IMG/VR virus record: IMGVR_UViG_3300025372_000001
Origin: a virus
Lineage: Duplodnaviria; Caudoviricetes
DNA: 64,000 bases
Strand: one strand, 5' to 3'
Shown here: positions 1-64,000 of the stretch, one piece after another
Position numbering within the stretch: position 1 is the first letter of the stretch
Layout: each line of letters starts with the position of its first letter
The notes under the pieces: generated by a model
Database searches by the model: none
What the model saw: only the letters and a program-made list of their open reading frames with translations
What the model was told of the DNA's origin: nothing
Position numbers and translations under genes: made by a program

Positions 1-59
1 ACATTCAGGATTAATGTATTGCTTTGATTGTTATAATAAGATTTAATTAATTTTCAATA

Positions 60-1505
60 ATGAATACTCTTGAGATATTACAAAATAGATTGCTTGCTCA
101 AAAGCAAAGGGTTAAAGTTAAAAAGACTTTAACAGTTAAACGAGCAGAAGAGATTGCTAATAATAGGTTAGGCGGTTCATGGGCAGTTGCAAGAGATACC
201 CGCCGACTTGGACAAACTTGTACTCTAATCAAAGATATTTATGGGAAATATTATGAAACCTATTCCTTGCTTAAACTGGTAAGAAGGTCAGTTAGAGGAA
301 ATGCTGATGCATATTTCCCTCTTAAACAATTTCAATTAGGAAAATGTCCTGAAATTTACCGTTGTGAATTGACACAAGAATATATTCATTCTGCTTATAT
401 TTCTCCTAAAGATGTATTTGATAATCGCAATATTTGTATCACTGTTGCATATGATTATTGTTTTTATAAGAATTATATTTTTGTATGGCCTGATGGTACT
501 ACCAGAACGTATGCTCCGCCACAAGCCCGACAAGTTCAACGTTATCATGGTTCTTATCGTCCTATTTGGTGGAACAAAAAGAAAGGTATGGGAATGGAAC
601 TAGAAATTGATATTAATGATAAATCACGGTTTGCTCAGAATTTATCTGATGATATTCTTATTGAAAATGATGGATCATTAGGAGTAAAAGGGGTAGAACT
701 TATTGGTGGTCCTTATACTCTTGACGAGTACCAAGATAGTAAAACTCCTTGGAATGAAGTATTAGAACAGATTAAAGAGATTGGAGGAGCAGGACATATT
801 GCTGGAGAATTTTACGGAATTCATATTTCCGTTTCCCGTTCCTTATTCACATCTTTTCATGGAGCAAAATTTGTTTGTTTCTTTAATCAACAAGCAGAAT
901 TGTGCCAACTAATCGGACAACGTAAGCAGTTGTATGGTTGTGGCGATAAAAGCGGTTATCATAATCGAACAAAAATTAAAGAAGTAGTTTATTATAATCC
1001 ACAAGATGCCAGCAAACATATTCATTATCGCGATAATGAAGGACGTATTATACAGAGTGATCCTGTTCTTTGTTATGGTGGAACATATATTAATTCCGAA
1101 ACCAAACAAGAAAGACACGTTCAAGGTATTTATACTAATATTGAAACAGGAAAATATGAACCTGTTAAAGTAGATGAAAATCGTTATGAAGTGCGTATTT
1201 TCCGTTCTAATCTTCGATGGGAACGTATTCTAAAAAATATTCAATTTGTTGATGCCGTTCGGGTTTACACTCTTCATGCTTCTGCATCTTCAGTATGTGC
1301 TCCTTATCAAGGAACCGCAGATTTCTTATTCTGGTTAGGTAAACAACAAGGTTATACGGCATTAAAGAAGTTCCTGGTTGACAATGCCAAGAATTTCCCC
1401 GATAATAATGCTAACTTCCGTGTCAGTGACAAATGCAAAGACTTTGCTCAATTAGTATCTTTTAAACTCAATAAATCCCAACAAGTAACCATTTCCGATC
1501 TATAA
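60..1505 (+). CDS. Putative amidoligase (COOH-NH2 ligase, Amidoligase_2-like)
   Basis: GMELEI...ENDGSL...GVELI, YGIHISVSR and YEVRIFRS motifs; adjacent to a class II glutamine amidotransferase. Confidence 0.75.
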   Translation: MNTLEILQNRLLAQKQRVKVKKTLTVKRAEEIANNRLGGSWAVARDTRRLGQTCTLIKDIYGKYYETYSLLKLVRRSVRGNADAYFPLKQFQLGKCPEIYRCELTQEYIHSAYISPKDVFDNRNICITVAYDYCFYKNYIFVWPDGTTRTYAPPQARQVQRYHGSYRPIWWNKKKGMGMELEIDINDKSRFAQNLSDDILIENDGSLGVKGVELIGGPYTLDEYQDSKTPWNEVLEQIKEIGGAGHIAGEFYGIHISVSRSLFTSFHGAKFVCFFNQQAELCQLIGQRKQLYGCGDKSGYHNRTKIKEVVYYNPQDASKHIHYRDNEGRIIQSDPVLCYGGTYINSETKQERHVQGIYTNIETGKYEPVKVDENRYEVRIFRSNLRWERILKNIQFVDAVRVYTLHASASSVCAPYQGTADFLFWLGKQQGYTALKKFLVDNAKNFPDNNANFRVSDKCKDFAQLVSFKLNKSQQVTISDL

Positions 1506-1510
1506 TTTTT

Positions 1511-2479
1511 ATGTGCCTTCTTATTTTTAAACCAGCAGGATTAAGTGTTCCTGAAAATCATTTAATTGCAGCAGCAAACGGTAATCCGCATGGAAGTGGA
1601 ATTGCAATTGCTACGGGAAATGAAATTATTATTCATAAAGACCCTGCATGGCGAGCCAAGGAAATCACTGAAATTCTTAAACAGAATGAACAATATCCGG
1701 CAATTATTCATTTTCGTTTTGCTACTCATGGAAGTAAAACCGTTGCCAATACTCATCCTTTTATTCTTAATAATGATTGGGTAGCTGCTCATAATGGGGT
1801 AATTAGTATTTCTACTGAACCAGATGAAAGTGATACAAGGGCATTTCTTCGTAAGAATGTTATCCCCATTATTGAAAATGGTTATACATTAACAGATAAA
1901 GAAATTCTGGCTATTCTTTCCGAAGAAATGGGAAAATCTAATAAGATGACTTTCCTTCATAAGAATGGTGAATATGGGATTGCTAATGAAGCCAGCGGAC
2001 ATTGGAAAGACGGTGTATGGTATAGTAATCATGGTTACATGCATACTTGCCATTATGGTGATTGGGAAGATGATGATATGGATTGGTCATATCATGGAGC
2101 ATATCAGAATCATAACACTCAATACTTTGATTATCGGACTAAAGCGCCCAAAGCGCCTGTTCCTCCTCGTTTTAGCGCATTTGGAAAGGTGATTGAAGAT
2201 GACGATAGCGGAAGTCGTTATGATGCGGAATATGACAACAGGAATGCATTAATGGTGCTTCCTGATAAAGTTAACCAATATAATGAAAAATGGCATATCA
2301 TGGATACATTGAATACGGTTTGTGATTCTTGCCATCAGGAGATTTGGGGAAAATATGCATATGAATCTACGGAAGAATTATATGTTTGTGAAGAATGTTG
2401 TAAATTTCTTCCCGCATCATTAGGTATTCCTCGAAGCATGCGAATGGTTGATACCGTAGAAGTAGAAGTAGAACAATAA
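1511..2479 (+). CDS. Class II (Ntn) glutamine amidotransferase with C-terminal CxxC...CxxC
   Basis: N-terminal MC, NPHGSG, HFRFATHG, NTHPF, AHNGVI and SDTR motifs. Confidence 0.88.
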   Translation: MCLLIFKPAGLSVPENHLIAAANGNPHGSGIAIATGNEIIIHKDPAWRAKEITEILKQNEQYPAIIHFRFATHGSKTVANTHPFILNNDWVAAHNGVISISTEPDESDTRAFLRKNVIPIIENGYTLTDKEILAILSEEMGKSNKMTFLHKNGEYGIANEASGHWKDGVWYSNHGYMHTCHYGDWEDDDMDWSYHGAYQNHNTQYFDYRTKAPKAPVPPRFSAFGKVIEDDDSGSRYDAEYDNRNALMVLPDKVNQYNEKWHIMDTLNTVCDSCHQEIWGKYAYESTEELYVCEECCKFLPASLGIPRSMRMVDTVEVEVEQ

Positions 2480-2519
2480 AGAATTGACAAAGTAACCAAC
2501 GTAAAGTATCATAAAACAT

Positions 2520-2741
2520 ATGAATAGACAGACAAAGCTAGGTAAGAATACAAAGCCACAATTTTGCGTCCGTAATGGTGGAGCAAATCCGATTCTTTCC
2601 CCTGTTCAACATGGGAAATTTGCCTTTCAAGACCCTGTAAAGGCGATTCAACGCAAGAAAGCAGAAGGAAATAATTCTTGGCGAGTGACGGGCAGGCATC
2701 CTAATGCAAACACGAATAAGAACACTAATCGTAACAAGTAA
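2520..2741 (+). CDS. Small basic hypothetical protein
   Basis: ORF 7 nt downstream of promoter TTGACA(2484)-17-TATCAT. Confidence 0.6.
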   Translation: MNRQTKLGKNTKPQFCVRNGGANPILSPVQHGKFAFQDPVKAIQRKKAEGNNSWRVTGRHPNANTNKNTNRNK

Positions 2742-2753
2742 TTATTTTTCTTT

Positions 2754-3500
2754 ATGAAAAAAGAATTTGATAATTGTATAGCTATTTTACAAGAACCTAA
2801 CTCTTGTAAGAGTGTTGCAACTCCTTGGAAAAATATTCCGGTTTTGCGAGAAATGCGGCGAACGGAAAATCGTTTTAAAAAGGCGAAAATTATTCGTAAA
2901 GATAAATCTGTTATTTTTGGTCCAGATTTAATTGATTATCATTTGGGAGCAACTGAAACTTTTCCATTTGATTATTTTTCCGATATGCGGTTTTATAAGT
3001 TTTATGAAAATCAAAAGAGAATTATCACTAAATGGTTTAATAGTATTGATTTAGAAGTTTATAGTTTATGTACTACTGCTTCGGGAATTACTATTCATGA
3101 TGTGGTTCCTTGTATTATTCCTTCTTGGTTTTTGGAGTTCGTTGGAAAGGAATTTCCTGTGGTGGATATGACTTATTATGGTTCTGAATATAGTTTTATT
3201 CGTAAAATTCAGCGGGATTATTATGATTATTTCAGTGAAATGAAAGTTGTGCAAGATTTCTTTTATACCAGATTTGAAGCAAGTTTAAAGGGAACACTTG
3301 AGCCTGATATTATTCAAGACCTAAAAGCGTTACATAAACGTTTCGCAGAAAATAACACTAAGAAAAAGAATTCCATTAAAACATATGATATTGATTGGTC
3401 TAACTTTTCAGATACATTAAAATCTTATAATGGAAACGGTTATTATACCGTATCTGGGGGGATGAACATGTGGAACAATGTTACAGATGGAAGATTTTAA
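2754..3500 (+). CDS. Hypothetical protein
   Basis: 248-aa ORF in a tightly packed plus-strand array. Confidence 0.7.
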   Translation: MKKEFDNCIAILQEPNSCKSVATPWKNIPVLREMRRTENRFKKAKIIRKDKSVIFGPDLIDYHLGATETFPFDYFSDMRFYKFYENQKRIITKWFNSIDLEVYSLCTTASGITIHDVVPCIIPSWFLEFVGKEFPVVDMTYYGSEYSFIRKIQRDYYDYFSEMKVVQDFFYTRFEASLKGTLEPDIIQDLKALHKRFAENNTKKKNSIKTYDIDWSNFSDTLKSYNGNGYYTVSGGMNMWNNVTDGRF

Positions 3501-3509
3501 TTCTTTTTT

Positions 3510-3776
3510 ATGGAATCTTTAAAAGCATTTCTTTGGACTTCTGGAACATCCAGAATTAAAGATAGTCGAATTTCTAAAACGATTCGCGGTAAGCGTTGTT
3601 TGGTGTGGATTACTCATAAGAATACTCCTAGTTCAAGGTGTGATTTTTGGGATAATATGGGAAAGATTCATAAGGATTTGACTTTTGGAAATCTTCAAAG
3701 ATTGGGCCGAATTGTGTTAGAAAATGGTGATGCCCGTGAAACCTATTCCGTTATTTTTGAACTTAAAAAGAAATAA
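3510..3776 (+). CDS. Hypothetical protein
   Basis: Packed ORF. Confidence 0.6.
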   Translation: MESLKAFLWTSGTSRIKDSRISKTIRGKRCLVWITHKNTPSSRCDFWDNMGKIHKDLTFGNLQRLGRIVLENGDARETYSVIFELKKK

Positions 3777-3784
3777 AAAAATAT

Positions 3785-4048
3785 ATGAGTCATTATCATG
3801 CAGATGCCATAGAAGAGAAAACCGATAATCGTCTTAGTAATTTTTATCATCAATTATTTTTGGACGCAACTAAAAGATATGGTCATATCAAAGCTATAAT
3901 AGATAACAAAGGTGAAAAAGAAGTTTATCCTCGATTTGCTATTATTGCAGAAGTTATTGATTCACAAAGGATTTTTCAAAAATCTGTTGACAGATCACGA
4001 TATTACTATTATTATGTATTAAATGCTATCGAACAACTCCTAAATTGA
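3785..4048 (+). CDS. Hypothetical protein
   Basis: Packed ORF. Confidence 0.6.
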   Translation: MSHYHADAIEEKTDNRLSNFYHQLFLDATKRYGHIKAIIDNKGEKEVYPRFAIIAEVIDSQRIFQKSVDRSRYYYYYVLNAIEQLLN

Positions 4049-4049
4049 T

Positions 4050-4223
4050 ATGAAATTTCCTGATAATAAACCTTATGAAAAAGGTTGGAATTCTTTTTTC
4101 CAATTATTTGACGTGGATCAAAATCCATATACTTTTATTCAAGATGAAGTATCGGCATTTGATTGGCAAAAAGGATGGCAAGATGCAGCAGAAGAATCAG
4201 ATACTTGGAATTACGACTTATGA
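4050..4223 (+). CDS. 57-aa protein with an RMF-like GW...NPY...WxxGWxDA motif (below ORF-track cutoff)
   Basis: MKFPDNKPYEKGWNSFFQLFDVDQNPYTFIQDEVSAFDWQKGWQDAAEE; fills the gap and has an ATGA overlap with the next gene; function call is weak. Confidence 0.5.
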   Translation: MKFPDNKPYEKGWNSFFQLFDVDQNPYTFIQDEVSAFDWQKGWQDAAEESDTWNYDL

Positions 4224-4504
4224 ATTATAGTGCATCCGAAGCATATTCGGCAAAAACCTCCGAATTTCGTTTAAAGCTAATTCATTTCAAAGATATTAAA
4301 AAACGTTGGTTCCGTAATCATTATGTTTTGTATCAAACATCAGGATGGTTTGGGCATAATTGTTTCACTTTTGAATGCGAACAAGCATTGAAACTTGACA
4401 AATATCCTGGTACATGGTATGGACCATTTTGGACAAAAGATTTAGCTGACGATTTTGCTCGATTGGTTGAACGTACTCACACTAGTTTTATTCTAGGCGG
4501 ATAA
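4220..4504 (+). CDS. Hypothetical protein (start reassigned to ATG 4220)
   Basis: ATGA coupling with the upstream small ORF. Confidence 0.6.
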   Translation: MNYSASEAYSAKTSEFRLKLIHFKDIKKRWFRNHYVLYQTSGWFGHNCFTFECEQALKLDKYPGTWYGPFWTKDLADDFARLVERTHTSFILGG

Positions 4505-4533
4505 AAAATATTATATTGACAATACCTTAATAG

Positions 4534-4941
4534 GTGATAATGTCTTGTATGAATGAATACCGAAAGGAACGATTGATTACTATTGCCAGGAGTTTGTCTC
4601 ATTTGCGAACAGGGAAATCTTTGCATTTCTCTTTCATTCTTAATAAGAATCAATTATTGGTAACGAGTGTGAATTCTTATAAGAAATCTCATTTGGAAAA
4701 GAGTTTTGGTAGGTATTTTCCTACTAAGAGTACAGAGAATAGTAATTATTTTCCTGCATTGCATTCAGAGATTGCAGCAATTAGGGAATACATTAATAAA
4801 TTTGGTAATAGTAACTTTACTGGCTTGACATTGTTTAATGTCAGAGTAGGAGTGAATGGCAGTACTATGTTGGCAAAACCATGTGATAATTGTCAAAGAG
4901 TTTTGAATAGTTTTTCATTTAAAGAAATAGTTTATACATAA
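4534..4941 (+). CDS. Zn-dependent deaminase (cytidine/dCMP/TadA superfamily)
   Basis: LHSEIAAI (HxE) and AKPCDNCQ (PCxxC) motifs. Confidence 0.78.
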   Translation: MIMSCMNEYRKERLITIARSLSHLRTGKSLHFSFILNKNQLLVTSVNSYKKSHLEKSFGRYFPTKSTENSNYFPALHSEIAAIREYINKFGNSNFTGLTLFNVRVGVNGSTMLAKPCDNCQRVLNSFSFKEIVYT

Positions 4942-4946
4942 AAAAT

Positions 4947-5513
4947 ATGAATGTTATTATTCCTGATGGTTGGTATCAAGTTCCTTTAAATGAACCTGTT
5001 TATTATTATGATTTAGAATGGGAACATAATGATACCGGATGGGTGCCTGTTAAGAAATACGGTGATTTCTGTAAAAGAAACCGAAAGAAATATGTCATTC
5101 GTCAAGAGAATGTTCAAGAAGATTTGATGATGGCATTAAGGCATTTCCCTAATGCTAGTTATTCAATGGAAACTAGATATAATGACAAAGCATTTTTCAT
5201 GGCATATATTCTTTTTCTTGCAGGTGTTCAAGAAATGAACATTGATATTGGTTTTATTGGAGGACGTAGAGAAATAGCAAGTATTCTTTTTAGAGATAAT
5301 TCTTTAACAATGAAACCGTATATTGAATTACCTTCTACTAATGGAACTAATATTTTTTATTTTCTTTTACAGAAATTACATATTCCTTATAGTGGTGGAG
5401 CAAGTACTGATAAAGATTTTATGCAAGCCTCTTGGCATAACAGCGAAAGCTTTATTAGTAAACTTATCGTATATTTTAATGCTATTAAGAAAGAATTTCG
5501 TGATGGAAAATGA
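4947..5513 (+). CDS. Hypothetical protein
   Basis: 188-aa packed ORF. Confidence 0.65.
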   Translation: MNVIIPDGWYQVPLNEPVYYYDLEWEHNDTGWVPVKKYGDFCKRNRKKYVIRQENVQEDLMMALRHFPNASYSMETRYNDKAFFMAYILFLAGVQEMNIDIGFIGGRREIASILFRDNSLTMKPYIELPSTNGTNIFYFLLQKLHIPYSGGASTDKDFMQASWHNSESFISKLIVYFNAIKKEFRDGK

Positions 5514-5551
5514 TGCATTGACAATGAATAATAAATAAGGTATCATTCCTT

Positions 5552-5680
5552 ATGAAATTATTCACCATCAAAATTAAGCCACGAAAGAAGCGAGAAAGAT
5601 TTGCTCCTGTTACTAAACAAGAAACGAATCGAAAAGCCTATAATCGAAAACAGAAACATCATAAAAAAGATGAAAGCTAA
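5552..5680 (+). CDS. 42-aa basic protein with an ArfA-like KxYxRKxKH motif (below cutoff)
   Basis: MKLFTIKIKPRKKRERFAPVTKQETNRKAYNRKQKHHKKDES; ATG 5 nt after promoter TTGACA(5518)-17-TATCAT. Confidence 0.5.
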   Translation: MKLFTIKIKPRKKRERFAPVTKQETNRKAYNRKQKHHKKDES

Positions 5681-5915
5681 AATTCTCCAATACGGTTTCA
5701 CAGAAGTTAAAGAAACTGAAAACAGTTTAAAGATTTCTCATAATGGAAATATGGGAAATAGTATTAAAGATTCCGTTGATCCTAATTTGAAGCAATTGGG
5801 ATATGGTTCTATCAAGTATCTTAAGAAACTGTATCGGAAATTCAAAGAAGAAGGAAGTCCTGATTATGCTTATTCGATTGTTTTTGATAAAAATATTAGA
5901 CAAAAATTTGATTAA
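5670..5915 (+). CDS. Hypothetical protein (start reassigned to ATG 5670)
   Basis: The longer track ORF overlaps the 5552-5680 gene. Confidence 0.55.
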   Translation: MKAKILQYGFTEVKETENSLKISHNGNMGNSIKDSVDPNLKQLGYGSIKYLKKLYRKFKEEGSPDYAYSIVFDKNIRQKFD

Positions 5916-5918
5916 GTT

Positions 5919-6101
5919 ATGAAAATTCTAGGAAAATATGTCACTGCTCAAGTTTTTGGACAAAATTATCCTCTTCAAGGTTGGGTGATTCAAGAAAATC
6001 CCTTAATTATTAAACATTCGGATGGAACACAAACCAGATGTACGGGAAAACCGACAATAGTTATTAATCCTCCTAGATTACCTAATAATTTATTGAAATG
6101 A
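5919..6101 (+). CDS. Hypothetical protein
   Basis: Packed ORF. Confidence 0.55.
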   Translation: MKILGKYVTAQVFGQNYPLQGWVIQENPLIIKHSDGTQTRCTGKPTIVINPPRLPNNLLK

Positions 6102-6104
6102 ATA

Positions 6105-6269
6105 ATGATTCCTCTTCTTTTTGCAATCGAATACAAAGAAGCAGGAGTTTGGACAGAATATCAATATACCGAAAATCTACTTGACGCATGCCATATTGCG
6201 AGTAGATTGACTTGGGAAGTTCGTGAAGAATGGATACGAATCTTAACACCTGATAATAAAATTTTATGA
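6105..6269 (+). CDS. 54-aa hypothetical protein (below cutoff)
   Basis: MIPLLFAIEYKEAGVW...; fills the gap with an ATGA overlap to the next ORF. Confidence 0.5.
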   Translation: MIPLLFAIEYKEAGVWTEYQYTENLLDACHIASRLTWEVREEWIRILTPDNKIL

Positions 6270-6511
6270 TATTGAAAAATAATTATTATGACAATAAAAA
6301 TGCTGCAATTGATGAAATTTATGCAGCATTACCGGAAAATATGCATTCTACTTCCATTATAAGCTTAATTGCTTCGGTTATAGAAGAATCCATTAATCTT
6401 GGATATAATGGCGGTTATTCTGATATGGCAGACAGAACATCTAATAATATTAGATGCATTGTTTCTCAAGGTAATATGTGTTCTATTACTAAATCTGAAA
6501 AAATTCTATGA
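6266..6511 (+). CDS. Hypothetical protein
   Basis: Packed ORF. Confidence 0.55.
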   Translation: MILKNNYYDNKNAAIDEIYAALPENMHSTSIISLIASVIEESINLGYNGGYSDMADRTSNNIRCIVSQGNMCSITKSEKIL

Positions 6512-6514
6512 AAG

Positions 6515-7006
6515 ATGAATAATTCTTGCTCAAATTGTGAAGATTGTCTGGATTGCAACAATTGCAACGATTTAGACACTTGTTCAAAGTGTAATCTTTG
6601 TGATTTATGCACAAATTGTGATGTTTGTTATCTTTGTGATTATTGTAATGATTCACAATATCTTTATTCTTGTTATTATTGTCGAGAATGTTCTTATTGT
6701 TATGGATGCAAGAATTGTTTCAACTGTGAAAATCTTATTTTTTCCAAACATTGTGAAAATAGTAAATGGCTTATTTTTTGTTTAAAATTAATTGATGAAA
6801 CGTATCATGCCTTCAATAAGCCGTTGACAAAAGAAAGGTATCAAGCTATTGTCGAAGAAGTGATTAGAATCCTTCCTAACTGGCAACAAGCAGCAGTAGC
6901 AGGATTCTGGCAAACAGTAACAAGGAATCAATGGCAAGCATTACAGTTAATTCCTGAATTTGATAAAGAAATCGTCGAAACTATTACAAAAATTACATTA
7001 ACATGA
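6515..7006 (+). CDS. Cys-rich CxxCxxC repeat protein (paralog of 37050-37562)
   Basis: Roughly 25 Cys, mostly at 3-residue spacing; C-terminal domain FNK..TKERY...FWQ...IPEFD...IT shared with 37050. Confidence 0.75.
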   Translation: MNNSCSNCEDCLDCNNCNDLDTCSKCNLCDLCTNCDVCYLCDYCNDSQYLYSCYYCRECSYCYGCKNCFNCENLIFSKHCENSKWLIFCLKLIDETYHAFNKPLTKERYQAIVEEVIRILPNWQQAAVAGFWQTVTRNQWQALQLIPEFDKEIVETITKITLT

Positions 7007-7440
7007 TCTTTCTATATTGTGTATTATTCTATATTATATATTCATATTTCCATGATTATATCATTGATCCTGCAATTCAGTATTATTTTAATATTAAAGG
7101 ATGTAAGTTTTGTAAAATAACCTTTCAATATAGAAGATGGAAAGATTCGGGGCATCTTGACGCTTATCCATTATCTACCTATCATGAATTAGCTCATTCA
7201 AAACTTTCTGAACCACATGAAATGACGGTTTTAGTGTCTGATTTAGGTTCTGATCAACCTAATGAAATCTGTGTTGCACCGGTTGACCTTAAAGGTAATT
7301 GGATTACTAATACTTTTGATAAAAATAATATGGTAGAGGTTATACATATTCCGCTTGCACAAGTTAGTAATCGAAGGGATATTCCTTCTGTATCCTTTTG
7401 GCAATATCTATATAATGGACAAAAAATTACCTTAACATGA
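7003..7440 (+). CDS. N-terminally membrane-anchored protein, tandem paralog A
   Basis: Hydrophobic N-terminus; RRWKD...CVAPVD..GNW matches the next gene. Confidence 0.65.
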   Translation: MIFLYCVLFYIIYSYFHDYIIDPAIQYYFNIKGCKFCKITFQYRRWKDSGHLDAYPLSTYHELAHSKLSEPHEMTVLVSDLGSDQPNEICVAPVDLKGNWITNTFDKNNMVEVIHIPLAQVSNRRDIPSVSFWQYLYNGQKITLT

Positions 7441-7847
7441 TTATTTTCTTTCTCATTCTTTATTTGGTATGTTTATTATTTGATCATACTAATTTTATTC
7501 CTTGGGTTATAAATCAACGTAAGAAATATGCATTAGTAACTGTGCGTTTCCATCGATGGAAAGATGATGATTGGCATTCTATGGAATTTAAGCCGGAATG
7601 TTTTTCAGAAGATGCACGAAAAGAACTTGGGCCTGAACAAGAAGAATCTTTTTATGTGGAAGTTCTTGATTCTTATTGGAATGGAAATATGTGTTGTGCT
7701 GCGGTTGATAAATTAACGGGCGAATGGGTCGGAGATATTTTTCATATCGGTGAACAAATGAGAGTAAGAACAATACCAGAGAAAAATATTATTTCAACTA
7801 TTCCCATGAAACTTACATTTTGGGCAGGACTTCAACCAAAGAAATAA
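7437..7847 (+). CDS. N-terminally membrane-anchored protein, tandem paralog B
   Basis: Hydrophobic N-terminus; HRWKD...CCAAVDK..GEW. Confidence 0.65.
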   Translation: MIIFFLILYLVCLLFDHTNFIPWVINQRKKYALVTVRFHRWKDDDWHSMEFKPECFSEDARKELGPEQEESFYVEVLDSYWNGNMCCAAVDKLTGEWVGDIFHIGEQMRVRTIPEKNIISTIPMKLTFWAGLQPKK

Positions 7848-7888
7848 ATTTGACAATAAGTGAATAACTGATAGAATACCTTCTCATT

Positions 7889-8317
7889 ATGAACCTAAAA
7901 CATCCGACTGATATTCCTAGCCATTGGCCTAAACTTAAAGCGCGTAAACGTTCATTTGTTTCTATTCGAGAAGCAAAAGTACCTGAATCTTTTAAAGTCG
8001 CTTGGCAAGATTCCGAATTGGTTTCTGATCCTTCGCTTGATTTGATTATTGTTCAATCAAATGGAACACAATATCCTTGTAAGAAAGATATTTTCTATTC
8101 CACTTATCAAGAAGTAGAGAATTTTAATATTTGGCAAAAGAAAGAACTTTCTACTCTTGTTCAAGTTCCTCAACATTATGAAGTTTCCATTGAAACCCTG
8201 GAAGGAACATTGAATAAAGTTGTTTATCCTGATTATGTTGTTATTGGTAAGAAGGATGAATTGTATGCAAATAAGAAAGAATGGGCTGATGAAAATCTTG
8301 AATTTATCGTTGACTAA
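7889..8317 (+). CDS. PGDYG-like phage protein (two internal repeats)
   Basis: QYPCKKDIFYSTY and IETLEG...DYVVIGKKDELYANK resemble the TLEG..PGDY..GE.YPCK.DIF..TY family. Confidence 0.55.
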   Translation: MNLKHPTDIPSHWPKLKARKRSFVSIREAKVPESFKVAWQDSELVSDPSLDLIIVQSNGTQYPCKKDIFYSTYQEVENFNIWQKKELSTLVQVPQHYEVSIETLEGTLNKVVYPDYVVIGKKDELYANKKEWADENLEFIVD

Positions 8318-8350
8318 TTCCAGATAACTGATAGAATAACTAATAATATT

Positions 8351-8572
8351 ATGGAACCGATGACATCTTTTTATGTAGTTGACACTACTTATGTACCTAA
8401 ACCTGGATATGGTAACATTCATCTAGGATTTGAAGTAAAAACCGGTTCAGGAAAAAACCATTTAAAAATTCTTAAAGAAGCATTAGAATTGAAATATCCT
8501 GCACCACGTTATACCGTAGAATACCAAACTCCTGAAAAGTCAGGTTGGGGCAATCCTTCAAACGGATGGTAA
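8351..8572 (+). CDS. Hypothetical protein
   Basis: Has its own promoter at 8310. Confidence 0.6.
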   Translation: MEPMTSFYVVDTTYVPKPGYGNIHLGFEVKTGSGKNHLKILKEALELKYPAPRYTVEYQTPEKSGWGNPSNGW

Positions 8573-8614
8573 ACAATTTGACAACTGCTCAATAACTGAT
8601 AGAAGTACAATATT

Positions 8615-9244
8615 ATGACTCTTAAAGAATTTCAAAAACAAAATAAAAATAAACTAGACGAAGAGTTTATTCAGAAATATCCTGATGGACGTATTACATT
8701 GGAAAGACGCAAAGACAATTCCCACACTATTTCTTTGGGATTTAAACGTAATACGTCGAACACATCCTCTTATCGTTTTGGTTTTGGTTGTAAAAATTCC
8801 AAACTATATGTATTTGAAGGATTAGGATTTAGTAAGCAAAATCATTACGATAACATCAATGATGCAGTTAATGCTGCTTACAAATTTAATTTTCCCGATA
8901 AACTAATCAAAGCTTTCAAACTTCGATATAAAGGGAAAGATAGTAAGAAATTCTCCAGAAACAATCCTCAAGAAATCGAAGTAGGAAGTAAAGTTAAAAT
9001 TAAATATGAGGAAAGAAATTGGCACAAGGATATTGATCCCGATACCATTTATGAAGTAGAAAAAGTGGAAGACCATACTGATAAAGATGGATACGTTTAT
9101 ACTATTTTATCCTTTAAAGGATTAGCCAAGAATTATTCCACTAAAGAAGAAACTTGTATAGGAAGGGTTCGCTCTTACTTTGCTACCACATTTGATAATG
9201 TTGATTTTGAAGCAAATGTTCTTAATCCCTTGACAAATGCCTGA
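8615..9244 (+). CDS. Hypothetical protein
   Basis: Has its own promoter at 8578. Confidence 0.65.
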   Translation: MTLKEFQKQNKNKLDEEFIQKYPDGRITLERRKDNSHTISLGFKRNTSNTSSYRFGFGCKNSKLYVFEGLGFSKQNHYDNINDAVNAAYKFNFPDKLIKAFKLRYKGKDSKKFSRNNPQEIEVGSKVKIKYEERNWHKDIDPDTIYEVEKVEDHTDKDGYVYTILSFKGLAKNYSTKEETCIGRVRSYFATTFDNVDFEANVLNPLTNA

Positions 9245-9280
9245 TAACTGATAGAATACACTCTCAACCCAAACAATACT

Positions 9281-9610
9281 ATGAACTCTAATCTACTTGT
9301 TAAATATATTCGCCAAACTAAGAAAGAAATTTCTCCTCGTAAGAAAGCAGTAATGGAACGCACTCGTAAAGTTGGCACACTTATTGCATTCCTTGATTCT
9401 GATGAATATATCCGTATTGGATGGTCTGCCCTTAATACTTGGAGCGATGACAAATTTGATCGTAATGAAGGAATTCGCCTTGCAAAACTTAATACAACGT
9501 GTATTCTTTCTCCTGATGTAATCAAAAGCATGCCTCTAAAGGTTCGCAATGATATTGAACACTTTATTGGACGTGCCGAAAACTATTTCAAGCGTTCAGT
9601 AGTTCGTTAA
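9281..9610 (+). CDS. Conserved-type phage hypothetical protein (IGWS...DKFD..EG motif)
   Basis: Own promoter at 9230; motif resembles a widespread phage family. Confidence 0.6.
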   Translation: MNSNLLVKYIRQTKKEISPRKKAVMERTRKVGTLIAFLDSDEYIRIGWSALNTWSDDKFDRNEGIRLAKLNTTCILSPDVIKSMPLKVRNDIEHFIGRAENYFKRSVVR

Positions 9611-9647
9611 TTTCCCGTTAAGATAAACAACAAAAAACTAAAATACT

Positions 9648-9851
9648 ATGAAGGTAAAAGAACTAATCGCAGAACTTGCTAAACATAATCCCGAAGCAAA
9701 GGTTCTTAATTATATCGAAGAAGCAGAAGAATATGGTAAAACCACTTCTGTTGTCACTATCACAGATCAAGACGAAATGCCTTATGCAAAAGGGGATGTT
9801 CCTGAAATTGACGGAGAAGTGGTATTGATTCAAGGATGGCTCGCATCTTAA
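9648..9851 (+). CDS. Small MKVKELIAEL-type protein
   Basis: N-terminal helix shared with 34516, 37865 and 41284. Confidence 0.6.
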   Translation: MKVKELIAELAKHNPEAKVLNYIEEAEEYGKTTSVVTITDQDEMPYAKGDVPEIDGEVVLIQGWLAS

Positions 9852-9877
9852 TTTCCCTTTAACATAAACACAATATT

Positions 9878-10171
9878 ATGAATAAATCGCTTTGTATTAC
9901 TGCGCCTCGTCTAGATAATCACGATAATGGGTTTTCTTTAACTCTAAATGGAGAATGGTTTGATCTTGCTAATACGCATGATTTACGAAAACTGAACGAA
10001 CATAATCTCCGATTACTATTAAAGATGGATCGTGCTTATGAAAAGGCATTAGCTGAATTTAACCAACAATTCGTTGACAAATATGCTTCTCAAGTGGATA
10101 CTGTAAATGCCTTACCCGTTGAAACATATGATGCATATTGTAAAATCTCAGACGAGATTGACGAAGAATAA
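9878..10171 (+). CDS. Hypothetical protein
   Basis: Packed ORF. Confidence 0.6.
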   Translation: MNKSLCITAPRLDNHDNGFSLTLNGEWFDLANTHDLRKLNEHNLRLLLKMDRAYEKALAEFNQQFVDKYASQVDTVNALPVETYDAYCKISDEIDEE

Positions 10172-10216
10172 ACTATTTAAAATTCCCTCAAACAGCAAAT
10201 AAACAACAAAACACAC

Positions 10217-10633
10217 ATGACTACTGCTACCATCTTCCAACAAAAACTACATTCTTTCTTTACTCGCAATTGTAAGGACAATTTTGCCTCATTTGAAGAT
10301 TTTCTTAATGATGTTGGTAATCCGCCTCGTCGCAATATGAAACTTACTCGTAAGTGTATCAAGAAAGGTTATACTCCTGGTAATCTTGTTTGGGCAAAAA
10401 CCCAAAACCGTTCTAGTGGTTATCTAGTTAAGACCTCTTCCGGTAATGTTGCCTCCCTTCGTTCTGCATGTGAACAAGATGGTGTAACTTATCAAAGTGT
10501 TCATAATTACATGAATCATTATCCAATTCGTTCCAATCCACAAGCAGTCTTTGAACTGGTGAAGATGGATAAAAATAGCCGTCGAATGTTCAAACGTAAT
10601 GCTTTCGTCCATGCAATTAATAATCTTGCATAA
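10217..10633 (+). CDS. Basic protein with a possible C-terminal HTH
   Basis: VASLRSACEQDGVTYQSVHNYM resembles a helix-turn-helix. Confidence 0.5.
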   Translation: MTTATIFQQKLHSFFTRNCKDNFASFEDFLNDVGNPPRRNMKLTRKCIKKGYTPGNLVWAKTQNRSSGYLVKTSSGNVASLRSACEQDGVTYQSVHNYMNHYPIRSNPQAVFELVKMDKNSRRMFKRNAFVHAINNLA

Positions 10634-10654
10634 ATTTTCTTAGTTATAAGAAAA

Positions 10655-10730
10655 GTCCCTATAGTGTAACGGATTAGCACCTACGGATTCTACCCGTATA
10701 GAAAAAGTTCAAATCTTTTTAGGGATACCA
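10655..10730 (+). tRNA. tRNA-Arg(UCU)
   Basis: 76-nt cloverleaf: acceptor GTCCCTA/TAGGGAT, anticodon arm TACGG-ATTCTAC-CCGTA, T-loop TTCAAAT, encoded CCA. Confidence 0.92.
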
Positions 10731-10738
10731 ATTTAACT

Positions 10739-10770
10739 AAAAAGTCATAAGAATTCTTATGACTTTTTTT
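10739..10770 (+). terminator. Intrinsic terminator after tRNA-Arg
   Basis: Perfect palindrome AAAAAGTCATAA-GAATTC-TTATGACTTTTT plus T run. Confidence 0.8.
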
Positions 10771-10791
10771 ATCGAATAATAATTTAATAAT

Positions 10792-11238
10792 ATGTTCCGA
10801 ATTGTAAAAACTGATAATCATGCCTTTGCTGCTTCCGTTAATCGTGGAGTCAATATTGTTAAAGGGACAGGAAAGGTATGGACTACTCGTAGAGGGGTAG
10901 TGAATGCCATTAGCGACACAATTCTAGGATATTGTGGATATTTTGGTAATGATGCATGTTTCGATAATCTTTCTATTCATGGGGTAGCGGCTAATTATTA
11001 TATTCCTGTAAAAGATTTTGTAAATGAGCAAGAAAGATCGAAGATTAAAGCGGATATTATCGGAAATTCAAAAGGATACAATAAAAGGTTTGCTGATTGG
11101 TTGGATAATATTAAAAATATTCAAATTGATCTTTGGAAAATAGAAACAACTCTTAGACAAGAGTTATATTCTGAATATTTGCTTGCCATTGAAGATAAAT
11201 GGACTAAGGTAGGAGCGAAATCATTCACCTTTAACTAA
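10792..11238 (+). CDS. Hypothetical protein
   Basis: 148-aa ORF. Confidence 0.65.
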   Translation: MFRIVKTDNHAFAASVNRGVNIVKGTGKVWTTRRGVVNAISDTILGYCGYFGNDACFDNLSIHGVAANYYIPVKDFVNEQERSKIKADIIGNSKGYNKRFADWLDNIKNIQIDLWKIETTLRQELYSEYLLAIEDKWTKVGAKSFTFN

Positions 11239-11239
11239 T

Positions 11240-11524
11240 ATGAAAACAATCACTTGGGAAGAATTTATTTCAGTCATTAATGATAAAACCACTATCGTTT
11301 GTATTGATTCGGCAGAAATCGATTGGTGCATAGCTGCGGACGAATCTTACATCGAAATTGAAGAATTTAATTCTTATATTTATAAAGAAGATAATGAAAC
11401 CATTAAAGTCGATGGAAACACCATTTATGTAAAAGATATGAATCAAGAAGATTTCGTGGATGATATTGAACTTCAAATTTTTAAAAAAGTGCCGTGGAAT
11501 CGAAATAGCCTTGACAAATACTAA
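11240..11524 (+). CDS. Acidic protein, tandem paralog A (MKTITW)
   Basis: Shares MKTITW..FI..I and ..IEIF+K.PW with the next ORF. Confidence 0.7.
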   Translation: MKTITWEEFISVINDKTTIVCIDSAEIDWCIAADESYIEIEEFNSYIYKEDNETIKVDGNTIYVKDMNQEDFVDDIELQIFKKVPWNRNSLDKY

Positions 11525-11546
11525 TTAACTGTTATACTCTTAATCT

Positions 11547-11825
11547 ATGAAAACAATTACATGGCAACAATTTATTGATATTATCAAATCACCTGAATCT
11601 CTAATCAGTTGGGATAATTTTCTTTGTAATGTCTCAATTAATGAGGATGGATCAGAAGTGTCATTCTTTTTTGAAGAAGATGGTAATGAATCGCAATGCG
11701 AAATTACTAAATGGAACAATCCTAATATTCCAGTAAACGATAATGTATTGTCGGTATTTGATAATCTTTCTGATGATGTATTTTCGATTGAAATCTTTCG
11801 TAAAATGCCTTGGGTAATTAGATAA
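11547..11825 (+). CDS. Acidic protein, tandem paralog B (MKTITW)
   Basis: Paralog of 11240; has its own promoter. Confidence 0.7.
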   Translation: MKTITWQQFIDIIKSPESLISWDNFLCNVSINEDGSEVSFFFEEDGNESQCEITKWNNPNIPVNDNVLSVFDNLSDDVFSIEIFRKMPWVIR

Positions 11826-11836
11826 ATCCATTTCGT

Positions 11837-12127
11837 ATGAAACATCATCCAGAACAGCAAGAAGATGAAATTTATATGGGAATTATTGACTCTCATACTT
11901 TCTTTAGCTCTTCTTTTCAAATTTGGAACACTTGGACAAATAAACGATTAGGTTATGGATTTACAGAAAATCGTATGAGACTAGTGAATGATTGGCGTCC
12001 TTGGTTCATTAAAAGGAAAGATGTAGAACAAGAAATTATCCGAATTCAACAATACGAAACTCATAACAAAGAAGAAAGAATTTCCTTGTTTCAAAAAATG
12101 TTGGATAACGGAACAGCATTGTTTTAA
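11837..12127 (+). CDS. Hypothetical phage protein (HPE...EIYMG...KRLG)
   Basis: Packed ORF. Confidence 0.6.
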   Translation: MKHHPEQQEDEIYMGIIDSHTFFSSSFQIWNTWTNKRLGYGFTENRMRLVNDWRPWFIKRKDVEQEIIRIQQYETHNKEERISLFQKMLDNGTALF

Positions 12128-12202
12128 CGAATAAAATTTGACAAAGTTTCATTATACGTTAACATATAAATCTCAACGTAATAACCCCTAACTACTCATT
12201 AA

Positions 12203-13195
12203 ATGCCTACTGTAATCCATCCTACCTTTGCTCCTGTTATCGGCCAAAATCTTGCCAAAGAACGCCTTTCGGCAGGTATTAACTCTGTCACTCAAGGTCG
12301 GGCAGCAACTCAACCTCTTATTACTGCTCCTTTTGGTTGTGGCAAAACAGAAGTAGCAAAACGCTATCTAGAAGCCCTAGAAGCTCAAGGATTCCGTTCA
12401 ATGAGTCTCAATTCTCCCAAAGAAATGCGCCTTGCTGGGCCTAAATGGGACGAATTTGTTCAAATGGTAATGGACTATACTACTCCTTATGTTATTCATA
12501 TCGATGAAGCACATGATATGGTGCTTGATTCAGTTAAGAATATGGTAACTCTTAAAGCCTTTCTTCTTAAGGCAATGGACAAACAAAATACGGGAAGAGA
12601 TATTCCTATTTCCGATGATCTAGTGACTCGGTTTGAACGTAATCGAAATGTATTCATTCTTACTACAAATTTTCCCCATCTTCTAGATAAATCCGGTGCA
12701 TTGCAATCCAGGTTTGATCATATTCAATTGGATACTTATGATGAAGAGGAATTGAAAGGTATCCTTGTTCGTATGATGATGTCAAATGAAATGCAATGGG
12801 ATTCCGAAGAGGTTCTTAATATCATTGCGCGGTGTGGGAGAGGTTCTGCCCGTCCTATTAAGAATGTTATTGACGAAGCATTGATTATTCATGGTAATGA
12901 AAATCCTTTAACGAAAGCACAAGCCTTGCGCACTATTCGCCTTTTGCGTATGTTTCCGAAGGGTTTGACGCATGATGAAGTTAAATTGCTTCAAATTTGT
13001 CAAAATAAGGAATTGAAAGATAGTCAGGCAAATGCAATGATTCCTAGTATGTCTCCTGCTGATCTGCGTAATGCAAAAGGTTACTTGACATCTCCTCAAG
13101 TTGGGTTTATGACTATTACCTCGCGAGGTATGGAAACAACAAGGATTGGTTCTGCATATTTGAATATGTTGTTTACACAGGGTTTCCTTGAATAA
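12203..13195 (+). CDS. ruvB: RuvB-like AAA+ ATPase (Holliday junction branch-migration motor family)
   Basis: VIGQ, Walker A APFGCGKT, Walker B IDEAH, Arg finger LQSRF, sensor II GRGSAR, C-terminal GFMTITSRG..TT like the RuvB winged helix. Confidence 0.75.
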   Translation: MPTVIHPTFAPVIGQNLAKERLSAGINSVTQGRAATQPLITAPFGCGKTEVAKRYLEALEAQGFRSMSLNSPKEMRLAGPKWDEFVQMVMDYTTPYVIHIDEAHDMVLDSVKNMVTLKAFLLKAMDKQNTGRDIPISDDLVTRFERNRNVFILTTNFPHLLDKSGALQSRFDHIQLDTYDEEELKGILVRMMMSNEMQWDSEEVLNIIARCGRGSARPIKNVIDEALIIHGNENPLTKAQALRTIRLLRMFPKGLTHDEVKLLQICQNKELKDSQANAMIPSMSPADLRNAKGYLTSPQVGFMTITSRGMETTRIGSAYLNMLFTQGFLE

Positions 13196-13565
13196 TATGA
13201 ATAAGGCAAATTTAGCAGAAGAACATAAAATTCATTCTCCTTGGAGTTGGATCGAGTGTATTTCTGCTTATAAATTTCCTAAAGATCAAGATGAATGGGA
13301 GAAATGTCCTTCTTGCGGTTTTCGTCCTAAAATCTGGGAATTTGATAATGGTAGAAGTACCGCTTGCGCTTGTCGTAAAGAAATAGCGAATATATACAAT
13401 CATTGGAGCATTTATGCTGAATCGATTGCATCATATTATAAAAGAAATAAAACATTGGAAGGTTATGATTCGGATGAATTAAAAAAGAATTGGAATCATT
13501 ACTGCTTGACAGGTGAAGTTCGCTTTGAACGTCCTTTAGGCGGTAGAGTAGATAAAAGATGGTAA
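13188..13565 (+). CDS. Zn-ribbon protein, weakly Lar (restriction alleviation)-like
   Basis: CPSCG...CAC...WN pattern; ATG 13197 is an alternative start. Confidence 0.45.
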   Translation: MNNMNKANLAEEHKIHSPWSWIECISAYKFPKDQDEWEKCPSCGFRPKIWEFDNGRSTACACRKEIANIYNHWSIYAESIASYYKRNKTLEGYDSDELKKNWNHYCLTGEVRFERPLGGRVDKRW

Positions 13566-13939
13566 ACCGTTTGACAAATCATTAACATAGTCTAATATAG
13601 AAACATGAACACTATTTTCCTTGTCATTCTCCAATATGATATTAGCTTCAATGATGCAGATGAAGGAGATTGTTATGCCGGTGAAGGTCAGCGAGTCCTC
13701 AAAGCATTTTCAAATAAAAACATTGCTGATGAGTTGGCGCAAAAAATGAATCCAATTATTTCATTGGCAGAACAAGAAACAACCATTTATCCTATTCAAA
13801 AGAATAATCGGAAATTGCTAAATGAATTAGGATTAATTCACCATAATATAGATAATGGTTACAATTTTAAATTAGTCGTTGAAGAAATAGAAGTAACCGT
13901 TTGACAAAACATTAACATAGTCTAATATAGAAACATGAA
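13565..13939 (+). repeat. 45-bp direct repeats (13565-13609 and 13895-13939) containing a promoter and ATG, flanking one gene
   Basis: AACCGTTTGACAAA(T/A)CATTAACATAGTCTAATATAGAAACATGAA, 1 mismatch. Confidence 0.92.
13605..13904 (+). CDS. Hypothetical protein (repeat-bounded cassette)
   Basis: Starts in repeat copy 1; its TGA stop lies inside the TTGACA of copy 2. Confidence 0.7.
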   Translation: MNTIFLVILQYDISFNDADEGDCYAGEGQRVLKAFSNKNIADELAQKMNPIISLAEQETTIYPIQKNNRKLLNELGLIHHNIDNGYNFKLVVEEIEVTV

Positions 13940-14228
13940 TCAACCTAAATTCATTCCCGTAAATCAACTTAAAAAAGGAACACTCTTCACTGTTCACGCT
14001 AAACCTGATGCCTATCAACAAGGTATTGTTGCACAAGGTCGAATCTTTCGCATTCGAGAAGTAGCCTTTCCTTTCATCTTTGCAGATCATTATGTCGGGC
14101 CTAATCGTTGGATTGATAGTCCTTGGATATTGAACCTTGAACAAGGTATCAATCTAATTGAACTAACTTCTGCTGCATTGTTTCAAGGTAAAATTAAACA
14201 AATTAAACGTAAACATAATAAGAAATAA
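13935..14228 (+). CDS. Hypothetical protein
   Basis: ATG 6 nt after the -10 box. Confidence 0.65.
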   Translation: MNQPKFIPVNQLKKGTLFTVHAKPDAYQQGIVAQGRIFRIREVAFPFIFADHYVGPNRWIDSPWILNLEQGINLIELTSAALFQGKIKQIKRKHNKK

Positions 14229-14233
14229 AATAT

Positions 14234-14467
14234 ATGAGTGCCATTCTTTTACTCCTTGCTTTAATCTTTTATAGCAATGTCGGATTTTTTATTGCTGTAT
14301 TTAACTTTATTCCAAACGGCCCTTCACAATTTTTTAAATTATCTATTGGACAAAAGATATTTACGGTGATAGTAGGTGGTCCAGCTATCATCTTCGTTCT
14401 TATCATATATGCAGTTGTATTTAAACTAGGTGATTACCTAACTGAAATCTTTAACTCTCTCAAATAA
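14234..14467 (+). CDS. Two-TM membrane protein
   Basis: Two hydrophobic segments. Confidence 0.6.
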   Translation: MSAILLLLALIFYSNVGFFIAVFNFIPNGPSQFFKLSIGQKIFTVIVGGPAIIFVLIIYAVVFKLGDYLTEIFNSLK

Positions 14468-14478
14468 TAAAACAAAAT

Positions 14479-14883
14479 ATGAAACAACTACTCTATACTC
14501 CTATAGTCCAATTCTCAGGTGCTCTTACTACTGAGGATGTAGTAGATCAAATGGAAGCAGTCAATAATGAATTGATTCGTCGCGGCTATAGCGTTCCTTC
14601 TGTTTCTGCTGCGTCCAATCCCTCTTCTAATGCTCCGACACCTAAAGGCGAACAAGGCCCGCTAGAACGCAAATGGTGCGAATTAAAGAAGGTTCGCGGT
14701 GTTCGTCGCACAGAAGGACGAACAAATGAACAACAAGCCGAATACAATCTTCGTCATTATCTCGGATATACTGATGAAAAAATTCAGAAAATCCTAGATG
14801 AATATGTTCCTGAACACCATAATGAACATCTTCCATCTATTATCGAAGATGATGAAGAGGTTCCTGAACATAAGCTAATGTAA
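14479..14883 (+). CDS. Hypothetical protein with an acidic tail
   Basis: 134-aa ORF. Confidence 0.65.
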   Translation: MKQLLYTPIVQFSGALTTEDVVDQMEAVNNELIRRGYSVPSVSAASNPSSNAPTPKGEQGPLERKWCELKKVRGVRRTEGRTNEQQAEYNLRHYLGYTDEKIQKILDEYVPEHHNEHLPSIIEDDEEVPEHKLM

Positions 14884-14974
14884 TTTAAAAGATTTAGTTG
14901 ATAAAAGTCCTTTACAAAGGGCAGATAGGTGGTAAGATTGATTCGTTAAAAGAAACAATTCAACCAACTCTACT

Positions 14975-15073
14975 ATGAAACTATCCTTCTTTGATTATCT
15001 ATCTTTGCTGCTCTTTACAAGCATCGTTGTCTATGCAACAGGTAAAGAATTGGGCTTTTTTATCAATCTCTAA
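14975..15073 (+). CDS. 32-aa single-TM peptide (below cutoff)
   Basis: MKLSFFDYLSLLLFTSIVVYATGKELGFFINL, 11 nt upstream of the glucosaminidase. Confidence 0.45.
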   Translation: MKLSFFDYLSLLLFTSIVVYATGKELGFFINL

Positions 15074-15084
15074 TATTCTTAAAT

Positions 15085-15921
15085 ATGTCAACTCTACTTA
15101 AGATTATTCTACCTGTTGCAACGGTTGTTGGGACTTTTGCTATCTATCCAGTTTATAAACAACACTGGATTAATGCTAATCCTAATAAACCTGTTTCAAA
15201 AAATCTTCTGCTAGATGCAGTTGAACAACTCAAATACAAAAGCGAGATTAAGATTTTCTCCTTGTTGACAGGAAAAGATGTAACTAAGAAGATGTGGAAA
15301 GAAACAAAGGTAAATTCTGATGAGTTTACTTTGCCGCCTGATCTTCCACCTATGTTGGATATTCCTAGTTATCCTGTTGCAAAGATTACTAAAATTCCCG
15401 ATGTGGCTTCTCCTGTTAAAACAGTTGAACTTTCTCCTGAATATAAGGTAAATGTTCGTTCTGTTGTTAATGCAACAGTATTGGATAAGAAGTTAGAAGG
15501 TGTTCTTAGGGGGAAAGGACAAGTGATTATTCAAGCAGCACAAGAATATAACATTTGTCCTATTTTCTTGACAGCGATTCTGATGCATGAATCTGCTAAT
15601 GGTAAATCTAATTTCGCAGAAGATAAGAATAATGTGGCGGGAATTATGACAGTTGCTAAAGTTAAACAAAAAGGTAAATGGATTAATAAATCTGTTGCAA
15701 AAGAGTTTGACAATGTGGAAGAATGTATTAGATTCACGGCGAAACTGTTAGGTAGTAAGACATATGCAGGAGGTAAACGAGATACTATCGGAGAGATTCA
15801 GCAAGTGTATTGTCCTGTTGGGGCAAAGAATGATCCAAAGAAACTTAATGGGCATTGGCTCGGAGGAGTAATGGGATATATGGAAAAACTTTGGGGAAAA
15901 ACTATTCACGTCCGTTCTTAA
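15085..15921 (+). CDS. Membrane-anchored peptidoglycan hydrolase, glucosaminidase (GH73-like)
   Basis: N-terminal hydrophobic anchor; AAQEYNICPIFLTAILMHESANG (catalytic Glu), KNNVAGI, F.NVEECI, YCP...N..W. Confidence 0.8.
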   Translation: MSTLLKIILPVATVVGTFAIYPVYKQHWINANPNKPVSKNLLLDAVEQLKYKSEIKIFSLLTGKDVTKKMWKETKVNSDEFTLPPDLPPMLDIPSYPVAKITKIPDVASPVKTVELSPEYKVNVRSVVNATVLDKKLEGVLRGKGQVIIQAAQEYNICPIFLTAILMHESANGKSNFAEDKNNVAGIMTVAKVKQKGKWINKSVAKEFDNVEECIRFTAKLLGSKTYAGGKRDTIGEIQQVYCPVGAKNDPKKLNGHWLGGVMGYMEKLWGKTIHVRS

Positions 15922-15950
15922 TAAATGCTAACTTAAAAAATAACAAAAAC

Positions 15951-16208
15951 ATGAAAATCGAAACAAAATATAATGTAGGTGATATTGTGCATCTGATGCA
16001 CGATCAAGGGGTTCTAGCAAAAGCAACTACTGCAAAAATCTTGACAGTTCATTTCACTCAAGACGATTCTAATTTCCAGAAGGGCAATATTACCTACAAA
16101 TATGCTCTTAAACAGAAAGGTACTGCCTATTATGATGAAGCCAATACTTCCACTTGTAACGAGGTTTATCTTTTCCCCACCAAAGAAGAACTCCTTGCCA
16201 GTCTTTAA
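15951..16208 (+). CDS. Hypothetical protein (MKIETKYNVGDIV; start reassigned)
   Basis: Common phage SH3-like N-terminus. Confidence 0.6.
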   Translation: MKIETKYNVGDIVHLMHDQGVLAKATTAKILTVHFTQDDSNFQKGNITYKYALKQKGTAYYDEANTSTCNEVYLFPTKEELLASL

Positions 16209-16219
16209 TTAATAAAATT

Positions 16220-16453
16220 ATGAATACAGAATTTTATCATGTTACATGGAATGGGTGGAATGGGGCGAATCCTTGTTACTATGTGGAAGGAACAAAGGAA
16301 AATGGTCGAATTTTAGCTACTCGTTTCCAAGTTACGTCCATTATTCGTAATGGTAAACGTGTTAAGGCGAAACTTGAACCGGTGTATCATGGAGGCGCAT
16401 TCCCTCTTACTTGTAAGATTCGCAAACTGAAGAAAAATCCTTTTAAAGACTGA
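16220..16453 (+). CDS. Hypothetical protein
   Basis: Packed ORF. Confidence 0.55.
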   Translation: MNTEFYHVTWNGWNGANPCYYVEGTKENGRILATRFQVTSIIRNGKRVKAKLEPVYHGGAFPLTCKIRKLKKNPFKD

Positions 16454-16457
16454 TGAT

Positions 16458-16844
16458 ATGGAAATTCGAGATTATTCCAGGTATCGAGATATTGTACAAT
16501 GGGAATTGGAAACACTTGCAAAGGTTCCTTTCATTAAAATTGTTAAGAATGAACCTGTTCTTACAGTTGGATATGATGTATGGCTTAGTCTTGAACATAT
16601 TGAAAAGACTGCTAATAGTATGCATTCCGAATTCAAAAATCTCTGGAAATGGGTGAAAAATGTTTCTCCTCATTTGACAGAATTTAAGACTGCATATCAT
16701 ACTTTGGTTAATCTCTTGTTTCTTTTGAAATATGATATTCAAGAGGAATTGAATAGATGGAAAACAGAATTAAAGAACAATAATCAAACTTATTTTTATA
16801 ATTTGCCAAAGGTTTCTGCTAATTGGTACTCGACAAACAATTAA
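16458..16844 (+). CDS. Hypothetical protein
   Basis: Packed ORF. Confidence 0.6.
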   Translation: MEIRDYSRYRDIVQWELETLAKVPFIKIVKNEPVLTVGYDVWLSLEHIEKTANSMHSEFKNLWKWVKNVSPHLTEFKTAYHTLVNLLFLLKYDIQEELNRWKTELKNNNQTYFYNLPKVSANWYSTNN

Positions 16845-16862
16845 ACCGTGATATACTCTGTT

Positions 16863-17351
16863 ATGAAACCAGATATTGAAGAAGTACTGAGTCAGTATAA
16901 TCTTGCCAAGAAATTCCTAAATAAACGACTTAGGGGTGTTGATATGGAAGTATGTGATGTTGTCGTCACTTTTGAGAATTACCAAGTTAAGACTGAATTG
17001 TTTAATAAACAGAAGTTTTTGATTATTCTTCTGCTAGTTGGAGGCGAACAATATATTTTTGATCCTGAGAATCCTCCGAAACTACAACAACCAGTTATTC
17101 GTGTAGAACAACAGCACACTCAATACATTTTTACTGCTAGGCTTAATGGGGATTATTGGAATTTCGATGATGGAGATGATGTTTTAAGTGTCACTACTTA
17201 TGCTATCAAAACGGCTTATGAATTTATGAAATCAATTTATTCTGATTCACATGCTCCTTCTCCTGAAATTCAATCCGTTATCATTAACTCCTTGATCTTT
17301 CCTTATTCTGTGTTAGAATCCATGTTCAACATTCAAAACGAAAACCAATAA
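16863..17351 (+). CDS. Hypothetical protein (start reassigned to ATG 16863)
   Basis: Promoter-like TCGACA-16-TATACT just upstream. Confidence 0.6.
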   Translation: MKPDIEEVLSQYNLAKKFLNKRLRGVDMEVCDVVVTFENYQVKTELFNKQKFLIILLLVGGEQYIFDPENPPKLQQPVIRVEQQHTQYIFTARLNGDYWNFDDGDDVLSVTTYAIKTAYEFMKSIYSDSHAPSPEIQSVIINSLIFPYSVLESMFNIQNENQ

Positions 17352-17353
17352 AA

Positions 17354-17650
17354 ATGAAACAAACTATCCTCATTAGCACAATTTGAGCCATTCTCGTTCA
17401 TCTTCTTTTCCTCTTTCCTCTATTTGGATTTGTTCTGCTTTATCTGGCAATGGGATATTTTATGGATAAAGTTGACCTAAAATCCGGCACTAATGATACT
17501 ACCACTGCATTTGTTTGCTTTGCTCTTCCCCCTGTTGCATTCGCTGCAAGTATCTTATCTGGTGAACAAGAACATATGAAAACAGTCCTTAAAGAATGGT
17601 TTCCTAATTTCAAATTCCCTAAATTCCGTAGTCCAATCCATTTTAATTAA
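17354..17650 (+). pseudogene. Membrane protein gene interrupted by an in-frame TGA at 17384-17386
   Basis: MKQTILISTI*AILVHLLFLFPLFGFVLLYLAMGYF... continues in frame into track ORF 17450-17650. Confidence 0.6.
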
Positions 17651-17747
17651 TAAATTTATAACTCTTAAACAAACTATCATCGTTTCAGTTATCGTTCATT
17701 TCCTTCTACTTCATCTTTCGTCAATCCTGCTTATTGGATGGCTAGGA

Positions 17748-17951
17748 ATGATTGCCTATGCACTATATCTAGTTTACCTAATTGAATGCAATTTCGATGA
17801 TCATAAGATTGAGATTGTTATGCAAATTTTACTTGCCATAACATGTCCGCCCCTTTCGATTCTTCTTTGCTATATCTTTGATAAAAAACTTATTCCTGAA
17901 AATAATTGGATCGTTAAACAAGTCGATTCTTTGATCTTTTTCTGGAAGTAA
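17748..17951 (+). CDS. Membrane protein (5' end possibly degraded)
   Basis: Hydrophobic; upstream KQTII-like sequence resembles 17354 but is out of frame. Confidence 0.5.
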   Translation: MIAYALYLVYLIECNFDDHKIEIVMQILLAITCPPLSILLCYIFDKKLIPENNWIVKQVDSLIFFWK

Positions 17952-18004
17952 TTTGACAAACTGATAGTATAAGGTAAAGTAACAATCTCATTAGAAAATA
18001 AACA

Positions 18005-18745
18005 ATGAATACAAAAAACATCCTTCTTACCATGGCATTGCTTCTGGCATTGCCTTTCTCCAACATTCTCAATGCAAAAGGGAGTTCTAGCTTTAGCTCA
18101 AGTCGAAGCAGTTCGTCTAGTAGCGGATTTAGTAGCAGTCGAAGCTCTGGAAGTAGCGGATTTAGTTCTTCTCGTTCAAGTGGTTCATCCTCTTCTGCTG
18201 GATTCAGTAGCAGTCGAAGTTCAACCCCTTCTGCCCCCAAAAGCAGTGGATTCAGTAGCAGTTCGGGATCAAGTACAGGCAAAGGTTGGTTCGGGGGAAG
18301 CAGTTCAACCCCTAAGAATAGTTTTGATCATTCTTCTCAACGCTCTTCTCTAACTCCGTTTAAACCAAAGGAACAATATGTTTCAGAATTTAAAGCACAA
18401 AATGCGAATAAGTATCCAACTACCTTTAGTTCTCCTCCTGCTCAACGTCCTTCTTACATTCCACAAACCACTGTAATCAATAATACACATTATCCAATTA
18501 CATATAATCAATCGGCAGGCGGTTATGGTTTTGTTAATGCCCTTGGTGCATTCGTTCTCTATGATGCTATTAGTGATATGGCAGTCCATAATTATCAACG
18601 AGATGCTGCTGCTCATGTTCATGCTCAACAAGTAACTTACAATGATTATGATAATGGTTGGTCACTTGGTTCCATTCTCCTTAGTATCTTTGTGATAGGA
18701 TTTATCGGAATCGTTCTTGTGCTCTATTCAATCACTAATATATAA
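18005..18745 (+). CDS. Exported Ser/Gly-rich low-complexity protein with signal peptide and C-terminal TM
   Basis: Signal peptide ending LNA-K; SSSRSS/SGFSSS repeats; C-terminal WSLGSILLSIFVIGFIGIVLVLY. Confidence 0.8.
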   Translation: MNTKNILLTMALLLALPFSNILNAKGSSSFSSSRSSSSSSGFSSSRSSGSSGFSSSRSSGSSSSAGFSSSRSSTPSAPKSSGFSSSSGSSTGKGWFGGSSSTPKNSFDHSSQRSSLTPFKPKEQYVSEFKAQNANKYPTTFSSPPAQRPSYIPQTTVINNTHYPITYNQSAGGYGFVNALGAFVLYDAISDMAVHNYQRDAAAHVHAQQVTYNDYDNGWSLGSILLSIFVIGFIGIVLVLYSITNI

Positions 18746-18749
18746 AAAT

Positions 18750-19316
18750 ATGAAAATGTTAGAACTATCTGATGCAATCAGCACATTCCAAAATGGAATG
18801 CAAACCTTTACTCCTACTATTGTTCGAGAAGGATTTATCAACAACACGGGAATCAAACTAGAATATCTTGATCCCTTGGGAGAAGCAGTATTTGTTACTT
18901 GCACAGTCGATGGCCTAAAGACCTTTATTCTAATGACTGCTGATAAGCGGTTACCTTTTGGTGACACAAGGCAAACCATTAAAGATAATGGATTGGAATT
19001 TCTTTATCAGAATTGTGATAGTGAATATACTGGTAAATGGGAATATTCATTTGATCTAAATGATGATGAAAATTCTACAAAATATCAAATCAAGAATACT
19101 TTCTTTGAAGAATATAAAGAAAATCCTTTGAGGAATGGACTTAAGTTCAATGAGCTTCATGCTAAATTCATTCTATATTTTCCTGTTGAAGGAAAGACAG
19201 AGAATGTTGATGGATTAGCAATGTTGGAAGTTGGAAATGATCTATTTGACAATAGTGGACTTGTTCATTATTACAATTTTCGACTAATTTTGGAAACCGA
19301 CGTTAGTTATCTTTAA
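18750..19316 (+). CDS. Soluble beta-rich protein, possible Psp-operon partner (DUF2491/DUF4178-like, weak)
   Basis: Sits between the Ser-rich protein and PspA; similarity is inferred from context and C-terminus only. Confidence 0.45.
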   Translation: MKMLELSDAISTFQNGMQTFTPTIVREGFINNTGIKLEYLDPLGEAVFVTCTVDGLKTFILMTADKRLPFGDTRQTIKDNGLEFLYQNCDSEYTGKWEYSFDLNDDENSTKYQIKNTFFEEYKENPLRNGLKFNELHAKFILYFPVEGKTENVDGLAMLEVGNDLFDNSGLVHYYNFRLILETDVSYL

Positions 19317-19382
19317 TCGGTTGACAAACTCTTAAACTGATGCTAAGATAATACTGTTAGATAAACCAAAAACAAAAATAAT

Positions 19383-20105
19383 ATGATCCTACTCACTACA
19401 ACTATTGAATTCACAACGCTGTTGATCCTCCTTTTCCTTCTGGTGGATTTATTTACAGGCTTTAAGATGATTAAATCCCTGTTTAATCGACTGCGATTGA
19501 AGGCAGATAATGCTGCCGAAGCTATTCGTGATCCTGAAGCAGATGCACATGCCGCTCTTGCTGATATTCGCCAGCAAAAAGCTCGTATGATTGAACTTCG
19601 TAAACAAATCCTTGTTTCAATAGGACTTGCAAAAAGTAAAGTCTCTAAAGCATTCGATGATGTTAATAAGTACGAACAACTTGCAATGCTTGCAGGAAAA
19701 GCTCAAAAAGCTGATGATGTTAAACTTGCTCTAATGAAGAAAGCAGCAGCAAATCAAAAACTTGCAGATGCAAATGAACAACTCAGTAAGCTTACTAAGC
19801 AAGAAGATAGTTTGGAAAATAAGATTGCAGAATTTGATGCCTTGATTGATAAGGCGGAAAGTGATAAGGAATATCTATCTTCTGATCTTAAGATTAATCA
19901 GTTTAATATACAAGTTAATGAAGTGTTGAAGAGTAACGGCAGTGCTCTTGGTGCAATTGATAAACTTCGTGCTGATGTCGATAAGAGTCGTATTGAAGCA
20001 GAAGTATCTGGTGAACTCAGTGACGATTCTAAGAGTTTGGAAGCAAGGTATGCACCTGCTAATGGTGTCACGGCGGAAGATGTCAGTAAGTATCTGACTG
20101 CATAA
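19383..20105 (+). CDS. pspA: PspA/IM30 (bacterial ESCRT-III) family protein with an N-terminal hydrophobic extension
   Basis: LFNRL..KA..AAEAI.DPE helix, long coiled coil, A.LA....K.DD...AL..K, C-terminal SLEARY. Confidence 0.85.
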   Translation: MILLTTTIEFTTLLILLFLLVDLFTGFKMIKSLFNRLRLKADNAAEAIRDPEADAHAALADIRQQKARMIELRKQILVSIGLAKSKVSKAFDDVNKYEQLAMLAGKAQKADDVKLALMKKAAANQKLADANEQLSKLTKQEDSLENKIAEFDALIDKAESDKEYLSSDLKINQFNIQVNEVLKSNGSALGAIDKLRADVDKSRIEAEVSGELSDDSKSLEARYAPANGVTAEDVSKYLTA

Positions 20106-20128
20106 ATAAGAACAATAAATAATAAACC

Positions 20129-20162
20129 AAAAACCCGAAGGATTCATTTCTTTCGGGTTTTT
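20129..20162 (+). terminator. Intrinsic terminator after pspA
   Basis: AAAAACCCGAAG...TTTCGGGTTTTT hairpin. Confidence 0.75.
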
Positions 20163-20189
20163 GTGGTACTAACTAAAATTAAAATATAT

Positions 20190-20420
20190 ATGTTTATTCT
20201 ATTTCATATTTTCCTTGCATTGATTGCTCTTGCCTTGTTTGTGGTCTATTGGGCGATTGATAAGGAGCTTGATTTGACCGAGGATGAGCGAGCAGCAGGC
20301 TATATCCTGGCAGTAGTCTGTCCCTATCTGTTAATCCCGTTCATTTGTGCAGTTGACCATGCTGCTATTTGGGCCGATATTAAATGGTTATGGAATCTTG
20401 TTGACACTGATATTACTTAA
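20190..20420 (+). CDS. Two-TM membrane protein (start reassigned)
   Basis: Hydrophobic segments. Confidence 0.55.
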   Translation: MFILFHIFLALIALALFVVYWAIDKELDLTEDERAAGYILAVVCPYLLIPFICAVDHAAIWADIKWLWNLVDTDIT

Positions 20421-20513
20421 GTTATAATGATCTATGACAACACCGATCTTTCTAATCATTCTTGGATTATTTTTAATCCATAGATTGTATCACATTTTCA
20501 CCGATTAAGTCCT

Positions 20514-20714
20514 ATGATTACTCTTTTGCTAGCTCTTTTGATTTTAAATTATGTAGCATTGTTATTGTCGTTTCTTGTGGCATCAGCATTCAATGAAAAG
20601 CTGATTACCACAAAAAAAGAATTTCTATTAGTGATTATACCATATGTGGTATTAATCGGTGCAATCATAGGAGTTGGTATATCAATTAAAGATTATTATG
20701 AATCCCTCAAATAG
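20514..20714 (+). CDS. Two-TM membrane protein
   Basis: Hydrophobic segments. Confidence 0.6.
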   Translation: MITLLLALLILNYVALLLSFLVASAFNEKLITTKKEFLLVIIPYVVLIGAIIGVGISIKDYYESLK

Positions 20715-20979
20715 AAAATAATATGCTGAATCCTACTCAACAAGAAATATTTGATTTTCTAAAACAAAATTTAGAAATCGGAATTGAAATTCTTCAATAT
20801 CCCGGCTCTCCGCGTGTTAAAGTTGATTTATATTTGTGCGGTGAACAAATATCTTCCGACATCGACGAATTGTAACAAAAAATTATCAATTATAAAAACT
20901 AGAATATCTAGATAAAACTACTAAAAATTTAAGTAATAAAACTTAACTAATAAAAATCGTTGAATACTGGCACCCCGCT

Positions 20980-21153
20980 ATGAAATATCTTCTAATTCTC
21001 TTTTCAATTTTCTGTTTGAGTTCATGTGTTGAACCTTATGGATACTATAACAGTTATCCGACATATTATCCAATTTATCGCTATAATCGGACATATTATG
21101 GGGGTTATGGATATTCAACCATGCCGTATTTCGGTCATCATTTCCGGTATTAA
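20980..21153 (+). CDS. 57-aa Tyr/Gly-rich lipoprotein (missed by the track)
   Basis: MKYLLILFSIFCLSS-CVEPYGYYNSYPTYY...YYGGYGY; lipobox LSSC. Confidence 0.65.
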   Translation: MKYLLILFSIFCLSSCVEPYGYYNSYPTYYPIYRYNRTYYGGYGYSTMPYFGHHFRY

Positions 21154-21194
21154 TCGGTTGACAAAGAATCATTTATCAGCTAATGTTCGTTCTT

Positions 21195-21386
21195 ATGAAA
21201 ATCAAATCACTCCTTCCTCTCATTGTTGCTCTTGCAGTCTCTACTGTTGTTGTCTTTGCCGTCATTGATGCGGATAAAGAACAAGAACTACATAAAATTA
21301 CAAATCCCGTTAAAGTGGAGATTCATCCTAAGTATGGCACCGTTCATGTTTATGGAGAGAATGACGAAGTTCCAATTTTTAAATAA
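21195..21386 (+). CDS. Single-TM protein (start reassigned)
   Basis: Own promoter near 21158; N-terminal TM. Confidence 0.55.
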   Translation: MKIKSLLPLIVALAVSTVVVFAVIDADKEQELHKITNPVKVEIHPKYGTVHVYGENDEVPIFK

Positions 21387-21585
21387 TTTTATTCCTTAAA
21401 CGTTACGAGGAATAGAAGTGAGAAAAAGAAAAGCAATACATATTTGTGAAAGTTAGGTGATTTTCCTTGTGTATTGCTTTTTCTTTTAAAATAAAAACCT
21501 TTATGACCGTATTTCCCCTTGTTATCATCTTCATAATCATCTATCTCATTGCAGGTATTATTGCATATACACAACGTTAAAATAT

Positions 21586-21855
21586 ATGATTCCTGATCCT
21601 TTATCTTACTGTTTGTTAGTTCTCAAGAAGTTAAAAGATTGTTCTATTAAGGATTATGCATGCATTTGGGTAAATTCTCGAATGGAATTTTGTCGAACAT
21701 ATTGTAAGGGATTTATATTTTCTAATCGGTTTGGTCTTGACTTTTTTGAAAAAGTTGCATATTGGCTGTCACAAGATGATTATCTATACTTTGATGAAAT
21801 GAGCGAATATGATAAAAACTTTAATCGTTGGTTGAAGCAATGGCGTTTGACATAA
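21586..21855 (+). CDS. Hypothetical protein
   Basis: Ends inside the -35 box of the next promoter. Confidence 0.5.
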   Translation: MIPDPLSYCLLVLKKLKDCSIKDYACIWVNSRMEFCRTYCKGFIFSNRFGLDFFEKVAYWLSQDDYLYFDEMSEYDKNFNRWLKQWRLT

Positions 21856-21919
21856 CCCTTTTATAAGTTATAATCCTGTTGTCAGACGAAACAATACAAA
21901 ATCTAACTCTACTAACACT

Positions 21920-22174
21920 ATGTCAATCTTCAATAACACCACTGCTCGTCCTCTTCGCACTTGTAAACATTGGTCTTACCGTGCTCCTGATAAGCGCAAT
22001 CCTGCCATGCATAGTTTTCTCTCTGTGAAGCCTATTGCAACGGTTAAACCACCTTCTAAAGGCATCTATCACTTCAATGGGGAAACGCTTCCTAACTTTG
22101 ATGCAGTGAAGGATGCTGCTCGAAAACAGAACTTTGGTATCCTTCGCATGGGTGCCGTGAACATTAATCTTTAA
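21920..22174 (+). CDS. Basic hypothetical protein
   Basis: Promoter TTGACA-16-TATAAT upstream. Confidence 0.65.
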   Translation: MSIFNNTTARPLRTCKHWSYRAPDKRNPAMHSFLSVKPIATVKPPSKGIYHFNGETLPNFDAVKDAARKQNFGILRMGAVNINL

Positions 22175-22185
22175 TCTTTAAAAAT

Positions 22186-22701
22186 ATGCGTATCATATCT
22201 AAGTGGAAGGACTACTATGATCATGAAGTAGCCTATTATGGTTATGACGAAACACGAATTTATGATCGAAGGGCACTTCAGACTAGTAGATTTGTGTCCT
22301 TTTCAGGTTCTACCCATTTACATGAATTTATCATTTGTGGAAAAAAGTTTCCGATGGTTACTAAAAATGGATTGTATTATACTGAACCTTCTGATAAACT
22401 GGATGGTTGGTCAAATATAAACTTGGAGCGATATAAGGGAGTTTCTTCTGATATAAATCAGAAATTGCAACAACCTGTGTTGTTAGCTGCTTATGGAGTA
22501 TATACTATTCCAATTCTAAGTACATATGGATTTGCATCTATCATTGACAGTCGTACAATGTATGGTATGATATATGACTATCTGGGATGGTTGAAAGATA
22601 ATCCTCCTCCGCCAGATAACCAAACAAACAAAGGAAAAATCATTAGTCATGGATTTGATCTGAAAAGCTCATTCCGTCCTAAAATGAAGAAAGCAGCATA
22701 A
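22186..22701 (+). CDS. Conserved-type phage protein (MRIISK.KDYYD...GFDLKSSFR)
   Basis: Terminal motifs typical of a widespread phage family of unknown function. Confidence 0.65.
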   Translation: MRIISKWKDYYDHEVAYYGYDETRIYDRRALQTSRFVSFSGSTHLHEFIICGKKFPMVTKNGLYYTEPSDKLDGWSNINLERYKGVSSDINQKLQQPVLLAAYGVYTIPILSTYGFASIIDSRTMYGMIYDYLGWLKDNPPPPDNQTNKGKIISHGFDLKSSFRPKMKKAA

Positions 22702-22704
22702 TAT

Positions 22705-23136
22705 ATGACCTTTGCACAAAAACGTTTAAATGTAATTATTGCTGAATTTATTGGTTGGAAATTTTGTCCTCCTTCTCAATACGAAGCACCCCATTCTTTA
22801 AATTATAAAATAGAGGCATCTTCTTGTTGGTCAAGACCAGGAAATGAAGTATGGCAACTAGAACAAATCCCTAATTATATTGATGGTGAAGAATCATTAT
22901 ATAATTGTCGAGAAATGGAAAAGGTGTTTGTAGATGATACGAATGCCCTTCAATTGAACTATTATGAGAATTGGTTAGCACATTTTTGTAATTTACAAAA
23001 CGTTATTAAACAACGAAAACCTATACTGCATGCATTTAGTTGGCATGCTTCCGCACTAGTTCGGGCTATATCATTCGCCTTAGCATTCGATCTTATTACT
23101 CAAGATGATATAAAAGAATTGTTGACAAACCCTTAA
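22705..23136 (+). CDS. Phage ABA-sandwich (BC1872-like) domain protein
   Basis: IAEFIGW...IPNY...EMEK...HASALVRAISFALA pattern. Confidence 0.5.
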   Translation: MTFAQKRLNVIIAEFIGWKFCPPSQYEAPHSLNYKIEASSCWSRPGNEVWQLEQIPNYIDGEESLYNCREMEKVFVDDTNALQLNYYENWLAHFCNLQNVIKQRKPILHAFSWHASALVRAISFALAFDLITQDDIKELLTNP

Positions 23137-23324
23137 ACTAAGAAATTCCAGAAGAAGAAGCAAGAGAAATGATTGAATCAGGTGATTGGGAATTTGTAGG
23201 AGAAAATACTTGTGGCAGTGTTTTCTATGATGGTAAAACCGGACAATTAATTGAAATGGGAGGGGAAACGGCAACTCTTCATACTCCTGACTTGACAAAC
23301 CCTTAAACTAAACGATACTACATT

Positions 23325-23537
23325 ATGTTCAAAACAAAACTCACTCTTGATATTGAAATTGAAACCCAATTTGGTCCCGAAGATGCGGTTAATATGATTC
23401 GATATATGACAAATAATGTCAATGTTCCTGCTATTCGTTCTGTTACTCTTCATAATCTACAAACCGATTATTCCCCATTGACAGAACAAGATGCGAATCG
23501 TAAGGTTATGTCAGGCTATCCAATTACTTTGAAATAA
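23325..23537 (+). CDS. Hypothetical protein
   Basis: Has its own promoter. Confidence 0.55.
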   Translation: MFKTKLTLDIEIETQFGPEDAVNMIRYMTNNVNVPAIRSVTLHNLQTDYSPLTEQDANRKVMSGYPITLK

Positions 23538-23712
23538 AAAATATGAAACTTGCTCCCGTATCCTCCGTGTTTAATACAGGTAAAACCTCTCCTAAAGGAG
23601 TTCCTATTTGGCAAGCAACTATCCGAAAAGATGGTAAAGATAGCACTTGCACAGGTGCTAAATCCGAAGTAGAATCTTGGGTAAACAAAAGTCTGAAATA
23701 AACAACTAAAAT

Positions 23713-23949
23713 ATGATTACTCTTTATTTCCTTGCAGTTTCTCTTGTCAGTCTTTTAGGTATGTATCTGTTGTATCTTCCTTACAAAATGAAGGTGGAAT
23801 GGAAATGGCTAGAAAATCTTGATTCAGTTGGTTTGTTTATCGTTGTAGTAGTCTGGTTCACTCTTCAAGCGGCATTGCTCAGTGTTGCAGTGTATTCATT
23901 GGTTGCTGCATTGATTTCCCCTCTCATTTATCTAATCCCTAGCTTTTAA
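23713..23949 (+). CDS. Two-TM membrane protein
   Basis: Hydrophobic segments. Confidence 0.6.
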   Translation: MITLYFLAVSLVSLLGMYLLYLPYKMKVEWKWLENLDSVGLFIVVVVWFTLQAALLSVAVYSLVAALISPLIYLIPSF

Positions 23950-23988
23950 TAGTTGACAAAGTAAATTAAATATAGTAAAATGAAAAAT

Positions 23989-24075
23989 GGCGATGTGCTG
24001 AAACTGGTAAACAGGAAAGTTTTAAAAACTTTTGCAAGAAATTGCTTGTCGATTCGATTTCGACCATCGCCACCA
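23989..24075 (+). tRNA. tRNA-Leu(UAA)
   Basis: 87 nt; acceptor GGCGATG/CATCGCC, anticodon arm AAAGT-TTTAAAA-ACTTT, long variable arm, encoded CCA; promoter TTGACA(23953)-17-TAAAAT. Confidence 0.9.
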
Positions 24076-24088
24076 TTTAAAAAAAAAT

Positions 24089-24493
24089 ATGAATAACTCC
24101 TCAATTAAAACCCTCTTTAAAGATTCACTCTATTTGGTGATTCCTGCCACCTTAATCAGTCTTACTCTCTTTGTTTCGCCTCTTTGGGGCAATGTGCTGC
24201 TGGCATGGCTAATGTTTGGAACATTGCTAACCATCGTAGCATTTGGGCTTATCCTTTTTTGTGAAACTATACAATCCTTTCTTCCTGAATTAAAGGAAAT
24301 CTTGAAAGAAGAACATGTTGAATATAACAATGCATTGTTGAAACTCCAAACATTTACATTTAAAAATGTAATTTCTATTGGTTTCATTATCTTATATGCA
24401 TATTATGGTTGGTGGATTTGTTTCGCTCTTGCCTCTTTCAATTTCCTTATTCCTAAAGTATTTGCAACATTCGCAGAAAAGAAAGAAGAATAA
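24089..24493 (+). CDS. Multi-TM membrane protein (start reassigned)
   Basis: About 4 hydrophobic segments; the track start overlaps the tRNA. Confidence 0.65.
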   Translation: MNNSSIKTLFKDSLYLVIPATLISLTLFVSPLWGNVLLAWLMFGTLLTIVAFGLILFCETIQSFLPELKEILKEEHVEYNNALLKLQTFTFKNVISIGFIILYAYYGWWICFALASFNFLIPKVFATFAEKKEE

Positions 24494-24495
24494 TT

Positions 24496-24906
24496 ATGGA
24501 AATACCAAGAATACTTTTAGTAGATGATGATTTCAATTCAAAGAATTATGTGGAATCATTAGAAGAACATGGATTTTTTGTTGAACATGCTACAACCCCA
24601 GACATTGCATTGCAGTTGTCGACTAACAATGGGCGATATACATTAGTTATTATGGAATGTATTATGTTGCCAGGGGAAACATTAGCTAACGAATCAGTAG
24701 ATGATGGAATGGAAACGGGTATAGTTTTATTTGATAAAATAAAAGAAATTGCTCCTATGACTCCTTGTTGGTTTTTGACTAATGCACGTTCTGTTGATCT
24801 TATTATGAAAATGGTGGATTTAGTTGGAATAGAAAGAGTTTATCGCAAATATAGTACTCTTCCACGAAGAATCATTCGAGAAATTCAAGAGACTTTTTCC
24901 AGATAA
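24496..24906 (+). CDS. Stand-alone CheY-like receiver domain with the phosphoacceptor Asp replaced by Glu
   Basis: ILLVDDD, LVIME-CIMLP at the usual LD-xMP position, conserved FLT and YRK. Confidence 0.8.
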   Translation: MEIPRILLVDDDFNSKNYVESLEEHGFFVEHATTPDIALQLSTNNGRYTLVIMECIMLPGETLANESVDDGMETGIVLFDKIKEIAPMTPCWFLTNARSVDLIMKMVDLVGIERVYRKYSTLPRRIIREIQETFSR

Positions 24907-25048
24907 CTCTTGACGTAAAAGAGAAAAGATGGTAAAGTCTAATATAGAATTGAACGTAGCCTTCTAATGACAAAATCGATTGTAGTCTAAAAATCTCCTG
25001 ACTAATAGTTAGTTGGTTACTTTCAGTTCTAAACCAAAATAAACAATT

Positions 25049-25267
25049 ATGACAAATATCTATACAGTTCAAACAAGAAGCGAAGAAACTGGATTGAATT
25101 TTTATTCATCTTCAAATCTTGAATCCGCTCTGGTAGAAGCAAAACTTGCAGCCGAAAAAGATTCTTCTATTTGGAAAATTTCTTACATTGATGAAACGGG
25201 TAACAGTGTACGATTGGTGAAGAATGAAGAAAACGAATGGGAAAATCAACCCTTGACTCTTTCGTAA
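25049..25267 (+). CDS. Hypothetical protein
   Basis: Packed ORF. Confidence 0.6.
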   Translation: MTNIYTVQTRSEETGLNFYSSSNLESALVEAKLAAEKDSSIWKISYIDETGNSVRLVKNEENEWENQPLTLS

Positions 25268-25324
25268 AAGATGGTAAAGTAAGGACGTTATAGAGAACTT
25301 GATTCTCAAAATTTATTAATTAAT

Positions 25325-25414
25325 GGTTGGTGGGGGCTGCCCGGCGGTAGCGGCGGACTCATAATCCGTGTTGTGTTTAAACACCTTCAGGATCGACACC
25401 TGCACCAACTACCA
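25325..25414 (+). tRNA. Non-canonical tRNA with CAU anticodon, long variable arm and 8/4 acceptor/T-stem
   Basis: GGTTGGTG/CACCAACT acceptor, GCGGA-CTCATAA-TCCGT anticodon arm, GTGT-TTAA-ACAC V-arm, CAGG-ATCGACA-CCTG T-arm, ACCA end; promoter TTGACT(25253)-16-TAAAGT. Confidence 0.75.
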
Positions 25415-25614
25415 TTTTCACTTCTTGAATAAACCGCTTATACTACTTCACAATGAAAACCGTTAAACAACTTATCGAATGTGGAGATTGGGAAGAATTT
25501 TATCTAACTGATAAAAAAGAAAAATTACCCAAAACACCTGAAAACGAGAAAACCTTTTTAGAATGTAAAGTTAAATGGAGTAGTGTTGCACAAAAAATTG
25601 AGAAATAATCTCTT

Positions 25615-25827
25615 ATGTCTAAACCATCTAAAACGAAAGTAATTGAAATTACCAAAGAAGAGATTGAAGAATTGATTTTTCAGCATCTTGCTCAGAAGGG
25701 TTATGCTCTTCAAGGTAAAATCAAATTTGAAACAGAATTGGATGATGATAGGATAGATAATGAAATTTTTTGGTCCCGTGATCCCGTAATCGCATTCAAT
25801 GGAGCAAAAGCAACAGTGTTAGATTAA
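25615..25827 (+). CDS. Hypothetical protein
   Basis: Packed ORF. Confidence 0.55.
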   Translation: MSKPSKTKVIEITKEEIEELIFQHLAQKGYALQGKIKFETELDDDRIDNEIFWSRDPVIAFNGAKATVLD

Positions 25828-25829
25828 TT

Positions 25830-26060
25830 ATGAACAATCTTGAAGAAATTAAAAAACGTGCATTCAGTTGGGCATTAACCCCTTATGATTCTTGTGAAGA
25901 ATGTATTGATCTAGGATATTCTAATACACTTAGGAATTGTGGGCAAGAGGTTTTAACCCTTTTAGGGGAAAGAATTCCTGAACCTTGTGAAGATGCATCA
26001 TTTTGTATGAATGAAGAACCGCATGAAAAACATGATTGTCTTTTTCCTGTATTTGAATAA
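25830..26060 (+). CDS. Hypothetical protein
   Basis: Packed ORF. Confidence 0.55.
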   Translation: MNNLEEIKKRAFSWALTPYDSCEECIDLGYSNTLRNCGQEVLTLLGERIPEPCEDASFCMNEEPHEKHDCLFPVFE

Positions 26061-26099
26061 CTTCTTGACAAGTTAAGGACTTAGTTTATAATTCCTCTC

Positions 26100-26654
26100 A
26101 TGAATATCTTTCCAATTGCAGATAATTGTTGTCCTATTCTTTCTGCTCAACAACTTTGTTCCAAACACAGTTCCCGAATGCCCTTGGAGACGATGGGAAT
26201 GCTCATGTTTGCCTTTCCAGAAGGTTCTACACCTTATCCTAACGAATATACTAACCGACACTATAAACACCCGTCTAGCATCTGGTTGAGAGAATCAAAA
26301 GATAATTTTGAATGGGCATTGATTCATGGACTGGCGCAATGTGAAGAATATACCCGTCGTTACAAACGTGAGCATGCTTCTCAAAAACATATTGAATGGG
26401 CAGAAAAGAATTATAATTATCTTTCTTTTAAACAAAATGGTTTGACTCCATTTGCCCGGTGTTTCGGTCCATTTAAACAAGAATTAGATAAGACTGAACC
26501 TGATACATTAATTGCCTATAGGAAATTTTATTGGTTGGATAAAAATGGATTTGCAAAATGGCCTAGCCAGAAAATGATTCCTGATTGGTGGCCGGAAATA
26601 TCTGATAAATTCGTTGACAAATCTTTCCGAGATGGCGTCTATACAAAACGATAA
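26100..26654 (+). CDS. Pyrimidine-dimer DNA glycosylase (DenV/endonuclease V)-like protein
   Basis: MNIF...CSKH..RM.LE..GML, HPSSIW.RES..N..W, EY..RY.+.H motifs. Confidence 0.75.
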   Translation: MNIFPIADNCCPILSAQQLCSKHSSRMPLETMGMLMFAFPEGSTPYPNEYTNRHYKHPSSIWLRESKDNFEWALIHGLAQCEEYTRRYKREHASQKHIEWAEKNYNYLSFKQNGLTPFARCFGPFKQELDKTEPDTLIAYRKFYWLDKNGFAKWPSQKMIPDWWPEISDKFVDKSFRDGVYTKR

Positions 26655-26696
26655 ACAATCCTTGACTTAGTTAATAAAAATGTTATCATACGTCCT

Positions 26697-27612
26697 ATGA
26701 ACAAACCAACTCATCTTTCTAAGGTAAGCGAATGGCAAGCATGGCTAAAGCAATTTATGCCAGTAAAAAAAAGCAAAAGAGCTTGCTGGTTCTGTCCGAA
26801 ATAAATTAGGAATTAAACATGTCAATGAATTCAATCTCAAAAATAAGAAAGTAGAAAATGGATTGATATTACTTAAACAGAAATATCCAAAGTTTTCTAA
26901 GAACAATACTTCATTGGCAAGAATTGCAACGACGGCGGCACAAAATTCAAATCAAAGGTTATCCAATTGGACAAGTCCTAAATCATCCACATTGATTAAG
27001 AAAAAAGGTGATTATGATGCATTGAATATGGGCCGATATAAAGGCAAATTCAATCGTATTATTTGGAATTATGAACCGCGATATACTTCTTATTATCGGA
27101 TTACACAAAATAAGAAATCAATTATTTATGTTTGGGGATTTGAAGGTGAAATGAATAAGAAAATCATTCATGCTCCGAAAGGAATGCAATTTGAACGAGA
27201 TGATAAAGGCTTGCTACTTAAGCGGCTATCTGATGGAATGGATTATCATCCATCGACGGAAGATTTATTAAATGCTAGATTTGCCACATTGATTAGGCAA
27301 ATAATGGCTAATAATTACAAATTGCGAATTGAAGCAAAGCGAATTGCAAAGAATCATGAAAGATTTGAAAGAATTTTTCAAAAAGATATTCCGACAACAA
27401 TGGTGACTTTGTTTGATTCGAGAAAAGCGGGAAATTGTATTGAAGGAACATTGTCATTTGCACAACATAGATTAGGAATTAGTCGGGAAGAAATTCTTAA
27501 AGGTGGATTTCTTTTTAAGGTGAATGCTAAGAAATTGATGGATAAGAATGAGCCAAGGGCAATCAATGCAGTTAGAGCCGCCTGGAATCGCGAAACTTTG
27601 GTTTGTATTTGA
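26697..27612 (+). pseudogene. About 300-aa basic protein with a +1 frameshift in an A8 run (26765-26772)
   Basis: ATG 7 nt after TTGACT-16-TATCAT; removing one A joins MNKPTH...PVKK to AKELAG...LILLKQKYPKF. Confidence 0.65.
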
Positions 27613-27642
27613 CTAATTGTTAAACTCGGCTATAATATCACT

Positions 27643-27900
27643 ATGCAATTCCTCCATTTCACCAAAGAAGCGTTTAATCTTTTTGATCCACAAAAAGTTC
27701 TCATTGCAACTAGTGATGAGTCAGATTTAACCGTTTCTACCTTGGCAGAAGAACAACAGAGACATTTGAAAACTTTCCCGAATGAAATGCCTACTAATTT
27801 TGAAATGTTGATGGAAATACTTAGGAGGGTTTCAAACAATCTGCAAGAAGTTATTGCTATTCACGACAATGGTTTGCCTTATCGTTTAATCATCGTTTAA
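27643..27900 (+). CDS. Hypothetical protein
   Basis: ATG 6 nt after TATAAT. Confidence 0.65.
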   Translation: MQFLHFTKEAFNLFDPQKVLIATSDESDLTVSTLAEEQQRHLKTFPNEMPTNFEMLMEILRRVSNNLQEVIAIHDNGLPYRLIIV

Positions 27901-27917
27901 TCATTGATTAATTTCTT

Positions 27918-28253
27918 ATGCCCGAAGTTCAAAAAACATATTGGTGTATTGCTCCTTCTGCCGAAGCGGAAAGCTATGGTGATGATAATCCGCGCAAACC
28001 TTATCAAGTAGTTATAACCAAAAATGATCCAAGTAACATTAGTAAAATGGTGCGGGTTTCTTCCATTTATTATTATGCTGATGGATTGACAATAGACGAA
28101 GATTCTAATGCTTCTGCTTGGGTTAAAAGTAATGAATTATACGAAACAAAAGAAGCAGCACTGATTGCATATAAAAAAGAAATTCAGAATTTTATTGATG
28201 AATTGGAATCCGATATTGCTGGTTGGAGAGAGCATTTGAAAACTCTTGACTAA
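27918..28253 (+). CDS. Hypothetical protein
   Basis: Packed ORF. Confidence 0.6.
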   Translation: MPEVQKTYWCIAPSAEAESYGDDNPRKPYQVVITKNDPSNISKMVRVSSIYYYADGLTIDEDSNASAWVKSNELYETKEAALIAYKKEIQNFIDELESDIAGWREHLKTLD

Positions 28254-28710
28254 TCTTCAAACTCTGTTAAACTCCGATATGACACTAAAAGAACTACTTG
28301 CTAAAGTTGATACAACCAAATTTATTCCTTATGAAAATTCTTTCTGGGATTATAAGAGTCTCGGTTTAGATTTAGGTATTCAAGGTTTCTATGGGGCAGA
28401 GGAAGAAAAACTTAAACTATTTTCTGAATATCCTTTACATACTTGGCAATGTACTGATACAATGGTAGGATGGAATGCCCTTTATCTTGACAAAGAACTA
28501 ATTTGTATTTCTTATCAATCTGCCCGAAAAAGTGATACGAAATATTATTGGGTTTCTCCTGAATTGGCTGAAACAACAAGACAATATCTTTTACAAGCTA
28601 TTCCTAAACAAGAAGATAATCTTTCTTATTTGTCTGAAAGTAAATTAGAATTGGATTTGGCTTCTGATTATCATCCCCGCAATCCATTTGCTAACATAGA
28701 TGTTGACTAA
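28246..28710 (+). CDS. Hypothetical protein
   Basis: Packed ORF; start uncertain. Confidence 0.6.
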   Translation: MTNLQTLLNSDMTLKELLAKVDTTKFIPYENSFWDYKSLGLDLGIQGFYGAEEEKLKLFSEYPLHTWQCTDTMVGWNALYLDKELICISYQSARKSDTKYYWVSPELAETTRQYLLQAIPKQEDNLSYLSESKLELDLASDYHPRNPFANIDVD

Positions 28711-28736
28711 TACTTAAACTCTATTATATTCTTCTT

Positions 28737-28985
28737 ATGAGCGCCGATAATGCTATCTACATTCGGGAACTTCCTAATCACAATTTTGCTGTCAAGTGTA
28801 TTCATTCTTTCTATTGTGAAGAATTGACAGAAGAACAGATTGATGAAAGTTTTCAGAATTTGAAAACTTTTGATACCTTGAATGAAGCATGGGAAGAAGA
28901 GGAACGTATTCAGCAACAATATGCAGAAGATGGAATGTATATCGAATATGGTTCAGAAGTTTTGTTAAGAAAACCCGAACAATAA
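28737..28985 (+). CDS. Acidic hypothetical protein (MSADN.IYI)
   Basis: Own promoter, ATG 6 nt after the -10 box. Confidence 0.65.
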   Translation: MSADNAIYIRELPNHNFAVKCIHSFYCEELTEEQIDESFQNLKTFDTLNEAWEEEERIQQQYAEDGMYIEYGSEVLLRKPEQ

Positions 28986-28991
28986 TAAATT

Positions 28992-29203
28992 ATGTCTATA
29001 CCTCTCTCTGCGGCTTTTTCTTTTTCATTTGGTGTTTAATTCTTACCGTTCGATGTAAATGCTTAAGCACTTATACAATTAGTTCCTGGCTATTGCTACT
29101 AATGGCAGGTTGTATGTTTCATGCTGATTCGATTACTAATCTCAAAAAAGAAGTTAATGAATTAAAGATTCAACTTACAAAACTCTCTCAAAACAAACAA
29201 TAA
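28992..29203 (+). pseudogene. Two-TM plus coiled-coil protein frameshifted in a (CT)4 tract
   Basis: Removing one CT gives MSIPLCGFFFFIWC..., matching the architecture of the next gene. Confidence 0.5.
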
Positions 29204-29217
29204 TAAAACAAACATAT

Positions 29218-29445
29218 ATGACTATTTCATTCCTTTTCGCTATTTTCTTTTTTGGTTGGGCGCTAATTGATCTTGTCGCCGGTGCAGAATTAGATTCTAA
29301 GTGGCTTTCTTTTCTTGTTATGATGCTGATGGGATTTGGTTATATGGATGATATTCGTCATCAAGAAGTAAAAGAAAAAATTGAAACTTTGGAAAAACAA
29401 GTAGAACAATTATCATTAGTGAAACCTGTTGACATTAAGAAATAA
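29218..29445 (+). CDS. Two-TM plus coiled-coil protein
   Basis: Hydrophobic N-terminal half, heptad-rich C-terminus. Confidence 0.65.
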   Translation: MTISFLFAIFFFGWALIDLVAGAELDSKWLSFLVMMLMGFGYMDDIRHQEVKEKIETLEKQVEQLSLVKPVDIKK

Positions 29446-29462
29446 AAGAGTAATATCTTGTT

Positions 29463-29684
29463 ATGAAATACTTCATTCATAAAACCCTTGGGCCTATCAT
29501 TTTCAGTTCAGACTTGGAACATGCTAAAGTAGCAAAAATTCTTGATTGTAAAGAAGATATTGAATCTGCTGGTTGTTTCTTTGCTTTTGTTGAAGGCGGA
29601 AACGTAAGAGATGGTAGCATGACACTAAATCTTCCTAAAGTTATCGAAGATAAGCAGCCTCTTCTTGCAGTCCTTAATTCATAA
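29463..29684 (+). CDS. Hypothetical protein
   Basis: ATG 6 nt after the -10 box. Confidence 0.6.
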   Translation: MKYFIHKTLGPIIFSSDLEHAKVAKILDCKEDIESAGCFFAFVEGGNVRDGSMTLNLPKVIEDKQPLLAVLNS

Positions 29685-29827
29685 AAAATATGTCAACCCC
29701 ATCCACAAGTTTTCTAATGGATGGTAAAAAAAGAAAAAATTCTCTGCTTGCAAAGTCTCGAAAATCGCTTACTATCTCTCATCGCCACAAGGTGAATCTA
29801 ACCAAAATCAAACACACTAACTATTCT

Positions 29828-30163
29828 ATGAAACCTAATAATAAACCCATCGATTTCTCTCCCCGTGTTGCTCATCTTTTGAGCCAAGCTGCAACCCTTG
29901 ACACCGGCACTATTGCACTTGCTGCCAAGGAACTCAAAGCTCAACAGGAAAAAGAAGCACAAGCTCAAGCCTTGCGCATTCTGGAAGCTGCCGATAACAT
30001 TCTCAAGATCAAAGTGGCAGAATTGCAAGAAATTCGTCGCAAGGAAAAGATTGCAAAGGCTGAACTGAAAAAGATTGATTCCGCAGTTGCACAATTCATC
30101 AAAGATGGTAATGTAGATAATCTGAAAAAGGCGGCTGGTCCTTGCTACTATTTCGGCGTGTGA
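29828..30163 (+). CDS. Ala/Lys-rich coiled-coil protein (start reassigned)
   Basis: Helical composition from MKPNN onward. Confidence 0.6.
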   Translation: MKPNNKPIDFSPRVAHLLSQAATLDTGTIALAAKELKAQQEKEAQAQALRILEAADNILKIKVAELQEIRRKEKIAKAELKKIDSAVAQFIKDGNVDNLKKAAGPCYYFGV

Positions 30164-30211
30164 GTTAGGTAAAGGGTAGAGATAAAGCGGAAGTAACTAA
30201 CGCTTTGTTTC

Positions 30212-30263
30212 TAAATAAACCCGAAAGATTATTAACTAAAGAGTAGTTTTTCGGGTTTATTTA
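30212..30263. terminator. Strong hairpin, probable terminator
   Basis: 15-bp perfect inverted repeat TAAATAAACCCGAAA/TTTCGGGTTTATTTA. Confidence 0.7.
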
Positions 30264-30484
30264 AAACAGATTGACTTGAAATCGATGCTGCTTAAATAGA
30301 TCGTTTTAATAAATTACACATGGAATAGAAAAATGGAGTCGTTCCCCATCCTATGCTTTAATGCGAAAGATGGAATTTCTGAAATAACAGGAATTTAAAT
30401 CCCTTAGTGGTAATGGAACAAAAAATCCCTTCATGGGTATTGCGGAAACAAGAGGACGGAAGTAAATCAAATAGAAAAGATAAT

Positions 30485-30549
30485 ACCCCTTGAACATGTG
30501 CCTTTGCCTTCGTGCGAGTACTTTTATATGTTCAAGGGGTTTTTCTTTT
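30485..30549 (+). terminator. Hairpin followed by a U tract
   Basis: 13-bp inverted repeat ACCCCTTGAACAT/ATGTTCAAGGGGT followed by TTTTCTTTT. Confidence 0.65.
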
Positions 30550-30591
30550 ATCCGTGCCTTGACAATAGCTAATAAAATGGTATCATACATC

Positions 30592-30708
30592 ATGAAAGCA
30601 AACCACAAGAAAAAGAAAGTCGTTCTTAACTTTGTCTCTGATGCCGGTTCAACCTTTTTGTTTTCCAATTGTGGAAATAAACAAAAGAAGAAAACGAAAA
30701 AGAAATAA
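30592..30708 (+). CDS. 38-aa Lys-rich peptide
   Basis: ATG 5 nt after TTGACA-16-TATCAT. Confidence 0.5.
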   Translation: MKANHKKKKVVLNFVSDAGSTFLFSNCGNKQKKKTKKK

Positions 30709-31043
30709 TGAATACTTTCCTGTCTTCTTTACTTGCATTTGCAGCATTACACCTTATAATGAAAACCATGCAAGTCTCTTCTAAAACACAATTAGGAATC
30801 ATGTTGATTGTTTCGATTGTAGTTATTTTCTTTTTCTTCTAACCTTAACAGTAAATCATTATATATATGCAACTTGAAAAAATCGGAAGCAAGTATGACA
30901 AAGCACAAAGTAATTTCCTAAATGCTAAAAATGAAAGACGTAGGAAATATTGGCTAAAACAAACTAACAAATATGCCGATCATTATATGCAGCAAAGCAT
31001 TAAAGTTATTTGACAAAAAAGATTTATAACATATAATACCTTT

Positions 31044-31364
31044 ATGCCTGATCTACCTAACTCCTGTTCTCTTCCTCCTTCTAAACATGCTCTTAAACAG
31101 ATTGAAATCAGAGCAAAGATAAAACTGATTACAAAGGAATTCATTGAAACTGTAGTTGCTGCGGAATTACAAAAAACTCAACCTTATCCTGAACTTAATA
31201 TTGCATGTCCTGAAGAAGCACATTTGGATTATAAATATTTTGTGCAATGTTGCAAAGATATTCTATCTCCCAAAGGATACCTTAATATTGCAGAAGCAAA
31301 AATTGGTATGACTGCTCAACGTTCCATTTATTTTTCATGGGAGGAGCATCTAAAATATGTCTAA
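31044..31364 (+). CDS. Hypothetical protein
   Basis: ATG 6 nt after TTGACA(31010)-16-TATAAT. Confidence 0.65.
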   Translation: MPDLPNSCSLPPSKHALKQIEIRAKIKLITKEFIETVVAAELQKTQPYPELNIACPEEAHLDYKYFVQCCKDILSPKGYLNIAEAKIGMTAQRSIYFSWEEHLKYV

Positions 31365-31602
31365 AGGGATTCAAAGAATTAAGAACATTGGTGATATTGT
31401 TCGTTTTAAAGATTGTCCACCTGAGTACAAAAAAACAGGAGTAATTCGTAATTTCTTCAATAATGCAGTTTTAGTTATTGCTACTGAACGTAAAGCCGTA
31501 TCCCCTGGTGTCCATCGTAGTAAAATTGTCGAATTTAAAAGAGGACACGAACTATCCTTCACTGCAAGTTTTGAATTACATAAACCCGTTGTCTTTGATT
31601 AA
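31357..31602 (+). CDS. SH3/KOW-like small protein
   Basis: IGDIVRF...TGVI pattern. Confidence 0.55.
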   Translation: MSKGIQRIKNIGDIVRFKDCPPEYKKTGVIRNFFNNAVLVIATERKAVSPGVHRSKIVEFKRGHELSFTASFELHKPVVFD

Positions 31603-31679
31603 AAAAAGTCAGAATTCTGATCCAGAAAACCCTCTTAGTGCTTGACACATTCTAATTTATAACTTATACTTCCCTTCTT

Positions 31680-31859
31680 ATGAATACCTCAAATACCTAT
31701 CTACGCTTTTTTAATGAAGATGACTCCTATGTTGTCTATGTTCCTGTAGCTAATCTCTGTGATTCTGGCATTCCTATTGATCCTGATACGGGCGATGATC
31801 TTGATAATGATGAATCCATTTATTTTTATCAAAACGGTACTTATCACGAATATTGCTAA
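31680..31859 (+). CDS. 59-aa acidic protein (below cutoff)
   Basis: Own promoter; GIPIDPDTGDDLD motif. Confidence 0.55.
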   Translation: MNTSNTYLRFFNEDDSYVVYVPVANLCDSGIPIDPDTGDDLDNDESIYFYQNGTYHEYC

Positions 31860-31912
31860 TTTTATAATCTTCCTTGACTTCATTCTGATTTAGTTTATAA
31901 TCCTTTCCTTCT

Positions 31913-32634
31913 ATGACTAACGAACATGCGAAAATCTTGGCTAAATTGGAAAAACTTGTTGCTCTTGCTGGTTCAGATAATGAACATGAAGCAAATCTTG
32001 CAATGGAAACTGCCCTGCGTATTGCTGCTGAAAACAATATTGAATTGTCACAAATTAGTCAGCAATCCCGCCCTAAAGCGGAAATGAAAAAAGAAGATGT
32101 CAGCAAAGGTTCTGCCCGTCTTTCTGTCACTCACACTTATGTTTCAAGTATTCTTAAACAGTTTTTTGAAGTTAAAGTGATTACCGGCGGAAACCGTGCA
32201 AGCGGGCGTAAAATCTGGTTTGTCGGTAAACAAGAAAATATCGATTTTGCCAAGTTTCTTTACAATTACCTTGAAATACCTTCTTTAAACTTTGGTATGC
32301 ATATTATGAAAAGAATAAACATGCAAAGAATGCACGGGAAAGCTATTTCCTTGGCTTGTGGCAAGGTCTAACTGCCAAGTTGAACGATGCAAAGGCAAAG
32401 ATTGAACAAGCCCTTCAGGAGCAAATCAGAAGTGGTTATGCCTTGATGCTGGTTGATAACCAGAAACTATTGGAGAATGCCCTTGTCGAATTCTTTCCTA
32501 ATCTGATTAATACTAAAGCAAAATCTATTCAGATTAAAAATTCTCATGCCTTAAATGATGGCATTGCACAAGGTAAAGAGATTAATATTCATGCCGGATT
32601 GAACGGCGGGACTTCTCCATTACAGATTGCATAA
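31913..32634 (+). pseudogene. DUF2786-family protein split by a 1-nt deletion near 32275
   Basis: KILAKLEKL.ALA.SDNEHEA..A...A..+...+NI N-terminus; the -1 frame continues TFFKLW...RESYFLGLWQGL...DG...G..INI. Confidence 0.75.
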
Positions 32635-32675
32635 ACCTTTTGACATAGTTAATAAAACGTTTATACTCATACACT

Positions 32676-32855
32676 ATGATTCTCTTCCTCTCATTCCTGA
32701 TTTTTCTTGTAGTAATTATAATCATTCTTTGCTGGATTGCTTCACAGAATTGTTGCATCTGCTCTAAAAAATATGACAGATTGAACAACATAATACTTGG
32801 TTTATCTTTGTTGGAATTTTTCTTACTTGGTATCCTTTATGGGATAGTTAGTTAA
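32676..32855 (+). CDS. 59-aa two-TM protein (below cutoff)
   Basis: Own promoter at 32640. Confidence 0.5.
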   Translation: MILFLSFLIFLVVIIIILCWIASQNCCICSKKYDRLNNIILGLSLLEFFLLGILYGIVS

Positions 32856-32895
32856 AAAAATTGACATAGTTAATAAAACGCTTATACTCTAAATC

Positions 32896-33438
32896 ATGAA
32901 CCCTACTCCTACCGAACTGAAAGAAATCCTTCGTTTACATGATCTTTTCCTTAAAGGAGATACAGTAAACGGAAAACGTGCTGATCTTAGTTATGCTAAT
33001 CTTCGTTATGCTAATCTTCGTTATGCTAATCTTCGTTCTGCTAATCTTAGTTCTGCTAATCTTAGTTCTGCCAATCTTCGTTCTGCTGATCTTAGTTCTG
33101 CCAATCTTCGTTCTGCTGATCTTAGTTCTGCCAATCTTCGTTCTGCTAATCTTAGTTCTGCCAATCTTCGTTCTGCCAATCTTAGTTATGCTGATCTTAG
33201 TTATGCGGTAGGTATTCAATATGCACAATGCTCTTTCGTGGGTCATGGCGAATGTGGAAGAATGCTTACCTTGATTGAATACAAAGAAAAATTGATTTTC
33301 TTTTGTGGATGTTTTAAAGGTTCTCCAGAAGAACTAAAACAATATATTAAAAAGGGTAAACCAGAATTAGCAGCAAGTCGCAATCTTGCCATGAATTTCT
33401 GCATGGAAGCAATCAAAATGAAATCAAATGCATGTTGA
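32896..33438 (+). CDS. Pentapeptide repeat protein
   Basis: About 15 tandem A(N/D)L(R/S)(S/Y) units; C-terminal CGCFKG...L domain. Confidence 0.92.
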   Translation: MNPTPTELKEILRLHDLFLKGDTVNGKRADLSYANLRYANLRYANLRSANLSSANLSSANLRSADLSSANLRSADLSSANLRSANLSSANLRSANLSYADLSYAVGIQYAQCSFVGHGECGRMLTLIEYKEKLIFFCGCFKGSPEELKQYIKKGKPELAASRNLAMNFCMEAIKMKSNAC

Positions 33439-33471
33439 CATAGTTAATAAAACGCTATACTCTGTGCATAT

Positions 33472-33786
33472 ATGAACACTCCTCCTGTTAAAACTAATCT
33501 GGCTGCTATTTTGCGAGATGCACAGAGTATGAGAGATGTTCTTCTTGAAAAGTTTGGGCAGAATAGGGTAATGAATTATCGTATTTCTAGAAGAAAAATC
33601 CCATTAATTCGTTTTGATTACTTTGAAATCTGCCCCGCCTGTGCAACAGTGACTCTTTGGGATGGCAGCCAAATAGGAAATAATGTAGTCTATAAAAGCA
33701 AAGTATTGAAAGGCGGAAAAAATGCTCGCTGCATTACCAGATGTTCTAAATGTTTCCCTGTTGACAAATCCCCTTTTATCAACTAA
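33472..33786 (+). CDS. Zn-ribbon hypothetical protein
   Basis: CPAC and CSKC pairs. Confidence 0.55.
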   Translation: MNTPPVKTNLAAILRDAQSMRDVLLEKFGQNRVMNYRISRRKIPLIRFDYFEICPACATVTLWDGSQIGNNVVYKSKVLKGGKNARCITRCSKCFPVDKSPFIN

Positions 33787-33861
33787 ACCGCCGAAAAAGG
33801 ATTAGTTGATACCTATTTCAATTTCAATTTGACAAAATAATTTTATAAGGTATAATCCGTT

Positions 33862-34137
33862 ATGAACAAAACAACTTACTTCTTTAATCTTCCCTCTCTC
33901 GGTATCAAAGATAAAGAATTCAATAATCTTCCATTCGGACGGCAAATGGAATATTTCCGAAAGATTGACGAATTTAAACAATCGGCAAAATCTGTTCATA
34001 TCTCCCAAAAAAGACGCTCAACCAGTTCTGCCCTAAAAGAATTCAAAAAGCTTTACCAACCAACGGCTTTCTATTGCAAAAATACAGAAGGCCCGAATTA
34101 TAAAGATGATTCAATTGAAATCTTTTACCTTGAATAA
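33862..34137 (+). CDS. Hypothetical protein
   Basis: ATG 5 nt after TTGACA(33829)-16-TATAAT. Confidence 0.65.
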   Translation: MNKTTYFFNLPSLGIKDKEFNNLPFGRQMEYFRKIDEFKQSAKSVHISQKRRSTSSALKEFKKLYQPTAFYCKNTEGPNYKDDSIEIFYLE

Positions 34138-34192
34138 CATTATTATTTCTGTCTTGACAAAACCCCCTTTCTAACCTATACTCAATAATCCT

Positions 34193-34504
34193 ATGAAACA
34201 AGTCCTTCCTCCGACACAGACTACTACTATCCCTTTTGATGAATTGACAAGAATCAAAAATCCTCTTGTCGGTTTGCTTACTGAGGAAAATAAAAAAATC
34301 ACCTTGATTCCTACCAGTTTTGGTTCAGACACTTACTTTGCCCGTGCTGTTGAAGCATGGGAACAAGGTAACAGTTATGGTCGTTGTCCTGACAGGCAAC
34401 CTAAATCAGTTGAAGAATGGTGCAAATTCTTCATTGAAACAAATAATGCCCAAATCTTTCTCTTCGATAATCCGAAAGAACTCTTTAAATGGCTTAGCGA
34501 ATAA
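34193..34504 (+). CDS. Hypothetical protein
   Basis: Has its own promoter. Confidence 0.65.
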   Translation: MKQVLPPTQTTTIPFDELTRIKNPLVGLLTEENKKITLIPTSFGSDTYFARAVEAWEQGNSYGRCPDRQPKSVEEWCKFFIETNNAQIFLFDNPKELFKWLSE

Positions 34505-34515
34505 ACATCATCATC

Positions 34516-34728
34516 ATGCTCAAATCCCTTAAAGACTTAATCGAGGAATTAAACAAAATTCCTAATCCTGAAAAAGTAGGTATTGCAACGTACGCCGGAG
34601 ATGGTTACTTTGACTTGATGCCTGCCGTTCAAATCAAAGTAAAATCCTTAAAGGAAATTACCCTTAATATGGATGGAGAAAAAAATGATGCCCGAAAACA
34701 GGGCATAGAAAATGTGATTTTGTTTTGA
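34516..34728 (+). CDS. Small protein, paralog of 37865
   Basis: L..LI.EL.KIPNPEKVG+A...GDG.+DL shared. Confidence 0.7.
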   Translation: MLKSLKDLIEELNKIPNPEKVGIATYAGDGYFDLMPAVQIKVKSLKEITLNMDGEKNDARKQGIENVILF

Positions 34729-34758
34729 CAAAATAATTTTATAAAGTATAATCCATCC

Positions 34759-35019
34759 ATGAAACCTAAATTTTACGAAATCAACGGCAAAGGAGCATTT
34801 GATGACACTAATACACATCTAATGCAAAAAGGGGGGAAATTTTTAATGGCTAAACATCAAGAATTATGGTTTTTTGCTACCCAACTAGGAGATGTTATCT
34901 ATGATGATTTTATCATGGCTCATGCAATCTATGATAATGCCGTTAAGAGAGGTTTTTATAAAGAAGTTCCTTGGCCTGTTGAATGGGTGCCTCTTTCAGA
35001 AAATGCATTTCTCCTTTGA
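34759..35019 (+). CDS. Hypothetical protein
   Basis: ATG 6 nt after TATAAT; promoter is nearly identical to that at 33829. Confidence 0.65.
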   Translation: MKPKFYEINGKGAFDDTNTHLMQKGGKFLMAKHQELWFFATQLGDVIYDDFIMAHAIYDNAVKRGFYKEVPWPVEWVPLSENAFLL

Positions 35020-35048
35020 CAAAATCATTAACTAAGGTATAATCCTTT

Positions 35049-35270
35049 ATGTTCATCTCCTACATTGCCCTTGTTGACTTATCCCGTATCAATGTCGAAC
35101 CAGGAATTTTCTCTTTTGAAAAAGAAAACGGAAAACCTTATAAACACGAAGGAAATAAGTACTTCGTAAGAGTCGGAGGCGGCTACCGCTCTTTTCGCCA
35201 CAAAACAGAAGCAAGGAAATACTTTAATGAAGATTATCCATTTCCTCCTTTGACAAATAACCCTTTATAA
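35049..35270 (+). CDS. Hypothetical protein
   Basis: ATG 5 nt after TATAAT. Confidence 0.6.
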   Translation: MFISYIALVDLSRINVEPGIFSFEKENGKPYKHEGNKYFVRVGGGYRSFRHKTEARKYFNEDYPFPPLTNNPL

Positions 35271-35284
35271 GGTAATATAACATC

Positions 35285-35470
35285 ATGAACAAAAATACTC
35301 TCCCTCCTCACATTCCTTCCAATGCAGAAGATGTTACCTCCATTGTTCGTGCTCTCGGTATCAATCGATCTAACTGGTACGTAAGTAATGGAAAAGTATA
35401 TTCCAGCAACCCTGTTTCCCTTTGGAACAACACTGACTGGGAATCATTTAGAACTGCTGATTTCTCTTGA
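35285..35470 (+). CDS. Hypothetical protein
   Basis: ATG 6 nt after the -10 box. Confidence 0.6.
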   Translation: MNKNTLPPHIPSNAEDVTSIVRALGINRSNWYVSNGKVYSSNPVSLWNNTDWESFRTADFS

Positions 35471-35838
35471 TCTAAGCAATATACAGCATTACCAGATTAG
35501 TTTTCTGAATATACTGAATATTTCTTCAATTAAGAAATCATTAGTTTCCCTTCTAATACTATTCTAAAATTATAAAGTCTGCCCCTCTCACAAATTTTCT
35601 AATACTCCCTCTTACCTCAAATCCTTAACATTTCCCCTTATGGATTATTGCACAATTCTCTCATTTATTCTTTATATACTTGTCTTAGGGGCATTATATA
35701 AAAGTCTCAACTAATTCTCTTTATGGAACCAAATTCATTTATCTTAGGAATGGTAGCAGGAATTATCTGTTATTTTCTTATGGATTTATTTCTTAATTCA
35801 TAATTTCATAATACTGGCCATTTTGTTTTTTCTTCATT

Positions 35839-35957
35839 AAGGTTTACACTAGGAGAAAATCGATCATTTTGTCTAGTATTCTCAATAAGCCCTTGTTGTT
35901 GAGAATCGTTAATGCTGTCCGAATAGTGTTTGACAGAGTGTTAAAATGGAGTATAAT
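35839..35957 (+). repeat. Stem-loop promoter cassette, copy 1
   Basis: About 50 bp identical to copy 2 (AAGGTTTACACTAGGAGAAAATCGATCATTTTGTCTAGTATTCTCAATAAG), then similarity continues to TTGACA. Confidence 0.85.
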
Positions 35958-36536
35958 TTAGTATGAAAAAGTTTTTGAAATGGATATTTGGTATTAAGCC
36001 GAAAGTTGAAGTTGATAATGTGCAATTTAGTACTGCATATGATTCATATGATCTGGTAATCAATGGAACGGTTTATAGGTCGGATGATGACGGATCATTT
36101 AGACCATTGAAGAGAAAATAAAGGATTTGACAAACCCTTGAAAATGGAGTATAATGTGATATGAAAAAGAGTTCACCGCCAAAGAAAATGTCAGATAGAG
36201 AACGTGATAGGCGAGTAATTGCTGATTCTAAAGCCATTCAAGGGGTTCATTTTAAACCTAATGAATGGAGTAAAGGAATCTTAGCAGAGATTCAAAAAGA
36301 AAAAGAAGAAATAGTTTGACAAATCTCCGAGATAGGTTAGAATGAATTAAGCAGGGAGAACGATGGGAAATCTCTTTAGAGCTATATCATACAGTGCATC
36401 TATTTAAAATAATAAAAGAAGTCGAAGATCACTTAGAATTATCTGAATCGTTTTCCTTCCCTTGTTAGTTTCAAGGTATCTTTCTCTTCAGTGAGGTATA
36501 ATAACCTATTGCTGGCCTTTGTCAATTTTTATTTTC

Positions 36537-36656
36537 AAGGTTTACACTAGGAGAAAATCGATCATTTTGTCTAGTATTCTCAATAAGTCGCTCTTATTGA
36601 GAATCGGTATATGCTGGCCGAATGTGGGTTGACAAAGGGATGGAATATGTTAAAAT
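36537..36656 (+). repeat. Stem-loop promoter cassette, copy 2
   Basis: Same block; 12-bp inverted repeat ATTCTCAATAAG/CTTATTGAGAAT, then TTGACA(36629)-16-TAAAAT. Confidence 0.85.
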
Positions 36657-36661
36657 GGGGA

Positions 36662-37006
36662 ATGAAATTGGCTAAAAAGATTCCAGAAAGGGTAGTTGGA
36701 TTAGTTTACGGGTCGAAATTTTCGATTAAAGAAAAGCCAAGGTATAATCAATCCGGTTATGTAGTTTATGGCAGGTTGCGCCATAGGAATCCAATTGTTT
36801 TGAATAAATTGGCAAAGTGGCGAGTTAAGGGAGAACGCAATAAATCGCACAGAATGCCCCTAGAACTGATTGGAACTATTAAAAGGTATCCAAGTGGCTT
36901 GTATCAATTTGAACGCTTTAAATCGAGTCTAAATGAGGTTAAAGAGTATGCTAGGGGAAAGGGAGTGACGAAGTTGAAGATGGGAGTGGTTACATTTACT
37001 TTATAA
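36662..37006 (+). CDS. Basic hypothetical protein (start reassigned)
   Basis: ATG 5 nt after the -10 box. Confidence 0.6.
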   Translation: MKLAKKIPERVVGLVYGSKFSIKEKPRYNQSGYVVYGRLRHRNPIVLNKLAKWRVKGERNKSHRMPLELIGTIKRYPSGLYQFERFKSSLNEVKEYARGKGVTKLKMGVVTFTL

Positions 37007-37049
37007 AACAATTTGACAATTCATTAGAAACGATTAAACTGATATTCTT

Positions 37050-37562
37050 ATGAGCCAGACATCATCTACTAATATCTATTGCTACTCTTGCACCTCTTGC
37101 ACCTCTTGCTACTCTTGCACCTATTGCAAATATTGCAACTATTGCACCTCTTGCACCTCTTGCTACTCTTGCACCTATTGCAACTCTTGCACCTATTGCA
37201 AGAATCTTAAGATGTCAGAATATCAACTCTTTTGTTGGTCTGAAAATTATAACGATGCTCTTAGTAAACAACAGAAAGATTACAGAGTTTTCAACAAACA
37301 AGTAACTAAGGAACGTTACGAAACAATTCTTAAAGAAATTCAATCTATTATTCCTAATACGAATAAATTGAAATTACTTGAATTTTGGCAATCGCTTACT
37401 AATAAACAAATTCAAACTCTTAGTAAAATCCCTGAATTTGATGAAGTCGGATTTGAATATATTACAGGTCGAAAAGTCCCCAAAGAACTTACAGAAGTAG
37501 AAAAGGCAATCGCATTGCTTATTCGGGAAGGTAAACTAGTTGACGGAAAGATTCTTGTTTAA
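37050..37562 (+). CDS. Cys-rich CxxCxxC repeat protein (paralog of 6515)
   Basis: 9-bp tandem units (TCTTGCACC, TATTGCAAC and variants); shared C-terminal domain. Confidence 0.8.
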   Translation: MSQTSSTNIYCYSCTSCTSCYSCTYCKYCNYCTSCTSCYSCTYCNSCTYCKNLKMSEYQLFCWSENYNDALSKQQKDYRVFNKQVTKERYETILKEIQSIIPNTNKLKLLEFWQSLTNKQIQTLSKIPEFDEVGFEYITGRKVPKELTEVEKAIALLIREGKLVDGKILV

Positions 37563-37864
37563 CCCTTTCTCTTTTCGATTCTTTTCCCCTTTCCTTGCAT
37601 CCTAATTACTTTTGAGTATCGGATACCAGGGAAAGGGGAAACCTCTTTAAAACCGCATTAGAATTGAAAAGAGAGAAAGTTTAAATAATAAATTGACATC
37701 AGGGGAAGGATAGGTTATTCTTCTTTGGGGTTTGGAAACAACAACTCTGGCAAAAACGAAAAAAAGTATATATAATAGAAAGAATAATATAATAGTACTT
37801 AAATGAATTATTAATGTTATTATTCTGTTGACAAGAATTGAAACAAGAGTAGAATTATTATCTT

Positions 37865-38071
37865 ATGAAGACACTTGCTGAATTGATTGCAGAATTGCAG
37901 AAGATACCTAATCCTGAGAAAGTAGGAGTAGCTGTACACGAAGGGGATGGTTGTTATGACCTTGTGGAAAAAGATTTGATTTGTCCTCGATTCAGAGAAT
38001 TCCATGTTTTATCCGATAATGATGCAAAGAAAGCACGGGATCAAGAATTGACTTCCCTTCTCACTTTTTAA
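37865..38071 (+). CDS. Small protein, paralog of 34516
   Basis: KIPNPEKVG motif. Confidence 0.7.
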   Translation: MKTLAELIAELQKIPNPEKVGVAVHEGDGCYDLVEKDLICPRFREFHVLSDNDAKKARDQELTSLLTF

Positions 38072-38467
38072 AGTAAAAATAAACAAAATTCACTAAATAG
38101 AATATTGTAATTGAATTTCTTTTTAACTACTTCAAACTTAGCTGCTTGCGGTGATAAACAGTACAGGAAAGAAAAGGGATGAGGTTACAATTGTGTAACA
38201 TAATTGCTCGTTCAAGCCTCTCTGGTGATTCAACAGATATTTTTCATAAAATGAATTAAGGATAAAGTAACCTTGTAAGGATCAAGCCCTTATATATCCC
38301 TGAGTTAAGCAATATACCTCTTAATCATAAAGAAAAGGCAGTATCAGTTTTATATGAATTTTACCACTATGTTTTATAGTGGTTTTTGTGTTGGTTGAAT
38401 TTGAGATGAAAAGAAAGTTGAAATAGTATTTGCTTAGTTTATAAAAATGGGATAAGCTGGTTATCTT

Positions 38468-38659
38468 ATGAAACATCCCGGTTACACAGAAGAGCAAGAG
38501 CGTGCATTAGGTCAAGCAGTGATTAACATGCTTGATTTGAAATTTACAAAAGAGTATCCAGACCGAGTGAATACGGTTCATGGTACTAAGACTGTGCTTG
38601 GCTTAGGCCGCATGATTCTTCGTGAAATCGAAAATATTGAAGAAAAATCATTTGCATAA
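38468..38659 (+). CDS. Hypothetical protein
   Basis: Promoter-like element upstream. Confidence 0.6.
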   Translation: MKHPGYTEEQERALGQAVINMLDLKFTKEYPDRVNTVHGTKTVLGLGRMILREIENIEEKSFA

Positions 38660-38734
38660 AATCTGAAATAGGTTAATCTAACGTTGTCAGAGAAAACAAA
38701 CAAAGTCCGTTAATCACCTCAAATACTCAAATAT

Positions 38735-39904
38735 ATGGCTCACGAAATTGAACTTCCAATCGATCAAGTCTTTAGCATTGCAGGCACCGAATGGCACGGC
38801 CTTGCTGAACATGTCAAATCCATTACGGCAGAATTCCTTAAAGAACGAGGTGTGTTCTTTCCAATTCGCCAAGGAACCGTTCTCAACTCTTTCACCGATG
38901 GACGTTCCTTCAAAGAAATCATGACTTCCATTCAAGATGCCATCGCCTTGAATGATCTGGAAAAAGTCAAAGAAGAAATTACAAATCTTGGACTTGCTGA
39001 GATTGATACTCACAAAAATGTGATTGCAGATTTCAGTGAGTGCCGCCCCGACCTTGTTGCACAAGGTATCAATCATGTTCCTCTTCATGTGACTAAAACT
39101 TCTTATGAAGTTATTCCTAATGAAAAGGTTCATGAAGTGGTAAGCAAAGCATTCGATTGCCCTATCGTCACTGCCGGAACACTTCAAGGGGGACAAATCT
39201 TCTTTATGTCTCTTGATATTGGAGGTGCTACCCGTAACGGCCCCCGTGGTGACATTTACTCGCAATATCTTGATTGTATCACTTCTCACAATGGAACACT
39301 TGGTACACGTTTCTATGATTCCACAACTCGAATTGTTTGCATGAATACCCTTCGTGCAAGTCTCTCCGATAAGGGGTTGCTTGATTTCTGCGTGTATCAT
39401 ACAAAGGGTGCTGATGCTGCTCTCGATAAGGTGAGCAATGATCTTTCCAAGGTGTTCCTTCAACGGGATGAATTCTTTAAGAATCTGGAAATTCTTGATC
39501 TTCATAATTGTTCTGTTGCTGATGCAAGGGCTTTGTTCATTGCTTACACTATCGAAGAAGCACGGAATGCTAATCCTGATAAAGAAGAAAAGATTATCTC
39601 TACTCAAGTGTACAACAGAGCGGAAGAAATCGGTTCTCTTTTCGTTCGGGGTGCAGGTAATCGTGGTGCAACAAGGTATGATGCCCTTCAAGCCGTTACT
39701 GATTGCTTCTCTAATGGTATTGGAGCCGGAAAGAATGCAAATCGTAATGATAAATTCCTTACGGGTAAATTCGGACAAGCCGCTAAAATCAAAGAAGGGT
39801 ATCTCCCTTTCCTCATGCAAGACGAAGATGTCATTCTAAGCCATATTGAAGCCGGTAACAAGGCTTTGGCTCTCTACACGCCAAGTAAGGTTGCGATGCG
39901 TTAA
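38735..39904 (+). CDS. DUF932/DUF945 family phage-plasmid protein
   Basis: WHGL, YEVI.NE, AGTL.GG...F, SHNG, TRIVCMNTL, HT.G, YDA.QAVTD motifs. Confidence 0.85.
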   Translation: MAHEIELPIDQVFSIAGTEWHGLAEHVKSITAEFLKERGVFFPIRQGTVLNSFTDGRSFKEIMTSIQDAIALNDLEKVKEEITNLGLAEIDTHKNVIADFSECRPDLVAQGINHVPLHVTKTSYEVIPNEKVHEVVSKAFDCPIVTAGTLQGGQIFFMSLDIGGATRNGPRGDIYSQYLDCITSHNGTLGTRFYDSTTRIVCMNTLRASLSDKGLLDFCVYHTKGADAALDKVSNDLSKVFLQRDEFFKNLEILDLHNCSVADARALFIAYTIEEARNANPDKEEKIISTQVYNRAEEIGSLFVRGAGNRGATRYDALQAVTDCFSNGIGAGKNANRNDKFLTGKFGQAAKIKEGYLPFLMQDEDVILSHIEAGNKALALYTPSKVAMR

Positions 39905-39924
39905 AAGGGCAAAAGAATGTAAAA

Positions 39925-39956
39925 GAAAGGGTATCAGGGAAACTTGATACCCTTTC
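39925..39956 (+). terminator. Intrinsic terminator hairpin
   Basis: GAAAGGGTATCAGG-GAAA-CTTGATACCCTTTC. Confidence 0.7.
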
Positions 39957-40164
39957 GATTTAAATCTTGACTGTTAGTGAATAAAGCTTAGTATCTGTGA
40001 CATATGGTTGAACTCTTGAACTTGTTGAAATCGAATCCAGACTTGCTTAAAACTGCATTTGTTTGGAACTGGGAAACCGGCTTTAATGGTGGTAATTCAC
40101 ATAATCCTGAATTCGTGTAAAAATTGAATTGACAAAGAATAGAAACCTGATACCTTATTGAACT

Positions 40165-40380
40165 ATGAGTTACACCACTAAGCTAGAAAATGCACAAAAG
40201 TTTGCTGCCGATAATGTAGTTGATCTTGCAAAGGAATTGCTTGATTGGCGCAATACCGGAATTCTTGTAAATGGAAAATTGACGGAATTAGAAAAGCTTT
40301 GTTCCTTTGGTACCCATCCATTGACACTAGCAGAAGAGCTTGCCACTATAACAGCTTTTGAAAAACTCGTTCAAGGTTAA
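40165..40380 (+). CDS. Hypothetical protein
   Basis: Has its own promoter. Confidence 0.6.
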   Translation: MSYTTKLENAQKFAADNVVDLAKELLDWRNTGILVNGKLTELEKLCSFGTHPLTLAEELATITAFEKLVQG

Positions 40381-40716
40381 AAGTTGAATTGCCAAAGAAT
40401 AGAACTCGATTACGTTGCTGAACTATGAAAACCAAACTTACTCTTGTCAGTGTTGTTGTTAAAGGCAATCCTTGTGCAATCTTTGTTAATGCACCTCAAA
40501 ACGAAAAAGGACAAACAGTGGTTAGCCCTAAAATCTATGATGCTCTCAGTGCCAAAGCAGGTGCTCGCCATGGCGATACTGTCACTATGGGATAAAATAA
40601 AATAAGAAAAAAGAAAATCTTATTTGACAAAGTTTCAGAAGATGGTAAAGTGAACGTGTTGGAGGCAATAACGCCTTTCGACACTTCAAATAAATCCAGT
40701 TAGAACTAAGTACTAT

Positions 40717-41205
40717 ATGTCACAGTCCATCCTGCATAAGAATGTCCCTATTACTGAACAACTTACCATTGCAGTAAGAAAGGGCAATCGACTTGCAACG
40801 ACAATCGGTGCAATCCTTGGTACAGTAGTCCCCGTTATGGTCTATGCAGTCACCCATAAACTGCCTAGCCTGTCCTATACAGAAGGCGCATTCTATGTGC
40901 TCATGCTTATGGCAATCGGCGGGTGCTACTTCTCCATGAAAAGCGTCATTCAATGGGGCAAATTGGCATTCCAAGGCGATTCAATTAAAGCAGTCGCCTT
41001 TGCCCTCCTAATCGAGGGTATGCTCGTAATGAGCGGAATGCTTCCAGATATGGCATGGCTCGGTTATGCAGCATTAGGCTACCTCTGCATGATTAATGCT
41101 ATCTCTTGCGGGTGTAGCATTGCTCTGGAAGCAAAGAGCTACAATAGCCTAAAGCGTGCAGAGAATGCCCCTCCTAGCTCAAAGCGTAAGACTGCTAAAG
41201 CCTGA
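40717..41205 (+). CDS. Four-TM membrane protein
   Basis: Four hydrophobic segments and a basic tail. Confidence 0.75.
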   Translation: MSQSILHKNVPITEQLTIAVRKGNRLATTIGAILGTVVPVMVYAVTHKLPSLSYTEGAFYVLMLMAIGGCYFSMKSVIQWGKLAFQGDSIKAVAFALLIEGMLVMSGMLPDMAWLGYAALGYLCMINAISCGCSIALEAKSYNSLKRAENAPPSSKRKTAKA

Positions 41206-41211
41206 TAAGTT

Positions 41212-41249
41212 AACCCGGTTAGATTAACAATCTAACCGGGTTTTCGTTT
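41212..41249 (+). terminator. Intrinsic terminator
   Basis: 14-bp perfect inverted repeat AACCCGGTTAGATT-AAC-AATCTAACCGGGTT plus T-rich tail. Confidence 0.8.
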
Positions 41250-41283
41250 GACAATTATCTGAAATAGGTTAATCTCTTGAATC

Positions 41284-41484
41284 ATGAACACTCCCCCTCT
41301 TACCGTTGCCGACTTGATTGCTCACCTTCAAACATTTATTGCTCACCTTCAAACATTGCCAGCTAATGCCCCCGTCATAGTGTTTGATGGATGCGGCGCA
41401 AATATGACAATCAAAGAATTCGCTGGCCTTGACGAACAAGGAAACTTTGATATTAACCTTTCCAAAGAATTGAAATATGCTTAA
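41284..41484 (+). CDS. Small LTVADLIAHL-type protein with an internal 7-aa duplication
   Basis: IAHLQT repeated (ATTGCTCACCTTCAAACATT x2). Confidence 0.65.
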   Translation: MNTPPLTVADLIAHLQTFIAHLQTLPANAPVIVFDGCGANMTIKEFAGLDEQGNFDINLSKELKYA

Positions 41485-41490
41485 TCAGTA

Positions 41491-41754
41491 GTTGACATTA
41501 TCCACTCTTAACCTATACTCTCCCATGATCCCCTACACCGTCATTTCAATTCAACCTCGCTCACTTGCACCTAAACTTCAACGCGTGCTTGCACCTAATC
41601 CACAAGCCATCATGCTCCATTATCAAGGAGATGTGTACTACATCATTAACGGGCATCCTACCCTAGAAGGTGAACAAGGTCACGAATCATTCCTAGAAGT
41701 TATTACAATCAATGGTTGACATTATCTACCCTTAGCTTATACTCTCCCATGATC
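41491..41754 (+). repeat. 40-bp direct repeats (41491-41530 and 41715-41754) containing a promoter and ATG
   Basis: 36/40 identity; they flank the gene at 41525-41719. Confidence 0.85.
41525..41719 (+). CDS. Hypothetical protein (start reassigned)
   Basis: ATG 5 nt after TATACT. Confidence 0.6.
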   Translation: MIPYTVISIQPRSLAPKLQRVLAPNPQAIMLHYQGDVYYIINGHPTLEGEQGHESFLEVITING

Positions 41755-42209
41755 TTCCACATTGCTTTCCCCGTCACTTGCACAGTCGCCCTTCCTTTAC
41801 TTGCTAAATTTGTCGAATTGTTAATTTAATTCGGAAAGTTAGTTGATTAGGGAAAAATATGATGGATTAGGGCGGACTCGTGGAAATTTCCAGGAATACC
41901 CCTTAAATGGGGTGTACCCCCTACCCCGGCAAATGCGGAACGTATTCAAATATAAAAAATATTATAGAATAATTTCCAAGTATTACACCTGTTGGCGTTT
42001 TTTACTAAACGCAAGAGAACGTTCATCTATTTTTATTTTTTATTATAAAATTCCACATATTTGTACATGTGAAGAAAGTTATTAAGATGATATAATACAC
42101 TGTTCATCTAGTTTATATTTGTACATGTGAACAATTATCCCTTGATGGAACATGCTTAACATATAACTATCGACTTTATATTACACAACATTGAGTCGTT
42201 CATATAAAC

Positions 42210-42240
42210 AAAAAAACGAACATTGATTTGTTCGTTTTTT
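42210..42240. terminator. Bidirectional intrinsic terminator between convergent units
   Basis: AAAAAAACGAAC-ATTGATTT-GTTCGTTTTTT. Confidence 0.8.
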
Positions 42241-42278
42241 GTTTTTAAAAATTTTTTATTATAAAATTCTCTATTTTC

Positions 42279-43181
42279 TTATGTGTGGGCGTTTCGTTTA
42301 TAATTTTGGTAAAATTGGTATGCTCTTTTATATAGGCGTTGTTTATTTCTTTTGGTGAAATATTCTAGATTAGTATCTAAGCGTTGTTCTAATAATCCCA
42401 TAAAATCATTAAATGATTTTATGTTTGAGTTTTTTGAAAGTTCATTAAAGACTTGTAAGAGGAATGCATTTATTTCTCCGGTGTTGTTGAAATATTCTTT
42501 ATTGATTAGATATGATAATCTTTTATTATATTCTTCTTCGGCTTGTTCTTTATTCATTTCGCCGGTTTTAATTTTGTTTAGATAGAATTCTTTTAATTTA
42601 TATTTTAGGTCTTGTTGTTTTTGTCCTCTGGAATATGCTTGTTTAAGCAGATTGGTATTTTTCATGCTTGAATCATCGTGTTTATGAATGAGTTCATGGA
42701 ATAAGGCAGATTGAGTTTGTTTATTTTGGATTAGTGTAATGAATTCTTGATATTTTTCTTGAAGAGTTTGTTTAATATTTTTTAATCCGCCTAATTCTTT
42801 GATGTTTAATTTATCTCCTTTTTCCGTTCTAGAAATATAATAGTAAGTGTATTTCTTAAGGGTTGAGAATGCATTGGAAAGGGTATTGTCATAGATGTAG
42901 ATTTTTTTATATTTGGGATCATATTCTGCATGGCTATTATCTTTTTTATTAAGGAAGATGAAAGGGGGATAATTGAAGAAGGTGTTTAGTTCGGAAATGA
43001 GGTCTAATCGTTCTTCTCTGGTGGTTTTTGTAGGAGAATAGGAAAGGACTCTATTTAGAAGATTAGTAAGAGTAGTCTGGAGGGTTTCTATTTTGGTTTG
43101 AATAGCAAGAGAGATTTCTTGAACTTTTTGAGGGTCATCTTTTCGTTCGGATAAGAGGTTATATAGTTCTAGGAATTTCAT
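42279..43181 (-). CDS. Zincin-like metallopeptidase with a capsid-targeting-like N-terminus
   Basis: ALFHELIHK (HExxH) and downstream YF..TGEINAF; N-terminus MKFLELYNLLSE; TAAATA 7 nt upstream. Confidence 0.7.
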   Translation of the reverse strand: MKFLELYNLLSERKDDPQKVQEISLAIQTKIETLQTTLTNLLNRVLSYSPTKTTREERLDLISELNTFFNYPPFIFLNKKDNSHAEYDPKYKKIYIYDNTLSNAFSTLKKYTYYYISRTEKGDKLNIKELGGLKNIKQTLQEKYQEFITLIQNKQTQSALFHELIHKHDDSSMKNTNLLKQAYSRGQKQQDLKYKLKEFYLNKIKTGEMNKEQAEEEYNKRLSYLINKEYFNNTGEINAFLLQVFNELSKNSNIKSFNDFMGLLEQRLDTNLEYFTKRNKQRLYKRAYQFYQNYKRNAHT

Positions 43182-43191
43182 ATTTGAATAT

Positions 43192-45168
43192 TTAACCGTA
43201 GATTAGTTTATCAATTCTTTTGTATTTGATATTGAAGGCATTCATTAATAGTTCTACTTCTCGGAGGCATTCGTTTCTTCCTCCTCCCATAATATAGCAA
43301 TTATTATATTCTTTTAATTTCTTAATAGATAACCATTCGACAGAGATGGGATCATATTGGGGAATATTATCATCGTTTAATAATTCTTTCCATTTTTCTG
43401 ATGAGTTTCCGTCTTCGGTAATTTCTCTAGAATCAGTTATTCTATTTTGGTACATGATTCTAATTGCTTTGATGAGAGAGCTATTAGAGACTCCTTGATC
43501 CATCCATGGTCTTAGATAGCCGTAGCCTTTGTCAATAATTTCTATATCATTCCAATTTCGGGTGAAGCCGTTTTCTTCCCAGAAATATTTAATATCTTCT
43601 ATAGTGTCTTCGGTTATTCCTGTTTCTTCTGCATTAACCATTAACAAAGTTGGACCCGTTTGATTATTAACAAAATTGATAATATCTCTGAACTTTTGTT
43701 TATCTTGTTTAGATTTATAGAAATTATAATAAGTGGGTTGGACATCGACAACTATGCAAGAGGATGATTTTGATTCTTTGATATAATTGAGGTAGTGATC
43801 TTTGAAACTTTCTCCCATTTTAAATCTTTGTTCTGCTCCTAATGGTGCTTTTGGTTTAATGCCTTGGGCTTTCATTAAAGCTGCTTTCTTTTCAGGGGGA
43901 GCAAGATGTAAAGGTTTATCAATAAAATCTTGTTTAACCGGTTCTTCTTTATTGGGAACACGAATACCTAGTTCTTGTTTAAATTCTTCAAAGGAATATA
44001 TTTCGGAAACATCTGGAATTTCCCATTGATATTCATTAGGATTTAAATTATTATCATTGAACATTTTAAGAACCCATTTAAGATTGTTCTTAAGCATGCC
44101 GATAGTATTCCAAAAGCCTATTACTTTTTGTTCAGTCCATAATCTACCTTGGATTATATTAGGTAAATTTCTCAATAACATATTTCTGTTGAGATAGTTA
44201 TCCTTCAATGCTTCTTTAAATTCATCTGAAAGTGTTCCGTTTGTGTTATATGCAATGGGTTGGTTAGCTACCATATCAGATAAGACTCCTATTAATCCCC
44301 CATGATATTGATTTTCATTATCTGCAATAATATTAAAATCATGATCGACAATGAATGCTTTGGCATCTTTATCTGCATAGCTGGCTCTTTGTTCAAACCC
44401 CCATTTACCTGTATAATAAATTTCTTCTGCACTTTCTTGATAGAGGTTATTGAAATGATCTTTGAAGCTTTCTCCCATGGCATACTTTGTTTTTATATCA
44501 ATCGGAGTTTTTGGTTTAACTCCCATTCCTTTTAACACCTCTTGTTTCTTTGCAGGATCAGTTGTATGAACAATATGTTTAGTATCCACTTTACTTTTTG
44601 GCTCTTCCTCTTTCTTAATATTAAAGAATTGATGATAAGTTAAATTAACTTCTCTACTTCCTTGTAATTCAAAATTATAAGTTAAGGTTTCTGGGTTCAT
44701 ATTCACATATCCAAGAAAATCTTTAACGGTTTGTTTCGTGTGTGCATTGAAATTATTTGGCGGATTCCAAAAAGAAATAATATTACCTTTAATAGATAAT
44801 CTTCCTAAGAAAGCATGAGGAACATCATTGATGAAATCGTCACGGGTTGTTCCGTAGAGCATATCTGTCCCTTTGAGAAAGTTAACACAATCTAGCGGCA
44901 TGTAGCCTTTTTCGTGATAAAGTTTTTTAAAGGAATTTAATTTGCGTCTATATTCGGGAGATTGAACAAGGGATTCAATTGGTTTATTGAGATGTTTTGC
45001 TTTGGCAATGAGGAGAAGTTCAACATGAGTAGGAATAAAAGAAGTGTCGGAAGTAGGATCAAACCAGAATACGAAGTTGCTACAAAAGCCAAAAGTGATA
45101 GCAGATGAATCCTGGGTGTACAGGTCATCAGGATTTTCAGTTAAAAGAAAATGATCCTTGAATCTCAT
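43192..45168 (-). CDS. Tripartite polyprotein: two paralogous GRL...FWN domains plus an isochorismatase/nicotinamidase-fold domain
   Basis: FKDH motif occurs 3 times; repeated linkers; VVDVQ, DKG and GGGRNECL (Asp-Lys-Cys triad). Confidence 0.7.
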   Translation of the reverse strand: MRFKDHFLLTENPDDLYTQDSSAITFGFCSNFVFWFDPTSDTSFIPTHVELLLIAKAKHLNKPIESLVQSPEYRRKLNSFKKLYHEKGYMPLDCVNFLKGTDMLYGTTRDDFINDVPHAFLGRLSIKGNIISFWNPPNNFNAHTKQTVKDFLGYVNMNPETLTYNFELQGSREVNLTYHQFFNIKKEEEPKSKVDTKHIVHTTDPAKKQEVLKGMGVKPKTPIDIKTKYAMGESFKDHFNNLYQESAEEIYYTGKWGFEQRASYADKDAKAFIVDHDFNIIADNENQYHGGLIGVLSDMVANQPIAYNTNGTLSDEFKEALKDNYLNRNMLLRNLPNIIQGRLWTEQKVIGFWNTIGMLKNNLKWVLKMFNDNNLNPNEYQWEIPDVSEIYSFEEFKQELGIRVPNKEEPVKQDFIDKPLHLAPPEKKAALMKAQGIKPKAPLGAEQRFKMGESFKDHYLNYIKESKSSSCIVVDVQPTYYNFYKSKQDKQKFRDIINFVNNQTGPTLLMVNAEETGITEDTIEDIKYFWEENGFTRNWNDIEIIDKGYGYLRPWMDQGVSNSSLIKAIRIMYQNRITDSREITEDGNSSEKWKELLNDDNIPQYDPISVEWLSIKKLKEYNNCYIMGGGRNECLREVELLMNAFNIKYKRIDKLIYG

Positions 45169-45173
45169 AATGA

Positions 45174-45425
45174 TTAAGCAGCACTAAGAAATTCTGACCA
45201 ACCACCTTCATAATGTTTATCAACACCTCTTACGATTTCTAAAGGAGTTAATTCTTTAATATCTTCTGGATCAAGATTTCCCCATTCACAATCAGAAATC
45301 CATTCACGTCCTGCTTCAATTTGTTCAGGAGTTAATTGAGCTAAAAGATGTTGATATTTTTGTTGTGCTCTATTAGCAACTTCTGATAAAAGTCCTTCAA
45401 TATAAGTGTCAAATGCATTTGTCAT
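45174..45425 (-). CDS. Small acidic late protein (start reassigned)
   Basis: TAAATA 8 nt upstream; MTNAFDTYIEGLLSE. Confidence 0.65.
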   Translation of the reverse strand: MTNAFDTYIEGLLSEVANRAQQKYQHLLAQLTPEQIEAGREWISDCEWGNLDPEDIKELTPLEIVRGVDKHYEGGWSEFLSAA

Positions 45426-45556
45426 GATAGAACTATTTATTGCTAGGAATAACAATATTAATTGCCGAAACGGATTGAGAGGAAGCCTTAGTAATATTCT
45501 TTGCTATTTCTGCTGATTTAAAAATATCAAATAATCCACTTCCTTTCATATCAATA

Positions 45557-46087
45557 CTATTTATGTTGAACCATGAATCTATAATTATGAAATTTCTTTT
45601 CTTGACCAAATACTCTTCGCATTTCTTGTTCATTCCTAACTCTTCGATTTATCTTAGTCGAGATTTCATAAATACTAAAAGTAAATCTTTTGTTATTTTG
45701 ATTGAATAATTTGATCCAAAACTCTAATCCTTCATTAGTCATAGAAGTATCACTAATAATATATCTAAATTTGGTTAGAAGATAATCCGTATAAATGGTT
45801 CTAATTAATCCTTTATAGTTTAGATTTTGAATAATTAAATTTTCTTCGATACCTTCTTTTCTTTTATAAAAACCAACTTCAGCAGCAACAATATTTTTAT
45901 CAAGGAAATATAAATCAGTATCGCCGCTGGATACTTCCCAAACTTCAAACATAATATTATTCAATTTAACATTATCAATATGTTCCGCCACGGAACGCAC
46001 TTCTTCAGCAGTTCTATCAATGGTTAACTTGACATTATTGCTTTGAGGCATTTCTAATAAAAGTTTGGTAATTTGATCAAACTTCAT
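45557..46087 (-). CDS. GNAT-like fold protein with a capsid-targeting-like N-terminus
   Basis: KGLI..IY...L...+ISD..MT..G..FW.KL pattern; MKFDQITKLLLE. Confidence 0.5.
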   Translation of the reverse strand: MKFDQITKLLLEMPQSNNVKLTIDRTAEEVRSVAEHIDNVKLNNIMFEVWEVSSGDTDLYFLDKNIVAAEVGFYKRKEGIEENLIIQNLNYKGLIRTIYTDYLLTKFRYIISDTSMTNEGLEFWIKLFNQNNKRFTFSIYEISTKINRRVRNEQEMRRVFGQEKKFHNYRFMVQHK

Positions 46088-46096
46088 ATAAGAAAA

Positions 46097-46525
46097 TTAC
46101 TTTGTGATGCCTTGAGTGATGGCAGCGGATAATGCTTTTAGAATAGGAACAAGATTATCTACACTTGCAACCTTATTAGTTACAGCAGTATTGTAATATG
46201 CTTTGTATAGAGCAAGAGAAGCATTGACAATATTGACTGCTTCAGGTGTTTCTAATTCTTTAATTTTAGCAGATTCGATAACAGTTTGTAATGCAGCCGG
46301 ACTTAAATTTTGTCCAAGGGCAAAAGTATCAATCGCCAATGCAACATCAGTTAGATAAGGAACCATCTTAGGTTGTTTGGTGATACCTACTTTAACAGCA
46401 GGAGGAACGATTGCAGTAATTAGAGTTGGTGTTTCTGATAGAAGTAATTGTTTATCAGTAGTAGAACAACCAATGCTGGTGAATAGAACAAGGGAAAGGA
46501 AAATGGCGGTTAAGGTATTTTTCAT
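46097..46525 (-). CDS. Lipoprotein (helical)
   Basis: Signal peptide with lipobox SIG-C; TAAATA 8 nt upstream. Confidence 0.7.
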   Translation of the reverse strand: MKNTLTAIFLSLVLFTSIGCSTTDKQLLLSETPTLITAIVPPAVKVGITKQPKMVPYLTDVALAIDTFALGQNLSPAALQTVIESAKIKELETPEAVNIVNASLALYKAYYNTAVTNKVASVDNLVPILKALSAAITQGITK

Positions 46526-46536
46526 AATGAATGTAT

Positions 46537-48321
46537 TTATTGATCTTCTTTTTGATCTTCAATCATTGCCAACATGAAACGGTTTATATATCTTTGTAAA
46601 TCATCAGTTATTAATTCATAATTATTATTTGCTCTACGAAGAGAGTAAGTTAAGGTTAGTAGTTTATCAGGATCGTGATAATTAAAAGACATATCAATAT
46701 CTAGTGTTCCGTTGGCCCAAGTAGTTTTAGTTATTAAGGAATATGCATCATCTTTAAATCCTTTACCTAGAGCTAAATTAGCTATACCATTATTATGATC
46801 CAAATCTTCTAATACTTTATCTAAATTTTCCGAAAACTTTCCAGTTTCATTCCATTGCTGTTGATAAGGAACCGCCAATTTAGTGAATATTCTTACATGA
46901 ATATAATTACCCGTTCGATTATTTTGAACCACTTGTGCATGTAATTCAAATTTAGGATTAGGAATATTATATTTTGTTTTAAGAATATTATCTATTTCTT
47001 CTTGCCATGAAGTAACATGTCCTGATTTATGTTTAATATTTGCATATTCTTCTTTACCAAAGAAGTTATCAAGTAGATCATTTAAGTCTTCATCGGAATA
47101 AGTTCCACCAACTAATACAATGTTATTCATTGCATAAGTGTATTCAGGAGGGTTCTTATAAATGGATTGATGTTCTCTGGTATAATCTAAAATTTTTTGA
47201 TAAATTTCTTGCGTGATTAATCCATATTTTTGTTCATCTTGTAACATAGTAGGAACAGCAAAATCTTTACCATTAGAAAGATCAATAAATCTTCTTAATC
47301 TAATTCGACCAATGGGTTGAATCTTTCCAACATTACGATCTTTATCAAAGAAGACTTCTTTATCATTTAAGTTTTCTTGGATTCTTTTTCTATCAGAACC
47401 TTTTATTAAGTAAACGACTCCGCCGTCATTCTTGGCATCAGCAAGAGCACAATCAGAGAACGTTCCTTCATCTTTAGAATATGCACCTTGTAATCTATGA
47501 CAAGAACTAATTCCTTTATGATCAGACATTCTCAACACATCAATAGGATGCCGTGAAAATAATAAATAATAAAAAATATTATTTTGATCAATAGCTTGTT
47601 TAAAACTGTTGAATTTTTGTATCTTATTCTTTAAAGATTGTTTATCTTTATGAACCCATTCTTCGACATATTGTTCATATATAGATGCTAGAACAGGAAA
47701 GATATTACTATTGAATTCCCTCTTTTCTCGATTTATACGCTGAACTAATTTCTTTTCCATTAGTGCCTTTAAAAAATCATAAATCTCGGAAATACTTAAT
47801 GGTTTATCAGTTTTACTCTGTATATCAAAAGCGGTATTATTTAAATCATCATCATATAAATATCCTAAACTTTTAAGAGGGGATATAGTACTTATTCTAT
47901 AAGCAAATTTACTATTTTCATTAGGAATGGTAGAAATAGTTAACCCCTTATCTTTGAGAGTAGACGCTATATTATATATTTCTTTTCTCACATTATCCAT
48001 TCGTTCAAATACAGTTTTAAGTATTTTCTCTTCTTTATTTTCTATTTCATGGTGTTCATCTTTTAAAGAACGTCGAATATCTTTAATATAGGTATTGATA
48101 TTTTTTCCATCAATTGTTCTGTTCTTTATATCAATTTTATTAAGAATATCGAATGACTTTGCAGCCTTTTCAAAATTAGGATTATATACTTTAATTAGAA
48201 ATCTATCACCTTTGCCTTCAAACAATTCATTGAAAGGACGATCAGAAACTTTATCAACAGCATCTTGAATCTTATCAATATACTCTTGTCTTGCTTCAAA
48301 AAATAATTTAAATTCCCCCAT
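46537..48321 (-). CDS. 594-aa protein with an SRHPIDVLRMSD...SSCH motif and a capsid-targeting-like N-terminus
   Basis: MGEFKLFFEA; long intact ORF; catalytic-looking motif, family not assigned. Confidence 0.7.
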   Translation of the reverse strand: MGEFKLFFEARQEYIDKIQDAVDKVSDRPFNELFEGKGDRFLIKVYNPNFEKAAKSFDILNKIDIKNRTIDGKNINTYIKDIRRSLKDEHHEIENKEEKILKTVFERMDNVRKEIYNIASTLKDKGLTISTIPNENSKFAYRISTISPLKSLGYLYDDDLNNTAFDIQSKTDKPLSISEIYDFLKALMEKKLVQRINREKREFNSNIFPVLASIYEQYVEEWVHKDKQSLKNKIQKFNSFKQAIDQNNIFYYLLFSRHPIDVLRMSDHKGISSCHRLQGAYSKDEGTFSDCALADAKNDGGVVYLIKGSDRKRIQENLNDKEVFFDKDRNVGKIQPIGRIRLRRFIDLSNGKDFAVPTMLQDEQKYGLITQEIYQKILDYTREHQSIYKNPPEYTYAMNNIVLVGGTYSDEDLNDLLDNFFGKEEYANIKHKSGHVTSWQEEIDNILKTKYNIPNPKFELHAQVVQNNRTGNYIHVRIFTKLAVPYQQQWNETGKFSENLDKVLEDLDHNNGIANLALGKGFKDDAYSLITKTTWANGTLDIDMSFNYHDPDKLLTLTYSLRRANNNYELITDDLQRYINRFMLAMIEDQKEDQ

Positions 48322-48323
48322 TA

Positions 48324-48683
48324 TTATATTCCTTTCTTTAATAGTTGAATAAATGTCGGCGGAATATCTCTCTTCGATACCACTTCAAACATTCTGGGAT
48401 CATCTGTCAATGGAAAATTACTAGGTAAATTGACTTGTAACAAATCCAAAATTTCGTCTTCTTCAAATTCATCGCCCAACCAATTACCAACTGCATCATA
48501 AGCAGATTGTTTATCTCTGAATAAGAATACACTTGGTTCTTCTTCCATTTGAGAACTTCTATCTCCTTGAGAAACTAATAATCCTCCTTTTAATATACTT
48601 GGTAAATCAGTATCTTTACAAACATGATAAAAAATGTTTGATTTATTTTGTTCTTGTAATAAGAAAAATTCTTTAAATCCCAT
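48324..48683 (-). CDS. ADP-ribosyltransferase-fold protein (Tpt1/KptA/DarT-like)
   Basis: FYH....L.SIL.GGL, SVFLF....A, E.....IPP.FI; N-terminus MGFKEFFLLQE. Confidence 0.6.
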   Translation of the reverse strand: MGFKEFFLLQEQNKSNIFYHVCKDTDLPSILKGGLLVSQGDRSSQMEEEPSVFLFRDKQSAYDAVGNWLGDEFEEDEILDLLQVNLPSNFPLTDDPRMFEVVSKRDIPPTFIQLLKKGI

Positions 48684-48688
48684 AAAAT

Positions 48689-50539
48689 TTATTTACTTAA
48701 AAGGTTTTTTGTTAGGATATAATTCAAGGATTCCTCAATAACTCCCCCATCTCCATACCAATCTTCCCAAGAAGAAAGAGCAGGATTTAAACTATTCCTT
48801 TGATCTTTATAGTTAATAATACCTTCCACTGGATTATTCTGAGCAGTCTGATTCCATTCAAAGAAACAGAAATTCTCCAATCCTTTATCAATAATCGGTT
48901 GAGCCGTTAAACTTCTTAATGGATAAACATTACTATCTTGAACTTTAACCGGAAGAAAATTATAAACAGAAGAACCGTGTTCTCTATATAGAATAGTATC
49001 TCCAGCAGTAATATTATCATTTAAATTAATAATCTTTCCTAAGTTACTTCTTTTATCAAAACCACATGCGCCACATATATTAACCTTACATGAATTAGCA
49101 CAATCCACAAAGTTATTATTACATTTACATCTGGTTCCAATTAACTTCGGTAAAGGAACTGAAAAGAAATTCATTACTCTTCTTAATTCTTCGGGGAATT
49201 GTAAATCAAAATTATCAATATCAACATCAAACTTTTGAGACATATCATATAAAGAATCAATTGTACAAACATCAATATCATTATGATCATTACTAAAATT
49301 TTGAATACGATCATATACCTTTCCAAGTGAATCTCCTTCACCACCAACAGCAGAAAGATACGTTCCGAACATATCATATTCTTCTAGATCAAATTGTGAA
49401 TACTGTTTAATTAGATCATAAACATTCTTGTCTTCTCCTTTACGATAGAAGGCATTGAAGTCTTCAAATTTATAAATGTTAAAAGGAGCAGAAGAACCAG
49501 AGAGAACATAATTCATTCCATTGACATTAGCAACACCGTAGGCATTAATGGTTAATTGATAAGGATATTTCCTGGTTTTAACTATCTCTGTATTCAGATA
49601 GGGATTTTCTCCACATGCAACAGGATTGGTAATTATCTGATCGACAGGAAATGCAGAAGAAGGAAGAAGAAAGGTATTAATTGCATAAGGGTTAATTGAA
49701 ACACTGCTCGTCTGATATTGACTAGAAGTAACTCCTCCACAATTCGTATAATAATTAATATTAGTTAAATATCCTTTGGCATAATGCAGCATATTACTAC
49801 AAGGAATATTGGTATTATTGAAAGTTAAAGTATAAGGAATGGTATGATCTGCCCATTGAAGAGAATTTAGATCATTAATTCCATCAGTGGTTATATTAAT
49901 ATTATTAGGAATAATGGCAGAGACCGTATGAGTCAAAGCTGCATATGCTCTAGAATTAATTAATATATTTTCCTGATTTTGTTTAAGGGTGAAAAATAAA
50001 ACTGGTTTTCCTGGCATATCATCTTTATATGTGATAGCAGAACATGCTGTATATCCTAATACAACATTACTACTAATAATAGGAAAACAAGTTAAATCTA
50101 TTTGAGAAATTTTATTATTTAAAGAATCATAGAATCCCCATTCAGGAGTCATTTGGTTCCAGAAAGAATTATCAACTGTTGGTTGGGAAAGACTTCCACT
50201 AGAATAGAGAAAGACGGTTGCAAGAGGATTGGTGGAAGTTACATTAAGAGTTAATGTTTGGGGGCAACTAGTGTAAGCGGATAAAACGTTATAAGAAACG
50301 TGAATGGAATTTAAAAGATAGTTGCTAGGATATGCAGTAAGGGAAAAGGACGAGACTGAGGCACAATCAGAAACAAATACTTTATAAATGTTAGCAGCGG
50401 TGTAATAGTGGGATAAAGTGGTTGAATCTGTGACAATACCATCTCCCCAATTAATAGTATAATTGATAGAAGGATCAGATGTAGATAAACTGAATGGTTG
50501 GGTTATCGTATAACCTGATAAAGGAGAAATATTAATCAC
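48689..50539 (-). CDS. Baseplate/tail structural protein with an N-terminal PKD-like domain
   Basis: YTINWGDG (PKD); C-terminal D+D.CTID.LY.M...F wedge-like region; GTG start 5 nt after TAAATA. Confidence 0.6.
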   Translation of the reverse strand: MINISPLSGYTITQPFSLSTSDPSINYTINWGDGIVTDSTTLSHYYTAANIYKVFVSDCASVSSFSLTAYPSNYLLNSIHVSYNVLSAYTSCPQTLTLNVTSTNPLATVFLYSSGSLSQPTVDNSFWNQMTPEWGFYDSLNNKISQIDLTCFPIISSNVVLGYTACSAITYKDDMPGKPVLFFTLKQNQENILINSRAYAALTHTVSAIIPNNINITTDGINDLNSLQWADHTIPYTLTFNNTNIPCSNMLHYAKGYLTNINYYTNCGGVTSSQYQTSSVSINPYAINTFLLPSSAFPVDQIITNPVACGENPYLNTEIVKTRKYPYQLTINAYGVANVNGMNYVLSGSSAPFNIYKFEDFNAFYRKGEDKNVYDLIKQYSQFDLEEYDMFGTYLSAVGGEGDSLGKVYDRIQNFSNDHNDIDVCTIDSLYDMSQKFDVDIDNFDLQFPEELRRVMNFFSVPLPKLIGTRCKCNNNFVDCANSCKVNICGACGFDKRSNLGKIINLNDNITAGDTILYREHGSSVYNFLPVKVQDSNVYPLRSLTAQPIIDKGLENFCFFEWNQTAQNNPVEGIINYKDQRNSLNPALSSWEDWYGDGGVIEESLNYILTKNLLSK

Positions 50540-50839
50540 CTAAATATTTATCGCCTTCAATACTTCGTTAAAGGCTTTATACATTGTACTAATATCAGGA
50601 TAAAGTAAGATTGTATCCATATGACTATTAATATAATCCCGATATTCTTTAATAGCACCTTTTAATAATGCTCGTAAATCTTCCACTTCTTCTGGAGCAA
50701 TTTCACTTTGTCCTGCCTTCTTCATTTTCTTATAAAGATTTAAAATCTTTTTATGATAATCTTTAAGAGTATTACTTAATTCCATTTCTGAGGCAACAAA
50801 AGATTCGTGTAGCATATTAACGTATTCATTAAAATTCAT
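50540..50839 (-). CDS. Small helical late protein
   Basis: MNFNEYVNMLHE; TAAATA 5 nt upstream. Confidence 0.65.
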   Translation of the reverse strand: MNFNEYVNMLHESFVASEMELSNTLKDYHKKILNLYKKMKKAGQSEIAPEEVEDLRALLKGAIKEYRDYINSHMDTILLYPDISTMYKAFNEVLKAINI

Positions 50840-50850
50840 TTAAGTATTTA

Positions 50851-51312
50851 TTAAAAAGTAAAATCTCCAGTATTATTGAAACTAGTGTTAATGACTACTT
50901 GTTTATTATTTAAGTTAGGCATAAGGATGATGATTGCTATTTGGTAAAGGAAATTATCATAATCGGGGGCGACGAGAATCTTTTGAACGGTGATACGAGG
51001 TTCATATAGTTTAATGACTTTATCAATAGCATTACCGATAGCAGTTGCTCCCATATCAGATAAGGGTTGACCAATAAAGGCTTTTAAATTTACACCAAAA
51101 GAAGGGGTTAAGTATCTTTTTTGTGTTAAAAGATTTTCTAGAGAATTTAATATTGCTCGTTCGTCTACATCTGCAATAAGATCATTACCAACTACAACAT
51201 CATTATTTCTACGATTGTTAGAAACTTGTTTCAGGGCAAAATCGAGATTAATATCAGAAAACGTGTAAGTGTTTTGATTTACCTTATTTGTCAAGTTGTT
51301 AATAACAATCAT
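50851..51312 (-). CDS. gp25: Baseplate wedge protein, T4 gp25-like (start reassigned to ATG 51312)
   Basis: FSDINLDF, DERAI.NSL.NL, P.FG.NL, YEPRI motifs. Confidence 0.88.
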   Translation of the reverse strand: MIVINNLTNKVNQNTYTFSDINLDFALKQVSNNRRNNDVVVGNDLIADVDERAILNSLENLLTQKRYLTPSFGVNLKAFIGQPLSDMGATAIGNAIDKVIKLYEPRITVQKILVAPDYDNFLYQIAIIILMPNLNNKQVVINTSFNNTGDFTF

Positions 51313-51345
51313 ACAATTATTTATGATCACTGGTAAATAATGAAT

Positions 51346-51846
51346 ATGTCAAAATTTTTAAAACTGTATGAAAGTGTAATGGATGAAGTTAATCTTGCAC
51401 GTATTCGTCCCCAAACCATTGTAGTTATTGATCCTGAAGCACTTGAACAAGAAGTTATTGCTAATGATATTATCAAACGTAAAGGTTTAACTTATTTGTC
51501 ACAATTAAAGAAAATGGCAACAGAGAAGTATCCTTTGTATGTTTCTGCATTAAAGGCAGTTAGACCTGCTAGTAATGTTTATGCTGCTCTTCCTACCAGT
51601 AATGATTTTCAAGAAGCAGACTTAGTTGATTGGTCCCCTGGTTTACAGAAAAGTTGGAATGCTCCTATGACCGTTCCTCTTTCCATTCTTAAACCTATTG
51701 TTTCTCCAGAAAACATTATGCAAATTCCTATTCCTGGTAGAGAAGCAAGTTATGAACGTTCCGAAGGCGATAACTCTCTCAACAAAGGCGAACAACATCC
51801 AAATGTCGTTGGTCAAAAAGAGAAACGTGCCAAGGAAAAGAAATAA
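51346..51846 (+). CDS. Late hypothetical protein (MSKFLKLYE)
   Basis: TAAATA(51334) 6 nt upstream of the second ATG. Confidence 0.65.
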   Translation: MSKFLKLYESVMDEVNLARIRPQTIVVIDPEALEQEVIANDIIKRKGLTYLSQLKKMATEKYPLYVSALKAVRPASNVYAALPTSNDFQEADLVDWSPGLQKSWNAPMTVPLSILKPIVSPENIMQIPIPGREASYERSEGDNSLNKGEQHPNVVGQKEKRAKEKK

Positions 51847-51877
51847 AACCATTTAAGTTCATTCAATAAATATTAAA

Positions 51878-53638
51878 ATGAATGACACCTTTCCAGTTCC
51901 TTCTGATGCTTATTTAGCATTTGATGGTCTTACTATTAGAGATAAAATCCGCCAACGTTTAACTCAAACAGGCGTATTCACTGATCAAAACTTTGAAGGA
52001 AGTAACCTCTCTGCCATCAATGATGTCATTGCAATGGTCTTTTCCCTATTGATCTATAATCTCAACAAAACTAGCTCAAACGGAAACTTCTCAGAAACGA
52101 CCCTCTATAAATCAATGAACGGGATAGTAAAATCTCTTAGTTATAATCCTATTGGTAGTCAAACTGCCTCAGTTAATTTTACATTATCTGCCCAAGGACT
52201 TCCTGCTGGATTTTATACTATTCCTCGTTATTCTTCCATTGCTGTTGCAGGCATCAATTATTCCTTAAATGATGATTTAACCTTTAGTAAATTGGTTGAT
52301 ACTACCTTAGAACAGATTATAGATTTGGCTAATTCAAAGATTATGTATCAAGGAACATTTATGGAATATCCAACAGTTCTTTCTGCTGGTATTCCTAATG
52401 AAACAATTTTCCTTGTAACCGATACTTCTATTCTAGTTGATCATTTTAACCTTTTCGTTTATGTTAAAGAACCTAATGGTATCTGGACTAAATGGAATAG
52501 AACTGCTTCTTTATTTCTTAATAGTGCAACTGATAAAGTCTTTGAAGTTAGATATAATGAGAATAAAAGATATGAAATAAAATTAGGTAATAATATTAAC
52601 GGTTATCAACCTTCTACTAATAGTCAGATTGCTATCTATTATTTGGCATCAGATGGACCTAATGGAGAAATAGGGAAAAATACTATTACCTATAAGAAGA
52701 TGTCTATTCTAGATACTAGTAGATTGGCAGAGATATTAACAGATGAGCAAGTGGGAAATATATTAGGTAACTCTGATGTATCTAGTAGTTTATTATTTGA
52801 TAATGCTTCTCCTAGTACATATTATAGTGAACCGGAGACAGTTGCACAGATTAGGGCAAATGCTCCTGCTAATTATAGATCACAATTTAGTTTAACTACT
52901 GAAACTTCTTATCAGACTTTTCTCAAAACCAATTTCGCTAATATTTTACATGATGTTCATGTGATGAACAATGTTGATTATCTTGATAGTTATATTCAAT
53001 ATTTTTATAATTTAGGTTTAACCAATCCTCAATTGGAATATAGAGCATTATATAACCAAATCAACTATTCCGACTCATGTAATTTCAATAACATCTATTG
53101 TTTTTGTGTTCCAAAGACCAGAAGCAATACAAGGTCTTACGTTTTTCCTGCTCAAAAATCATTAATTATTAATACGATTCAACGAGAAAAAGTGATGACG
53201 GCAGAAGTGATTATTGCTGATCCGGTTTATATGGCAATTGATTTTGCTGCATCTGCTACAGGCGAACCAACAGTTAAAGATATTTCTAATACTAATATTA
53301 TCATTTATAAAGACCCGATTACTAGAAAAAGTGATGCAACTATTGCAAGTAATGTAAATGATTTAATTGTTTCTTTCTTTGACAGAATTAATAATACGTT
53401 AGGACAGAAGATTAATATTAATCAATTAGTTACTGATATATTGGCATTGGATGGTGTTCAAAAAATTGCAACACAAATTAATGACGTAGGAACAACTATA
53501 GAAGGATTACAATTAATGATGTGGAATCCATTGTATCCCTCTTTTGTAACTAAGTTTGGGGCAAATATTACCTTAGAGAATTTTCAATTTCCTTTTTTAT
53601 ATAGTTCTTCCTTACTTTCTAGAATAACAGTTATCTAA
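51878..53638 (+). CDS. gp6: Baseplate wedge subunit, T4 gp6-like
   Basis: FDGL.IR..I..RL.....FTDQNFEGSNLS, K.LSYNP, RYEIKLG.NING, ET...IR.NAP..Y. Confidence 0.88.
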   Translation: MNDTFPVPSDAYLAFDGLTIRDKIRQRLTQTGVFTDQNFEGSNLSAINDVIAMVFSLLIYNLNKTSSNGNFSETTLYKSMNGIVKSLSYNPIGSQTASVNFTLSAQGLPAGFYTIPRYSSIAVAGINYSLNDDLTFSKLVDTTLEQIIDLANSKIMYQGTFMEYPTVLSAGIPNETIFLVTDTSILVDHFNLFVYVKEPNGIWTKWNRTASLFLNSATDKVFEVRYNENKRYEIKLGNNINGYQPSTNSQIAIYYLASDGPNGEIGKNTITYKKMSILDTSRLAEILTDEQVGNILGNSDVSSSLLFDNASPSTYYSEPETVAQIRANAPANYRSQFSLTTETSYQTFLKTNFANILHDVHVMNNVDYLDSYIQYFYNLGLTNPQLEYRALYNQINYSDSCNFNNIYCFCVPKTRSNTRSYVFPAQKSLIINTIQREKVMTAEVIIADPVYMAIDFAASATGEPTVKDISNTNIIIYKDPITRKSDATIASNVNDLIVSFFDRINNTLGQKININQLVTDILALDGVQKIATQINDVGTTIEGLQLMMWNPLYPSFVTKFGANITLENFQFPFLYSSSLLSRITVI

Positions 53639-53662
53639 TATTGTGGTTAATAAATAATCTCA

Positions 53663-56600
53663 ATGGCTTCTATTGTTCTTAGAAAGATTGCACAACCGCA
53701 ACAAATCTCAAATGGAGATGTTCTTAATCTTCCAACTCCTCTTAATTATAAAGAGTGGTTGTCTCAACATGTTGCAATCATTCCTAATGATGCCCAAAAA
53801 CAATACGAACAATATCTCTCAACTTATTACAATAATAAGAACACCGTCAATCAAACTCAAGTCAATAATCTTAAAAAAGATTACCTTACATTAATACAAA
53901 AACTTTCTAATATTTTTAAGTATGATGAAACTTTTCAAAGATATGCGAATATTGATTTATCATCTGATATTGAATTGAAGATTGCTATTCCTTATTATGC
54001 CAAGAAATTAAAAGAACTTGCAGTTTATTATATCAATCATAGAGAAGCAATCAAACAAAATAAAATTGAATATGCTTCTATTGGTTCCGAATTTGGATTA
54101 GAACGATTTCTTTATCGAAATCTTTTACAATTATTCACAAAGAAACCTTTTTCAGAAGATGGATTATATGCAACTAATAGTCCTGATTTGTCTGCAATAA
54201 ATGATAATTTTAAAATTACAATTGAAGAATTGTATGACATAACTAATTATGCTGAAACAACTCCATTAGATATTAATCCTTTGCTTTGTGTATTGGATGG
54301 ATATGTTTCCAATATTTGTACACAATTAAGTGAAATTACCAATGATAATTCAGGACCACTTGAATCTATTTTTCTTTGTGAATCGGAGAATTTGAGTTAT
54401 AGTGAATTGGTTAAAGCAGGATGGGAAAAATACCTAGGAACAGATTTATATTATGTTTCAGGAGGAGGTTATTATTATAATAATTTAGATGTATCTCTTG
54501 CATTAGAAAACGGGGATAATTTCTTTTATTGGTTTAGTGGAGAGAATGTTAATGAAATTCCTGATGGAAGATATAATGATGTTTCTTTATCTGCATTGAA
54601 TTGGTCTAATGCAACTGCATCGGGTAGTTTCTCTTCTTCCGATTTAATCTTTGTTAATTATGGTAATATTAAAACAGAAGCAGCATGGTTAATGTCTGCG
54701 GCAAATATCACCGTTAATGCAACCATGTCCGCCACTATCAGCAATGGAAGAGAATTTAAATTCCCTTATCCTGGTATTGGATTAAGCGCAGAAGGAGGCG
54801 AATGGACTGGAAGATTACTCAATGATTCTTATCTTCAAGACAAAAGATTCTTTCCTAATGAAGTTTCATATGAAGATAATCAGAAACAAATTGAACAGTT
54901 ATATTGGAATGCATCGTTGACTAATTCTGCTGTTGTTCCTATCAGTATTCAGAATTTGAATTTGGAAGAAAGTGGCGCATATGCATCCAACAAATTTCAA
55001 ACGGCTGATAAGTTATTGATTAGAAGTAATACTGCTCCTTATAGTATTGATGATTCTACACCCAATGGAGTTTATACGGGTAATATTGATCTGGCATGGT
55101 TATATAAGTTTAATCAAACACAAATTCCTATTTTTAAAGGGAATAATAATGTTTATTATCCATTGACTGCCTTTGACAGTTTAAGTGATTTATATTTTGA
55201 ATATGAAAGTGGTGATGATTTAGCCTTATCTGCCATACCAGTCAATGAAGCATTTTCAGGAGCAATTGCAGGAGAAGAAGTATCGACTGCTGATATGCTC
55301 ATTAAATTGAAAGCGCCTTGTGGTCCTGAAATTGAAGCAGCATGGCTTAAAGGAGTTCCTTTAAGTTATTCTCAAAATATATTTCTCAATGATTATGTTT
55401 GCGGGGTTAATCAACTTGTTCAATATTATACTAATTGGCATTATGTCAGTGGCGTAACTCAACCTGGTATTGCATTCATTGTTGATAATGGTTCGTACGT
55501 TCGTTTCGTATGGGCAGGAGAAAATATTGACATCAATCAAGTAAGAGGTTTTACTGGTTTCGTTCATGATTCTTCTTGTCCTTATATTCAACAAGATTTC
55601 AATAGTTCAATATTAGATGTTAATTTCTTAACTGTCAATGACACGACCCGATATGAAAAATGGAAAAAATGTACTTGCAAAGCATGTTATTATTCTCCGA
55701 TGGGTCATAGATTGAATTCTTTGACTGTTAGAGGCGTTACACCAGATTTTATTGTTCCTGATACTCAACAAGATAAAGACTTTAATTTGGTGGATTGGAG
55801 AGGCAATGACGGGCTTCCATATCAAACCTCCTCTGACCTAATTAGATTTCAACCCAATAATTTAATTGAACAAGATATTGGATGGAGTGAAGGTCAATGG
55901 GTTCGCCCTTCTACTAATAAATTTATTTTAGAAACTGGTAAGAGTTATATTTATTATCGGACCAATTTAGATAGTTGTAACTATACTTTACCTCCTTTTA
56001 TTATCAATCAAGGATATTCAAATTCATTAATTAAGACTAGTGATTGTTCTATTATTAATAGTGTTCCTGTTTGGTATAAAGCAACTCAAGATAGTAATGG
56101 TAATTGGATTGATACTGGATTAGTGAGCGATATGAATTTACAATCGGGAACATTCTTTAAGTATGTTCACCAAGATTCTTATAAAGTGACTAAGCAAAAG
56201 TTGTATTATAATAAAACTGATATTACTCCTATTAGTGGAAATTATATTACAGTGTTTAGAGATGATCCGAATATTTCTTATCAACAAGTTTCCTTCTCTT
56301 CTCCTGCGGTTGATTTTCTTATTAAAATTCCTTTAAAAAATAATAAAGGATATTGGGGAACTGCATCATATGATAGCAAGGATAGTTTACTTCAAAGAAG
56401 TACGAACGATAATCGACCTGTTAATGATTATCTGCAATTAACTCAACCTATTCCTAGTAATTTAACCTTGTCAGAACAAACTGTTGTTCGTTATGAATTG
56501 AGTAATTGTAATAATTGTTTCACATGGGTTCAACCCGTGTTGCTGCAAGTTGCCAGTCCATATATGCATTGGAATCGAATTGATATGGATAATTGTGTGT

Positions 56601-57490
56601 ATTCAGATGTGTTGAATTATATTCACCAAAGAGCAGACAAGTATTGTAATTCATACATTCCCCAATGTTATTCTAATTGTCAAGATTTTAGTATTTGTGG
56701 ATGTGGGAATTTCTGTGAACCGGCAAAGAATGGTGTTACGGCAACTAATATTCCAGTTGATATAACATTGAATACGGAACTATCAGGTATTCCTGTTTTT
56801 ATTAATTATTATGCACGGAATGCATTTAATTTAAATTTCTCTGTAAGAGATTTGGCAAGTGGTGCAACATATGTTCCTCCTATTTCTGGATTATTAGCAA
56901 AAGCAGTTGCTCCTTGGAATAATCTTCTAAATGATAAATCGGCCCAATTCTTATATAAACAAATTGATGATAACCTAGTTACTCATAAACAATTAGGATT
57001 AATGCTTCCTACTAAATTAGGTATAGGAAAGTATGAACTTCATGATGCAATGGCAGAACAAGGTATCAGTACGAATGTAATTGATCCATTTAGATTGAAT
57101 CGATTTGATGATCCATTTAATCCTGTTCAAATCAATTCAAGAAAATTAAGAAATAATTTAGGAACACCTGTTCTTAATAAGAGACAAACCTATCATCCTT
57201 ATACAATTGCATCAACAGATATTACTCCAATATCAGGATGTTTGTTGGATTGGCAAACAGATATATTTGGTAATCAATACTTTTTAAGTAATGGATGTAA
57301 TGGTAATATTGGATCATTAAATGTTAAAGATATGGATGGAAATCTATATGGAGCAACGGATTATCTTTCTGAGATTTATAACAAATATATTTCTATTTCT
57401 TTTGGTTCCAGTGTTCCTCCTGGTGGATTGCTTACTGAAAATGGTTATCATTTAATAACAGAAGATGGGTATATTATCATTCTTGGCTAG
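53663..57490 (+). CDS. Large baseplate/tail-associated structural protein (1275 aa)
   Basis: Between gp6 and portal; beta-rich with Cys clusters; C-terminal LLTENG..LITEDG motif. Confidence 0.6.
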   Translation: MASIVLRKIAQPQQISNGDVLNLPTPLNYKEWLSQHVAIIPNDAQKQYEQYLSTYYNNKNTVNQTQVNNLKKDYLTLIQKLSNIFKYDETFQRYANIDLSSDIELKIAIPYYAKKLKELAVYYINHREAIKQNKIEYASIGSEFGLERFLYRNLLQLFTKKPFSEDGLYATNSPDLSAINDNFKITIEELYDITNYAETTPLDINPLLCVLDGYVSNICTQLSEITNDNSGPLESIFLCESENLSYSELVKAGWEKYLGTDLYYVSGGGYYYNNLDVSLALENGDNFFYWFSGENVNEIPDGRYNDVSLSALNWSNATASGSFSSSDLIFVNYGNIKTEAAWLMSAANITVNATMSATISNGREFKFPYPGIGLSAEGGEWTGRLLNDSYLQDKRFFPNEVSYEDNQKQIEQLYWNASLTNSAVVPISIQNLNLEESGAYASNKFQTADKLLIRSNTAPYSIDDSTPNGVYTGNIDLAWLYKFNQTQIPIFKGNNNVYYPLTAFDSLSDLYFEYESGDDLALSAIPVNEAFSGAIAGEEVSTADMLIKLKAPCGPEIEAAWLKGVPLSYSQNIFLNDYVCGVNQLVQYYTNWHYVSGVTQPGIAFIVDNGSYVRFVWAGENIDINQVRGFTGFVHDSSCPYIQQDFNSSILDVNFLTVNDTTRYEKWKKCTCKACYYSPMGHRLNSLTVRGVTPDFIVPDTQQDKDFNLVDWRGNDGLPYQTSSDLIRFQPNNLIEQDIGWSEGQWVRPSTNKFILETGKSYIYYRTNLDSCNYTLPPFIINQGYSNSLIKTSDCSIINSVPVWYKATQDSNGNWIDTGLVSDMNLQSGTFFKYVHQDSYKVTKQKLYYNKTDITPISGNYITVFRDDPNISYQQVSFSSPAVDFLIKIPLKNNKGYWGTASYDSKDSLLQRSTNDNRPVNDYLQLTQPIPSNLTLSEQTVVRYELSNCNNCFTWVQPVLLQVASPYMHWNRIDMDNCVYSDVLNYIHQRADKYCNSYIPQCYSNCQDFSICGCGNFCEPAKNGVTATNIPVDITLNTELSGIPVFINYYARNAFNLNFSVRDLASGATYVPPISGLLAKAVAPWNNLLNDKSAQFLYKQIDDNLVTHKQLGLMLPTKLGIGKYELHDAMAEQGISTNVIDPFRLNRFDDPFNPVQINSRKLRNNLGTPVLNKRQTYHPYTIASTDITPISGCLLDWQTDIFGNQYFLSNGCNGNIGSLNVKDMDGNLYGATDYLSEIYNKYISISFGSSVPPGGLLTENGYHLITEDGYIIILG

Positions 57491-57504
57491 AAATAAGTAA
57501 GGTT

Positions 57505-58197
57505 ATGTACAACTTATATTCGGCATTATCGAGCACTTCTCCTGATTACGGTATCACCAATGTCAAGGTATTTTATGACACTTTGATGACAGGATTGAAA
57601 TGTAAAGACGATGATACTGATCAATCTTATTATGGTCATTTATTATTCGATAAAATCAATTTCAGTTATACTGATGGCGTTTTACAATCAAATAAATCAA
57701 TCGTCATTAATCTTGGTTTAGAAAGTTCCAATCTATTTCCTTACACTGGAAATGGATTAATTGATGTTTCTTTTGATCAAGAAGATAAAGAAGTGTTAAT
57801 TTTTACTTTGTCAGCTTCTTTGAATTCTTTTGTTCCCTTGATTTATTCTTATAATATCAATGAGCATTCTTTGAAATTGACTTATCCTAATACTGATGAT
57901 GGGACAATGTGGGGGCAATCAACATTAGGTAATCCTATTTCTGCTATTGGTCCTTTACTTTCTATTTCAGATAATATTGCTGATGTTTTGGTGGAAACTC
58001 AAATAGGCGGTTATCCTATATTAAATGTTTTAACTTTTGATATATTAAATACTCCTTCTTTAATCAATTATTCTAAGTATAGTATTCCCCTGAATCTAAA
58101 CTTCAATATTAAGAAGATACAAAGAGTGAATAATGAGTTACATTTCTATGCAGATAATAATCATAACCTTATCCCGTTCAAAATACCTGATAAATAA
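57505..58197 (+). CDS. Probable virion structural protein
   Basis: Located in the late structural cluster. Confidence 0.55.
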   Translation: MYNLYSALSSTSPDYGITNVKVFYDTLMTGLKCKDDDTDQSYYGHLLFDKINFSYTDGVLQSNKSIVINLGLESSNLFPYTGNGLIDVSFDQEDKEVLIFTLSASLNSFVPLIYSYNINEHSLKLTYPNTDDGTMWGQSTLGNPISAIGPLLSISDNIADVLVETQIGGYPILNVLTFDILNTPSLINYSKYSIPLNLNFNIKKIQRVNNELHFYADNNHNLIPFKIPDK

Positions 58198-58202
58198 ATT
58201 AT

Positions 58203-60926
58203 GTGGTATTATCTTCTGTCAACATAGAATCATTTGCATCTAGAGTTCAACCTTTAATCCTTTCGTACGTAAACGAAGGTAAACAGATCATTGTACCTGC
58301 CCAAGCAAATACCTCCTTAACTACCCTTTCTTCTTATTTCAATATCAAAGACATTGAAATCACGGATAACAGTGTTTCTTTTTTAACTGATAATATTAGT
58401 TTAACTTCTCTAATAAATGATGGGTTCAATCAATCGAAGGAAACATTGAACTCTTATTTTATAAGAGCATTTAGTGATTTATCTGATTATGATGTAGATA
58501 TTCGGTCTGCAAATGAAACCTTGAATCAATACATGATAACAAGTCCACTATCTTCTGAATTGTTATTCAATATTGTTCCATTGAAGACAGAACAAGGAAC
58601 TAATGAAGAACAAGGTTTTTCTCCCACTTTTAGAAATTATAAAACGTTACAATTTAGTAAAGCGCCTAATGCAGATAATGAGGACTTATATATGGAATAT
58701 AAATCTTGTTATGTTCCTGTTAATGTTGCCTCTGATGACATAGTATCAATTATTGTATCAGGAAGTAATATTAATGTTCCTGTTAGTTCAATGGGATTAA
58801 TTGAATCAGGGGCAATTGGAGGGAATCAACCGTTAAATTCTGATGTAATTTATCTCAATCGAAATTCGATCAAAAATAGTACTAATGGATTACCTTTATG
58901 TTTATGGTTATCAGGTAGTTCGGTGCTTCAGGGATTTCCTAAACAATGGATGGAAAGATGGTATGATCCTAATAATATTACACAAGGGAATGCATTTATT
59001 GCACCAGTTAATACTTCTAGATTTGGTCCAGTTATTGATATTCCTTCTACTACTAATATTAAAAGTGGAGACGTATTAACTTATAATAGATTAGGCCCGG
59101 CACGAAATAAATCTTATTTAGATTATATTTCTGATACTCAAAGTTGTCATATTTCATCTTGGGGACAAACCTTTAAAGATACGGTTAATGATGTTGCAGG
59201 TTTCGTTGAAGGAACCTATAATTACAATTCCCCTGAATTGATTTTAGATGGTTCGGTTCATGGTCATATTCCTCCTAATGATCAATTATTGAAGGATTAT
59301 AATTTTACTACTTCTTTCTGGGTGCATAAGGATGATTGGTCTTTTGGTCCTGATGCACAAATCTTTGGAAATTTCTCTAATTTTGAAGGATATAGTATCA
59401 ATTACAGTACAGGTGGAACAACTAGCTTAATCACCTTTCCTGCCAACAATGGAATGATCTATGGTTTCAACCATAAAGGATATAAAATATTTGAAAAAGA
59501 TTTAAATAAAAGTCTTGGTTTAGAAAATGCTTATATTTCTCATATCGTTACCGATTTCTTCGGAGCAAGATGGTTACATGATTCTTTCAATAATAAATTA
59601 ATAAAATTGGAATCCGATGATTTATTAAGTAATATCATTGATCTTCCTGTTGGAGCAAATATCAAAACTATGAAGCTTAATAAAGCTAATCAAGTAGTTT
59701 TATTGAATTCCCAATCACATACTATTTCTGCCATTGATCAAAATGGTAATCTTGCCAACTCTTATTTCATTTCCCCGCAATTCAATAACTTTGAAATTCT
59801 TGGAAACAATACCATTAAAACTTCTATTGCAGATAATATGTTATGTGATAATAACAATATTGTTTATAAAAATATTGGAAGTAATATCTATAAAAATGAT
59901 AAAATGTTTTTCCATGTAGGAAAAAAGATTAATTGTATGCGATTTGATTTAGCTAATAATCTTTGGATATTATATGATAACAATAAGTTATTAACTATTT
60001 CTCCTAATCAGAAGTTAGGTTTACAGATGACATTACCGTTGATTTTTAATGAAACTTCTTTTGAAATGAATTTCGTTAAAGAGATTATTAACGGACAAGA
60101 ACAAGATATACTTTGGATCGTTTGTAATGTTAATCGTTATATTCTTAAGATTAATTCCAATGGAGAAATTATTAAGAGGATTGATTTGAATAAAGTGGTT
60201 AATTTGAATAAATGTAATCCTTTTGGATTAACGACTCAAGGTGATTTTACTGATTATGATATAAGAAGAAAGTATGAAAGGATGGATAATGGACAAAGTA
60301 TATCGACTAATAATCCTGCCTTTGCAGTGAAGATGAATTTGGTTTGTGGGAATAATACAGAGTTTTTTGAAATGTTTCATCCGGTTGATAATTTAAGAGG
60401 ATGGATTCATTTTGCATTAACGCATGAAATCATTAATAATCAAACAGTTATCAGATTATTCATTAATGGAATGGAAAGATTGACAAAGATTTTTTCAAAT
60501 ATTAAAAAGGTTAATTTTGGAACAAAGGTTTCTCCATTTATCATTGGAGGAACAAGTGGCAAACTTGGTGCAAACAATTTGGAACGTTCAATCAGTAATG
60601 AATACTTTGTTGGTAAATTTGATGATTTAAGAATTCATCAAAAGGTCTTATCTCCTTTTGAAATTTTATCACTTGCTAATAATTTACATTATGATTATTG
60701 GAACGATTTTATCATGTATATGCCGACTAATCAATATACATGTTTAGAAAAAATTAGATTCTTTCATATGAACAGACCACCTGGACATAAATCAAATAAA
60801 TTTAATTTAAAAATTACCGGATTTAGTGATCCGACTATTCAAAATAGTATTCGTCAATACATTTTAACAAATATTAATAAACTGAAACCTGCTCATACAG
60901 TTTTAAACGAAATAATCTTTGAATAG
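58203..60926 (+). CDS. Baseplate protein with a LamG/ConA-like domain, beta-propeller-like repeats and a C-terminal KPAHT
   Basis: FTTSFWV, WIHFAL, LFING, F.GKFDDLRI...LS..EI; KPAHT ending typical of baseplate wedge proteins. Confidence 0.65.
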   Translation: MVLSSVNIESFASRVQPLILSYVNEGKQIIVPAQANTSLTTLSSYFNIKDIEITDNSVSFLTDNISLTSLINDGFNQSKETLNSYFIRAFSDLSDYDVDIRSANETLNQYMITSPLSSELLFNIVPLKTEQGTNEEQGFSPTFRNYKTLQFSKAPNADNEDLYMEYKSCYVPVNVASDDIVSIIVSGSNINVPVSSMGLIESGAIGGNQPLNSDVIYLNRNSIKNSTNGLPLCLWLSGSSVLQGFPKQWMERWYDPNNITQGNAFIAPVNTSRFGPVIDIPSTTNIKSGDVLTYNRLGPARNKSYLDYISDTQSCHISSWGQTFKDTVNDVAGFVEGTYNYNSPELILDGSVHGHIPPNDQLLKDYNFTTSFWVHKDDWSFGPDAQIFGNFSNFEGYSINYSTGGTTSLITFPANNGMIYGFNHKGYKIFEKDLNKSLGLENAYISHIVTDFFGARWLHDSFNNKLIKLESDDLLSNIIDLPVGANIKTMKLNKANQVVLLNSQSHTISAIDQNGNLANSYFISPQFNNFEILGNNTIKTSIADNMLCDNNNIVYKNIGSNIYKNDKMFFHVGKKINCMRFDLANNLWILYDNNKLLTISPNQKLGLQMTLPLIFNETSFEMNFVKEIINGQEQDILWIVCNVNRYILKINSNGEIIKRIDLNKVVNLNKCNPFGLTTQGDFTDYDIRRKYERMDNGQSISTNNPAFAVKMNLVCGNNTEFFEMFHPVDNLRGWIHFALTHEIINNQTVIRLFINGMERLTKIFSNIKKVNFGTKVSPFIIGGTSGKLGANNLERSISNEYFVGKFDDLRIHQKVLSPFEILSLANNLHYDYWNDFIMYMPTNQYTCLEKIRFFHMNRPPGHKSNKFNLKITGFSDPTIQNSIRQYILTNINKLKPAHTVLNEIIFE

Positions 60927-60970
60927 ACGATGGTAATTGTTTAGATAATTTAATCTAATAAATAAATTGA

Positions 60971-63214
60971 ATGAACAGTATAGATCGTTATATAGGAGAA
61001 TTGCCTTTTGTCAAATCATTATTTGGAGATAATGATGTTCAGCAATTGAATAACAAATATAATATTTTCAATGGTCCAAGTGTAACCAAAGAGAAGCAAA
61101 TTCAACGGTTATCTGTTACTAATCAATATGACACTCAAATGGAATATACTACTAATGGTGGTCGAATTCCTAATTTATTTTACCATCAATTGATGAGTGG
61201 CATTAGCTCCGAAAACAAGAAACGTAGAATTCTTGATTTTCGTAGTATGGGACAATATCCTAAAGTAGAAAGTGCTATTCGTGAAATTTGTAATGAAATG
61301 TTTGAACGAGATGATAAAGGAGAAATCTTCAAATGTAGGCTTCGCGAGAATTACAATGACGAAGTTCGTTCTCTAATTGAAAAAGAATTCCAAAAGTTTC
61401 TACATGTTTATAGGTTTGAAGACAGAGGTTGGCAATATATGCGCGATTGGCTCATTGAAGGCGAATTATTCTTCGAGAATATTGTATCTTCTAAACAAAC
61501 CGAATTAGGTATTATTGGTGTTACAAGAATTGCATCAGAACGTATTGATCCATTGTATTATGATATGGATAATGAGTTGATTGATTGTTTTATTATGCGA
61601 GCAAAAGAACATGATGATTATCCTTATCAATGGGGAAAATTCACTGCTCAAAGTTCAGTTGGAGCAGGAAGACAACATCAACCTATTTTCTTAAATGATA
61701 AACAATTAACTTATATCTATAACGATGAATGGGAAACTACTGGAAAGAAATTTCGCATTCCTATTCTTTCTCATGCCCAAGGTCCGTATAGACAACTAAG
61801 TCTTATTGAAGATGCAACAGTTATCTACATGCTTGTAAGAGCACCGGAAAGACTTGTATTTAATATTGATACGGGAAATCTTCCTGCTCCTCAAGCAGAA
61901 CGTTATCTAAAGAGAATGATGGCAAGTTTCTGGACAAAAAAAACTGTTGGACAAGACGGAAGAGTAGAAAACGTTTATGATCCACAAGGAATGGTTGAGA
62001 ACTATTGGTTTCCTAAAAGTAAAGATGGAACAGGTTCAACCGTTTCTAGTATTGGCGGCGGAAAACAATCAGCAGATAATTTAGATACTTTAAACTATTT
62101 TGTTCAATGTTTATATAATGCCCTTCATGTGCCCCTTGGCCGATTAAACTCTGATACGGCATTCAGTGATGGAGAAAATATCTCAAGAGAAGAACTACGT
62201 TTTGCTGAATTCATCATTACAATGCAAAAACTTTGGGCAAGTGCTATTAAGAAATCTTTCATTGTTCATCTTAAACTTCGCGGTAAACGCCTCTTAGATC
62301 AAGCCAAGAAATATAAAGTAAATGACATCAAAGTCCCTAATAAGGATAATTCAAATGCCAAAGAGTCTATTAAAGTTTCTTCCGTGTTTAAAGATAATTT
62401 CAATAATAAATGTTGGGATTATTATGATATTCTTAGCGAAGCAGTTAATGATAAAATGAAAGCAACGAAAGAATCATTATTGGCAGAACAAGAAAAACAT
62501 TACGAACGTCTGGAAATTATTGAAGAAGAACTCAAAGGTTTGGGAACACAATTATTAACCGAATCTGATGAATTATTAACTAAAACTATTAATGATAGTA
62601 CAGTTAGATTGACAGAAGAGCAAGAACAAGTTGCAAAGACATTAGAGTTCATTGATGGAAAGATTAAAGAGATTGATGATGAAGGAGTTAGTTGGTGGGA
62701 ACAATATGATATTCAGGAAGAAGATTTAGATGTTAAGATGAATGAGCCGACACAGTTCTTTCAAATTAGAGAACAACAAATCTTTCAACAAAGACTGGAC
62801 AATTATACCACTATTGCTTCTCAAGATTTCATTAGTGCAACGTATGCACAAAAGATGTGGTTTGGTATGAGTGATGAAGAAATTCTTGCTAATAGATCAT
62901 TGATGCAAAGAGATGCTGCATTTAGATGGGAACTTGCTCAAATTGAAGCTAATGGTCCTGACTTCCGTGAGAAGGCTCTTCAGGAAATGGAGAACACTAT
63001 GGAAGGTGGCGGAGACTTAGGAGGTCCATTAGGCGGAGGCGGATTACCTAGCGGTGGTGGAGGCGATACAAGTCTTCCTGAATTTGGTTCACCTCCTGAA
63101 GGAGATAAAGAAGGCGGAGAATCTGGTGGAAAAGAAGGAGGCGAACTTCCTGCACAAAAATCAGAAGCAGGAGAGAAAACCGCATCACCGCCTCCGCCCC
63201 CTCCGAATAAATAA
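60971..63214 (+). CDS. gp20: Portal protein, T4 gp20-like, with an apparent internal insertion
   Basis: FRSM..YP.V..AI.EI.NE, EDA.VIY.L.RAPER.VF.IDTGNLP, ENYW.P, ALHVP..RL, ISREEL.F.EFI. Confidence 0.95.
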   Translation: MNSIDRYIGELPFVKSLFGDNDVQQLNNKYNIFNGPSVTKEKQIQRLSVTNQYDTQMEYTTNGGRIPNLFYHQLMSGISSENKKRRILDFRSMGQYPKVESAIREICNEMFERDDKGEIFKCRLRENYNDEVRSLIEKEFQKFLHVYRFEDRGWQYMRDWLIEGELFFENIVSSKQTELGIIGVTRIASERIDPLYYDMDNELIDCFIMRAKEHDDYPYQWGKFTAQSSVGAGRQHQPIFLNDKQLTYIYNDEWETTGKKFRIPILSHAQGPYRQLSLIEDATVIYMLVRAPERLVFNIDTGNLPAPQAERYLKRMMASFWTKKTVGQDGRVENVYDPQGMVENYWFPKSKDGTGSTVSSIGGGKQSADNLDTLNYFVQCLYNALHVPLGRLNSDTAFSDGENISREELRFAEFIITMQKLWASAIKKSFIVHLKLRGKRLLDQAKKYKVNDIKVPNKDNSNAKESIKVSSVFKDNFNNKCWDYYDILSEAVNDKMKATKESLLAEQEKHYERLEIIEEELKGLGTQLLTESDELLTKTINDSTVRLTEEQEQVAKTLEFIDGKIKEIDDEGVSWWEQYDIQEEDLDVKMNEPTQFFQIREQQIFQQRLDNYTTIASQDFISATYAQKMWFGMSDEEILANRSLMQRDAAFRWELAQIEANGPDFREKALQEMENTMEGGGDLGGPLGGGGLPSGGGGDTSLPEFGSPPEGDKEGGESGGKEGGELPAQKSEAGEKTASPPPPPPNK

Positions 63215-63218
63215 TTAA

Positions 63219-64000
63219 ATGAATAATATTGTTCCAGAAGGTTTCGGAAGCACTTATCTAAGTCCGCGTATCAATAACTATGCGGACTTAGTTTATCGTA
63301 CTAAACAGTTACTTGGTTTTCCTGTCCAAAACGACGAACTTACTGATACTCAATGGGCAACTATTATTGATGAAGCATTAGAAAATTACACCGCGCAGGG
63401 CGCGGGTGCAAAAGAAGAATACTTAATATTTTGTGCAAACAAATATATTGCAGGTTGCGGAGTTAAATTAGATGATCTTGTTAATGTCGGCTGCAATCAA
63501 CAATATTGTAACCAAGTAACAGTTGTTTCTGCCGTCACTTCTCTTGTCACCACTTTTGATCTAATTGATACAAAGTCTGCATATCTATCCGTTACACCTT
63601 TTTCTTATCCTACTACATTAGATGTTAACAACCCTTACAGTTTAGCATATAGTGCAGTTAGTGGACAATATATGTATTTGTATTTCGATCCCAGAAATCC
63701 TTGGAACGCTAATACTGTTTGTAATCTGGATTGTGTTCAATTAAATCCTATTAATTCTGCATGGTATAAACTAAGTGCTAATCATAATTTATCAGCAACT
63801 AGATTTGATTTCGTTGATGATAGTATTTTAAATCCTTTATTGTCGGCATTATCAGGTAATTTACCCATGCCCTGGAATAATGTTCCCCTGAGTTCAATGG
63901 GAAATTTATTGTCGGCTGTTCCTATTTCTTATTACGACTTGTCGGCATTTTATCCCACTAATTTATTATACGGTCCACCTTTAGAAGCATGTATTAATAT
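63219..64000 (+). CDS. gp13: Neck protein, T4 gp13-like (partial, runs off the window)
   Basis: L..R.K..LG.PV...EL...Q....IDEALE.Y; frame open to the window end; TAAATA 5 nt upstream. Confidence 0.7.
   Translation, partial: MNNIVPEGFGSTYLSPRINNYADLVYRTKQLLGFPVQNDELTDTQWATIIDEALENYTAQGAGAKEEYLIFCANKYIAGCGVKLDDLVNVGCNQQYCNQVTVVSAVTSLVTTFDLIDTKSAYLSVTPFSYPTTLDVNNPYSLAYSAVSGQYMYLYFDPRNPWNANTVCNLDCVQLNPINSAWYKLSANHNLSATRFDFVDDSILNPLLSALSGNLPMPWNNVPLSSMGNLLSAVPISYYDLSAFYPTNLLYGPPLEACIN

Follow-up and report, generated by a model that had tools for sequence, protein, structure and literature searches.

What use could a bacteriophage make of a PspA/IM30 protein, and which genes belong with it? The question is raised by a locus within a 64,000-nucleotide stretch of viral DNA (the window), whose portal, baseplate wedge and clamp-loader PHROGs, together with two tRNAs, point to a phage origin. 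A freshwater metagenome contains a 262-kb contig with a PspA gene identical to that of the window, and the carrier is a large freshwater phage. The first-pass annotation had proposed a membrane-remodelling module spanning 17354-21386. We find instead that the core is three genes, here called A (18005-18745), B (18750-19316) and C (19383-20105), all on the + strand, as are the neighbouring small genes and the regulatory elements described below.

Gene C encodes a PspA/IM30 homologue with a predicted membrane anchor

The 240-residue product of gene C consists of a hydrophobic N-terminal segment (residues 1-27; 19383-19463) and a body (19464-20105) with the layout of PspA: an α0-like amphipathic helix, an RDP motif, a helical hairpin and C-terminal helices. 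Against PF04012 (PspA_IM30) the protein aligns with profile positions 4-196 of 220 at E 4.2e-6 and 27 bits. This score falls below the gathering cut-off of 33.9 bits, and its orthologues score above that cut-off. With phmmer, C reaches Vipp1/PspA structures at E 2e-3, and a profile of the C family matches solved Vipp1/PspA entries, 6zvr and 7o3w among them, at E 3e-10 over chain residues 16-205. Searched against 1.8 billion representatives, the same profile retrieves 310 proteins at E ≤0.001 and reaches canonical PspA_IM30 proteins at E 1e-22; each of the three canonical-length matches tested passes PF04012, with 60-147 bits. The alignment of C with Vipp1/PspA is in register over about 190 residues, the EDP-type motif included. 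These comparisons identify C as a PspA/IM30 homologue of the bacterial ESCRT-III superfamily, and so bear out the initial description of a PspA protein with a hydrophobic extension of about 28 residues, which we place at 27.

The extension precedes the PspA domain and is kept in 11 of 12 close homologues, where it carries a near-invariant D..TGF motif. In five of them the internal Met of C is replaced by I, F or L, and this replacement, along with the conservation of the extension, indicates that the extension is translated. Among cluster representatives of C's clade, 43 of 44 members carry it, and judged by this conservation it is a real TM anchor. No basic residue precedes the hydrophobic segment, and K28, K31, R36, R38 and K40 follow it, a positive-inside pattern that predicts an outside N-terminus and a cytoplasmic PspA body. 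Because α0 faces the membrane in solved Vipp1/PspA assemblies, a TM helix placed N-terminal to it is geometrically compatible with polymerisation. In one related locus (L001) the anchor is broken by a TAA stop; the anchor may be dispensable, or this contig may be erroneous.

Genes A and B encode an exported membrane protein and a soluble β-rich protein

The 246-residue product of gene A is predicted to be an exported membrane protein of type I. Its N-terminal signal peptide has a cleavage site in a conserved A|KG context, and hydrophobic segments lie at residues 6-24 and 221-239, the latter a C-terminal TM helix. Between them are a low-complexity Ser/Gly/Arg-rich linker at about residues 26-100 and a conserved juxtamembrane domain at about residues 118-195. 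The AF2 model is confident solely at residues of about 120-210, and structure and Pfam searches gave no informative fold match and no Pfam match for A. The 188-residue product of gene B contains no hydrophobic segment and is predicted by AF2 to consist predominantly of β-strands (pLDDT 94.2, pTM 0.89). The original descriptions of A as an exported Ser/Gly-rich TM protein and of B as a soluble β-rich protein thus both hold.

In this model B has the DUF4178/DUF2491 fold. Its top structural matches among AFDB clusters are DUF4178/DUF2491 proteins (TM 0.57); in Swiss-Prot E. coli YjfK (DUF2491) ranks first and DUF4178 proteins come next, with E. coli YjfK and M. tuberculosis Rv2597 matched at E 3.9e-4 and TM 0.56, and in the ESM Atlas a DUF4178 protein is matched with TM 0.61/0.68. 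The structural matches are moderate, with TM-scores of 0.5-0.6, and sequence and profile searches found no similarity between B and DUF4178/DUF2491. In complex prediction, the B-C pair received an interface score of 0.52, compared with 0.01 for the best control; this score is attained by 58 of 80 solved complexes and by 2 of 110 mismatches, and values up to 0.60 count as a weak pass. On the PspA side the predicted interface uses residues 88-116, which include an invariant Y-E-x-L-A-x-L-A-G, and on the B side it uses the N-terminal helix, which is conserved. The prediction suggests that B may contact C, and B is probably a PspA partner.

The triad is conserved as a unit

The order A-B-PspA is present in all nine distinct related loci having enough sequence (L001, L002, L004, L005, L006, L007/L013, L008, L014 and L015), with A homologues immediately 5' of B in each of nine loci. 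The triad is kept down to about 25% identity and persists at 25-30% identity inside otherwise unrelated neighbourhoods; one branch among these loci has a PspA that lacks the anchor. The contigs bearing the triad measure 69-262 kb, and the triad is an operon of large (jumbo-size) phages. Among 50,697 deposited phage genomes, neither C nor B found a tblastn match.

Co-conservation of the genes around C, anticipated by the first-pass annotation, holds for A and B in every sufficiently sequenced locus and fails for the flanking small genes. Its count of about six small membrane proteins and a lipoprotein was close: we find single-TM proteins at 17450-17650, 17748-17951 and 21183-21386, 2-TM proteins at 20190-20420 and 20514-20714, a Tyr-rich lipoprotein with an LSSC lipobox at 20980-21153 and a 50-residue ORF at 20723-20875 that appears soluble from its hydrophobicity. 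By tblastn, the gene at 17748 recurs only in L001, the closest relative, and that at 17450 recurs there and as a displaced copy in L005; neither has a Pfam or PHROG match. Downstream, only the genes at 20980 and 21183 recur, again only in L001. For the gene directly 3' of PspA, the only alignment is with its L001 counterpart (23% identity), and conservation does not extend to L002, L004 or L005. On this distribution the flanking small membrane genes are neighbours outside the conserved module. Farther upstream lie a membrane-anchored glucosaminidase gene (15085-15921), 2 kb from the module and in the same position in L001 and L005, and an AAA gene (12203-13195), 5 kb from the triad, whose product has no significant match among solved structures. 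In L004 and L006 a K+ channel gene whose filter reads TTIGYGD stands immediately 5' of the triad; we count it as a recurring ion theme, in favour of a membrane-energising role.

Transcription signals frame the three genes. A sigma-70-like promoter candidate (TTGACA-16-TAAAGT, 10 of 12 consensus matches) lies 5' of A at 17953-17980. The promoter region of C (19321-19365) comprises TTGACA-17-TAAGAT with TG at 19321-19349 and an invariant TGTTAGATAAA box downstream at 19355-19365; the -35, the -10 and the box are all kept in L001 and L005, two loci with PspA proteins that share only about 65% identity with C. After C, a hairpin with a U tract at 20126-20167 folds at -22.4 kcal/mol (z -5.6; 0 of 200 shuffles fold equally well), and it had escaped a simple scanner. 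The promoter and terminator that had been proposed for C were thus both recovered, and the A-B-C unit is bounded by a candidate promoter and an intrinsic terminator; host sigma-70 polymerase probably transcribes the operon. A search among RNA runs turned up none with this DNA.

Relation to known PspA systems

Canonical PspA, Vipp1 (IM30) and LiaH are soluble or peripheral proteins, recruited by PspBC, LiaI or lipid stress. C shares their domain, aligned in register over helices α1-α5, and an α0-like helix with an RDP motif behind it (EDP in the canonical proteins). It differs in its N-terminally fused TM helix, a feature kept throughout a clade of 43 cluster representatives. In a survey of about 2,500 homologues, >98% consist of the PspA_IM30 domain alone, and a TM fusion is absent among the listed exceptions (Ravi et al. 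2024, mSystems, PMC11237479). The same study links the DUF4178/DUF2491 family genomically to PspA in bacteria and describes E. coli yjfI-yjfJ-yjfK-yjfL-yjfM-yjfC and related CesT/Tir-PspA operons with DUF4178/DUF2491, some of which hold a K+ channel. As in the window, a PspA-family gene there stands beside genes for a cytoplasmic β-rich protein of DUF4178/DUF2491 fold and for an envelope protein that is exported or lipid-anchored. The window differs in that the partner genes precede pspA, the PspA is TM-anchored and the carrier is a phage; CesT/Tir (YjfI), DUF350 and a polyamine enzyme were not found. The analogy to yjfJ-yjfK drawn in the first-pass annotation therefore stands for the fold of B and not at the level of sequence: A, B and C show no detectable sequence similarity to YjfM, YjfK and YjfJ, and the profile searches it had suggested (DUF2491, DUF4178, DUF1517), like those for DUF350 and DUF1190, gave no sequence match.

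Phage-borne PspA_IM30 homologues are also known from cultured phages; examples are the 'putative phage-shock protein' of Acinetobacter phage vB_AbaM_phiAbaA1 and phrog_26980, a family that did not reach E 0.1 with C in the PHROG search. A preprint reports 189 PspA genes from 184 huge phages (9 freshwater ones among them) as well as PspA in 667 IMG/VR genomes (Yuan & Chen, bioRxiv 10.64898/2026.10.24.761521, October 2026). Like C, these are PspA proteins of large phages, but their membrane-associated neighbours are a different set (Ca2+ P-type ATPase, SPFH, ABC transporters, CPBP protease, DUF350 and TPM proteins), and its text does not mention an N-terminal TM anchor on PspA, DUF4178, DUF2491, YjfJ or a Ser-rich exported partner. 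The role it proposes, membrane stabilisation and PMF maintenance, was reached independently of the reading given here. The preprint thus reports phage-encoded PspA, but neither the A-B-PspA triad nor the anchor.

Functional interpretation

Several readings of the triad compete. That C is a generic coiled coil, and the gene order an accident of close relatives' ancestry, could be argued from its score below the Pfam cut-off and from the spurious matches that coiled coils draw (the Pfam search also gave weak FemAB and gag matches), but the in-register alignment with its EDP-type motif, the orthologues above the cut-off, the 310 proteins retrieved, the canonical-length matches and the triads kept at 25-30% identity in unrelated surroundings make this most improbable; the profile searches and distant loci largely refute it. 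Holins fire when the membrane potential is lost, and by holding the proton-motive force the module might delay triggering in the manner of an antiholin or lysis inhibition. The upstream glucosaminidase agrees with such control of lysis timing, which we nevertheless find quite improbable: that linkage is missing in L002, L004, L006, L014 and L015, no holin was identified, and the promoters appear early rather than late, with no TATAAATA box near the module.

As ESCRT-III proteins, PspA and Vipp1 enclose and remodel membranes, and it is such structures that the C family profile matches. An anchored PspA polymer with A and B might accordingly bend or tubulate the host inner membrane into an intracellular structure (vesicle, tube or assembly platform) that serves phage replication or the assembly of virions. 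A covalent anchor would make every subunit carry lipid, which favours remodelling, and only very large phages carry the module, the size class with described intracellular compartments. We rate this as rather unlikely, since no disassembly ATPase is apparent (the AAA gene is not near the triad in L002, L004 or L006) and the K+ channel linkage indicates ion homeostasis instead; that a permanently anchored ESCRT-III protein could equally shape membrane was counted against a protective role. It is also unlikely that the module counters abortive-infection effectors with which the host depolarises or perforates its inner membrane, or that, as superinfection exclusion, it reseals the entry lesion or obstructs it and thereby keeps secondary phages from injecting. 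Sigma-70-type, probably early, promoters ahead of A and C, constitutive localisation independent of host Psp regulators and a periplasmic domain of A sited where incoming phage or envelope damage is sensed would suit such counter-defence, but beyond PspA none of the three proteins is matched by sequence in Pfam or PHROGs, and conservation to about 25% identity is more typical of a housekeeping infection function.

The reading that we favour, and hold to be fairly probable, is that the triad is an anchored-PspA operon that keeps the host inner membrane sealed and energised during infection. C, in contrast to canonical PspA, would be permanently tethered to the cytoplasmic face of this membrane by its own TM helix, immediately N-terminal to α0, and the anchored module would need no host PspBC/PspF recruitment logic. 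B probably binds the conserved tip of the PspA hairpin through its own N-terminal helix, which is likewise conserved, and would there control or nucleate polymerisation. A, with a periplasmic Ser-rich stalk and a conserved juxtamembrane domain, probably associates within the membrane with the anchor of PspA and would couple the polymer to the periplasmic side. Most likely the three proteins together coat the inner membrane with PspA constitutively, as a carpet or polymer that would curb the leakage of ions and protons and let the host stay energised over a long infection cycle.

A conserved three-gene unit

Gene A (18005-18745, 246 aa), gene B (18750-19316, 188 aa) and gene C (19383-20105, 240 aa), the last encoding a PspA/IM30 homologue, are consecutive on the plus strand, where the first-pass annotation had placed them. 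We compared every related locus with enough DNA, most relatives being short metagenomic contigs, and found an A-like and then a B-like gene ahead of the PspA gene in 9/9 distinct loci having upstream sequence. The pair directly precedes the PspA gene in L001, L002 (equivalent to L003), L005, L006, L007 (equivalent to the L013 family), L008, L014 and L015; in L004 the order is unchanged, but three small genes separate B from PspA. The arrangement is the same by gene calls, by alignment, by tblastn and by HMMs of the A and B families, and it is found at identities to the window triad down to ~25-30%. In the most distant loci, L014 and L015, HMM E-values are 5e-12 to 6e-16 for B and 3e-47 to 6e-16 for A. 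The genes around the triad are wholly different between loci, which lie on phage-like contigs of up to 215-262 kb, and the varied neighbours include RNA ligases, a K+ channel, YopX, RtcB, HNH and LAGLIDADG endonucleases and amidoligase-like genes. On the 2.6-kb contig of L011, a more distant PspA with an N-terminal hydrophobic anchor has a different upstream gene. The PspA of L015 has no such anchor, and its cluster representative, P0061, passes Pfam with 60 bits; the association of A with B therefore predates the anchor or does not depend on it.

Flanking the triad are genes for five small TM proteins and for a Tyr-rich lipoprotein (lipobox LSSC), plus a small soluble ORF, much as the first-pass annotation had described (about six small membrane proteins and a lipoprotein) in drawing the module at 17354-21386. 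The flanking membrane proteins were rejected as module members because their genes are kept in L001, the nearest relative, only, plus one displaced copy in L005. Of the wider interval the three-gene core stands, co-conservation with PspA extends to A and B and not to the flanking small genes, and the conserved unit is 17953-20167.

This unit is bounded by host-type promoters and a terminator. A sigma-70-like site precedes gene A (17953-17980, plus strand), and a consensus scan placed another, TTGACA-17-TAAGAT with an upstream TG, before the PspA gene (19321-19349, plus strand). An intrinsic terminator comprising a strong hairpin and a U tract follows the C stop codon (20126-20167; dG -22.4 kcal/mol, z -5.6), so that the PspA gene has both the promoter and the terminator first ascribed to it; the hairpin was overlooked by a simple scanner because its loop and stem exceed the scanner's limits. 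Just 3' of the PspA promoter -10 lies an 11-mer box, TGTTAGATAAA (19355-19365, plus strand). The PspA promoter, the box and the ATG at 19383 are kept in L001 and L005, whose PspA proteins are ~65% identical to that of the window, and the box is invariant in both while the DNA around it varies; its possible roles are those of an operator, an element of the transcript leader and a middle-promoter box of the phage. No T4-type late promoter was found near the module, and TATAAATA is under-represented in the window. Two perfect 12/12 sigma-70 consensus promoters (TTGACA-16-TATAAT; 20401-20428 and 21847-21874, plus strand) lie among the downstream small membrane-protein genes.

Gene C encodes a PspA with a predicted membrane anchor

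PspA and Vipp1 are bacterial ESCRT-III proteins. The protein encoded by C matches the Pfam family PF04012 (PspA_IM30) with an E-value of 4.2e-6 over profile positions 4-196 of 220; its score, 27.0 bits, is below the 33.9-bit gathering score of the family, which its orthologues P0012 (36.1 bits) and P0031 (34.6 bits) exceed. The sole PDB matches of C in a phmmer search are solved Vipp1/PspA chains (E 2e-3, query residues 44-229 against chain residues 18-203), and a profile of 12 homologues matches solved Vipp1/PspA with an E-value of 3e-10 over chain residues 16-205. Searched against 1.8 billion cluster representatives, the same profile returned 310 proteins at E <=0.001 and reached canonical PspA_IM30 proteins at E 1e-22. 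The matches include proteins of canonical length (215-230 aa) that align from profile position 26-28 on, and the three of these that were checked all pass PF04012 with 60-147 bits. Immediately after the N-terminal extension, residues 28-48 form an alpha0-like amphipathic helix (hydrophobic moment ~0.45), and it is followed by R49-D50-P51, which is invariant in the C family and aligns with EDPE of Vipp1. As judged from these alignments, C is a PspA/IM30 homologue with full-length, in-register homology to the PspA/Vipp1 helical body, as first annotated, and alignment to the solved chains predicts an ESCRT-III fold composed of an alpha1/alpha2 hairpin and alpha3-alpha5.

The hydrophobic N-terminal extension of ~28 aa that had been singled out as unusual proved real, occupying residues 1-27. 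An ORF-calling artefact, in which Met29 would start an ordinary PspA, was ruled out because relatives keep the extension at the protein level and the upstream ATG at the DNA level, but not the internal Met. The extension is present in 11/12 close homologues, with D22, T25 and G26 near-invariant, and the internal Met is replaced by I, F or L in five of these. Among 159 PspA-family sequences, made up of the 12 close homologues and further representatives from the 1.8-billion-cluster profile search, 65 have a hydrophobic segment within the first 45 residues, upstream of the PspA body. We built a quick maximum-likelihood tree on the C-terminal 205 residues of the PspA proteins alone, a restriction because of which the anchor cannot drive the tree. 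The clade containing the window PspA (SH-aLRT 98) has 44 members, 43 of them anchored. The one unanchored member, P0006, is the gene of L001, where an in-frame TAA six codons into the anchor (L001:5923-6000, equivalent to window 19383-19463) leaves the remainder conserved in frame; the gene is therefore called from the internal Met (212 aa). The TAA could mean that the anchor was lost recently, that the sequence is in error or that the codon is read through. In the sister group of the same quick tree, 22 of the 108 representatives are anchored, on several scattered branches, and over the whole tree the well-supported branches require at least five gains or losses. PspA anchoring has therefore evolved or been lost repeatedly.

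The hydrophobic stretch is preceded by no basic residue and followed by five (K28, K31, R36, R38 and K40), so that, by the positive-inside rule, the N-terminus is predicted to be outside and the PspA body cytoplasmic. Helix alpha0, at the N-terminus, is turned towards the enclosed membrane in solved Vipp1/PspA assemblies, and a TM helix N-terminal to alpha0 would thus be compatible with polymerisation on a bilayer. C is a PspA carried by a phage, and its conserved TM anchor is predicted to place the PspA body on the cytoplasmic face. At the other end of the protein (residues ~219-240), the anchored-PspA clade has a common tail motif, L-E-x-K-Y and, ~10 residues on, V-S-D-E-D-V-x-K-Y-L, which canonical PspA does not have. 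It may be a partner docking site comparable to the MIM motifs at the C-terminus of ESCRT-III proteins.

Genes B and A

B has no hydrophobic segment, and sequence searches of Pfam, PHROGs and a language-model atlas gave nothing usable. Its AlphaFold2 model, built on a 17-member alignment, is mostly beta-strand (pLDDT 94.2, pTM 0.89), and we found no counterpart of the fold among solved structures (Foldseek E >0.07, best VIA-align Z 4.0). Among predicted structures, DUF4178 and DUF2491 are the top matches in AFDB clusters (TM 0.50-0.57, probability 1.00), E. coli YjfK is first in Swiss-Prot (E 3.9e-4, TM 0.56), followed by M. tuberculosis Rv2597 (TM 0.55-0.56), and DUF4178 is again matched in the ESM Atlas (TM 0.61/0.68). 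The top matches in three predicted-structure libraries thus belong to one family, DUF4178/DUF2491, in a comparison of predicted with predicted structures at TM-scores of 0.5-0.6. The profile match to these families that was sought on the strength of the first-pass annotation did not materialise: none of the 17 B family members matches the Pfam models of DUF4178 (PF13785) or DUF2491, even at E 10, and no Pfam match was obtained for the B-like proteins of L014 and L015, which are more distant. The likeness to E. coli yjfJ-yjfK drawn earlier holds for fold and genomic association and fails for sequence similarity, the hhalign probability of the B alignment against YjfK being 0.35%. The models suggest that B is a YjfK-fold, PspA-associated cytoplasmic protein, and we do not count it as a member of Pfam DUF4178/DUF2491.

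A begins with a hydrophobic signal sequence ending in a conserved Ala and followed by Lys-Gly, after which come ~75 residues of Ser/Gly/Arg-rich low complexity. The conserved segment (~118-195) contains invariant residues such as P118, K120, F129, K130, Y137, R148-P149, Y151-I152-P153, Y174-G175 and Y186-D187, and only a very short tail extends beyond the C-terminal TM helix (221-239). These features predict a type-I topology, with most of the protein in the periplasm. The structural model is confident just at ~120-210, where one helix and a small sheet are followed by a long helix that runs into the TM segment. Neither sequence searches (Pfam, PHROGs and a language-model atlas) nor fold comparison with the ESM Atlas and 48,161 PDB chains gave a usable match, the best structural hit (Z 6.4) involving helices only and none being above noise. 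An antisense ORF (17914-18282, minus strand, 122 aa) overlaps the Ser-rich repeat of A; we rejected it as a gene and regard it as a by-product of the low-complexity coding repeat.

A predicted contact between B and PspA

One complex prediction was performed, with PspA residues 28-240, B and both family alignments. The score was 0.52 (runs 0.46-0.54) against 0.01 for the best control, a result that the tool grades as weak support: 58/80 solved complexes and 2/110 mismatches reach its pass mark, and scores <=0.60 comprise only 7 of the 80 solved complexes plus both passing mismatches. On the PspA side the predicted interface is formed by residues 88-116, with invariant Y97, E98, L100, A101, L103, A104, G105, V113 and A116, and on the B side by residues 7-17 and 181-184, within the conserved N-terminal motif E-L-S-D-x-x-S-x-F-Q-N. 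The interface is of interest because it joins the most conserved patches of both families. Deep co-conservation provides a strong prior, and we therefore rate the modelled B-PspA contact as likely but unproven.

Genomic setting

The window, with a GC content of ~33%, carries a portal gene (60971-63214; phrog_213, E 1e-79), a baseplate wedge gene (51878-53638), a clamp-loader-like AAA gene (12203-13195) and two tRNAs, all marks of a phage. A PspA identical to C is found on four contigs, the longest of 262,045 bp. The sequencing runs containing window DNA are freshwater metagenomes, and no RNA run was found among the matching runs. Against 50,697 deposited phage genomes there was no nucleotide match to the window and no protein match to PspA or B; two family patterns found no close relatives of the module in the genomes of 185,579 species of bacteria and archaea, and IMG/VR gave no match when scanned with the single proteins P0041 and P0052.

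The AAA gene at 12203-13195, 5 kb upstream (330 aa; Pfam AAA E 2e-9, PHROG clamp loader), is the only AAA gene and was considered as a Vps4 analogue. It was rejected as such: it has no significant solved-structure match and is not co-conserved with the triad, being linked to it just in the closest relatives and missing near it in L002, L004 and L006. The family scans gave no RuvB-specific match for it. No dedicated AAA+ disassembly ATPase of the kind that ESCRT-III/Vps4 systems possess was found linked to the PspA gene. In L006 (4087-4761) and L004 (2622-3311) a K+ channel gene lies directly upstream of the triad, forming with it a tightly packed four-gene string in L006; the two channels are 64% identical, match Pfam Ion_trans and Ion_trans_2, and have a canonical TTIGYGD filter and an S4-like R/K repeat. 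No K+ channel was found in the window.

Other genes in the vicinity include a glucosaminidase (15085-15921; PF01832, E 1.6e-11) with an N-terminal hydrophobic segment, which may be an endolysin (membrane-tethered or SAR-type) or else a virion lysozyme; its position ~2 kb upstream of the triad is shared by L001 and L005 alone. A stand-alone receiver-like domain (24496-24906) lies 4 kb downstream, its PF00072 score (E 3.5e-5, 24.4 bits) being below the 30.2-bit cut-off. The tRNAs are tRNA-Arg(TCT) (10655-10730) and tRNA-Leu(TAA) (23989-24075); the latter overlaps the start of a listed ORF (24032-24493), the true start of which is probably further downstream.

Discussion

Phage-encoded PspA is already known, and the triad with an anchored PspA is a new form of it. 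The family is represented by phrog_26980, and a 'putative phage-shock protein' is annotated in a cultured Acinetobacter phage (record KJ628499). Yuan and Chen (bioRxiv 10.64898/2026.10.24.761521) reported 189 PspA genes in 184 huge phages, 9 of them freshwater, and in 667 IMG/VR genomes, with Ca2+-ATPase, SPFH, ABC transporters, CPBP protease, DUF350 and TPM proteins as neighbours; DUF4178, DUF2491, YjfJ and an N-terminal PspA anchor are unmentioned in the text of that preprint. According to a broad survey, more than 98% of PspA homologues consist of the domain alone, the exceptions listed being tandem repeats and NlpC/P60 and PspAA fusions (Ravi et al., PMC11237479).

There are parallels in bacteria. 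Cytoplasmic beta-rich DUF4178/DUF2491 proteins share operons with yjfJ-type pspA genes (Ravi et al., PMC11237479), much as B-like genes adjoin or lie near PspA in 9/9 loci, and some of these yjfJ-type operons include a K+ channel, as do the L004 and L006 lineages. Unlike the yjfIJKLMC-type (CesT/Tir-PspA) operon, the triad is accompanied by no CesT/Tir chaperone, DUF350 or polyamine-type enzyme; the genes scanned at 14479-27612 have no Pfam match to DUF2170, DUF350, DUF1190, spermidine synthase or ATP-grasp, and hhalign comparisons of A with E. coli YjfM and of C with E. coli YjfJ were negative. Unlike classical Psp/Lia systems, the triad PspA has no PspB/PspC, LiaI/LiaF or PspF-type regulator among its neighbours in Pfam searches, and the TM anchor fused to PspA may stand in for the membrane recruiter of those systems.

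We propose that, by its anchor, PspA would be bound to the membrane constitutively, without need of host PspBC, LiaI or PspF logic, and that PspA coating or polymerising on the inner membrane could reduce proton and ion leakage during a long infection. B might regulate or nucleate the PspA polymer at the hairpin tip, and A might pair with the PspA anchor in the membrane and report or stabilise from the periplasmic side. Rival readings, each of which we consider less likely, assign the triad to membrane shaping, to counter-defence or exclusion, or to the timing of lysis. We favour ion homeostasis because a K+ channel lies upstream of the triad in two related lineages (L004 and L006), because some bacterial yjfJ-type operons include such a channel (PMC11237479), and because the October 2026 preprint makes the same general proposal for phage PspA (bioRxiv 10.64898/2026.10.24.761521). 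A bolder reading, which we think improbable, is that the triad is an unrecognised ESCRT-III machine in which every PspA subunit is embedded in the bilayer, coupled to the envelope through a TM-anchored, periplasm-spanning A and gated by a YjfK-fold adaptor, and which large phages would use to build or scaffold an intracellular membrane structure or to patch the entry lesion actively. If true, it would give a first clue to the function of the DUF4178/YjfK family, whose members would be regulators that bind the PspA hairpin directly.

For the PspA family, the triad bears on how PspA/Vipp1 proteins are recruited and regulated beyond the E. coli PspBCF and Bacillus Lia paradigms. It is a minimal self-contained module, with an anchor, an effector and two dedicated partners in ~2.1 kb, in which a predicted regulator-independent tethering of PspA to the membrane has been kept over deep divergence, and it ties the uncharacterised DUF4178/DUF2491 fold (YjfK, Rv2597) to a specific predicted contact on the PspA hairpin tip. 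For the phages, it adds a concrete operon to the very recent observation of PspA in large phages and, with the K+ channel adjacent in some lineages, lends support to the view that large phages themselves control the membrane energetics of their hosts.

What the first reader, a model, noticed from the sequence alone, without database searches (positions are those of the whole stretch)
25325..25414. Allo-tRNA-like gene: CAU anticodon on a long-variable-arm, 8/4 scaffold
Seen: it folds best with an 8-bp acceptor (GGTTGGTG/CACCAACT) and a 4-bp T-stem (CAGG/CCTG), because the 7/5 fold leaves a T-C mismatch. It has no U8, a 3-nt GGG linker, a T-loop ATCGACA (A at 54 and 60), an 18-nt variable region with a hairpin, discriminator A and encoded CCA. 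Established: Met and Ile2 tRNAs are normally short-arm; long arms mark Ser, Leu, Tyr and Sec tRNAs, and SerRS/LeuRS largely ignore the anticodon; 8/4 allo-tRNAs have been described. Inference: it may be charged with a non-Met amino acid and read AUG or AUA (mistranslation), evade host anticodon nucleases, or act as a decoy.
Basis: partly seen in the sequence, partly recalled or inferred. Interest (0 to 1): 0.75.

Follow-up and report, generated by a model that had tools for sequence, protein, structure and literature searches.

The report
Phage CAU tRNA on Sec-like scaffold
A freshwater jumbo phage carries a real but oddly built transfer RNA gene: a methionine-type (CAU) anticodon on the long-armed "8/4" body otherwise known from selenocysteine-like tRNAs. 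It sits where a sister phage keeps an ordinary CAU tRNA, so it is most likely a working adaptor and not a mistranslation device.

Summary
Window 25325-25414 (+) folds with all 27 proposed pairs into an 8-bp acceptor, 4-bp T-stem cloverleaf with a CAU anticodon, an 18-nt variable region, an AUCGACA T-loop and A73-CCA. The D-arm can also form 6 bp with a CGGC tetraloop.

- **Detection:** default ARAGORN and the Rfam tRNA model miss it. ARAGORN at a 5% lower threshold draws the same 8/4 fold. Rfam tRNA-Sec is the only tRNA-clan match (34.5 bits, below the cut-off of 47).
- **Setting:** it is the sharpest GC peak of a 34% GC phage window, lies between ORFs, and sits 45 nt behind a recurrent phage promoter.
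- **Key evidence:** a syntenic sister phage has, between the same conserved flanks (promoter on the left, ACCATTTTC on the right), a canonical 75-nt tRNA(CAU) plus an HNH endonuclease.
- **Reading:** it fills a conserved tRNA(CAU) slot. CAU plus A73 fit MetRS, or TilS/IleRS for AUA. G73, needed for serine identity, is absent.
- **Codon context:** the phage's other tRNAs read AGA and UUA, which are enriched in late genes. AUA is mildly enriched, so I favour an AUA-reading Ile2-type role, with elongator Met second.
- **Limits:** I found no sequence homologue, no covariation and no RNA data.

This scan has noted long-armed CAU tRNAs in other phages before.

The parts
25253..25280 (+). Sigma-70-type promoter with an extended -10: TTGACT, a 16-nt spacer ending in TGG, then TAAAGT. 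It lies 45 nt upstream of the tRNA.
   Evidence: The promoter scan finds it. The motif TTGAC-N17-19-TAAAGT occurs 4 times on the + strand of the window against 0.18 expected, and three copies share AGATGGTAAAGT. The -35 and the GATGGTAA core are conserved in sister phage L145 (alignment A2).
25281..25324 (+). Predicted 5' leader of about 37-40 nt, AT-rich, to be removed by RNase P.
   Evidence: Inferred from the promoter position. The left flank is homologous to L145 up to window position 25305.
25325..25332 (+). Acceptor stem, 5' strand (8 nt). It pairs with 25403-25410, and the top pair is G1.U.
   Evidence: Sequence, ARAGORN -ps drawing and energy calculation.
25333..25335 (+). GGG linker; no U8.
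   Evidence: Sequence.
25336..25351 (+). D-arm: up to 6 bp (GCUGCC/GGUAGC) around a CGGC tetraloop, as in tRNA-Sec and allo-tRNAs. The GG needed for the elbow contact is kept.
   Evidence: Rfam tRNA-Sec alignment. ARAGORN draws only the outer 4 bp.
25353..25369 (+). Anticodon arm: 5 bp (G.U, C-G, G-C, G-C, A-U) with loop CUCAUAA. The CAU anticodon is at 25360-25362.
25370..25387 (+). 18-nt variable region: 3 unpaired nt, a 4-bp hairpin GUGU/ACAC with loop UUAA, then 3 unpaired nt.
25388..25402 (+). T-arm: 4 bp (CAGG/CCUG) with loop AUCGACA (A54, U55, C56, A58, A60).
   Evidence: The same T-arm, with one further closing pair, occurs in a bona fide 7/5 phage tRNA-Ser(GCU) at L138:1501-1594.
25403..25414 (+). 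Acceptor stem 3' strand (8 nt), discriminator A and the encoded CCA.
   Evidence: CCA is also encoded in this phage's tRNA-Leu and tRNA-Arg.
25411..25420 (+). Conserved right junction of the slot (ACCATTTTCA).
   Evidence: The same string follows the canonical tRNA(CAU) of L145. It recurs after the HNH gene inserted there (alignment A3).
25417..25444 (+). Promoter-like site for the next gene (ATG at 25453). This marks the end of the tRNA unit.
   Evidence: It is homologous to L145 6255-6417.

Best explanation
This is a genuine phage tRNA gene used in translation. It is transcribed from its own conserved early-type promoter, trimmed by RNase P at G1, and folds into a 12-bp (8+4) acceptor/T helix. 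It has a tRNA-Sec-like D-arm and an extra variable hairpin.

It does the job of the ordinary tRNA(CAU) that a sister phage keeps in the same genomic slot. Its amino acid is set by the anticodon and A73, not by the class II body. Two routes fit:
- **Preferred (about 45%):** the host enzyme TilS converts C34 to lysidine, and IleRS then charges the tRNA, so it reads AUA. It would then complete a T4-like trio of readers of A-ending codons, alongside Arg-UCU and Leu-UAA.
- **Second (about 25-30%):** MetRS charges it directly, and it reads AUG as an elongator.

The unusual body is tolerated, and may be selected because it differs from host tRNAs that nucleases target.

Shown here: the fold, the setting, the promoter and the slot equivalence. 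Inferred: transcription, processing, charging and decoding.
For: 1. All 27 pairs of the 8/4 cloverleaf form, against at most 21 in 20,000 shuffles. The fold lies within 0.9 kcal/mol of the MFE.
2. ARAGORN -ps independently draws the 8/4 fold at 25325-25414.
3. Rfam tRNA-Sec scores 34.5 bits, E 8.6e-6 in a 116-nt search. It is the only tRNA-clan match and aligns the D-, anticodon, V- and T-arms.
4. The element is the top GC island of an AT-rich window, is intergenic, and has no overlapping ORF.
5. A member of a 4-copy promoter family (expected 0.18) lies 45 nt upstream.
6. Synteny with L145-L148: window 24944-25305 matches L145 4888-5263 at 79% DNA identity, and window 25428-25593 matches L145 6255-6417 at 76.5%.
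7. Between those flanks the window has only this element. L145 has a canonical 75-nt tRNA(CAU) (Rfam tRNA 53.3 bits) plus an HNH endonuclease gene.
8. The promoter on the left and the ACCATTTTC string on the right are conserved in both phages.
9. Identity rules: CAU is sufficient for E. coli MetRS, and lysidine switches a CAU tRNA to Ile (PMC9976931).
10. Every tRNA-bearing T4-like genome in PMC1524935 had a CAU tRNA with IleRS signatures.
11. The window's other tRNAs are Arg-UCU and Leu-UAA.
12. In the structural-gene module against the rest of the window, AGA/Arg is 0.59 against 0.21, UUA/Leu is 0.47 against 0.19, and AUA is 12.0 against 8.4 per 1000 codons. AUG is flat.
13. The D-loop GG and T-loop U55/C56 needed for the tRNA elbow are present.
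14. 8/4 tRNAs are processed, charged and used by E. coli ribosomes (PMC5389517).
Against: - I found no sequence homologue anywhere, so no covariation supports the fold. Searches: viral contigs patterns, metagenome contigs, cultured phages, and model R1 on relatives.
- The three DNA runs that hold the phage show no variants.
- The tRNA-Sec score is below Rfam's gathering cut-off, and default tRNA finders miss the element.
- A54/A60, the G1.U top pair, the missing U8 and the 3-nt linker could impair folding, EF-Tu binding or enzyme recognition.
- The E. coli TilS/IleRS acceptor and stem determinants (C4-G69, C5-G68, C29-G41) are absent. Only U12-A23 is present, so Ile identity rests on context alone.
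- The AUA enrichment in late genes is modest (1.4-fold).
- The host is unknown.
Confidence: 0.62

Rival explanations
1. It is a missense (mistranslating) tRNA. The class II body lets SerRS, or less likely LeuRS, charge it, so Ser or Leu is inserted at AUG or AUA.
For: - It has a long variable arm, G2:C71 and C11:G24.
- SerRS ignores the anticodon and accepts 8/4 and 9/3 bodies, and allo-tRNAs with Leu anticodons insert Ser in E. coli (PMC5389517).
- A73 is the main LeuRS determinant (PMC9976931).
- An earlier scan note (e1-5320483, not checked here) reports a stripped seryl-tRNA-synthetase core gene elsewhere in this phage.
Against: - A73 replaces the G73/U73 that goes with serine identity. 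In PMC5389517 only the G73 allo-tRNA variant inserted Ser.
- G1.U replaces the conserved G1-C72.
- The variable stem is short (4 bp) with 3 unpaired nt on each side.
- The LeuRS elements are absent: A15-U48, a normal D-loop with G18G19/A20a, and U54:A58 (PMC9976931).
- MetRS would compete strongly through CAU.
- The sister phage has a canonical class I tRNA(CAU) in the same slot.
Confidence: 0.08
2. Its main role is not decoding. It would act as a tRNA-like decoy or sponge, or as a nuclease-resistant stand-in aimed at host tRNA-cleaving defences (VapC-like or anticodon nucleases), or as a ligand for a phage protein.
For: - The body differs from every host-type CAU tRNA, while the anticodon loop CUCAUAA is kept.
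- Related phages carry several reshaped tRNAs: Lys-UUU with a long arm, a CAU tRNA with a 7-bp D-stem, and Leu-UAA without the arm.
- Earlier scan notes, not checked here, report a second long-armed CAU tRNA and a Ro60/Y-RNA array in this genome.
Against: - It has a complete acceptor end with A73-CCA, an intact elbow and a 12-bp acceptor branch. These are the features needed for charging and for EF-Tu, and a decoy needs none of them.
- The slot holds a normal tRNA in the sister phage.
- No nuclease or defence gene was identified beside it.
Confidence: 0.12
3. It is a decaying or non-functional tRNA gene: a leftover cassette in a recombination hot spot that is still tRNA-shaped but no longer used.
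For: - It is a singleton with no homologues.
- It scores below threshold with standard tools.
- It has non-standard T-loop and linker features.
- The region is mosaic, and tRNA cassettes move between slots.
- Allo-tRNA pseudogenes are known (PMC5389517).
Against: - None of the 27 pairs is broken, and the only wobbles are G.U.
- The anticodon loop, the elbow nucleotides and the CCA are perfect.
- A promoter lies just upstream.
- The GC island is kept in a 34% GC genome. Decay in an AT-rich phage would erode it quickly.
Confidence: 0.13
4. It is a second initiator-type tRNA.
For: - The 1:72 pair is weak (G.U).
- Two of the three G-C pairs closing the anticodon stem are present.
- The A54/A60 T-loop recalls eukaryotic initiators (own knowledge).
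Against: - The 1:72 position is paired, and the third G-C pair is A-U.
- The slot orthologue in L145 has an all-A/U anticodon stem and a G1-C72 pair, which makes it an elongator type.
Confidence: 0.04

Closest known systems
(8/4) allo-tRNAs and phage (8/4) tRNA-Ser/tRNA-His (Mukai et al. 2017, PMC5389517)
   Same: - A 12-bp acceptor branch split 8/4.
- A long variable arm.
- A tRNA-Sec-like D-arm with a long stem and a tetraloop.
- It surfaces as a sub-threshold tRNA-Sec covariance-model match and is missed by ordinary tRNA finders.
- An anticodon that does not fit a class II body.
- Occurrence in phages.
   Different: - The discriminator is A73, not G73/U73, so no serine identity is expected.
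- The anticodon stem is 5 bp, not lengthened.
- The anticodon is CAU, which is not mentioned in the paper's text (its Figure 2 could not be read here).
- The T-loop has A54/A60.
- There is a 3-nt G linker.
- It replaces a canonical tRNA(CAU) in a conserved phage slot and is not linked to toxin-antitoxin loci.
Bacterial tRNA-Sec (Rfam RF01852)
   Same: It is the best-matching Rfam family (34.5 bits). It shares the 8-bp acceptor, the 6-bp/4-nt D-arm, the long variable arm and a similar T-arm.
   Different: - The acceptor branch is 12 bp, not 13 bp.
- The anticodon is CAU, not UCA.
- The discriminator is A73, not G73.
- The score is below the gathering cut-off of 47.
Phage tRNA-Ile2 (CAU, lysidine-modified), as in T4-like phages (PMC1524935) and E. 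coli ileX
   Same: - CAU anticodon with A37, A38 and A73.
- U12-A23.
- It is encoded together with Arg-UCU and Leu-UAA in an AT-rich T4-like genome.
- AUA is used at about 1% of codons.
   Different: - The body is class II and 8/4.
- It lacks the E. coli-type determinants C4-G69, C5-G68 and C29-G41.
- Lysidine formation is untested.
Canonical tRNA(CAU) of the sister phage (L145:5590-5664)
   Same: - The same genomic slot, with the same promoter on the left and the same ACCATTTTC junction on the right.
- The same anticodon loop CUCAUAA.
- A73-CCA.
   Different: It is 75 nt, 7/5, class I, with a normal D-loop and a UUUGAGU T-loop. It has no detectable sequence similarity to the element beyond generic tRNA features, and an HNH endonuclease gene lies next to it.

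Membership tests
allo-tRNA (8/4 type, Mukai et al. 2017) | 12-bp acceptor branch made of an 8-bp acceptor stem and a 4-bp T-stem | tested here: met
   All 12 pairs form. ARAGORN -ps draws 8/4. The 8/4 fold scores -31.1 kcal/mol, against -27.9 without the G8-C79 pair.
allo-tRNA (8/4 type, Mukai et al. 2017) | Long variable arm | tested here: met
   An 18-nt variable region with a 4-bp hairpin.
allo-tRNA (8/4 type, Mukai et al. 2017) | tRNA-Sec-like D-arm (long stem, tetraloop) | tested here: met
   A 6-bp stem with a CGGC loop is possible, and the Rfam tRNA-Sec alignment uses it. There is no covariation to confirm it.
allo-tRNA (8/4 type, Mukai et al. 2017) | Lengthened anticodon stem | tested here: not met
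   Only 5 bp form. The sixth position is G x G, flagged as a non-pair.
allo-tRNA (8/4 type, Mukai et al. 2017) | G73 or U73 discriminator giving serine identity (true of most members) | tested here: not met
   The discriminator is A.
allo-tRNA (8/4 type, Mukai et al. 2017) | [quoted passage not shown] | tested here: inconclusive
   RF01852 scores 34.5 bits against a gathering score of 47. It is still the best and only tRNA-clan hit, and is seen only when a short stretch is searched.
allo-tRNA (8/4 type, Mukai et al. 2017) | Processed, charged and used on ribosomes | not testable with these tools
   No RNA run holds the phage.
tRNA-Sec | UCA anticodon, 13-bp acceptor branch (8/5 in bacteria) and G73 | tested here: not met
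   The element has CAU, 8/4 (12 bp) and A73.
Elongator tRNA-Met | CAU anticodon plus A73 (MetRS determinants) | tested here: met
   Identity rules are from PMC9976931.
Elongator tRNA-Met | Class I body (4-5 nt variable loop, 7/5, U8) | tested here: not met
   An 18-nt variable region, 8/4 and no U8.
tRNA-Ile2 (lysidine type) | CAU with A37/A38 and A73, plus the TilS/IleRS stem determinants known from E. coli (C4-G69, C5-G68, U12-A23, C29-G41) | tested here: inconclusive
   The loop, A73 and U12-A23 are present. 4:69 is U-A, 5:68 is G-C and 29:41 is G-C. The host's rules are unknown. The context (Arg-UCU and Leu-UAA partners, AUA usage) is favourable.
Bacterial initiator tRNA-fMet | Unpaired 1:72 and three G-C pairs closing the anticodon stem | tested here: not met
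   G1.U is a wobble pair, and only two of the three G-C pairs are present.

The most novel reading that the evidence does not exclude
The phage deliberately puts the CAU anticodon on a Ser/Sec-type body so that the tRNA is serylated. The charging enzyme would be the host SerRS, or the stripped SerRS-like core that an earlier scan note reports elsewhere in this genome. Ser would then be inserted at AUG or AUA codons during infection. This would be natural, phage-driven sense-codon reassignment or programmed mistranslation.
Probability: 0.07. Interest if true: 0.9.

Novelty: new variant of a known kind. Interest (0 to 1): 0.55.

Why it matters
8/4 tRNAs are known for Ser, His and Cys, and as serine-charged allo-tRNAs. 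If this one works with Met or Ile, then MetRS or TilS/IleRS, RNase P and EF-Tu would accept a Sec-like class II body. The shape of a tRNA and its amino-acid identity would then be more separable than textbooks state.

The comparison with the sister phage gives a natural swap experiment. Two unrelated scaffolds carry the same anticodon in the same slot behind the same promoter, next to a homing endonuclease. This suggests how phage tRNA cassettes are exchanged. It also offers a way to test whether reshaped bodies protect phage tRNAs from host nucleases.

There is a practical point too. Default tRNA finders miss this gene, so phage tRNA sets are under-counted.

Tried and rejected
**Homologue searches that found nothing useful**
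- The exact anticodon-arm 18-mer in IMG/VR hit only ordinary tRNA-Met/fMet genes.
- The T-arm 15-mer hit mostly by chance. The two real hits were a giant-virus initiator-like tRNA and the L028/L138 tRNA-Ser.
- The combined anticodon plus T-loop pattern gave 0 hits in IMG/VR. In metagenome contigs it gave 6 chance hits inside coding DNA.
- blastn against cultured phages gave only 24-nt chance matches.
- A 22-mer from the upstream ORF fetched two unrelated contigs.
- The covariance model R1 was built from the single sequence. It found only class II tRNAs at 15-30 bits in relatives and in the window, and no paralogue or orthologue.

**Searches through neighbouring genes**
- The downstream 51-aa ORF has no relatives.
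- The contig carrying P0003 ends just after the ORF.
- The relatives found through the 184-aa ORF (L124-L126) share only that gene.

**Expression and population data**
- No RNA holder is listed for this DNA.
- The DNA contigs of three freshwater runs are identical over the element, so there is no population variation to exploit.

**Access and annotation**
- The whole phage contig (262 kb, ENA) could not be reached through the genome search or the fetch from genomes. I therefore did not read the second long-armed CAU tRNA or the SerRS-like core reported by earlier notes.
- Neighbouring ORFs have no informative Pfam or PHROG family.

**Folds and identities considered and rejected**
- The 7/5 fold needs a U x C mismatch.
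- A 9/3 fold fails because G9 cannot pair.
- AlaRS identity is excluded (no G3:U70).
- TyrRS identity is excluded (A35, not U35).

Full report
**What is there**

Window 25325-25414 (+) is a 90-nt, 58% GC stretch in a 34% GC genome. It is the highest GC peak of the whole 64-kb window (0.60 over 75 nt). It lies in the 185-nt gap between ORFs 25049-25267 and 25453-25608, and no ORF of 40 aa or more overlaps it on either strand.

Read directly, it gives:
- an 8-bp acceptor stem (top pair G1.U, then seven Watson-Crick pairs);
- a GGG linker, with no U8;
- a D-arm that can form 6 bp around a CGGC tetraloop;
- one G, then a 5-bp anticodon stem with loop CUCAUAA;
- an 18-nt variable region with a 4-bp hairpin;
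- a 4-bp T-stem with loop AUCGACA;
- discriminator A and an encoded CCA.

All 27 pairs form. Dinucleotide shuffles placed on the same structure give a mean of 10.8 pairs and a maximum of 21 in 20,000 trials. The cloverleaf scores -31.1 kcal/mol, within 0.9 of the unconstrained minimum. Dropping the eighth acceptor pair costs 3.2 kcal/mol. The 8/4 register is the best one, because 7/5 needs a U x C mismatch.

**Detection by tools**

- Default ARAGORN finds only tRNA-Arg(UCU) at 10655-10730 and tRNA-Leu(UAA) at 23989-24075.
- Rfam at gathering threshold, and at E<=10 on 2.5 kb, reports nothing at the element.
- When only 116 nt are searched, so the filters are lax, the tRNA-Sec model RF01852 matches 25326-25409 at 34.5 bits, E 8.6e-6 (gathering score 47). 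It is the only tRNA-clan hit, and it aligns the 6-bp D-stem with tetraloop, the anticodon arm, the variable hairpin and the 4-bp T-stem. By my scaling, that is still about E 5e-3 for the whole window.
- ARAGORN with thresholds lowered by 5% calls tRNA-Met(cat), 90 nt, at exactly 25325-25414, and draws an 8-bp acceptor and a 4-bp T-stem.

Allo-tRNAs were discovered the same way, as tRNA-Sec-model near-misses (PMC5389517).

**Genome context**

The window is part of a 262-kb contig from a freshwater metagenome. It is a jumbo phage with T4-like clamp loader, baseplate wedge and portal proteins. The DNA occurs in several freshwater runs, is identical over the element, and no RNA run is listed.

A sigma-70-type promoter with an extended -10 (TTGACT, 16 nt, TAAAGT) ends 45 nt upstream of G1. 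The motif TTGAC-N17-19-TAAAGT occurs four times on the + strand against 0.18 expected. Three copies share AGATGGTAAAGT, so this is a real promoter class of the phage.

**The decisive comparison**

The 72-aa upstream ORF has one good relative, P0002 at 77% identity. It is carried on contigs L145-L148, which are syntenic with window 15.5-25.6 kb.
- DNA homology runs up to window 25305 (L145 5263, 79% identity).
- It resumes at window 25428 (L145 6255, 76.5% identity).
- Between these flanks the window has 122 nt, which is essentially just the element.
- L145 has 991 nt there: 326 nt of non-coding DNA, a canonical 75-nt tRNA(CAU) at 5590-5664, and a reverse-strand 194-aa HNH endonuclease gene.

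The L145 tRNA is found by default ARAGORN and scores 53.3 bits on the Rfam tRNA model. The endonuclease matches phrog_2255 at E 5.7e-23.

The promoter's -35 and its GATGGTAA core are conserved on the left (alignment A2). The string ACCATTTTC follows the tRNA in both phages. In L145 it is repeated on the far side of the HNH gene (alignment A3), which looks like a target duplication from insertion of the endonuclease.

The two tRNAs share the loop CUCAUAA, A73 and CCA, but no other sequence similarity. Model R1 scores the L145 tRNA at only 10.6 bits.

I conclude that this is a conserved tRNA(CAU) slot whose occupant was exchanged. The 8/4 element is the functional counterpart of an ordinary CAU tRNA.

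**Which amino acid**

- **SerRS:** bacterial SerRS relies on the variable arm plus G73 and G1-C72/G2-C71 (PMC9976931). In the allo-tRNA work only the G73 variant inserted Ser (PMC5389517). The element has A73 and G1.U.
- **LeuRS:** it needs A73 plus the A15-U48, G18G19/A20a and U54:A58 core. The tetraloop D-arm and A54 remove most of this.
- **AlaRS and TyrRS:** there is no G3:U70 for AlaRS and no U35 for TyrRS.
- **MetRS and IleRS:** a CAU anticodon alone makes tRNA-Val a full MetRS substrate. Lysidine at C34 switches a CAU tRNA to Ile and AUA.

So charging should follow the anticodon. The choice between Met and Ile2 cannot be settled from sequence. The element has U12-A23 but not the E. coli C4-G69, C5-G68 or C29-G41 determinants.

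Context favours Ile2:
- Every tRNA-bearing T4-like genome examined in PMC1524935 had a CAU tRNA with IleRS signatures.
- The window's other tRNAs read AGA and UUA.
- AGA/Arg is 0.59 in the structural module (42-64 kb) against 0.21 elsewhere. UUA/Leu is 0.47 against 0.19. AUA is 12.0 against 8.4 per 1000 codons. AUG is flat.

My split is Ile2/AUA about 45% and elongator Met about 25-30%.

An initiator role is unlikely. The 1:72 position is paired, only two of the three G-C pairs are present, and the slot orthologue in L145 has an all-A/U anticodon stem.

**Why the odd body**

This is unknown. Reshaped tRNAs are frequent in this phage group:
- L145 has a 76-nt tRNA-Leu(UAA) without the long arm, behind the same promoter type.
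- L125 has an 85-nt tRNA-Lys(UUU) with a variable hairpin.
- L124 and L125 each carry three tandem CAU tRNAs. One has a 7-bp D-stem and is missed by default ARAGORN. Another is 82 nt long.

The A54/A60 T-arm of the element recurs, with one more closing pair, in a bona fide 7/5 tRNA-Ser(GCU) of an unrelated 114-kb phage. That T-loop is therefore compatible with function, and the body may descend from a class II phage tRNA.

Escape from tRNA-targeting nucleases is a reasonable selective reason, but nothing here tests it.

**Weaknesses**

The element is a singleton. Pattern scans of IMG/VR and JGI metagenomes, blastn against cultured phages, and covariance searches of all relatives found no homologue. 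So there is no covariation evidence and no expression evidence. A recently acquired, poorly working or decaying gene cannot be excluded, although 27 intact pairs and a maintained GC island argue against decay.

**Comparison with known families and novelty**

The element works like, and largely looks like, an (8/4) allo-tRNA. It fails two features that define most members: the G73/U73 serine identity and the lengthened anticodon stem. It also scores below the tRNA-Sec gathering threshold. I therefore file it as a new variant, an 8/4 Sec-like scaffold with Met/Ile-type identity in a jumbo phage, and not as a plain member.

Earlier notes of this scan describe long-armed CAU tRNAs in other phages, and a second one in this genome. 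I did not verify those.

Noticed in passing
L145:4807-4882 (promoter at L145:4760-4788): The sister phage has a 76-nt tRNA(UAA) with G37 and A73 but only a 5-nt variable loop, so it is a Leu-type tRNA without the class II arm. It sits behind the same TTGACA-17-TAAAGT promoter type. The window's own tRNA-Leu(UAA) at 23989-24075 is a normal 87-nt class II tRNA in a different slot.
   Followed up: partly
L145:5652-6236 (-), with repeats at L145:5657-5667 and 6231-6241: An HNH homing endonuclease gene (phrog_2255, E 5.7e-23) overlaps the 3' end of the canonical tRNA(CAU) on the opposite strand. It is flanked by an 11-nt direct repeat, CACCATTTTC(+1). This suggests endonuclease-driven turnover of the tRNA cassette.
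   Followed up: partly
L124:3700-3959 and L125:3720-3976: Related freshwater phage contigs carry three tandem CAU tRNAs. One is 82 nt with a variable region of about 14 nt. Another has a 7-bp D-stem with a triloop and a G1.U72 pair, and only relaxed ARAGORN finds it. The L124 and L125 copies differ by compensatory changes.
   Followed up: partly
L125:8765-8849: An 85-nt tRNA-Lys(UUU) with a 4-bp variable-arm hairpin on an otherwise 7/5 body. It was the best non-self hit of model R1 among the related contigs (29.2 bits).
   Followed up: partly
window 17953-17980, 24910-24938, 25253-25280 and 40624-40651 (+): A four-copy promoter family, TTGAC-N-(AGATGG)TAAAGT, against 0.18 copies expected by chance. 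It is probably a temporal class of phage promoters.
   Followed up: partly
window 23953-23989: The tRNA-Leu(UAA) gene has a TTGACA-17-TAAAAT promoter whose -10 ends 7 nt before G1. The transcript would therefore start at or next to the mature 5' end, with almost no leader for RNase P to remove.
   Followed up: no
window 42000-64000 compared with 1-42000: Codon bias differs strongly between modules. AGA is 59% of Arg and UUA 47% of Leu in the structural genes, against 21% and 19% elsewhere. This matches the phage's tRNA-Arg(UCU) and tRNA-Leu(UAA).
   Followed up: partly
L138:1501-1594 (IMG/VR 3300045988_157039, a 114-kb phage with terminal repeats): A bona fide 7/5 tRNA-Ser(GCU) with G73 has the T-arm GCAGG-AUCGACA-CCUGC. 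This is the same A54/A60 T-loop and stem as the element.
   Followed up: partly
window 23989-24075: The whole-window Rfam gathering search missed this tRNA-Leu, although it scores 54.9 bits when 2.5 kb are searched. This is a filter artefact to keep in mind for AT-rich phage tRNAs.
   Followed up: yes
window 24496-24906 (+): A 136-aa ORF with a weak, sub-threshold match to the response-regulator receiver domain (PF00072, 24.4 bits). The ORF of similar size at the same position in L145 is not homologous.
   Followed up: no
L009 (IMG/VR GVMAG-S-1035124-57), minus strand near 2108-2122: A giant-virus contig carries an initiator-like tRNA(CAU) with the same CAGG-AUCGACA-CCUG T-arm, the eukaryotic-initiator type of T-loop.
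   Followed up: no

Follow-up and report, generated by a model that had tools for sequence, protein, structure and literature searches.

Does a single open reading frame that carries the same short peptide at its start and twice in its interior encode one protein or several? The ORF in question, P0001 (658 aa; 43192..45168, minus strand, stop codon 43192-43194), lies in a 64,000-nt stretch of phage DNA, which we call the window. The phage is a divergent, uncultured, freshwater T4-like phage, and freshwater metagenomes carry related sequences; neither tblastn nor megablast found a match among 50,697 phage records, and no cultured relative was found. The ORF had been read from its sequence as three FKDH-headed units, and FKDH indeed stands at residues 3, 235 and 455. 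On the same strand, unit 1 (aa 12-233; 44470..45135) is an A-type module, made of a GRLS..ISFWN core and a basic tail ending K-Y-A-M-G-E, and unit 2 (aa 246-453; 43810..44433) is a second one; their GRL..FWN motifs start at residues 122 and 341. Unit 3 (aa 466-658; 43195..43773) is a putative cysteine hydrolase of isochorismatase fold, with VVDVQ, DKG and NEC at residues 473, 546 and 632. The near-repeated linker described upstream of each internal unit is real, and proved to be the tail with which the unit 1/2 module ends, a conserved stretch in which His, Lys, Gly and Pro are invariant (15-30 homologues). The ORF has two such basic tails of 38 aa each, the first of which (aa 196-233; 44470..44583, minus strand) reads H..DPAKK..LKGMGVKPK... 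and has a pI of 9.7.

The capsid-targeting sequence (CTS) of T4 is MKTYQEFIAE (PMC8442874), and the T4 protease gp21 cleaves after L/I-x-E, a step that is blocked by Asp at the cut position (PMC9026906). The N-terminal peptide of the ORF, MRFKDHFLLTE (aa 1-11; 45136..45168, minus strand), is likewise a peptide of about ten residues with an L/I-x-Glu end (L-T-E). Two further peptides lie inside the ORF on the same strand: SFKDHFNNLYQE (aa 234-245; 44434..44469), which heads unit 2 and ends Y-Q-E, off the T4 L/I-x-E rule, and SFKDHYLNYIKE (aa 454-465; 43774..43809), which ends I-K-E. By their residue pattern, the FKDH peptides resemble the T4 CTS, with a hydrophobic-x-Glu end. The majority of about 100 homologues begin M-K/R-x-x-E/D-F/L-L/I-x-E, for example MKTYKEYLTE, and MRAKEFITE also occurs. 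A position-specific matrix (PSSM) of eight residues, derived from the CTSs of unit 3 homologues that stand alone, failed to single out all three sites: among 15,252 positions it ranked the N-terminus 4th and the junction 2 peptide (aa 454-465) 9th, missed the junction 1 peptide (aa 234-245) and selected unrelated helices, being too short to be specific. At the DNA level, the window has two copies, and no more, of the 23-nt repeat ATGGGAGAAAGYTTCAAAGATCA, at 44456..44478 (coding M-G-E-S-F-K-D-H) and 43796..43818, both on the minus strand, as the sequence-only reading had noted. The copies are 22/23 identical while the flanking DNA is about half identical, and 100 shuffles gave no match even at 3 mismatches.

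The proposed paralogy of units 1 and 2 is confirmed by BLASTP (E 2e-14 across the C-terminal 125 residues) and by hhalign of two A-subtype profiles (217 columns, probability 100%, E 6.3e-43); on these alignments the two units are full-length paralogues. An AlphaFold2 (AF2) model of unit 2 reached a pLDDT of 87, and the tail together with the FKDH peptide that follows it was modelled as helices with moderate confidence (pLDDT 74-84). A PDB-wide VIA-align search with the unit 2 model found no relative (best Z 4.3), BFVD gave none, nor did the ESM Atlas by shape or by features, and a single-sequence word search with unit 2 gave no match. The GRL..FWN domain, left unassigned before, thus stays without an assignment after the AF2 check, with a confident model and no structural relative; as modelled, the A-module would be a new fold.

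The AF2 model of unit 3 (pLDDT 93) carries a three-layer alpha/beta isochorismatase-like fold. The top 28 chains in VIA-align all belong to the isochorismatase-like superfamily (Z about 9.1-11.3, rmsd ~3 A over 119-134 residues), the next-best fold scoring 8.3; Foldseek against the PDB gave nothing at E<=1e-3. Asp475 (VVDVQ; codon 43744..43746), Lys547 (DKG; 43528..43530) and Cys634 (NEC; 43267..43269), all on the minus strand, are invariant in 75 homologues. When sequence and model are aligned, they fall at the expected secondary-structure positions: Asp after strand 1, where it aligns with Asp10 in the VDLQ motif of PncA, Lys after the central strand, and Cys at the N-terminus of the helix following a strand. 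The fold, and apparently the placement of Asp, Lys and Cys along the secondary structure, are common to unit 3 and the isochorismatase-like cysteine hydrolases (PncA, N-carbamoylsarcosine amidase, RutB, YcaC). Unit 3 differs from them in a helical insert of ~65 residues between Lys and Cys, in being CTS-headed and phage-encoded, and in the lack of any Pfam, NCBIfam or PDB sequence-profile match. Pfam, PF00857 included, gave 0 matches at E<=1 to the whole protein or to unit 3 alone, PHROGs and NCBIfam yielded no usable match to the full chain or its single units, and against PDB sequences both phmmer and profile searches found chance matches only, with no isochorismatase family member. Hhalign of the unit 3 profile with E. 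coli PncA, YcaC and RutB aligned 16 columns near VD.Q (E 0.012, probability 3.5%), which we reject as evidence of sequence homology at these values.

The metal-binding site of the nicotinamidase PncA is a conserved Asp/His/His. Among the 75 unit 3 homologues, no His is invariant or nearly so. The earlier assignment of unit 3 as isochorismatase/nicotinamidase therefore stands in its first part, the isochorismatase-like fold with invariant Asp, Lys and Cys; the label 'nicotinamidase' is unsupported, because there is neither a Pfam match nor a conserved metal-binding His. We regard unit 3 as a putative Asp-Lys-Cys hydrolase whose predicted substrate is an amide or ester bond of a small molecule.

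The ORF matches 597 cluster representatives (150 of these matches are listed). At least 75 cluster representatives have unit 3 as a free-standing protein (~190-215 aa), whereas it is internal in 31 others, and A-modules are free-standing in P0132 and P0143 and elsewhere joined in arrays of up to 1758 aa. Every module type of the ORF also occurs as a free-standing gene in relatives or in differently ordered arrays, so the search for unfused homologues that had been suggested as a check found free-standing forms for each module. The boundaries carry conserved short motifs of a cleavage type. Internal A-module junctions end in Gly-Glu in 22/22 cases, from 13 divergent proteins, each followed by a CTS-like peptide that itself ends in Glu; the residue at P3 of the Gly-Glu site is M, N, Q or R, a misfit to the T4 L/I-x-E rule. 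Five natural C-termini end in Gly-Asp, representing only ~3 independent lineages. In ~24 of the 31 internal unit 3 copies, hydrophobic-x-Glu stands six residues before strand 1, as it does in N-terminal copies. Another junction motif, independent of the first, is (Q)GVAE(G): 7 copies separate the modules of P0024 (924 aa), and in six proteins it flanks unit 3 at either end. Three proteins (P0002, P0132 and P0152) have a CTS-like stub at their C-terminus, so that in structure the peptide may be part of the module that precedes it.

Comparison with close relatives locates where modules were exchanged. In L001, whose DNA is ~87-92% identical, homology stops at 44453, exactly at the end of junction 1, and unit 3 is missing, deleted between its CTS and last codons. 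In P0154 the same junction 2 leads into a GNAT domain, and the neighbouring gene has been exchanged over the stretch that runs from its CTS codons to its 3' end. Gene order in contig G001 follows that of the window, with 83% aa identity in the portal and 71% in the wedge; its structural genes are 62-83% identical, against ~35% for the target ORF, which also differs in module content. Conserved structural genes, a divergent target and breakpoints at CTS codons together describe a hypervariable cassette locus. At 11.4 kb beyond its portal, G001 also encodes a gp21-type Peptidase_S77 (E 4.9e-20, above cut-off), a distance that would place the equivalent gene of our phage ~10 kb beyond the end of the window. 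The breakpoints lie in the CTS codons, and these alignments show the CTS-coding sequence to be a recombination seam as well, where cargo modules are exchanged, joined or lost. In T-even ip loci and T4-type hyperplastic regions, cassettes are likewise exchanged between close phages at short conserved flanking sequences (PMC2839356, citing Repoila 1994). Here, one of the seams is placed within the coding sequence, at the CTS codons, and exchanges there can result in in-frame fusions. In run X3, a gap over 44416-45019 corresponds to low-depth, fragmentary contigs.

The ORF stands in a cluster of genes with similar heads. An N-terminal CTS pattern, defined post hoc, is present in 5/11 ORFs at 42279-51846, with two more having looser starts, and in 0/99 of the other ORFs of the window. 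Beside the ORF itself, the CTS-headed genes on the minus strand are a 300-aa neighbouring cassette with HELIH (MKFLELYNLLSE; 42279..43181), whose counterpart in a relative is the last module of fusion protein P0008, and genes of 176 aa (MKFDQITKLLLE; 45557..46087), 594 aa (MGEFKLFFEARQE; 46537..48321), 119 aa (MGFKEFFLLQE; 48324..48683) and 99 aa (MNFNEYVNMLHE; 50540..50839). The counterpart of the 594-aa gene sits behind an A-module in the fusions P0144 and P0063. On the plus strand, a 168-aa gene has a CTS-like head (MNMSKFLKLYE; 51340..51846). The cluster adjoins baseplate wedge genes (gp25-like, 50851-51330; wedge, 51878-53638). Its genes have ATAAATA near the ATG and little Shine-Dalgarno sequence.

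The reading that we favour, as the probable one, is that the ORF encodes three internal head proteins as one polyprotein, which the prohead protease then divides. That head-packaged proteins are fused here and released at Glu had been proposed before, and the proposal finds support in the likeness to the CTS, the separate genes of relatives, the 22/22 Gly-Glu junctions, the Gly-Asp C-termini and the S77 protease of the collinear relative. Since a CTS-type peptide heads each unit, the head protease can probably cut the units apart. The polyprotein would be expressed late in infection and docked by MRFKDHFLLTE onto the prohead scaffolding core. A gp21-type protease, cutting after Glu, would then remove the N-terminal peptide and cut the two internal junctions, after the tail Gly-Glu and/or after the hydrophobic-x-Glu of the internal 12-aa peptides. 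The predicted products are two paralogous new-fold proteins of ~24-26 kDa, from aa 12-233 and aa 246-453, and, from aa 466-658, an isochorismatase-fold Asp-Lys-Cys hydrolase of 22.7 kDa; all three would be packaged in the capsid and probably injected. The CTS codons would double as the seam at which cassettes are exchanged, fused in frame and deleted; a fusion would carry no cost, since cleavage by the protease would restore the separate parts.

We also considered, as an unlikely but serious competitor, a three-domain internal protein that is packaged by its N-terminal CTS and never cleaved. The internal FKDH peptides would then be scars of in-frame recombination at CTS codons, or they would make packaging more efficient as additional helices that bind the scaffold. 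Breakpoints at CTS codons alone could account for the internal peptides, the helices modelled for the tail and FKDH peptide would suit a structural role, and so would the CTS-like stubs that end some proteins. Scars should be eroded over time, yet arrays with modules no more than 22-35% identical still retain the peptides, the Glu that ends them and the Gly-Glu. Nor would a purely structural element be expected to show Glu at internal and Asp at terminal positions. Also speaking against this reading, a second lineage has a different short Glu-containing motif at module boundaries, as in the 7 copies of P0024.

The peptide might instead have nothing to do with capsids, serving as a secretion, assembly or degradation tag, or at the mRNA level as a translation signal for very short leaders, in an ordinary multidomain late protein that is possibly baseplate-linked. 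The neighbouring wedge genes, the ATAAATA close to the ATG with scant Shine-Dalgarno sequence, and a 23-nt block better conserved in DNA than its flanks would fit such a role, which we hold to be improbable: among relatives the peptide is conserved as protein and not as DNA (MRFKDHF, MTFKQYF, MNFIEFL), it closely matches the experimentally defined T4 CTS (PMC8442874), and it also lies in frame inside ORFs, where an initiation signal makes no sense. Least probable by far is that the units are nested genes translated separately from Met231 and Met451. There is an in-frame ATG at both junctions, inside the conserved 23-nt block, and a neighbouring gene begins MGEFK.., but neither an ATAAATA promoter-like motif nor a Shine-Dalgarno sequence precedes the internal ATGs, and N, Q or R replaces the Met at many relatives' junctions. 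The Met of 'MGE' is also rejected as a relic start codon: it is a residue of the tail motif R-Y-x-M-G-E, with which the free-standing homologue P0143 ends too.

A polyprotein of chained, CTS-separated cargo would be a variation on known T4-type internal proteins. IPI, IPII, IPIII and Alt of T4 bear a CTS, are processed by gp21, are injected with the DNA and are thought to be active in the host right after injection (PMC9026906, PMC8442874, PMC3012670, PMC12373910). They share with our ORF a leader of ~10 aa with a like pattern and a hydrophobic-x-Glu end, and the T4 ip loci, like this one, are hypervariable cassettes in which only the leader is conserved; T4 encodes a gp21-type S77 protease, and here such a gene is seen in the collinear relative G001. 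In T4, each cargo protein is a separate small gene cut once, whereas the ORF family chains up to seven or more modules and repeats the CTS-like peptide at internal junctions. Its modules are folded domains of ~200 aa, some with enzyme folds, in contrast to the small basic inhibitors that are the T4 IPs, and we saw no sequence similarity of the ORF to any T4 IP beyond the leader. In the giant phages phiKZ, 201phi2-1 and SPN3US, many head proteins are cut after Glu by gp175-type proteases (PMC9026906, PMC5694885). The inner-body and ejection proteins have short Glu motifs, often at several sites, as in our reading, and form paralogous families with conserved N-termini, as does the ORF family; their propeptides are long (>100 aa) and discarded, unlike the peptides here. 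In the literature on giant-phage inner-body proteins, we did not find chains of cargo domains split by repeated targeting peptides described.

Proteins that a phage injects together with its DNA are at work before expression of any phage gene, and those of T4 disarm host defences; to our knowledge, only a handful have been characterised. If cargo is chained as protease-separable polyproteins, then internal CTS-like peptides would be a sequence-only finder of cargo modules in metagenomes, with a reach indicated by the hundreds of representatives that this single ORF matches. On the same condition, the fast evolution of such arsenals would be accounted for, fusion and fission being neutral. Two uncharacterised families are brought forward for study: a hydrolase of isochorismatase fold that Pfam does not detect, and a confidently modelled domain for which no structural relative was found. 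The arrangement also suggests a natural design for bringing several foreign proteins into T4-type capsids from one construct. More tentatively, and as a conjecture that could well fail, we suggest that in a large clade of uncultured, freshwater T4-like phages the CTS is a universal connector, at once loading signal, cut site and seam for homologous or microhomology exchange of DNA. Cassettes could then be fused, split, swapped and deleted without loss of function, giving plug-and-play injected-effector polyproteins in arrays of up to 1758 aa, with GNAT, NUDIX-neighbouring, HExxH, cysteine-hydrolase and new-fold domains as modules and with the rule of Glu at internal and Asp at terminal positions as the signature of the system.

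The polyprotein proposed by the sequence-only reading corresponds to exactly one ORF (43192-45168, minus strand, 658 aa). It does carry three FKDH-headed units, with FKDH at residues 3, 235 and 455, and the DNA repeat noted near 43796 and 44456 is a 23-nt element with exactly two copies in the window (43796-43818 and 44456-44478). These copies are 22/23 identical, the adjoining DNA is only about half identical, and 100 shuffles gave no match. The window is AT-rich (GC 30-41%) and encodes a T4-type portal (Portal_T4, E 4e-81), baseplate wedge proteins and a gp25-like protein. The portal shares only 26-28% identity with those of cultured T4-like phages, tblastn and megablast searches of 50,697 phage records found nothing that matches the target ORF, and every sequencing run with this stretch is a freshwater or pond metagenome; we conclude that the source is a freshwater T4-like phage, uncultured and deeply divergent.

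In T4, the capsid-targeting sequence (CTS) is MKTYQEFIAE, residues 1-10 of IPIII are enough for prohead loading, and the prohead protease gp21 cuts after L/I-x-Glu, with no cutting if Asp stands there (PMC8442874, PMC9026906). Judged by sequence, this is the pattern of the leader shared by the target (MRFKDHFLLTE) and the neighbouring genes 42279-43181 (MKFLELYNLLSE), 45557-46087 (MKFDQITKLLLE), 46537-48321 (MGEFKLFFEARQE), 48324-48683 (MGFKEFFLLQE) and 50540-50839 (MNFNEYVNMLHE); gene 51340-51846 has a CTS-like start, MNMSKFLKLYE. An N-terminal pattern written post hoc matched 5/11 ORFs in 42279-51846 versus 0/99 elsewhere in the window. Leaders of this kind also open most of the ~100 unit 3 homologues (MKTYKEYLTE, MRAKEFITE and MKAYEFLTE are examples), and synteny of the cluster, leaders included, extends to three viral contigs and one metagenome contig. 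The related contig G001, collinear with the window (portal 83%, wedge 71%, other structural proteins 55-67% identical), encodes a gp21-type protease of the Peptidase_S77 family (E 4.9e-20) 11.4 kb past the portal, a position that projects outside the window in this phage.

Other features of this region were also seen. Gene 42279-43181 (minus strand), a present/absent cassette, encodes a CTS-headed 300-aa protein with HELIH (HExxH), which an Atlas shape search links only weakly (TM ~0.3) to metallopeptidases of the SprT-like and ArdC/IrrE types. Relatives carry in the cluster a CTS-headed NUDIX-domain protein of ~327-330 aa (MTFDQLYSLIVE...; contigs L010 7175-8164 and L002 2335-3318) that is absent from the window. 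A 142-aa protein with a lipoprotein-type signal (a hydrophobic stretch, then Cys) and no CTS (46097-46525, minus strand) holds the same place inside the cluster in L001, L002, L003 and L010. The listed TTG start of 45174-45455 (minus strand) is probably wrong, because the homologue in L001 (9421-9672) starts MTQSFDAYIEGLLSE, matching an internal ATG (MTNAFDTYIEGLLSE); read from there, the gene encodes ~83 aa and lies just upstream of the target, 5 nt from its start. Of 17 gene starts inspected (window 46525-63219), about 9-10 are preceded at 5-10 nt by (A/G)ATAAATA and lack a clear Shine-Dalgarno sequence; examples lie before 46525, 50839, 51878, 53663, 58203, 60971 and 63219. The motif resembles the T4 late promoter, TATAAATA, and would leave mRNAs with very short leaders or none.

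Units 1 and 2, with GRL..FWN motifs beginning at residues 122 and 341, had been called paralogous. BLASTP aligns their C-terminal halves (E 2e-14), and profiles made for each subtype from relatives match across 217 columns (probability 100%, E 6e-43), so the two are full-length paralogues, which we call A-modules. The near-repeated linker is likewise real, being the conserved basic C-terminal tail of the A-module (H-x-L-P-P-E-K-K...K-P-K...R-Y-x-M-G-E, pI ~9.8), with invariant His, Lys, Gly and Pro in 15-30 homologues. The GRL..FWN domain is still unassigned: a unit 2 model from 30 module instances (pLDDT 87, core above 90) found no relative in PDB (best Z 4.3), BFVD (0 matches) or the Atlas (TM below 0.45), and may represent a new fold.

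Unit 3 had been read as an isochorismatase/nicotinamidase with an Asp-Lys-Cys triad (VVDVQ, DKG and NEC, at residues 473, 546 and 632). The family matches no Pfam, NCBIfam or PDB sequence profile, and hhalign against E. coli PncA, YcaC and RutB aligns the VD.Q strand alone. A model from 75 free-standing homologues (pLDDT 93) gave nothing significant by Foldseek; in an exhaustive VIA-align search its top 28 matches were all isochorismatase-like hydrolases (Z 9.1-11.3, rmsd about 3 Å, 119-134 residues aligned), named N-carbamoylsarcosine amidase, PncA, 'cysteine hydrolase', RutB and YcaC, with CARF domains the next fold (Z 8.3). Asp475, Gln477, Lys547, Gly628, Cys634 and Glu637 are invariant in the 75 homologues, and the triad candidates lie after strand 1, after a central strand and where a strand turns into a helix. 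The fold thus stands and the three residues are good triad candidates; the data do not support a metal site of the nicotinamidase type, since none of the homologues' conserved residues is a His. Our reading is a putative cysteine amidohydrolase-like enzyme.

HMMER, run in full over 1.84 billion representatives, yielded 597 matches, among them unfused homologues of both unit 3 and the A-modules (P0132, P0143 and P0152). Among the matches listed, unit 3 stands alone in at least 75 representatives and is internal in 31, with partners that include GNAT domains, DUF6934 and DUF5661, and A-modules form arrays of 2 to at least 7, up to 1758 aa. Homologues of genes 42279-43181 and 46537-48321 are themselves downstream modules of fusions (P0008, P0144 and P0063). 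Internal A-module junctions end in Gly-Glu in 22/22 cases (13 divergent proteins), each followed by a CTS-like, Glu-terminated peptide, versus Gly-Asp at the equivalent position of five natural C-termini of A-like modules (~3 independent lineages). Such a contrast is expected of a P1-Glu protease site and not of a purely structural motif. Three proteins (P0002, P0132 and P0152) instead stop 10-14 residues past the Glu and so keep a CTS-like stub at the C-terminus, which we liken to the C-terminal propeptide of T4 Alt. About 24 of the 31 internal unit 3 copies have hydrophobic-x-Glu six residues before strand 1, as do N-terminal copies. A second lineage uses (Q)GVAE(G) between modules, with seven copies in P0024 (924 aa); the motif flanks unit 3 on both sides in six proteins, which keep a classical N-terminal CTS (MRAKEFITE). 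These CTS-headed arrays with GVAE joints (P0024, at L012 10001-12775; P0022, P0025 and P0029-P0031) include two GNAT domains and unit 3; next to P0024 lies a LysM+SLT lysozyme gene, and L012 looks like a large phage.

We therefore lean, by analogy with T4, towards a polyprotein of protease-separated cargo. It would be synthesised late and docked to the scaffold core by its N-terminal CTS; the S77 protease would cut after Glu11, Glu233 and/or Glu245, and Glu453 and/or Glu465, and the products (aa 12-233, 25.6 kDa; aa 246-453, ~24 kDa; aa 466-658, 22.7 kDa) would be ejected with the DNA. Of the proposal that fused head proteins are released at Glu, the Gly-Glu junctions, free-standing homologues and the protease in G001 give support; packaging, cutting and ejection we infer from the analogy.

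Against it, the Gly-Glu site has a residue other than L/I at P3, the unit 2 CTS ends Y-Q-E, and a short PSSM from CTSs is not specific. Given the moderate model confidence of the tail and FKDH helix, that peptide could belong to the upstream module. An uncleaved multidomain cargo has perhaps one chance in a handful, and a protein that is no cargo at all is improbable. Separate units made by internal initiation are very unlikely: ATAAATA lies 5-10 nt before many ATGs here but at neither internal one, these lack a Shine-Dalgarno sequence, and relatives often have N, Q or R in place of the junction Met.

Earlier work has established CTS-headed internal proteins, Glu-specific prohead proteases and hypervariable ip loci; the literature searched gave no account of cargo-domain chains split by repeated CTS-like peptides, of the unit 3 family or of the A-module. 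The hydrolase gene is mosaic at 43652 (about aa 505), where contigs of two other freshwater runs (X3 and X4) match to the right and carry a divergent unit 3 allele (...LMFVNAEDQ) to the left. L001 has an extra CTS-headed gene (5459-6166, 235 aa, MGFKEFYQLYYE) between homologues of 48689-50539 and 48324-48683, its insertion borders overlapping the next gene's CTS codons.

L001 is 87-92% identical to the window across the cluster, yet homology ends at 44453, where the junction-1 repeat (units 1 and 2) ends, and is regained only within the final 11 codons of the target. Unit 1 is there followed by 2.45 kb of other modules (P0002, 1061 aa), and the junction-2 CTS (units 2 and 3) is fused to unit 3's last codons via ~12 nt of microhomology, so unit 3 is evidently deleted. 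P0154 has the same junction 2 (83% identical), then a GNAT domain. Gene 42279-43181 is swapped in L001 from the CTS codons to the 3' end and missing in an X4 contig (joint 43191 to 42285); in G001, structural genes are 62-83% identical and the target ~35%, with other module content. These seams match the cassette exchange reported for T-even ip loci. Unlike there, one seam lies inside coding sequence, so that exchanges can give in-frame fusions.
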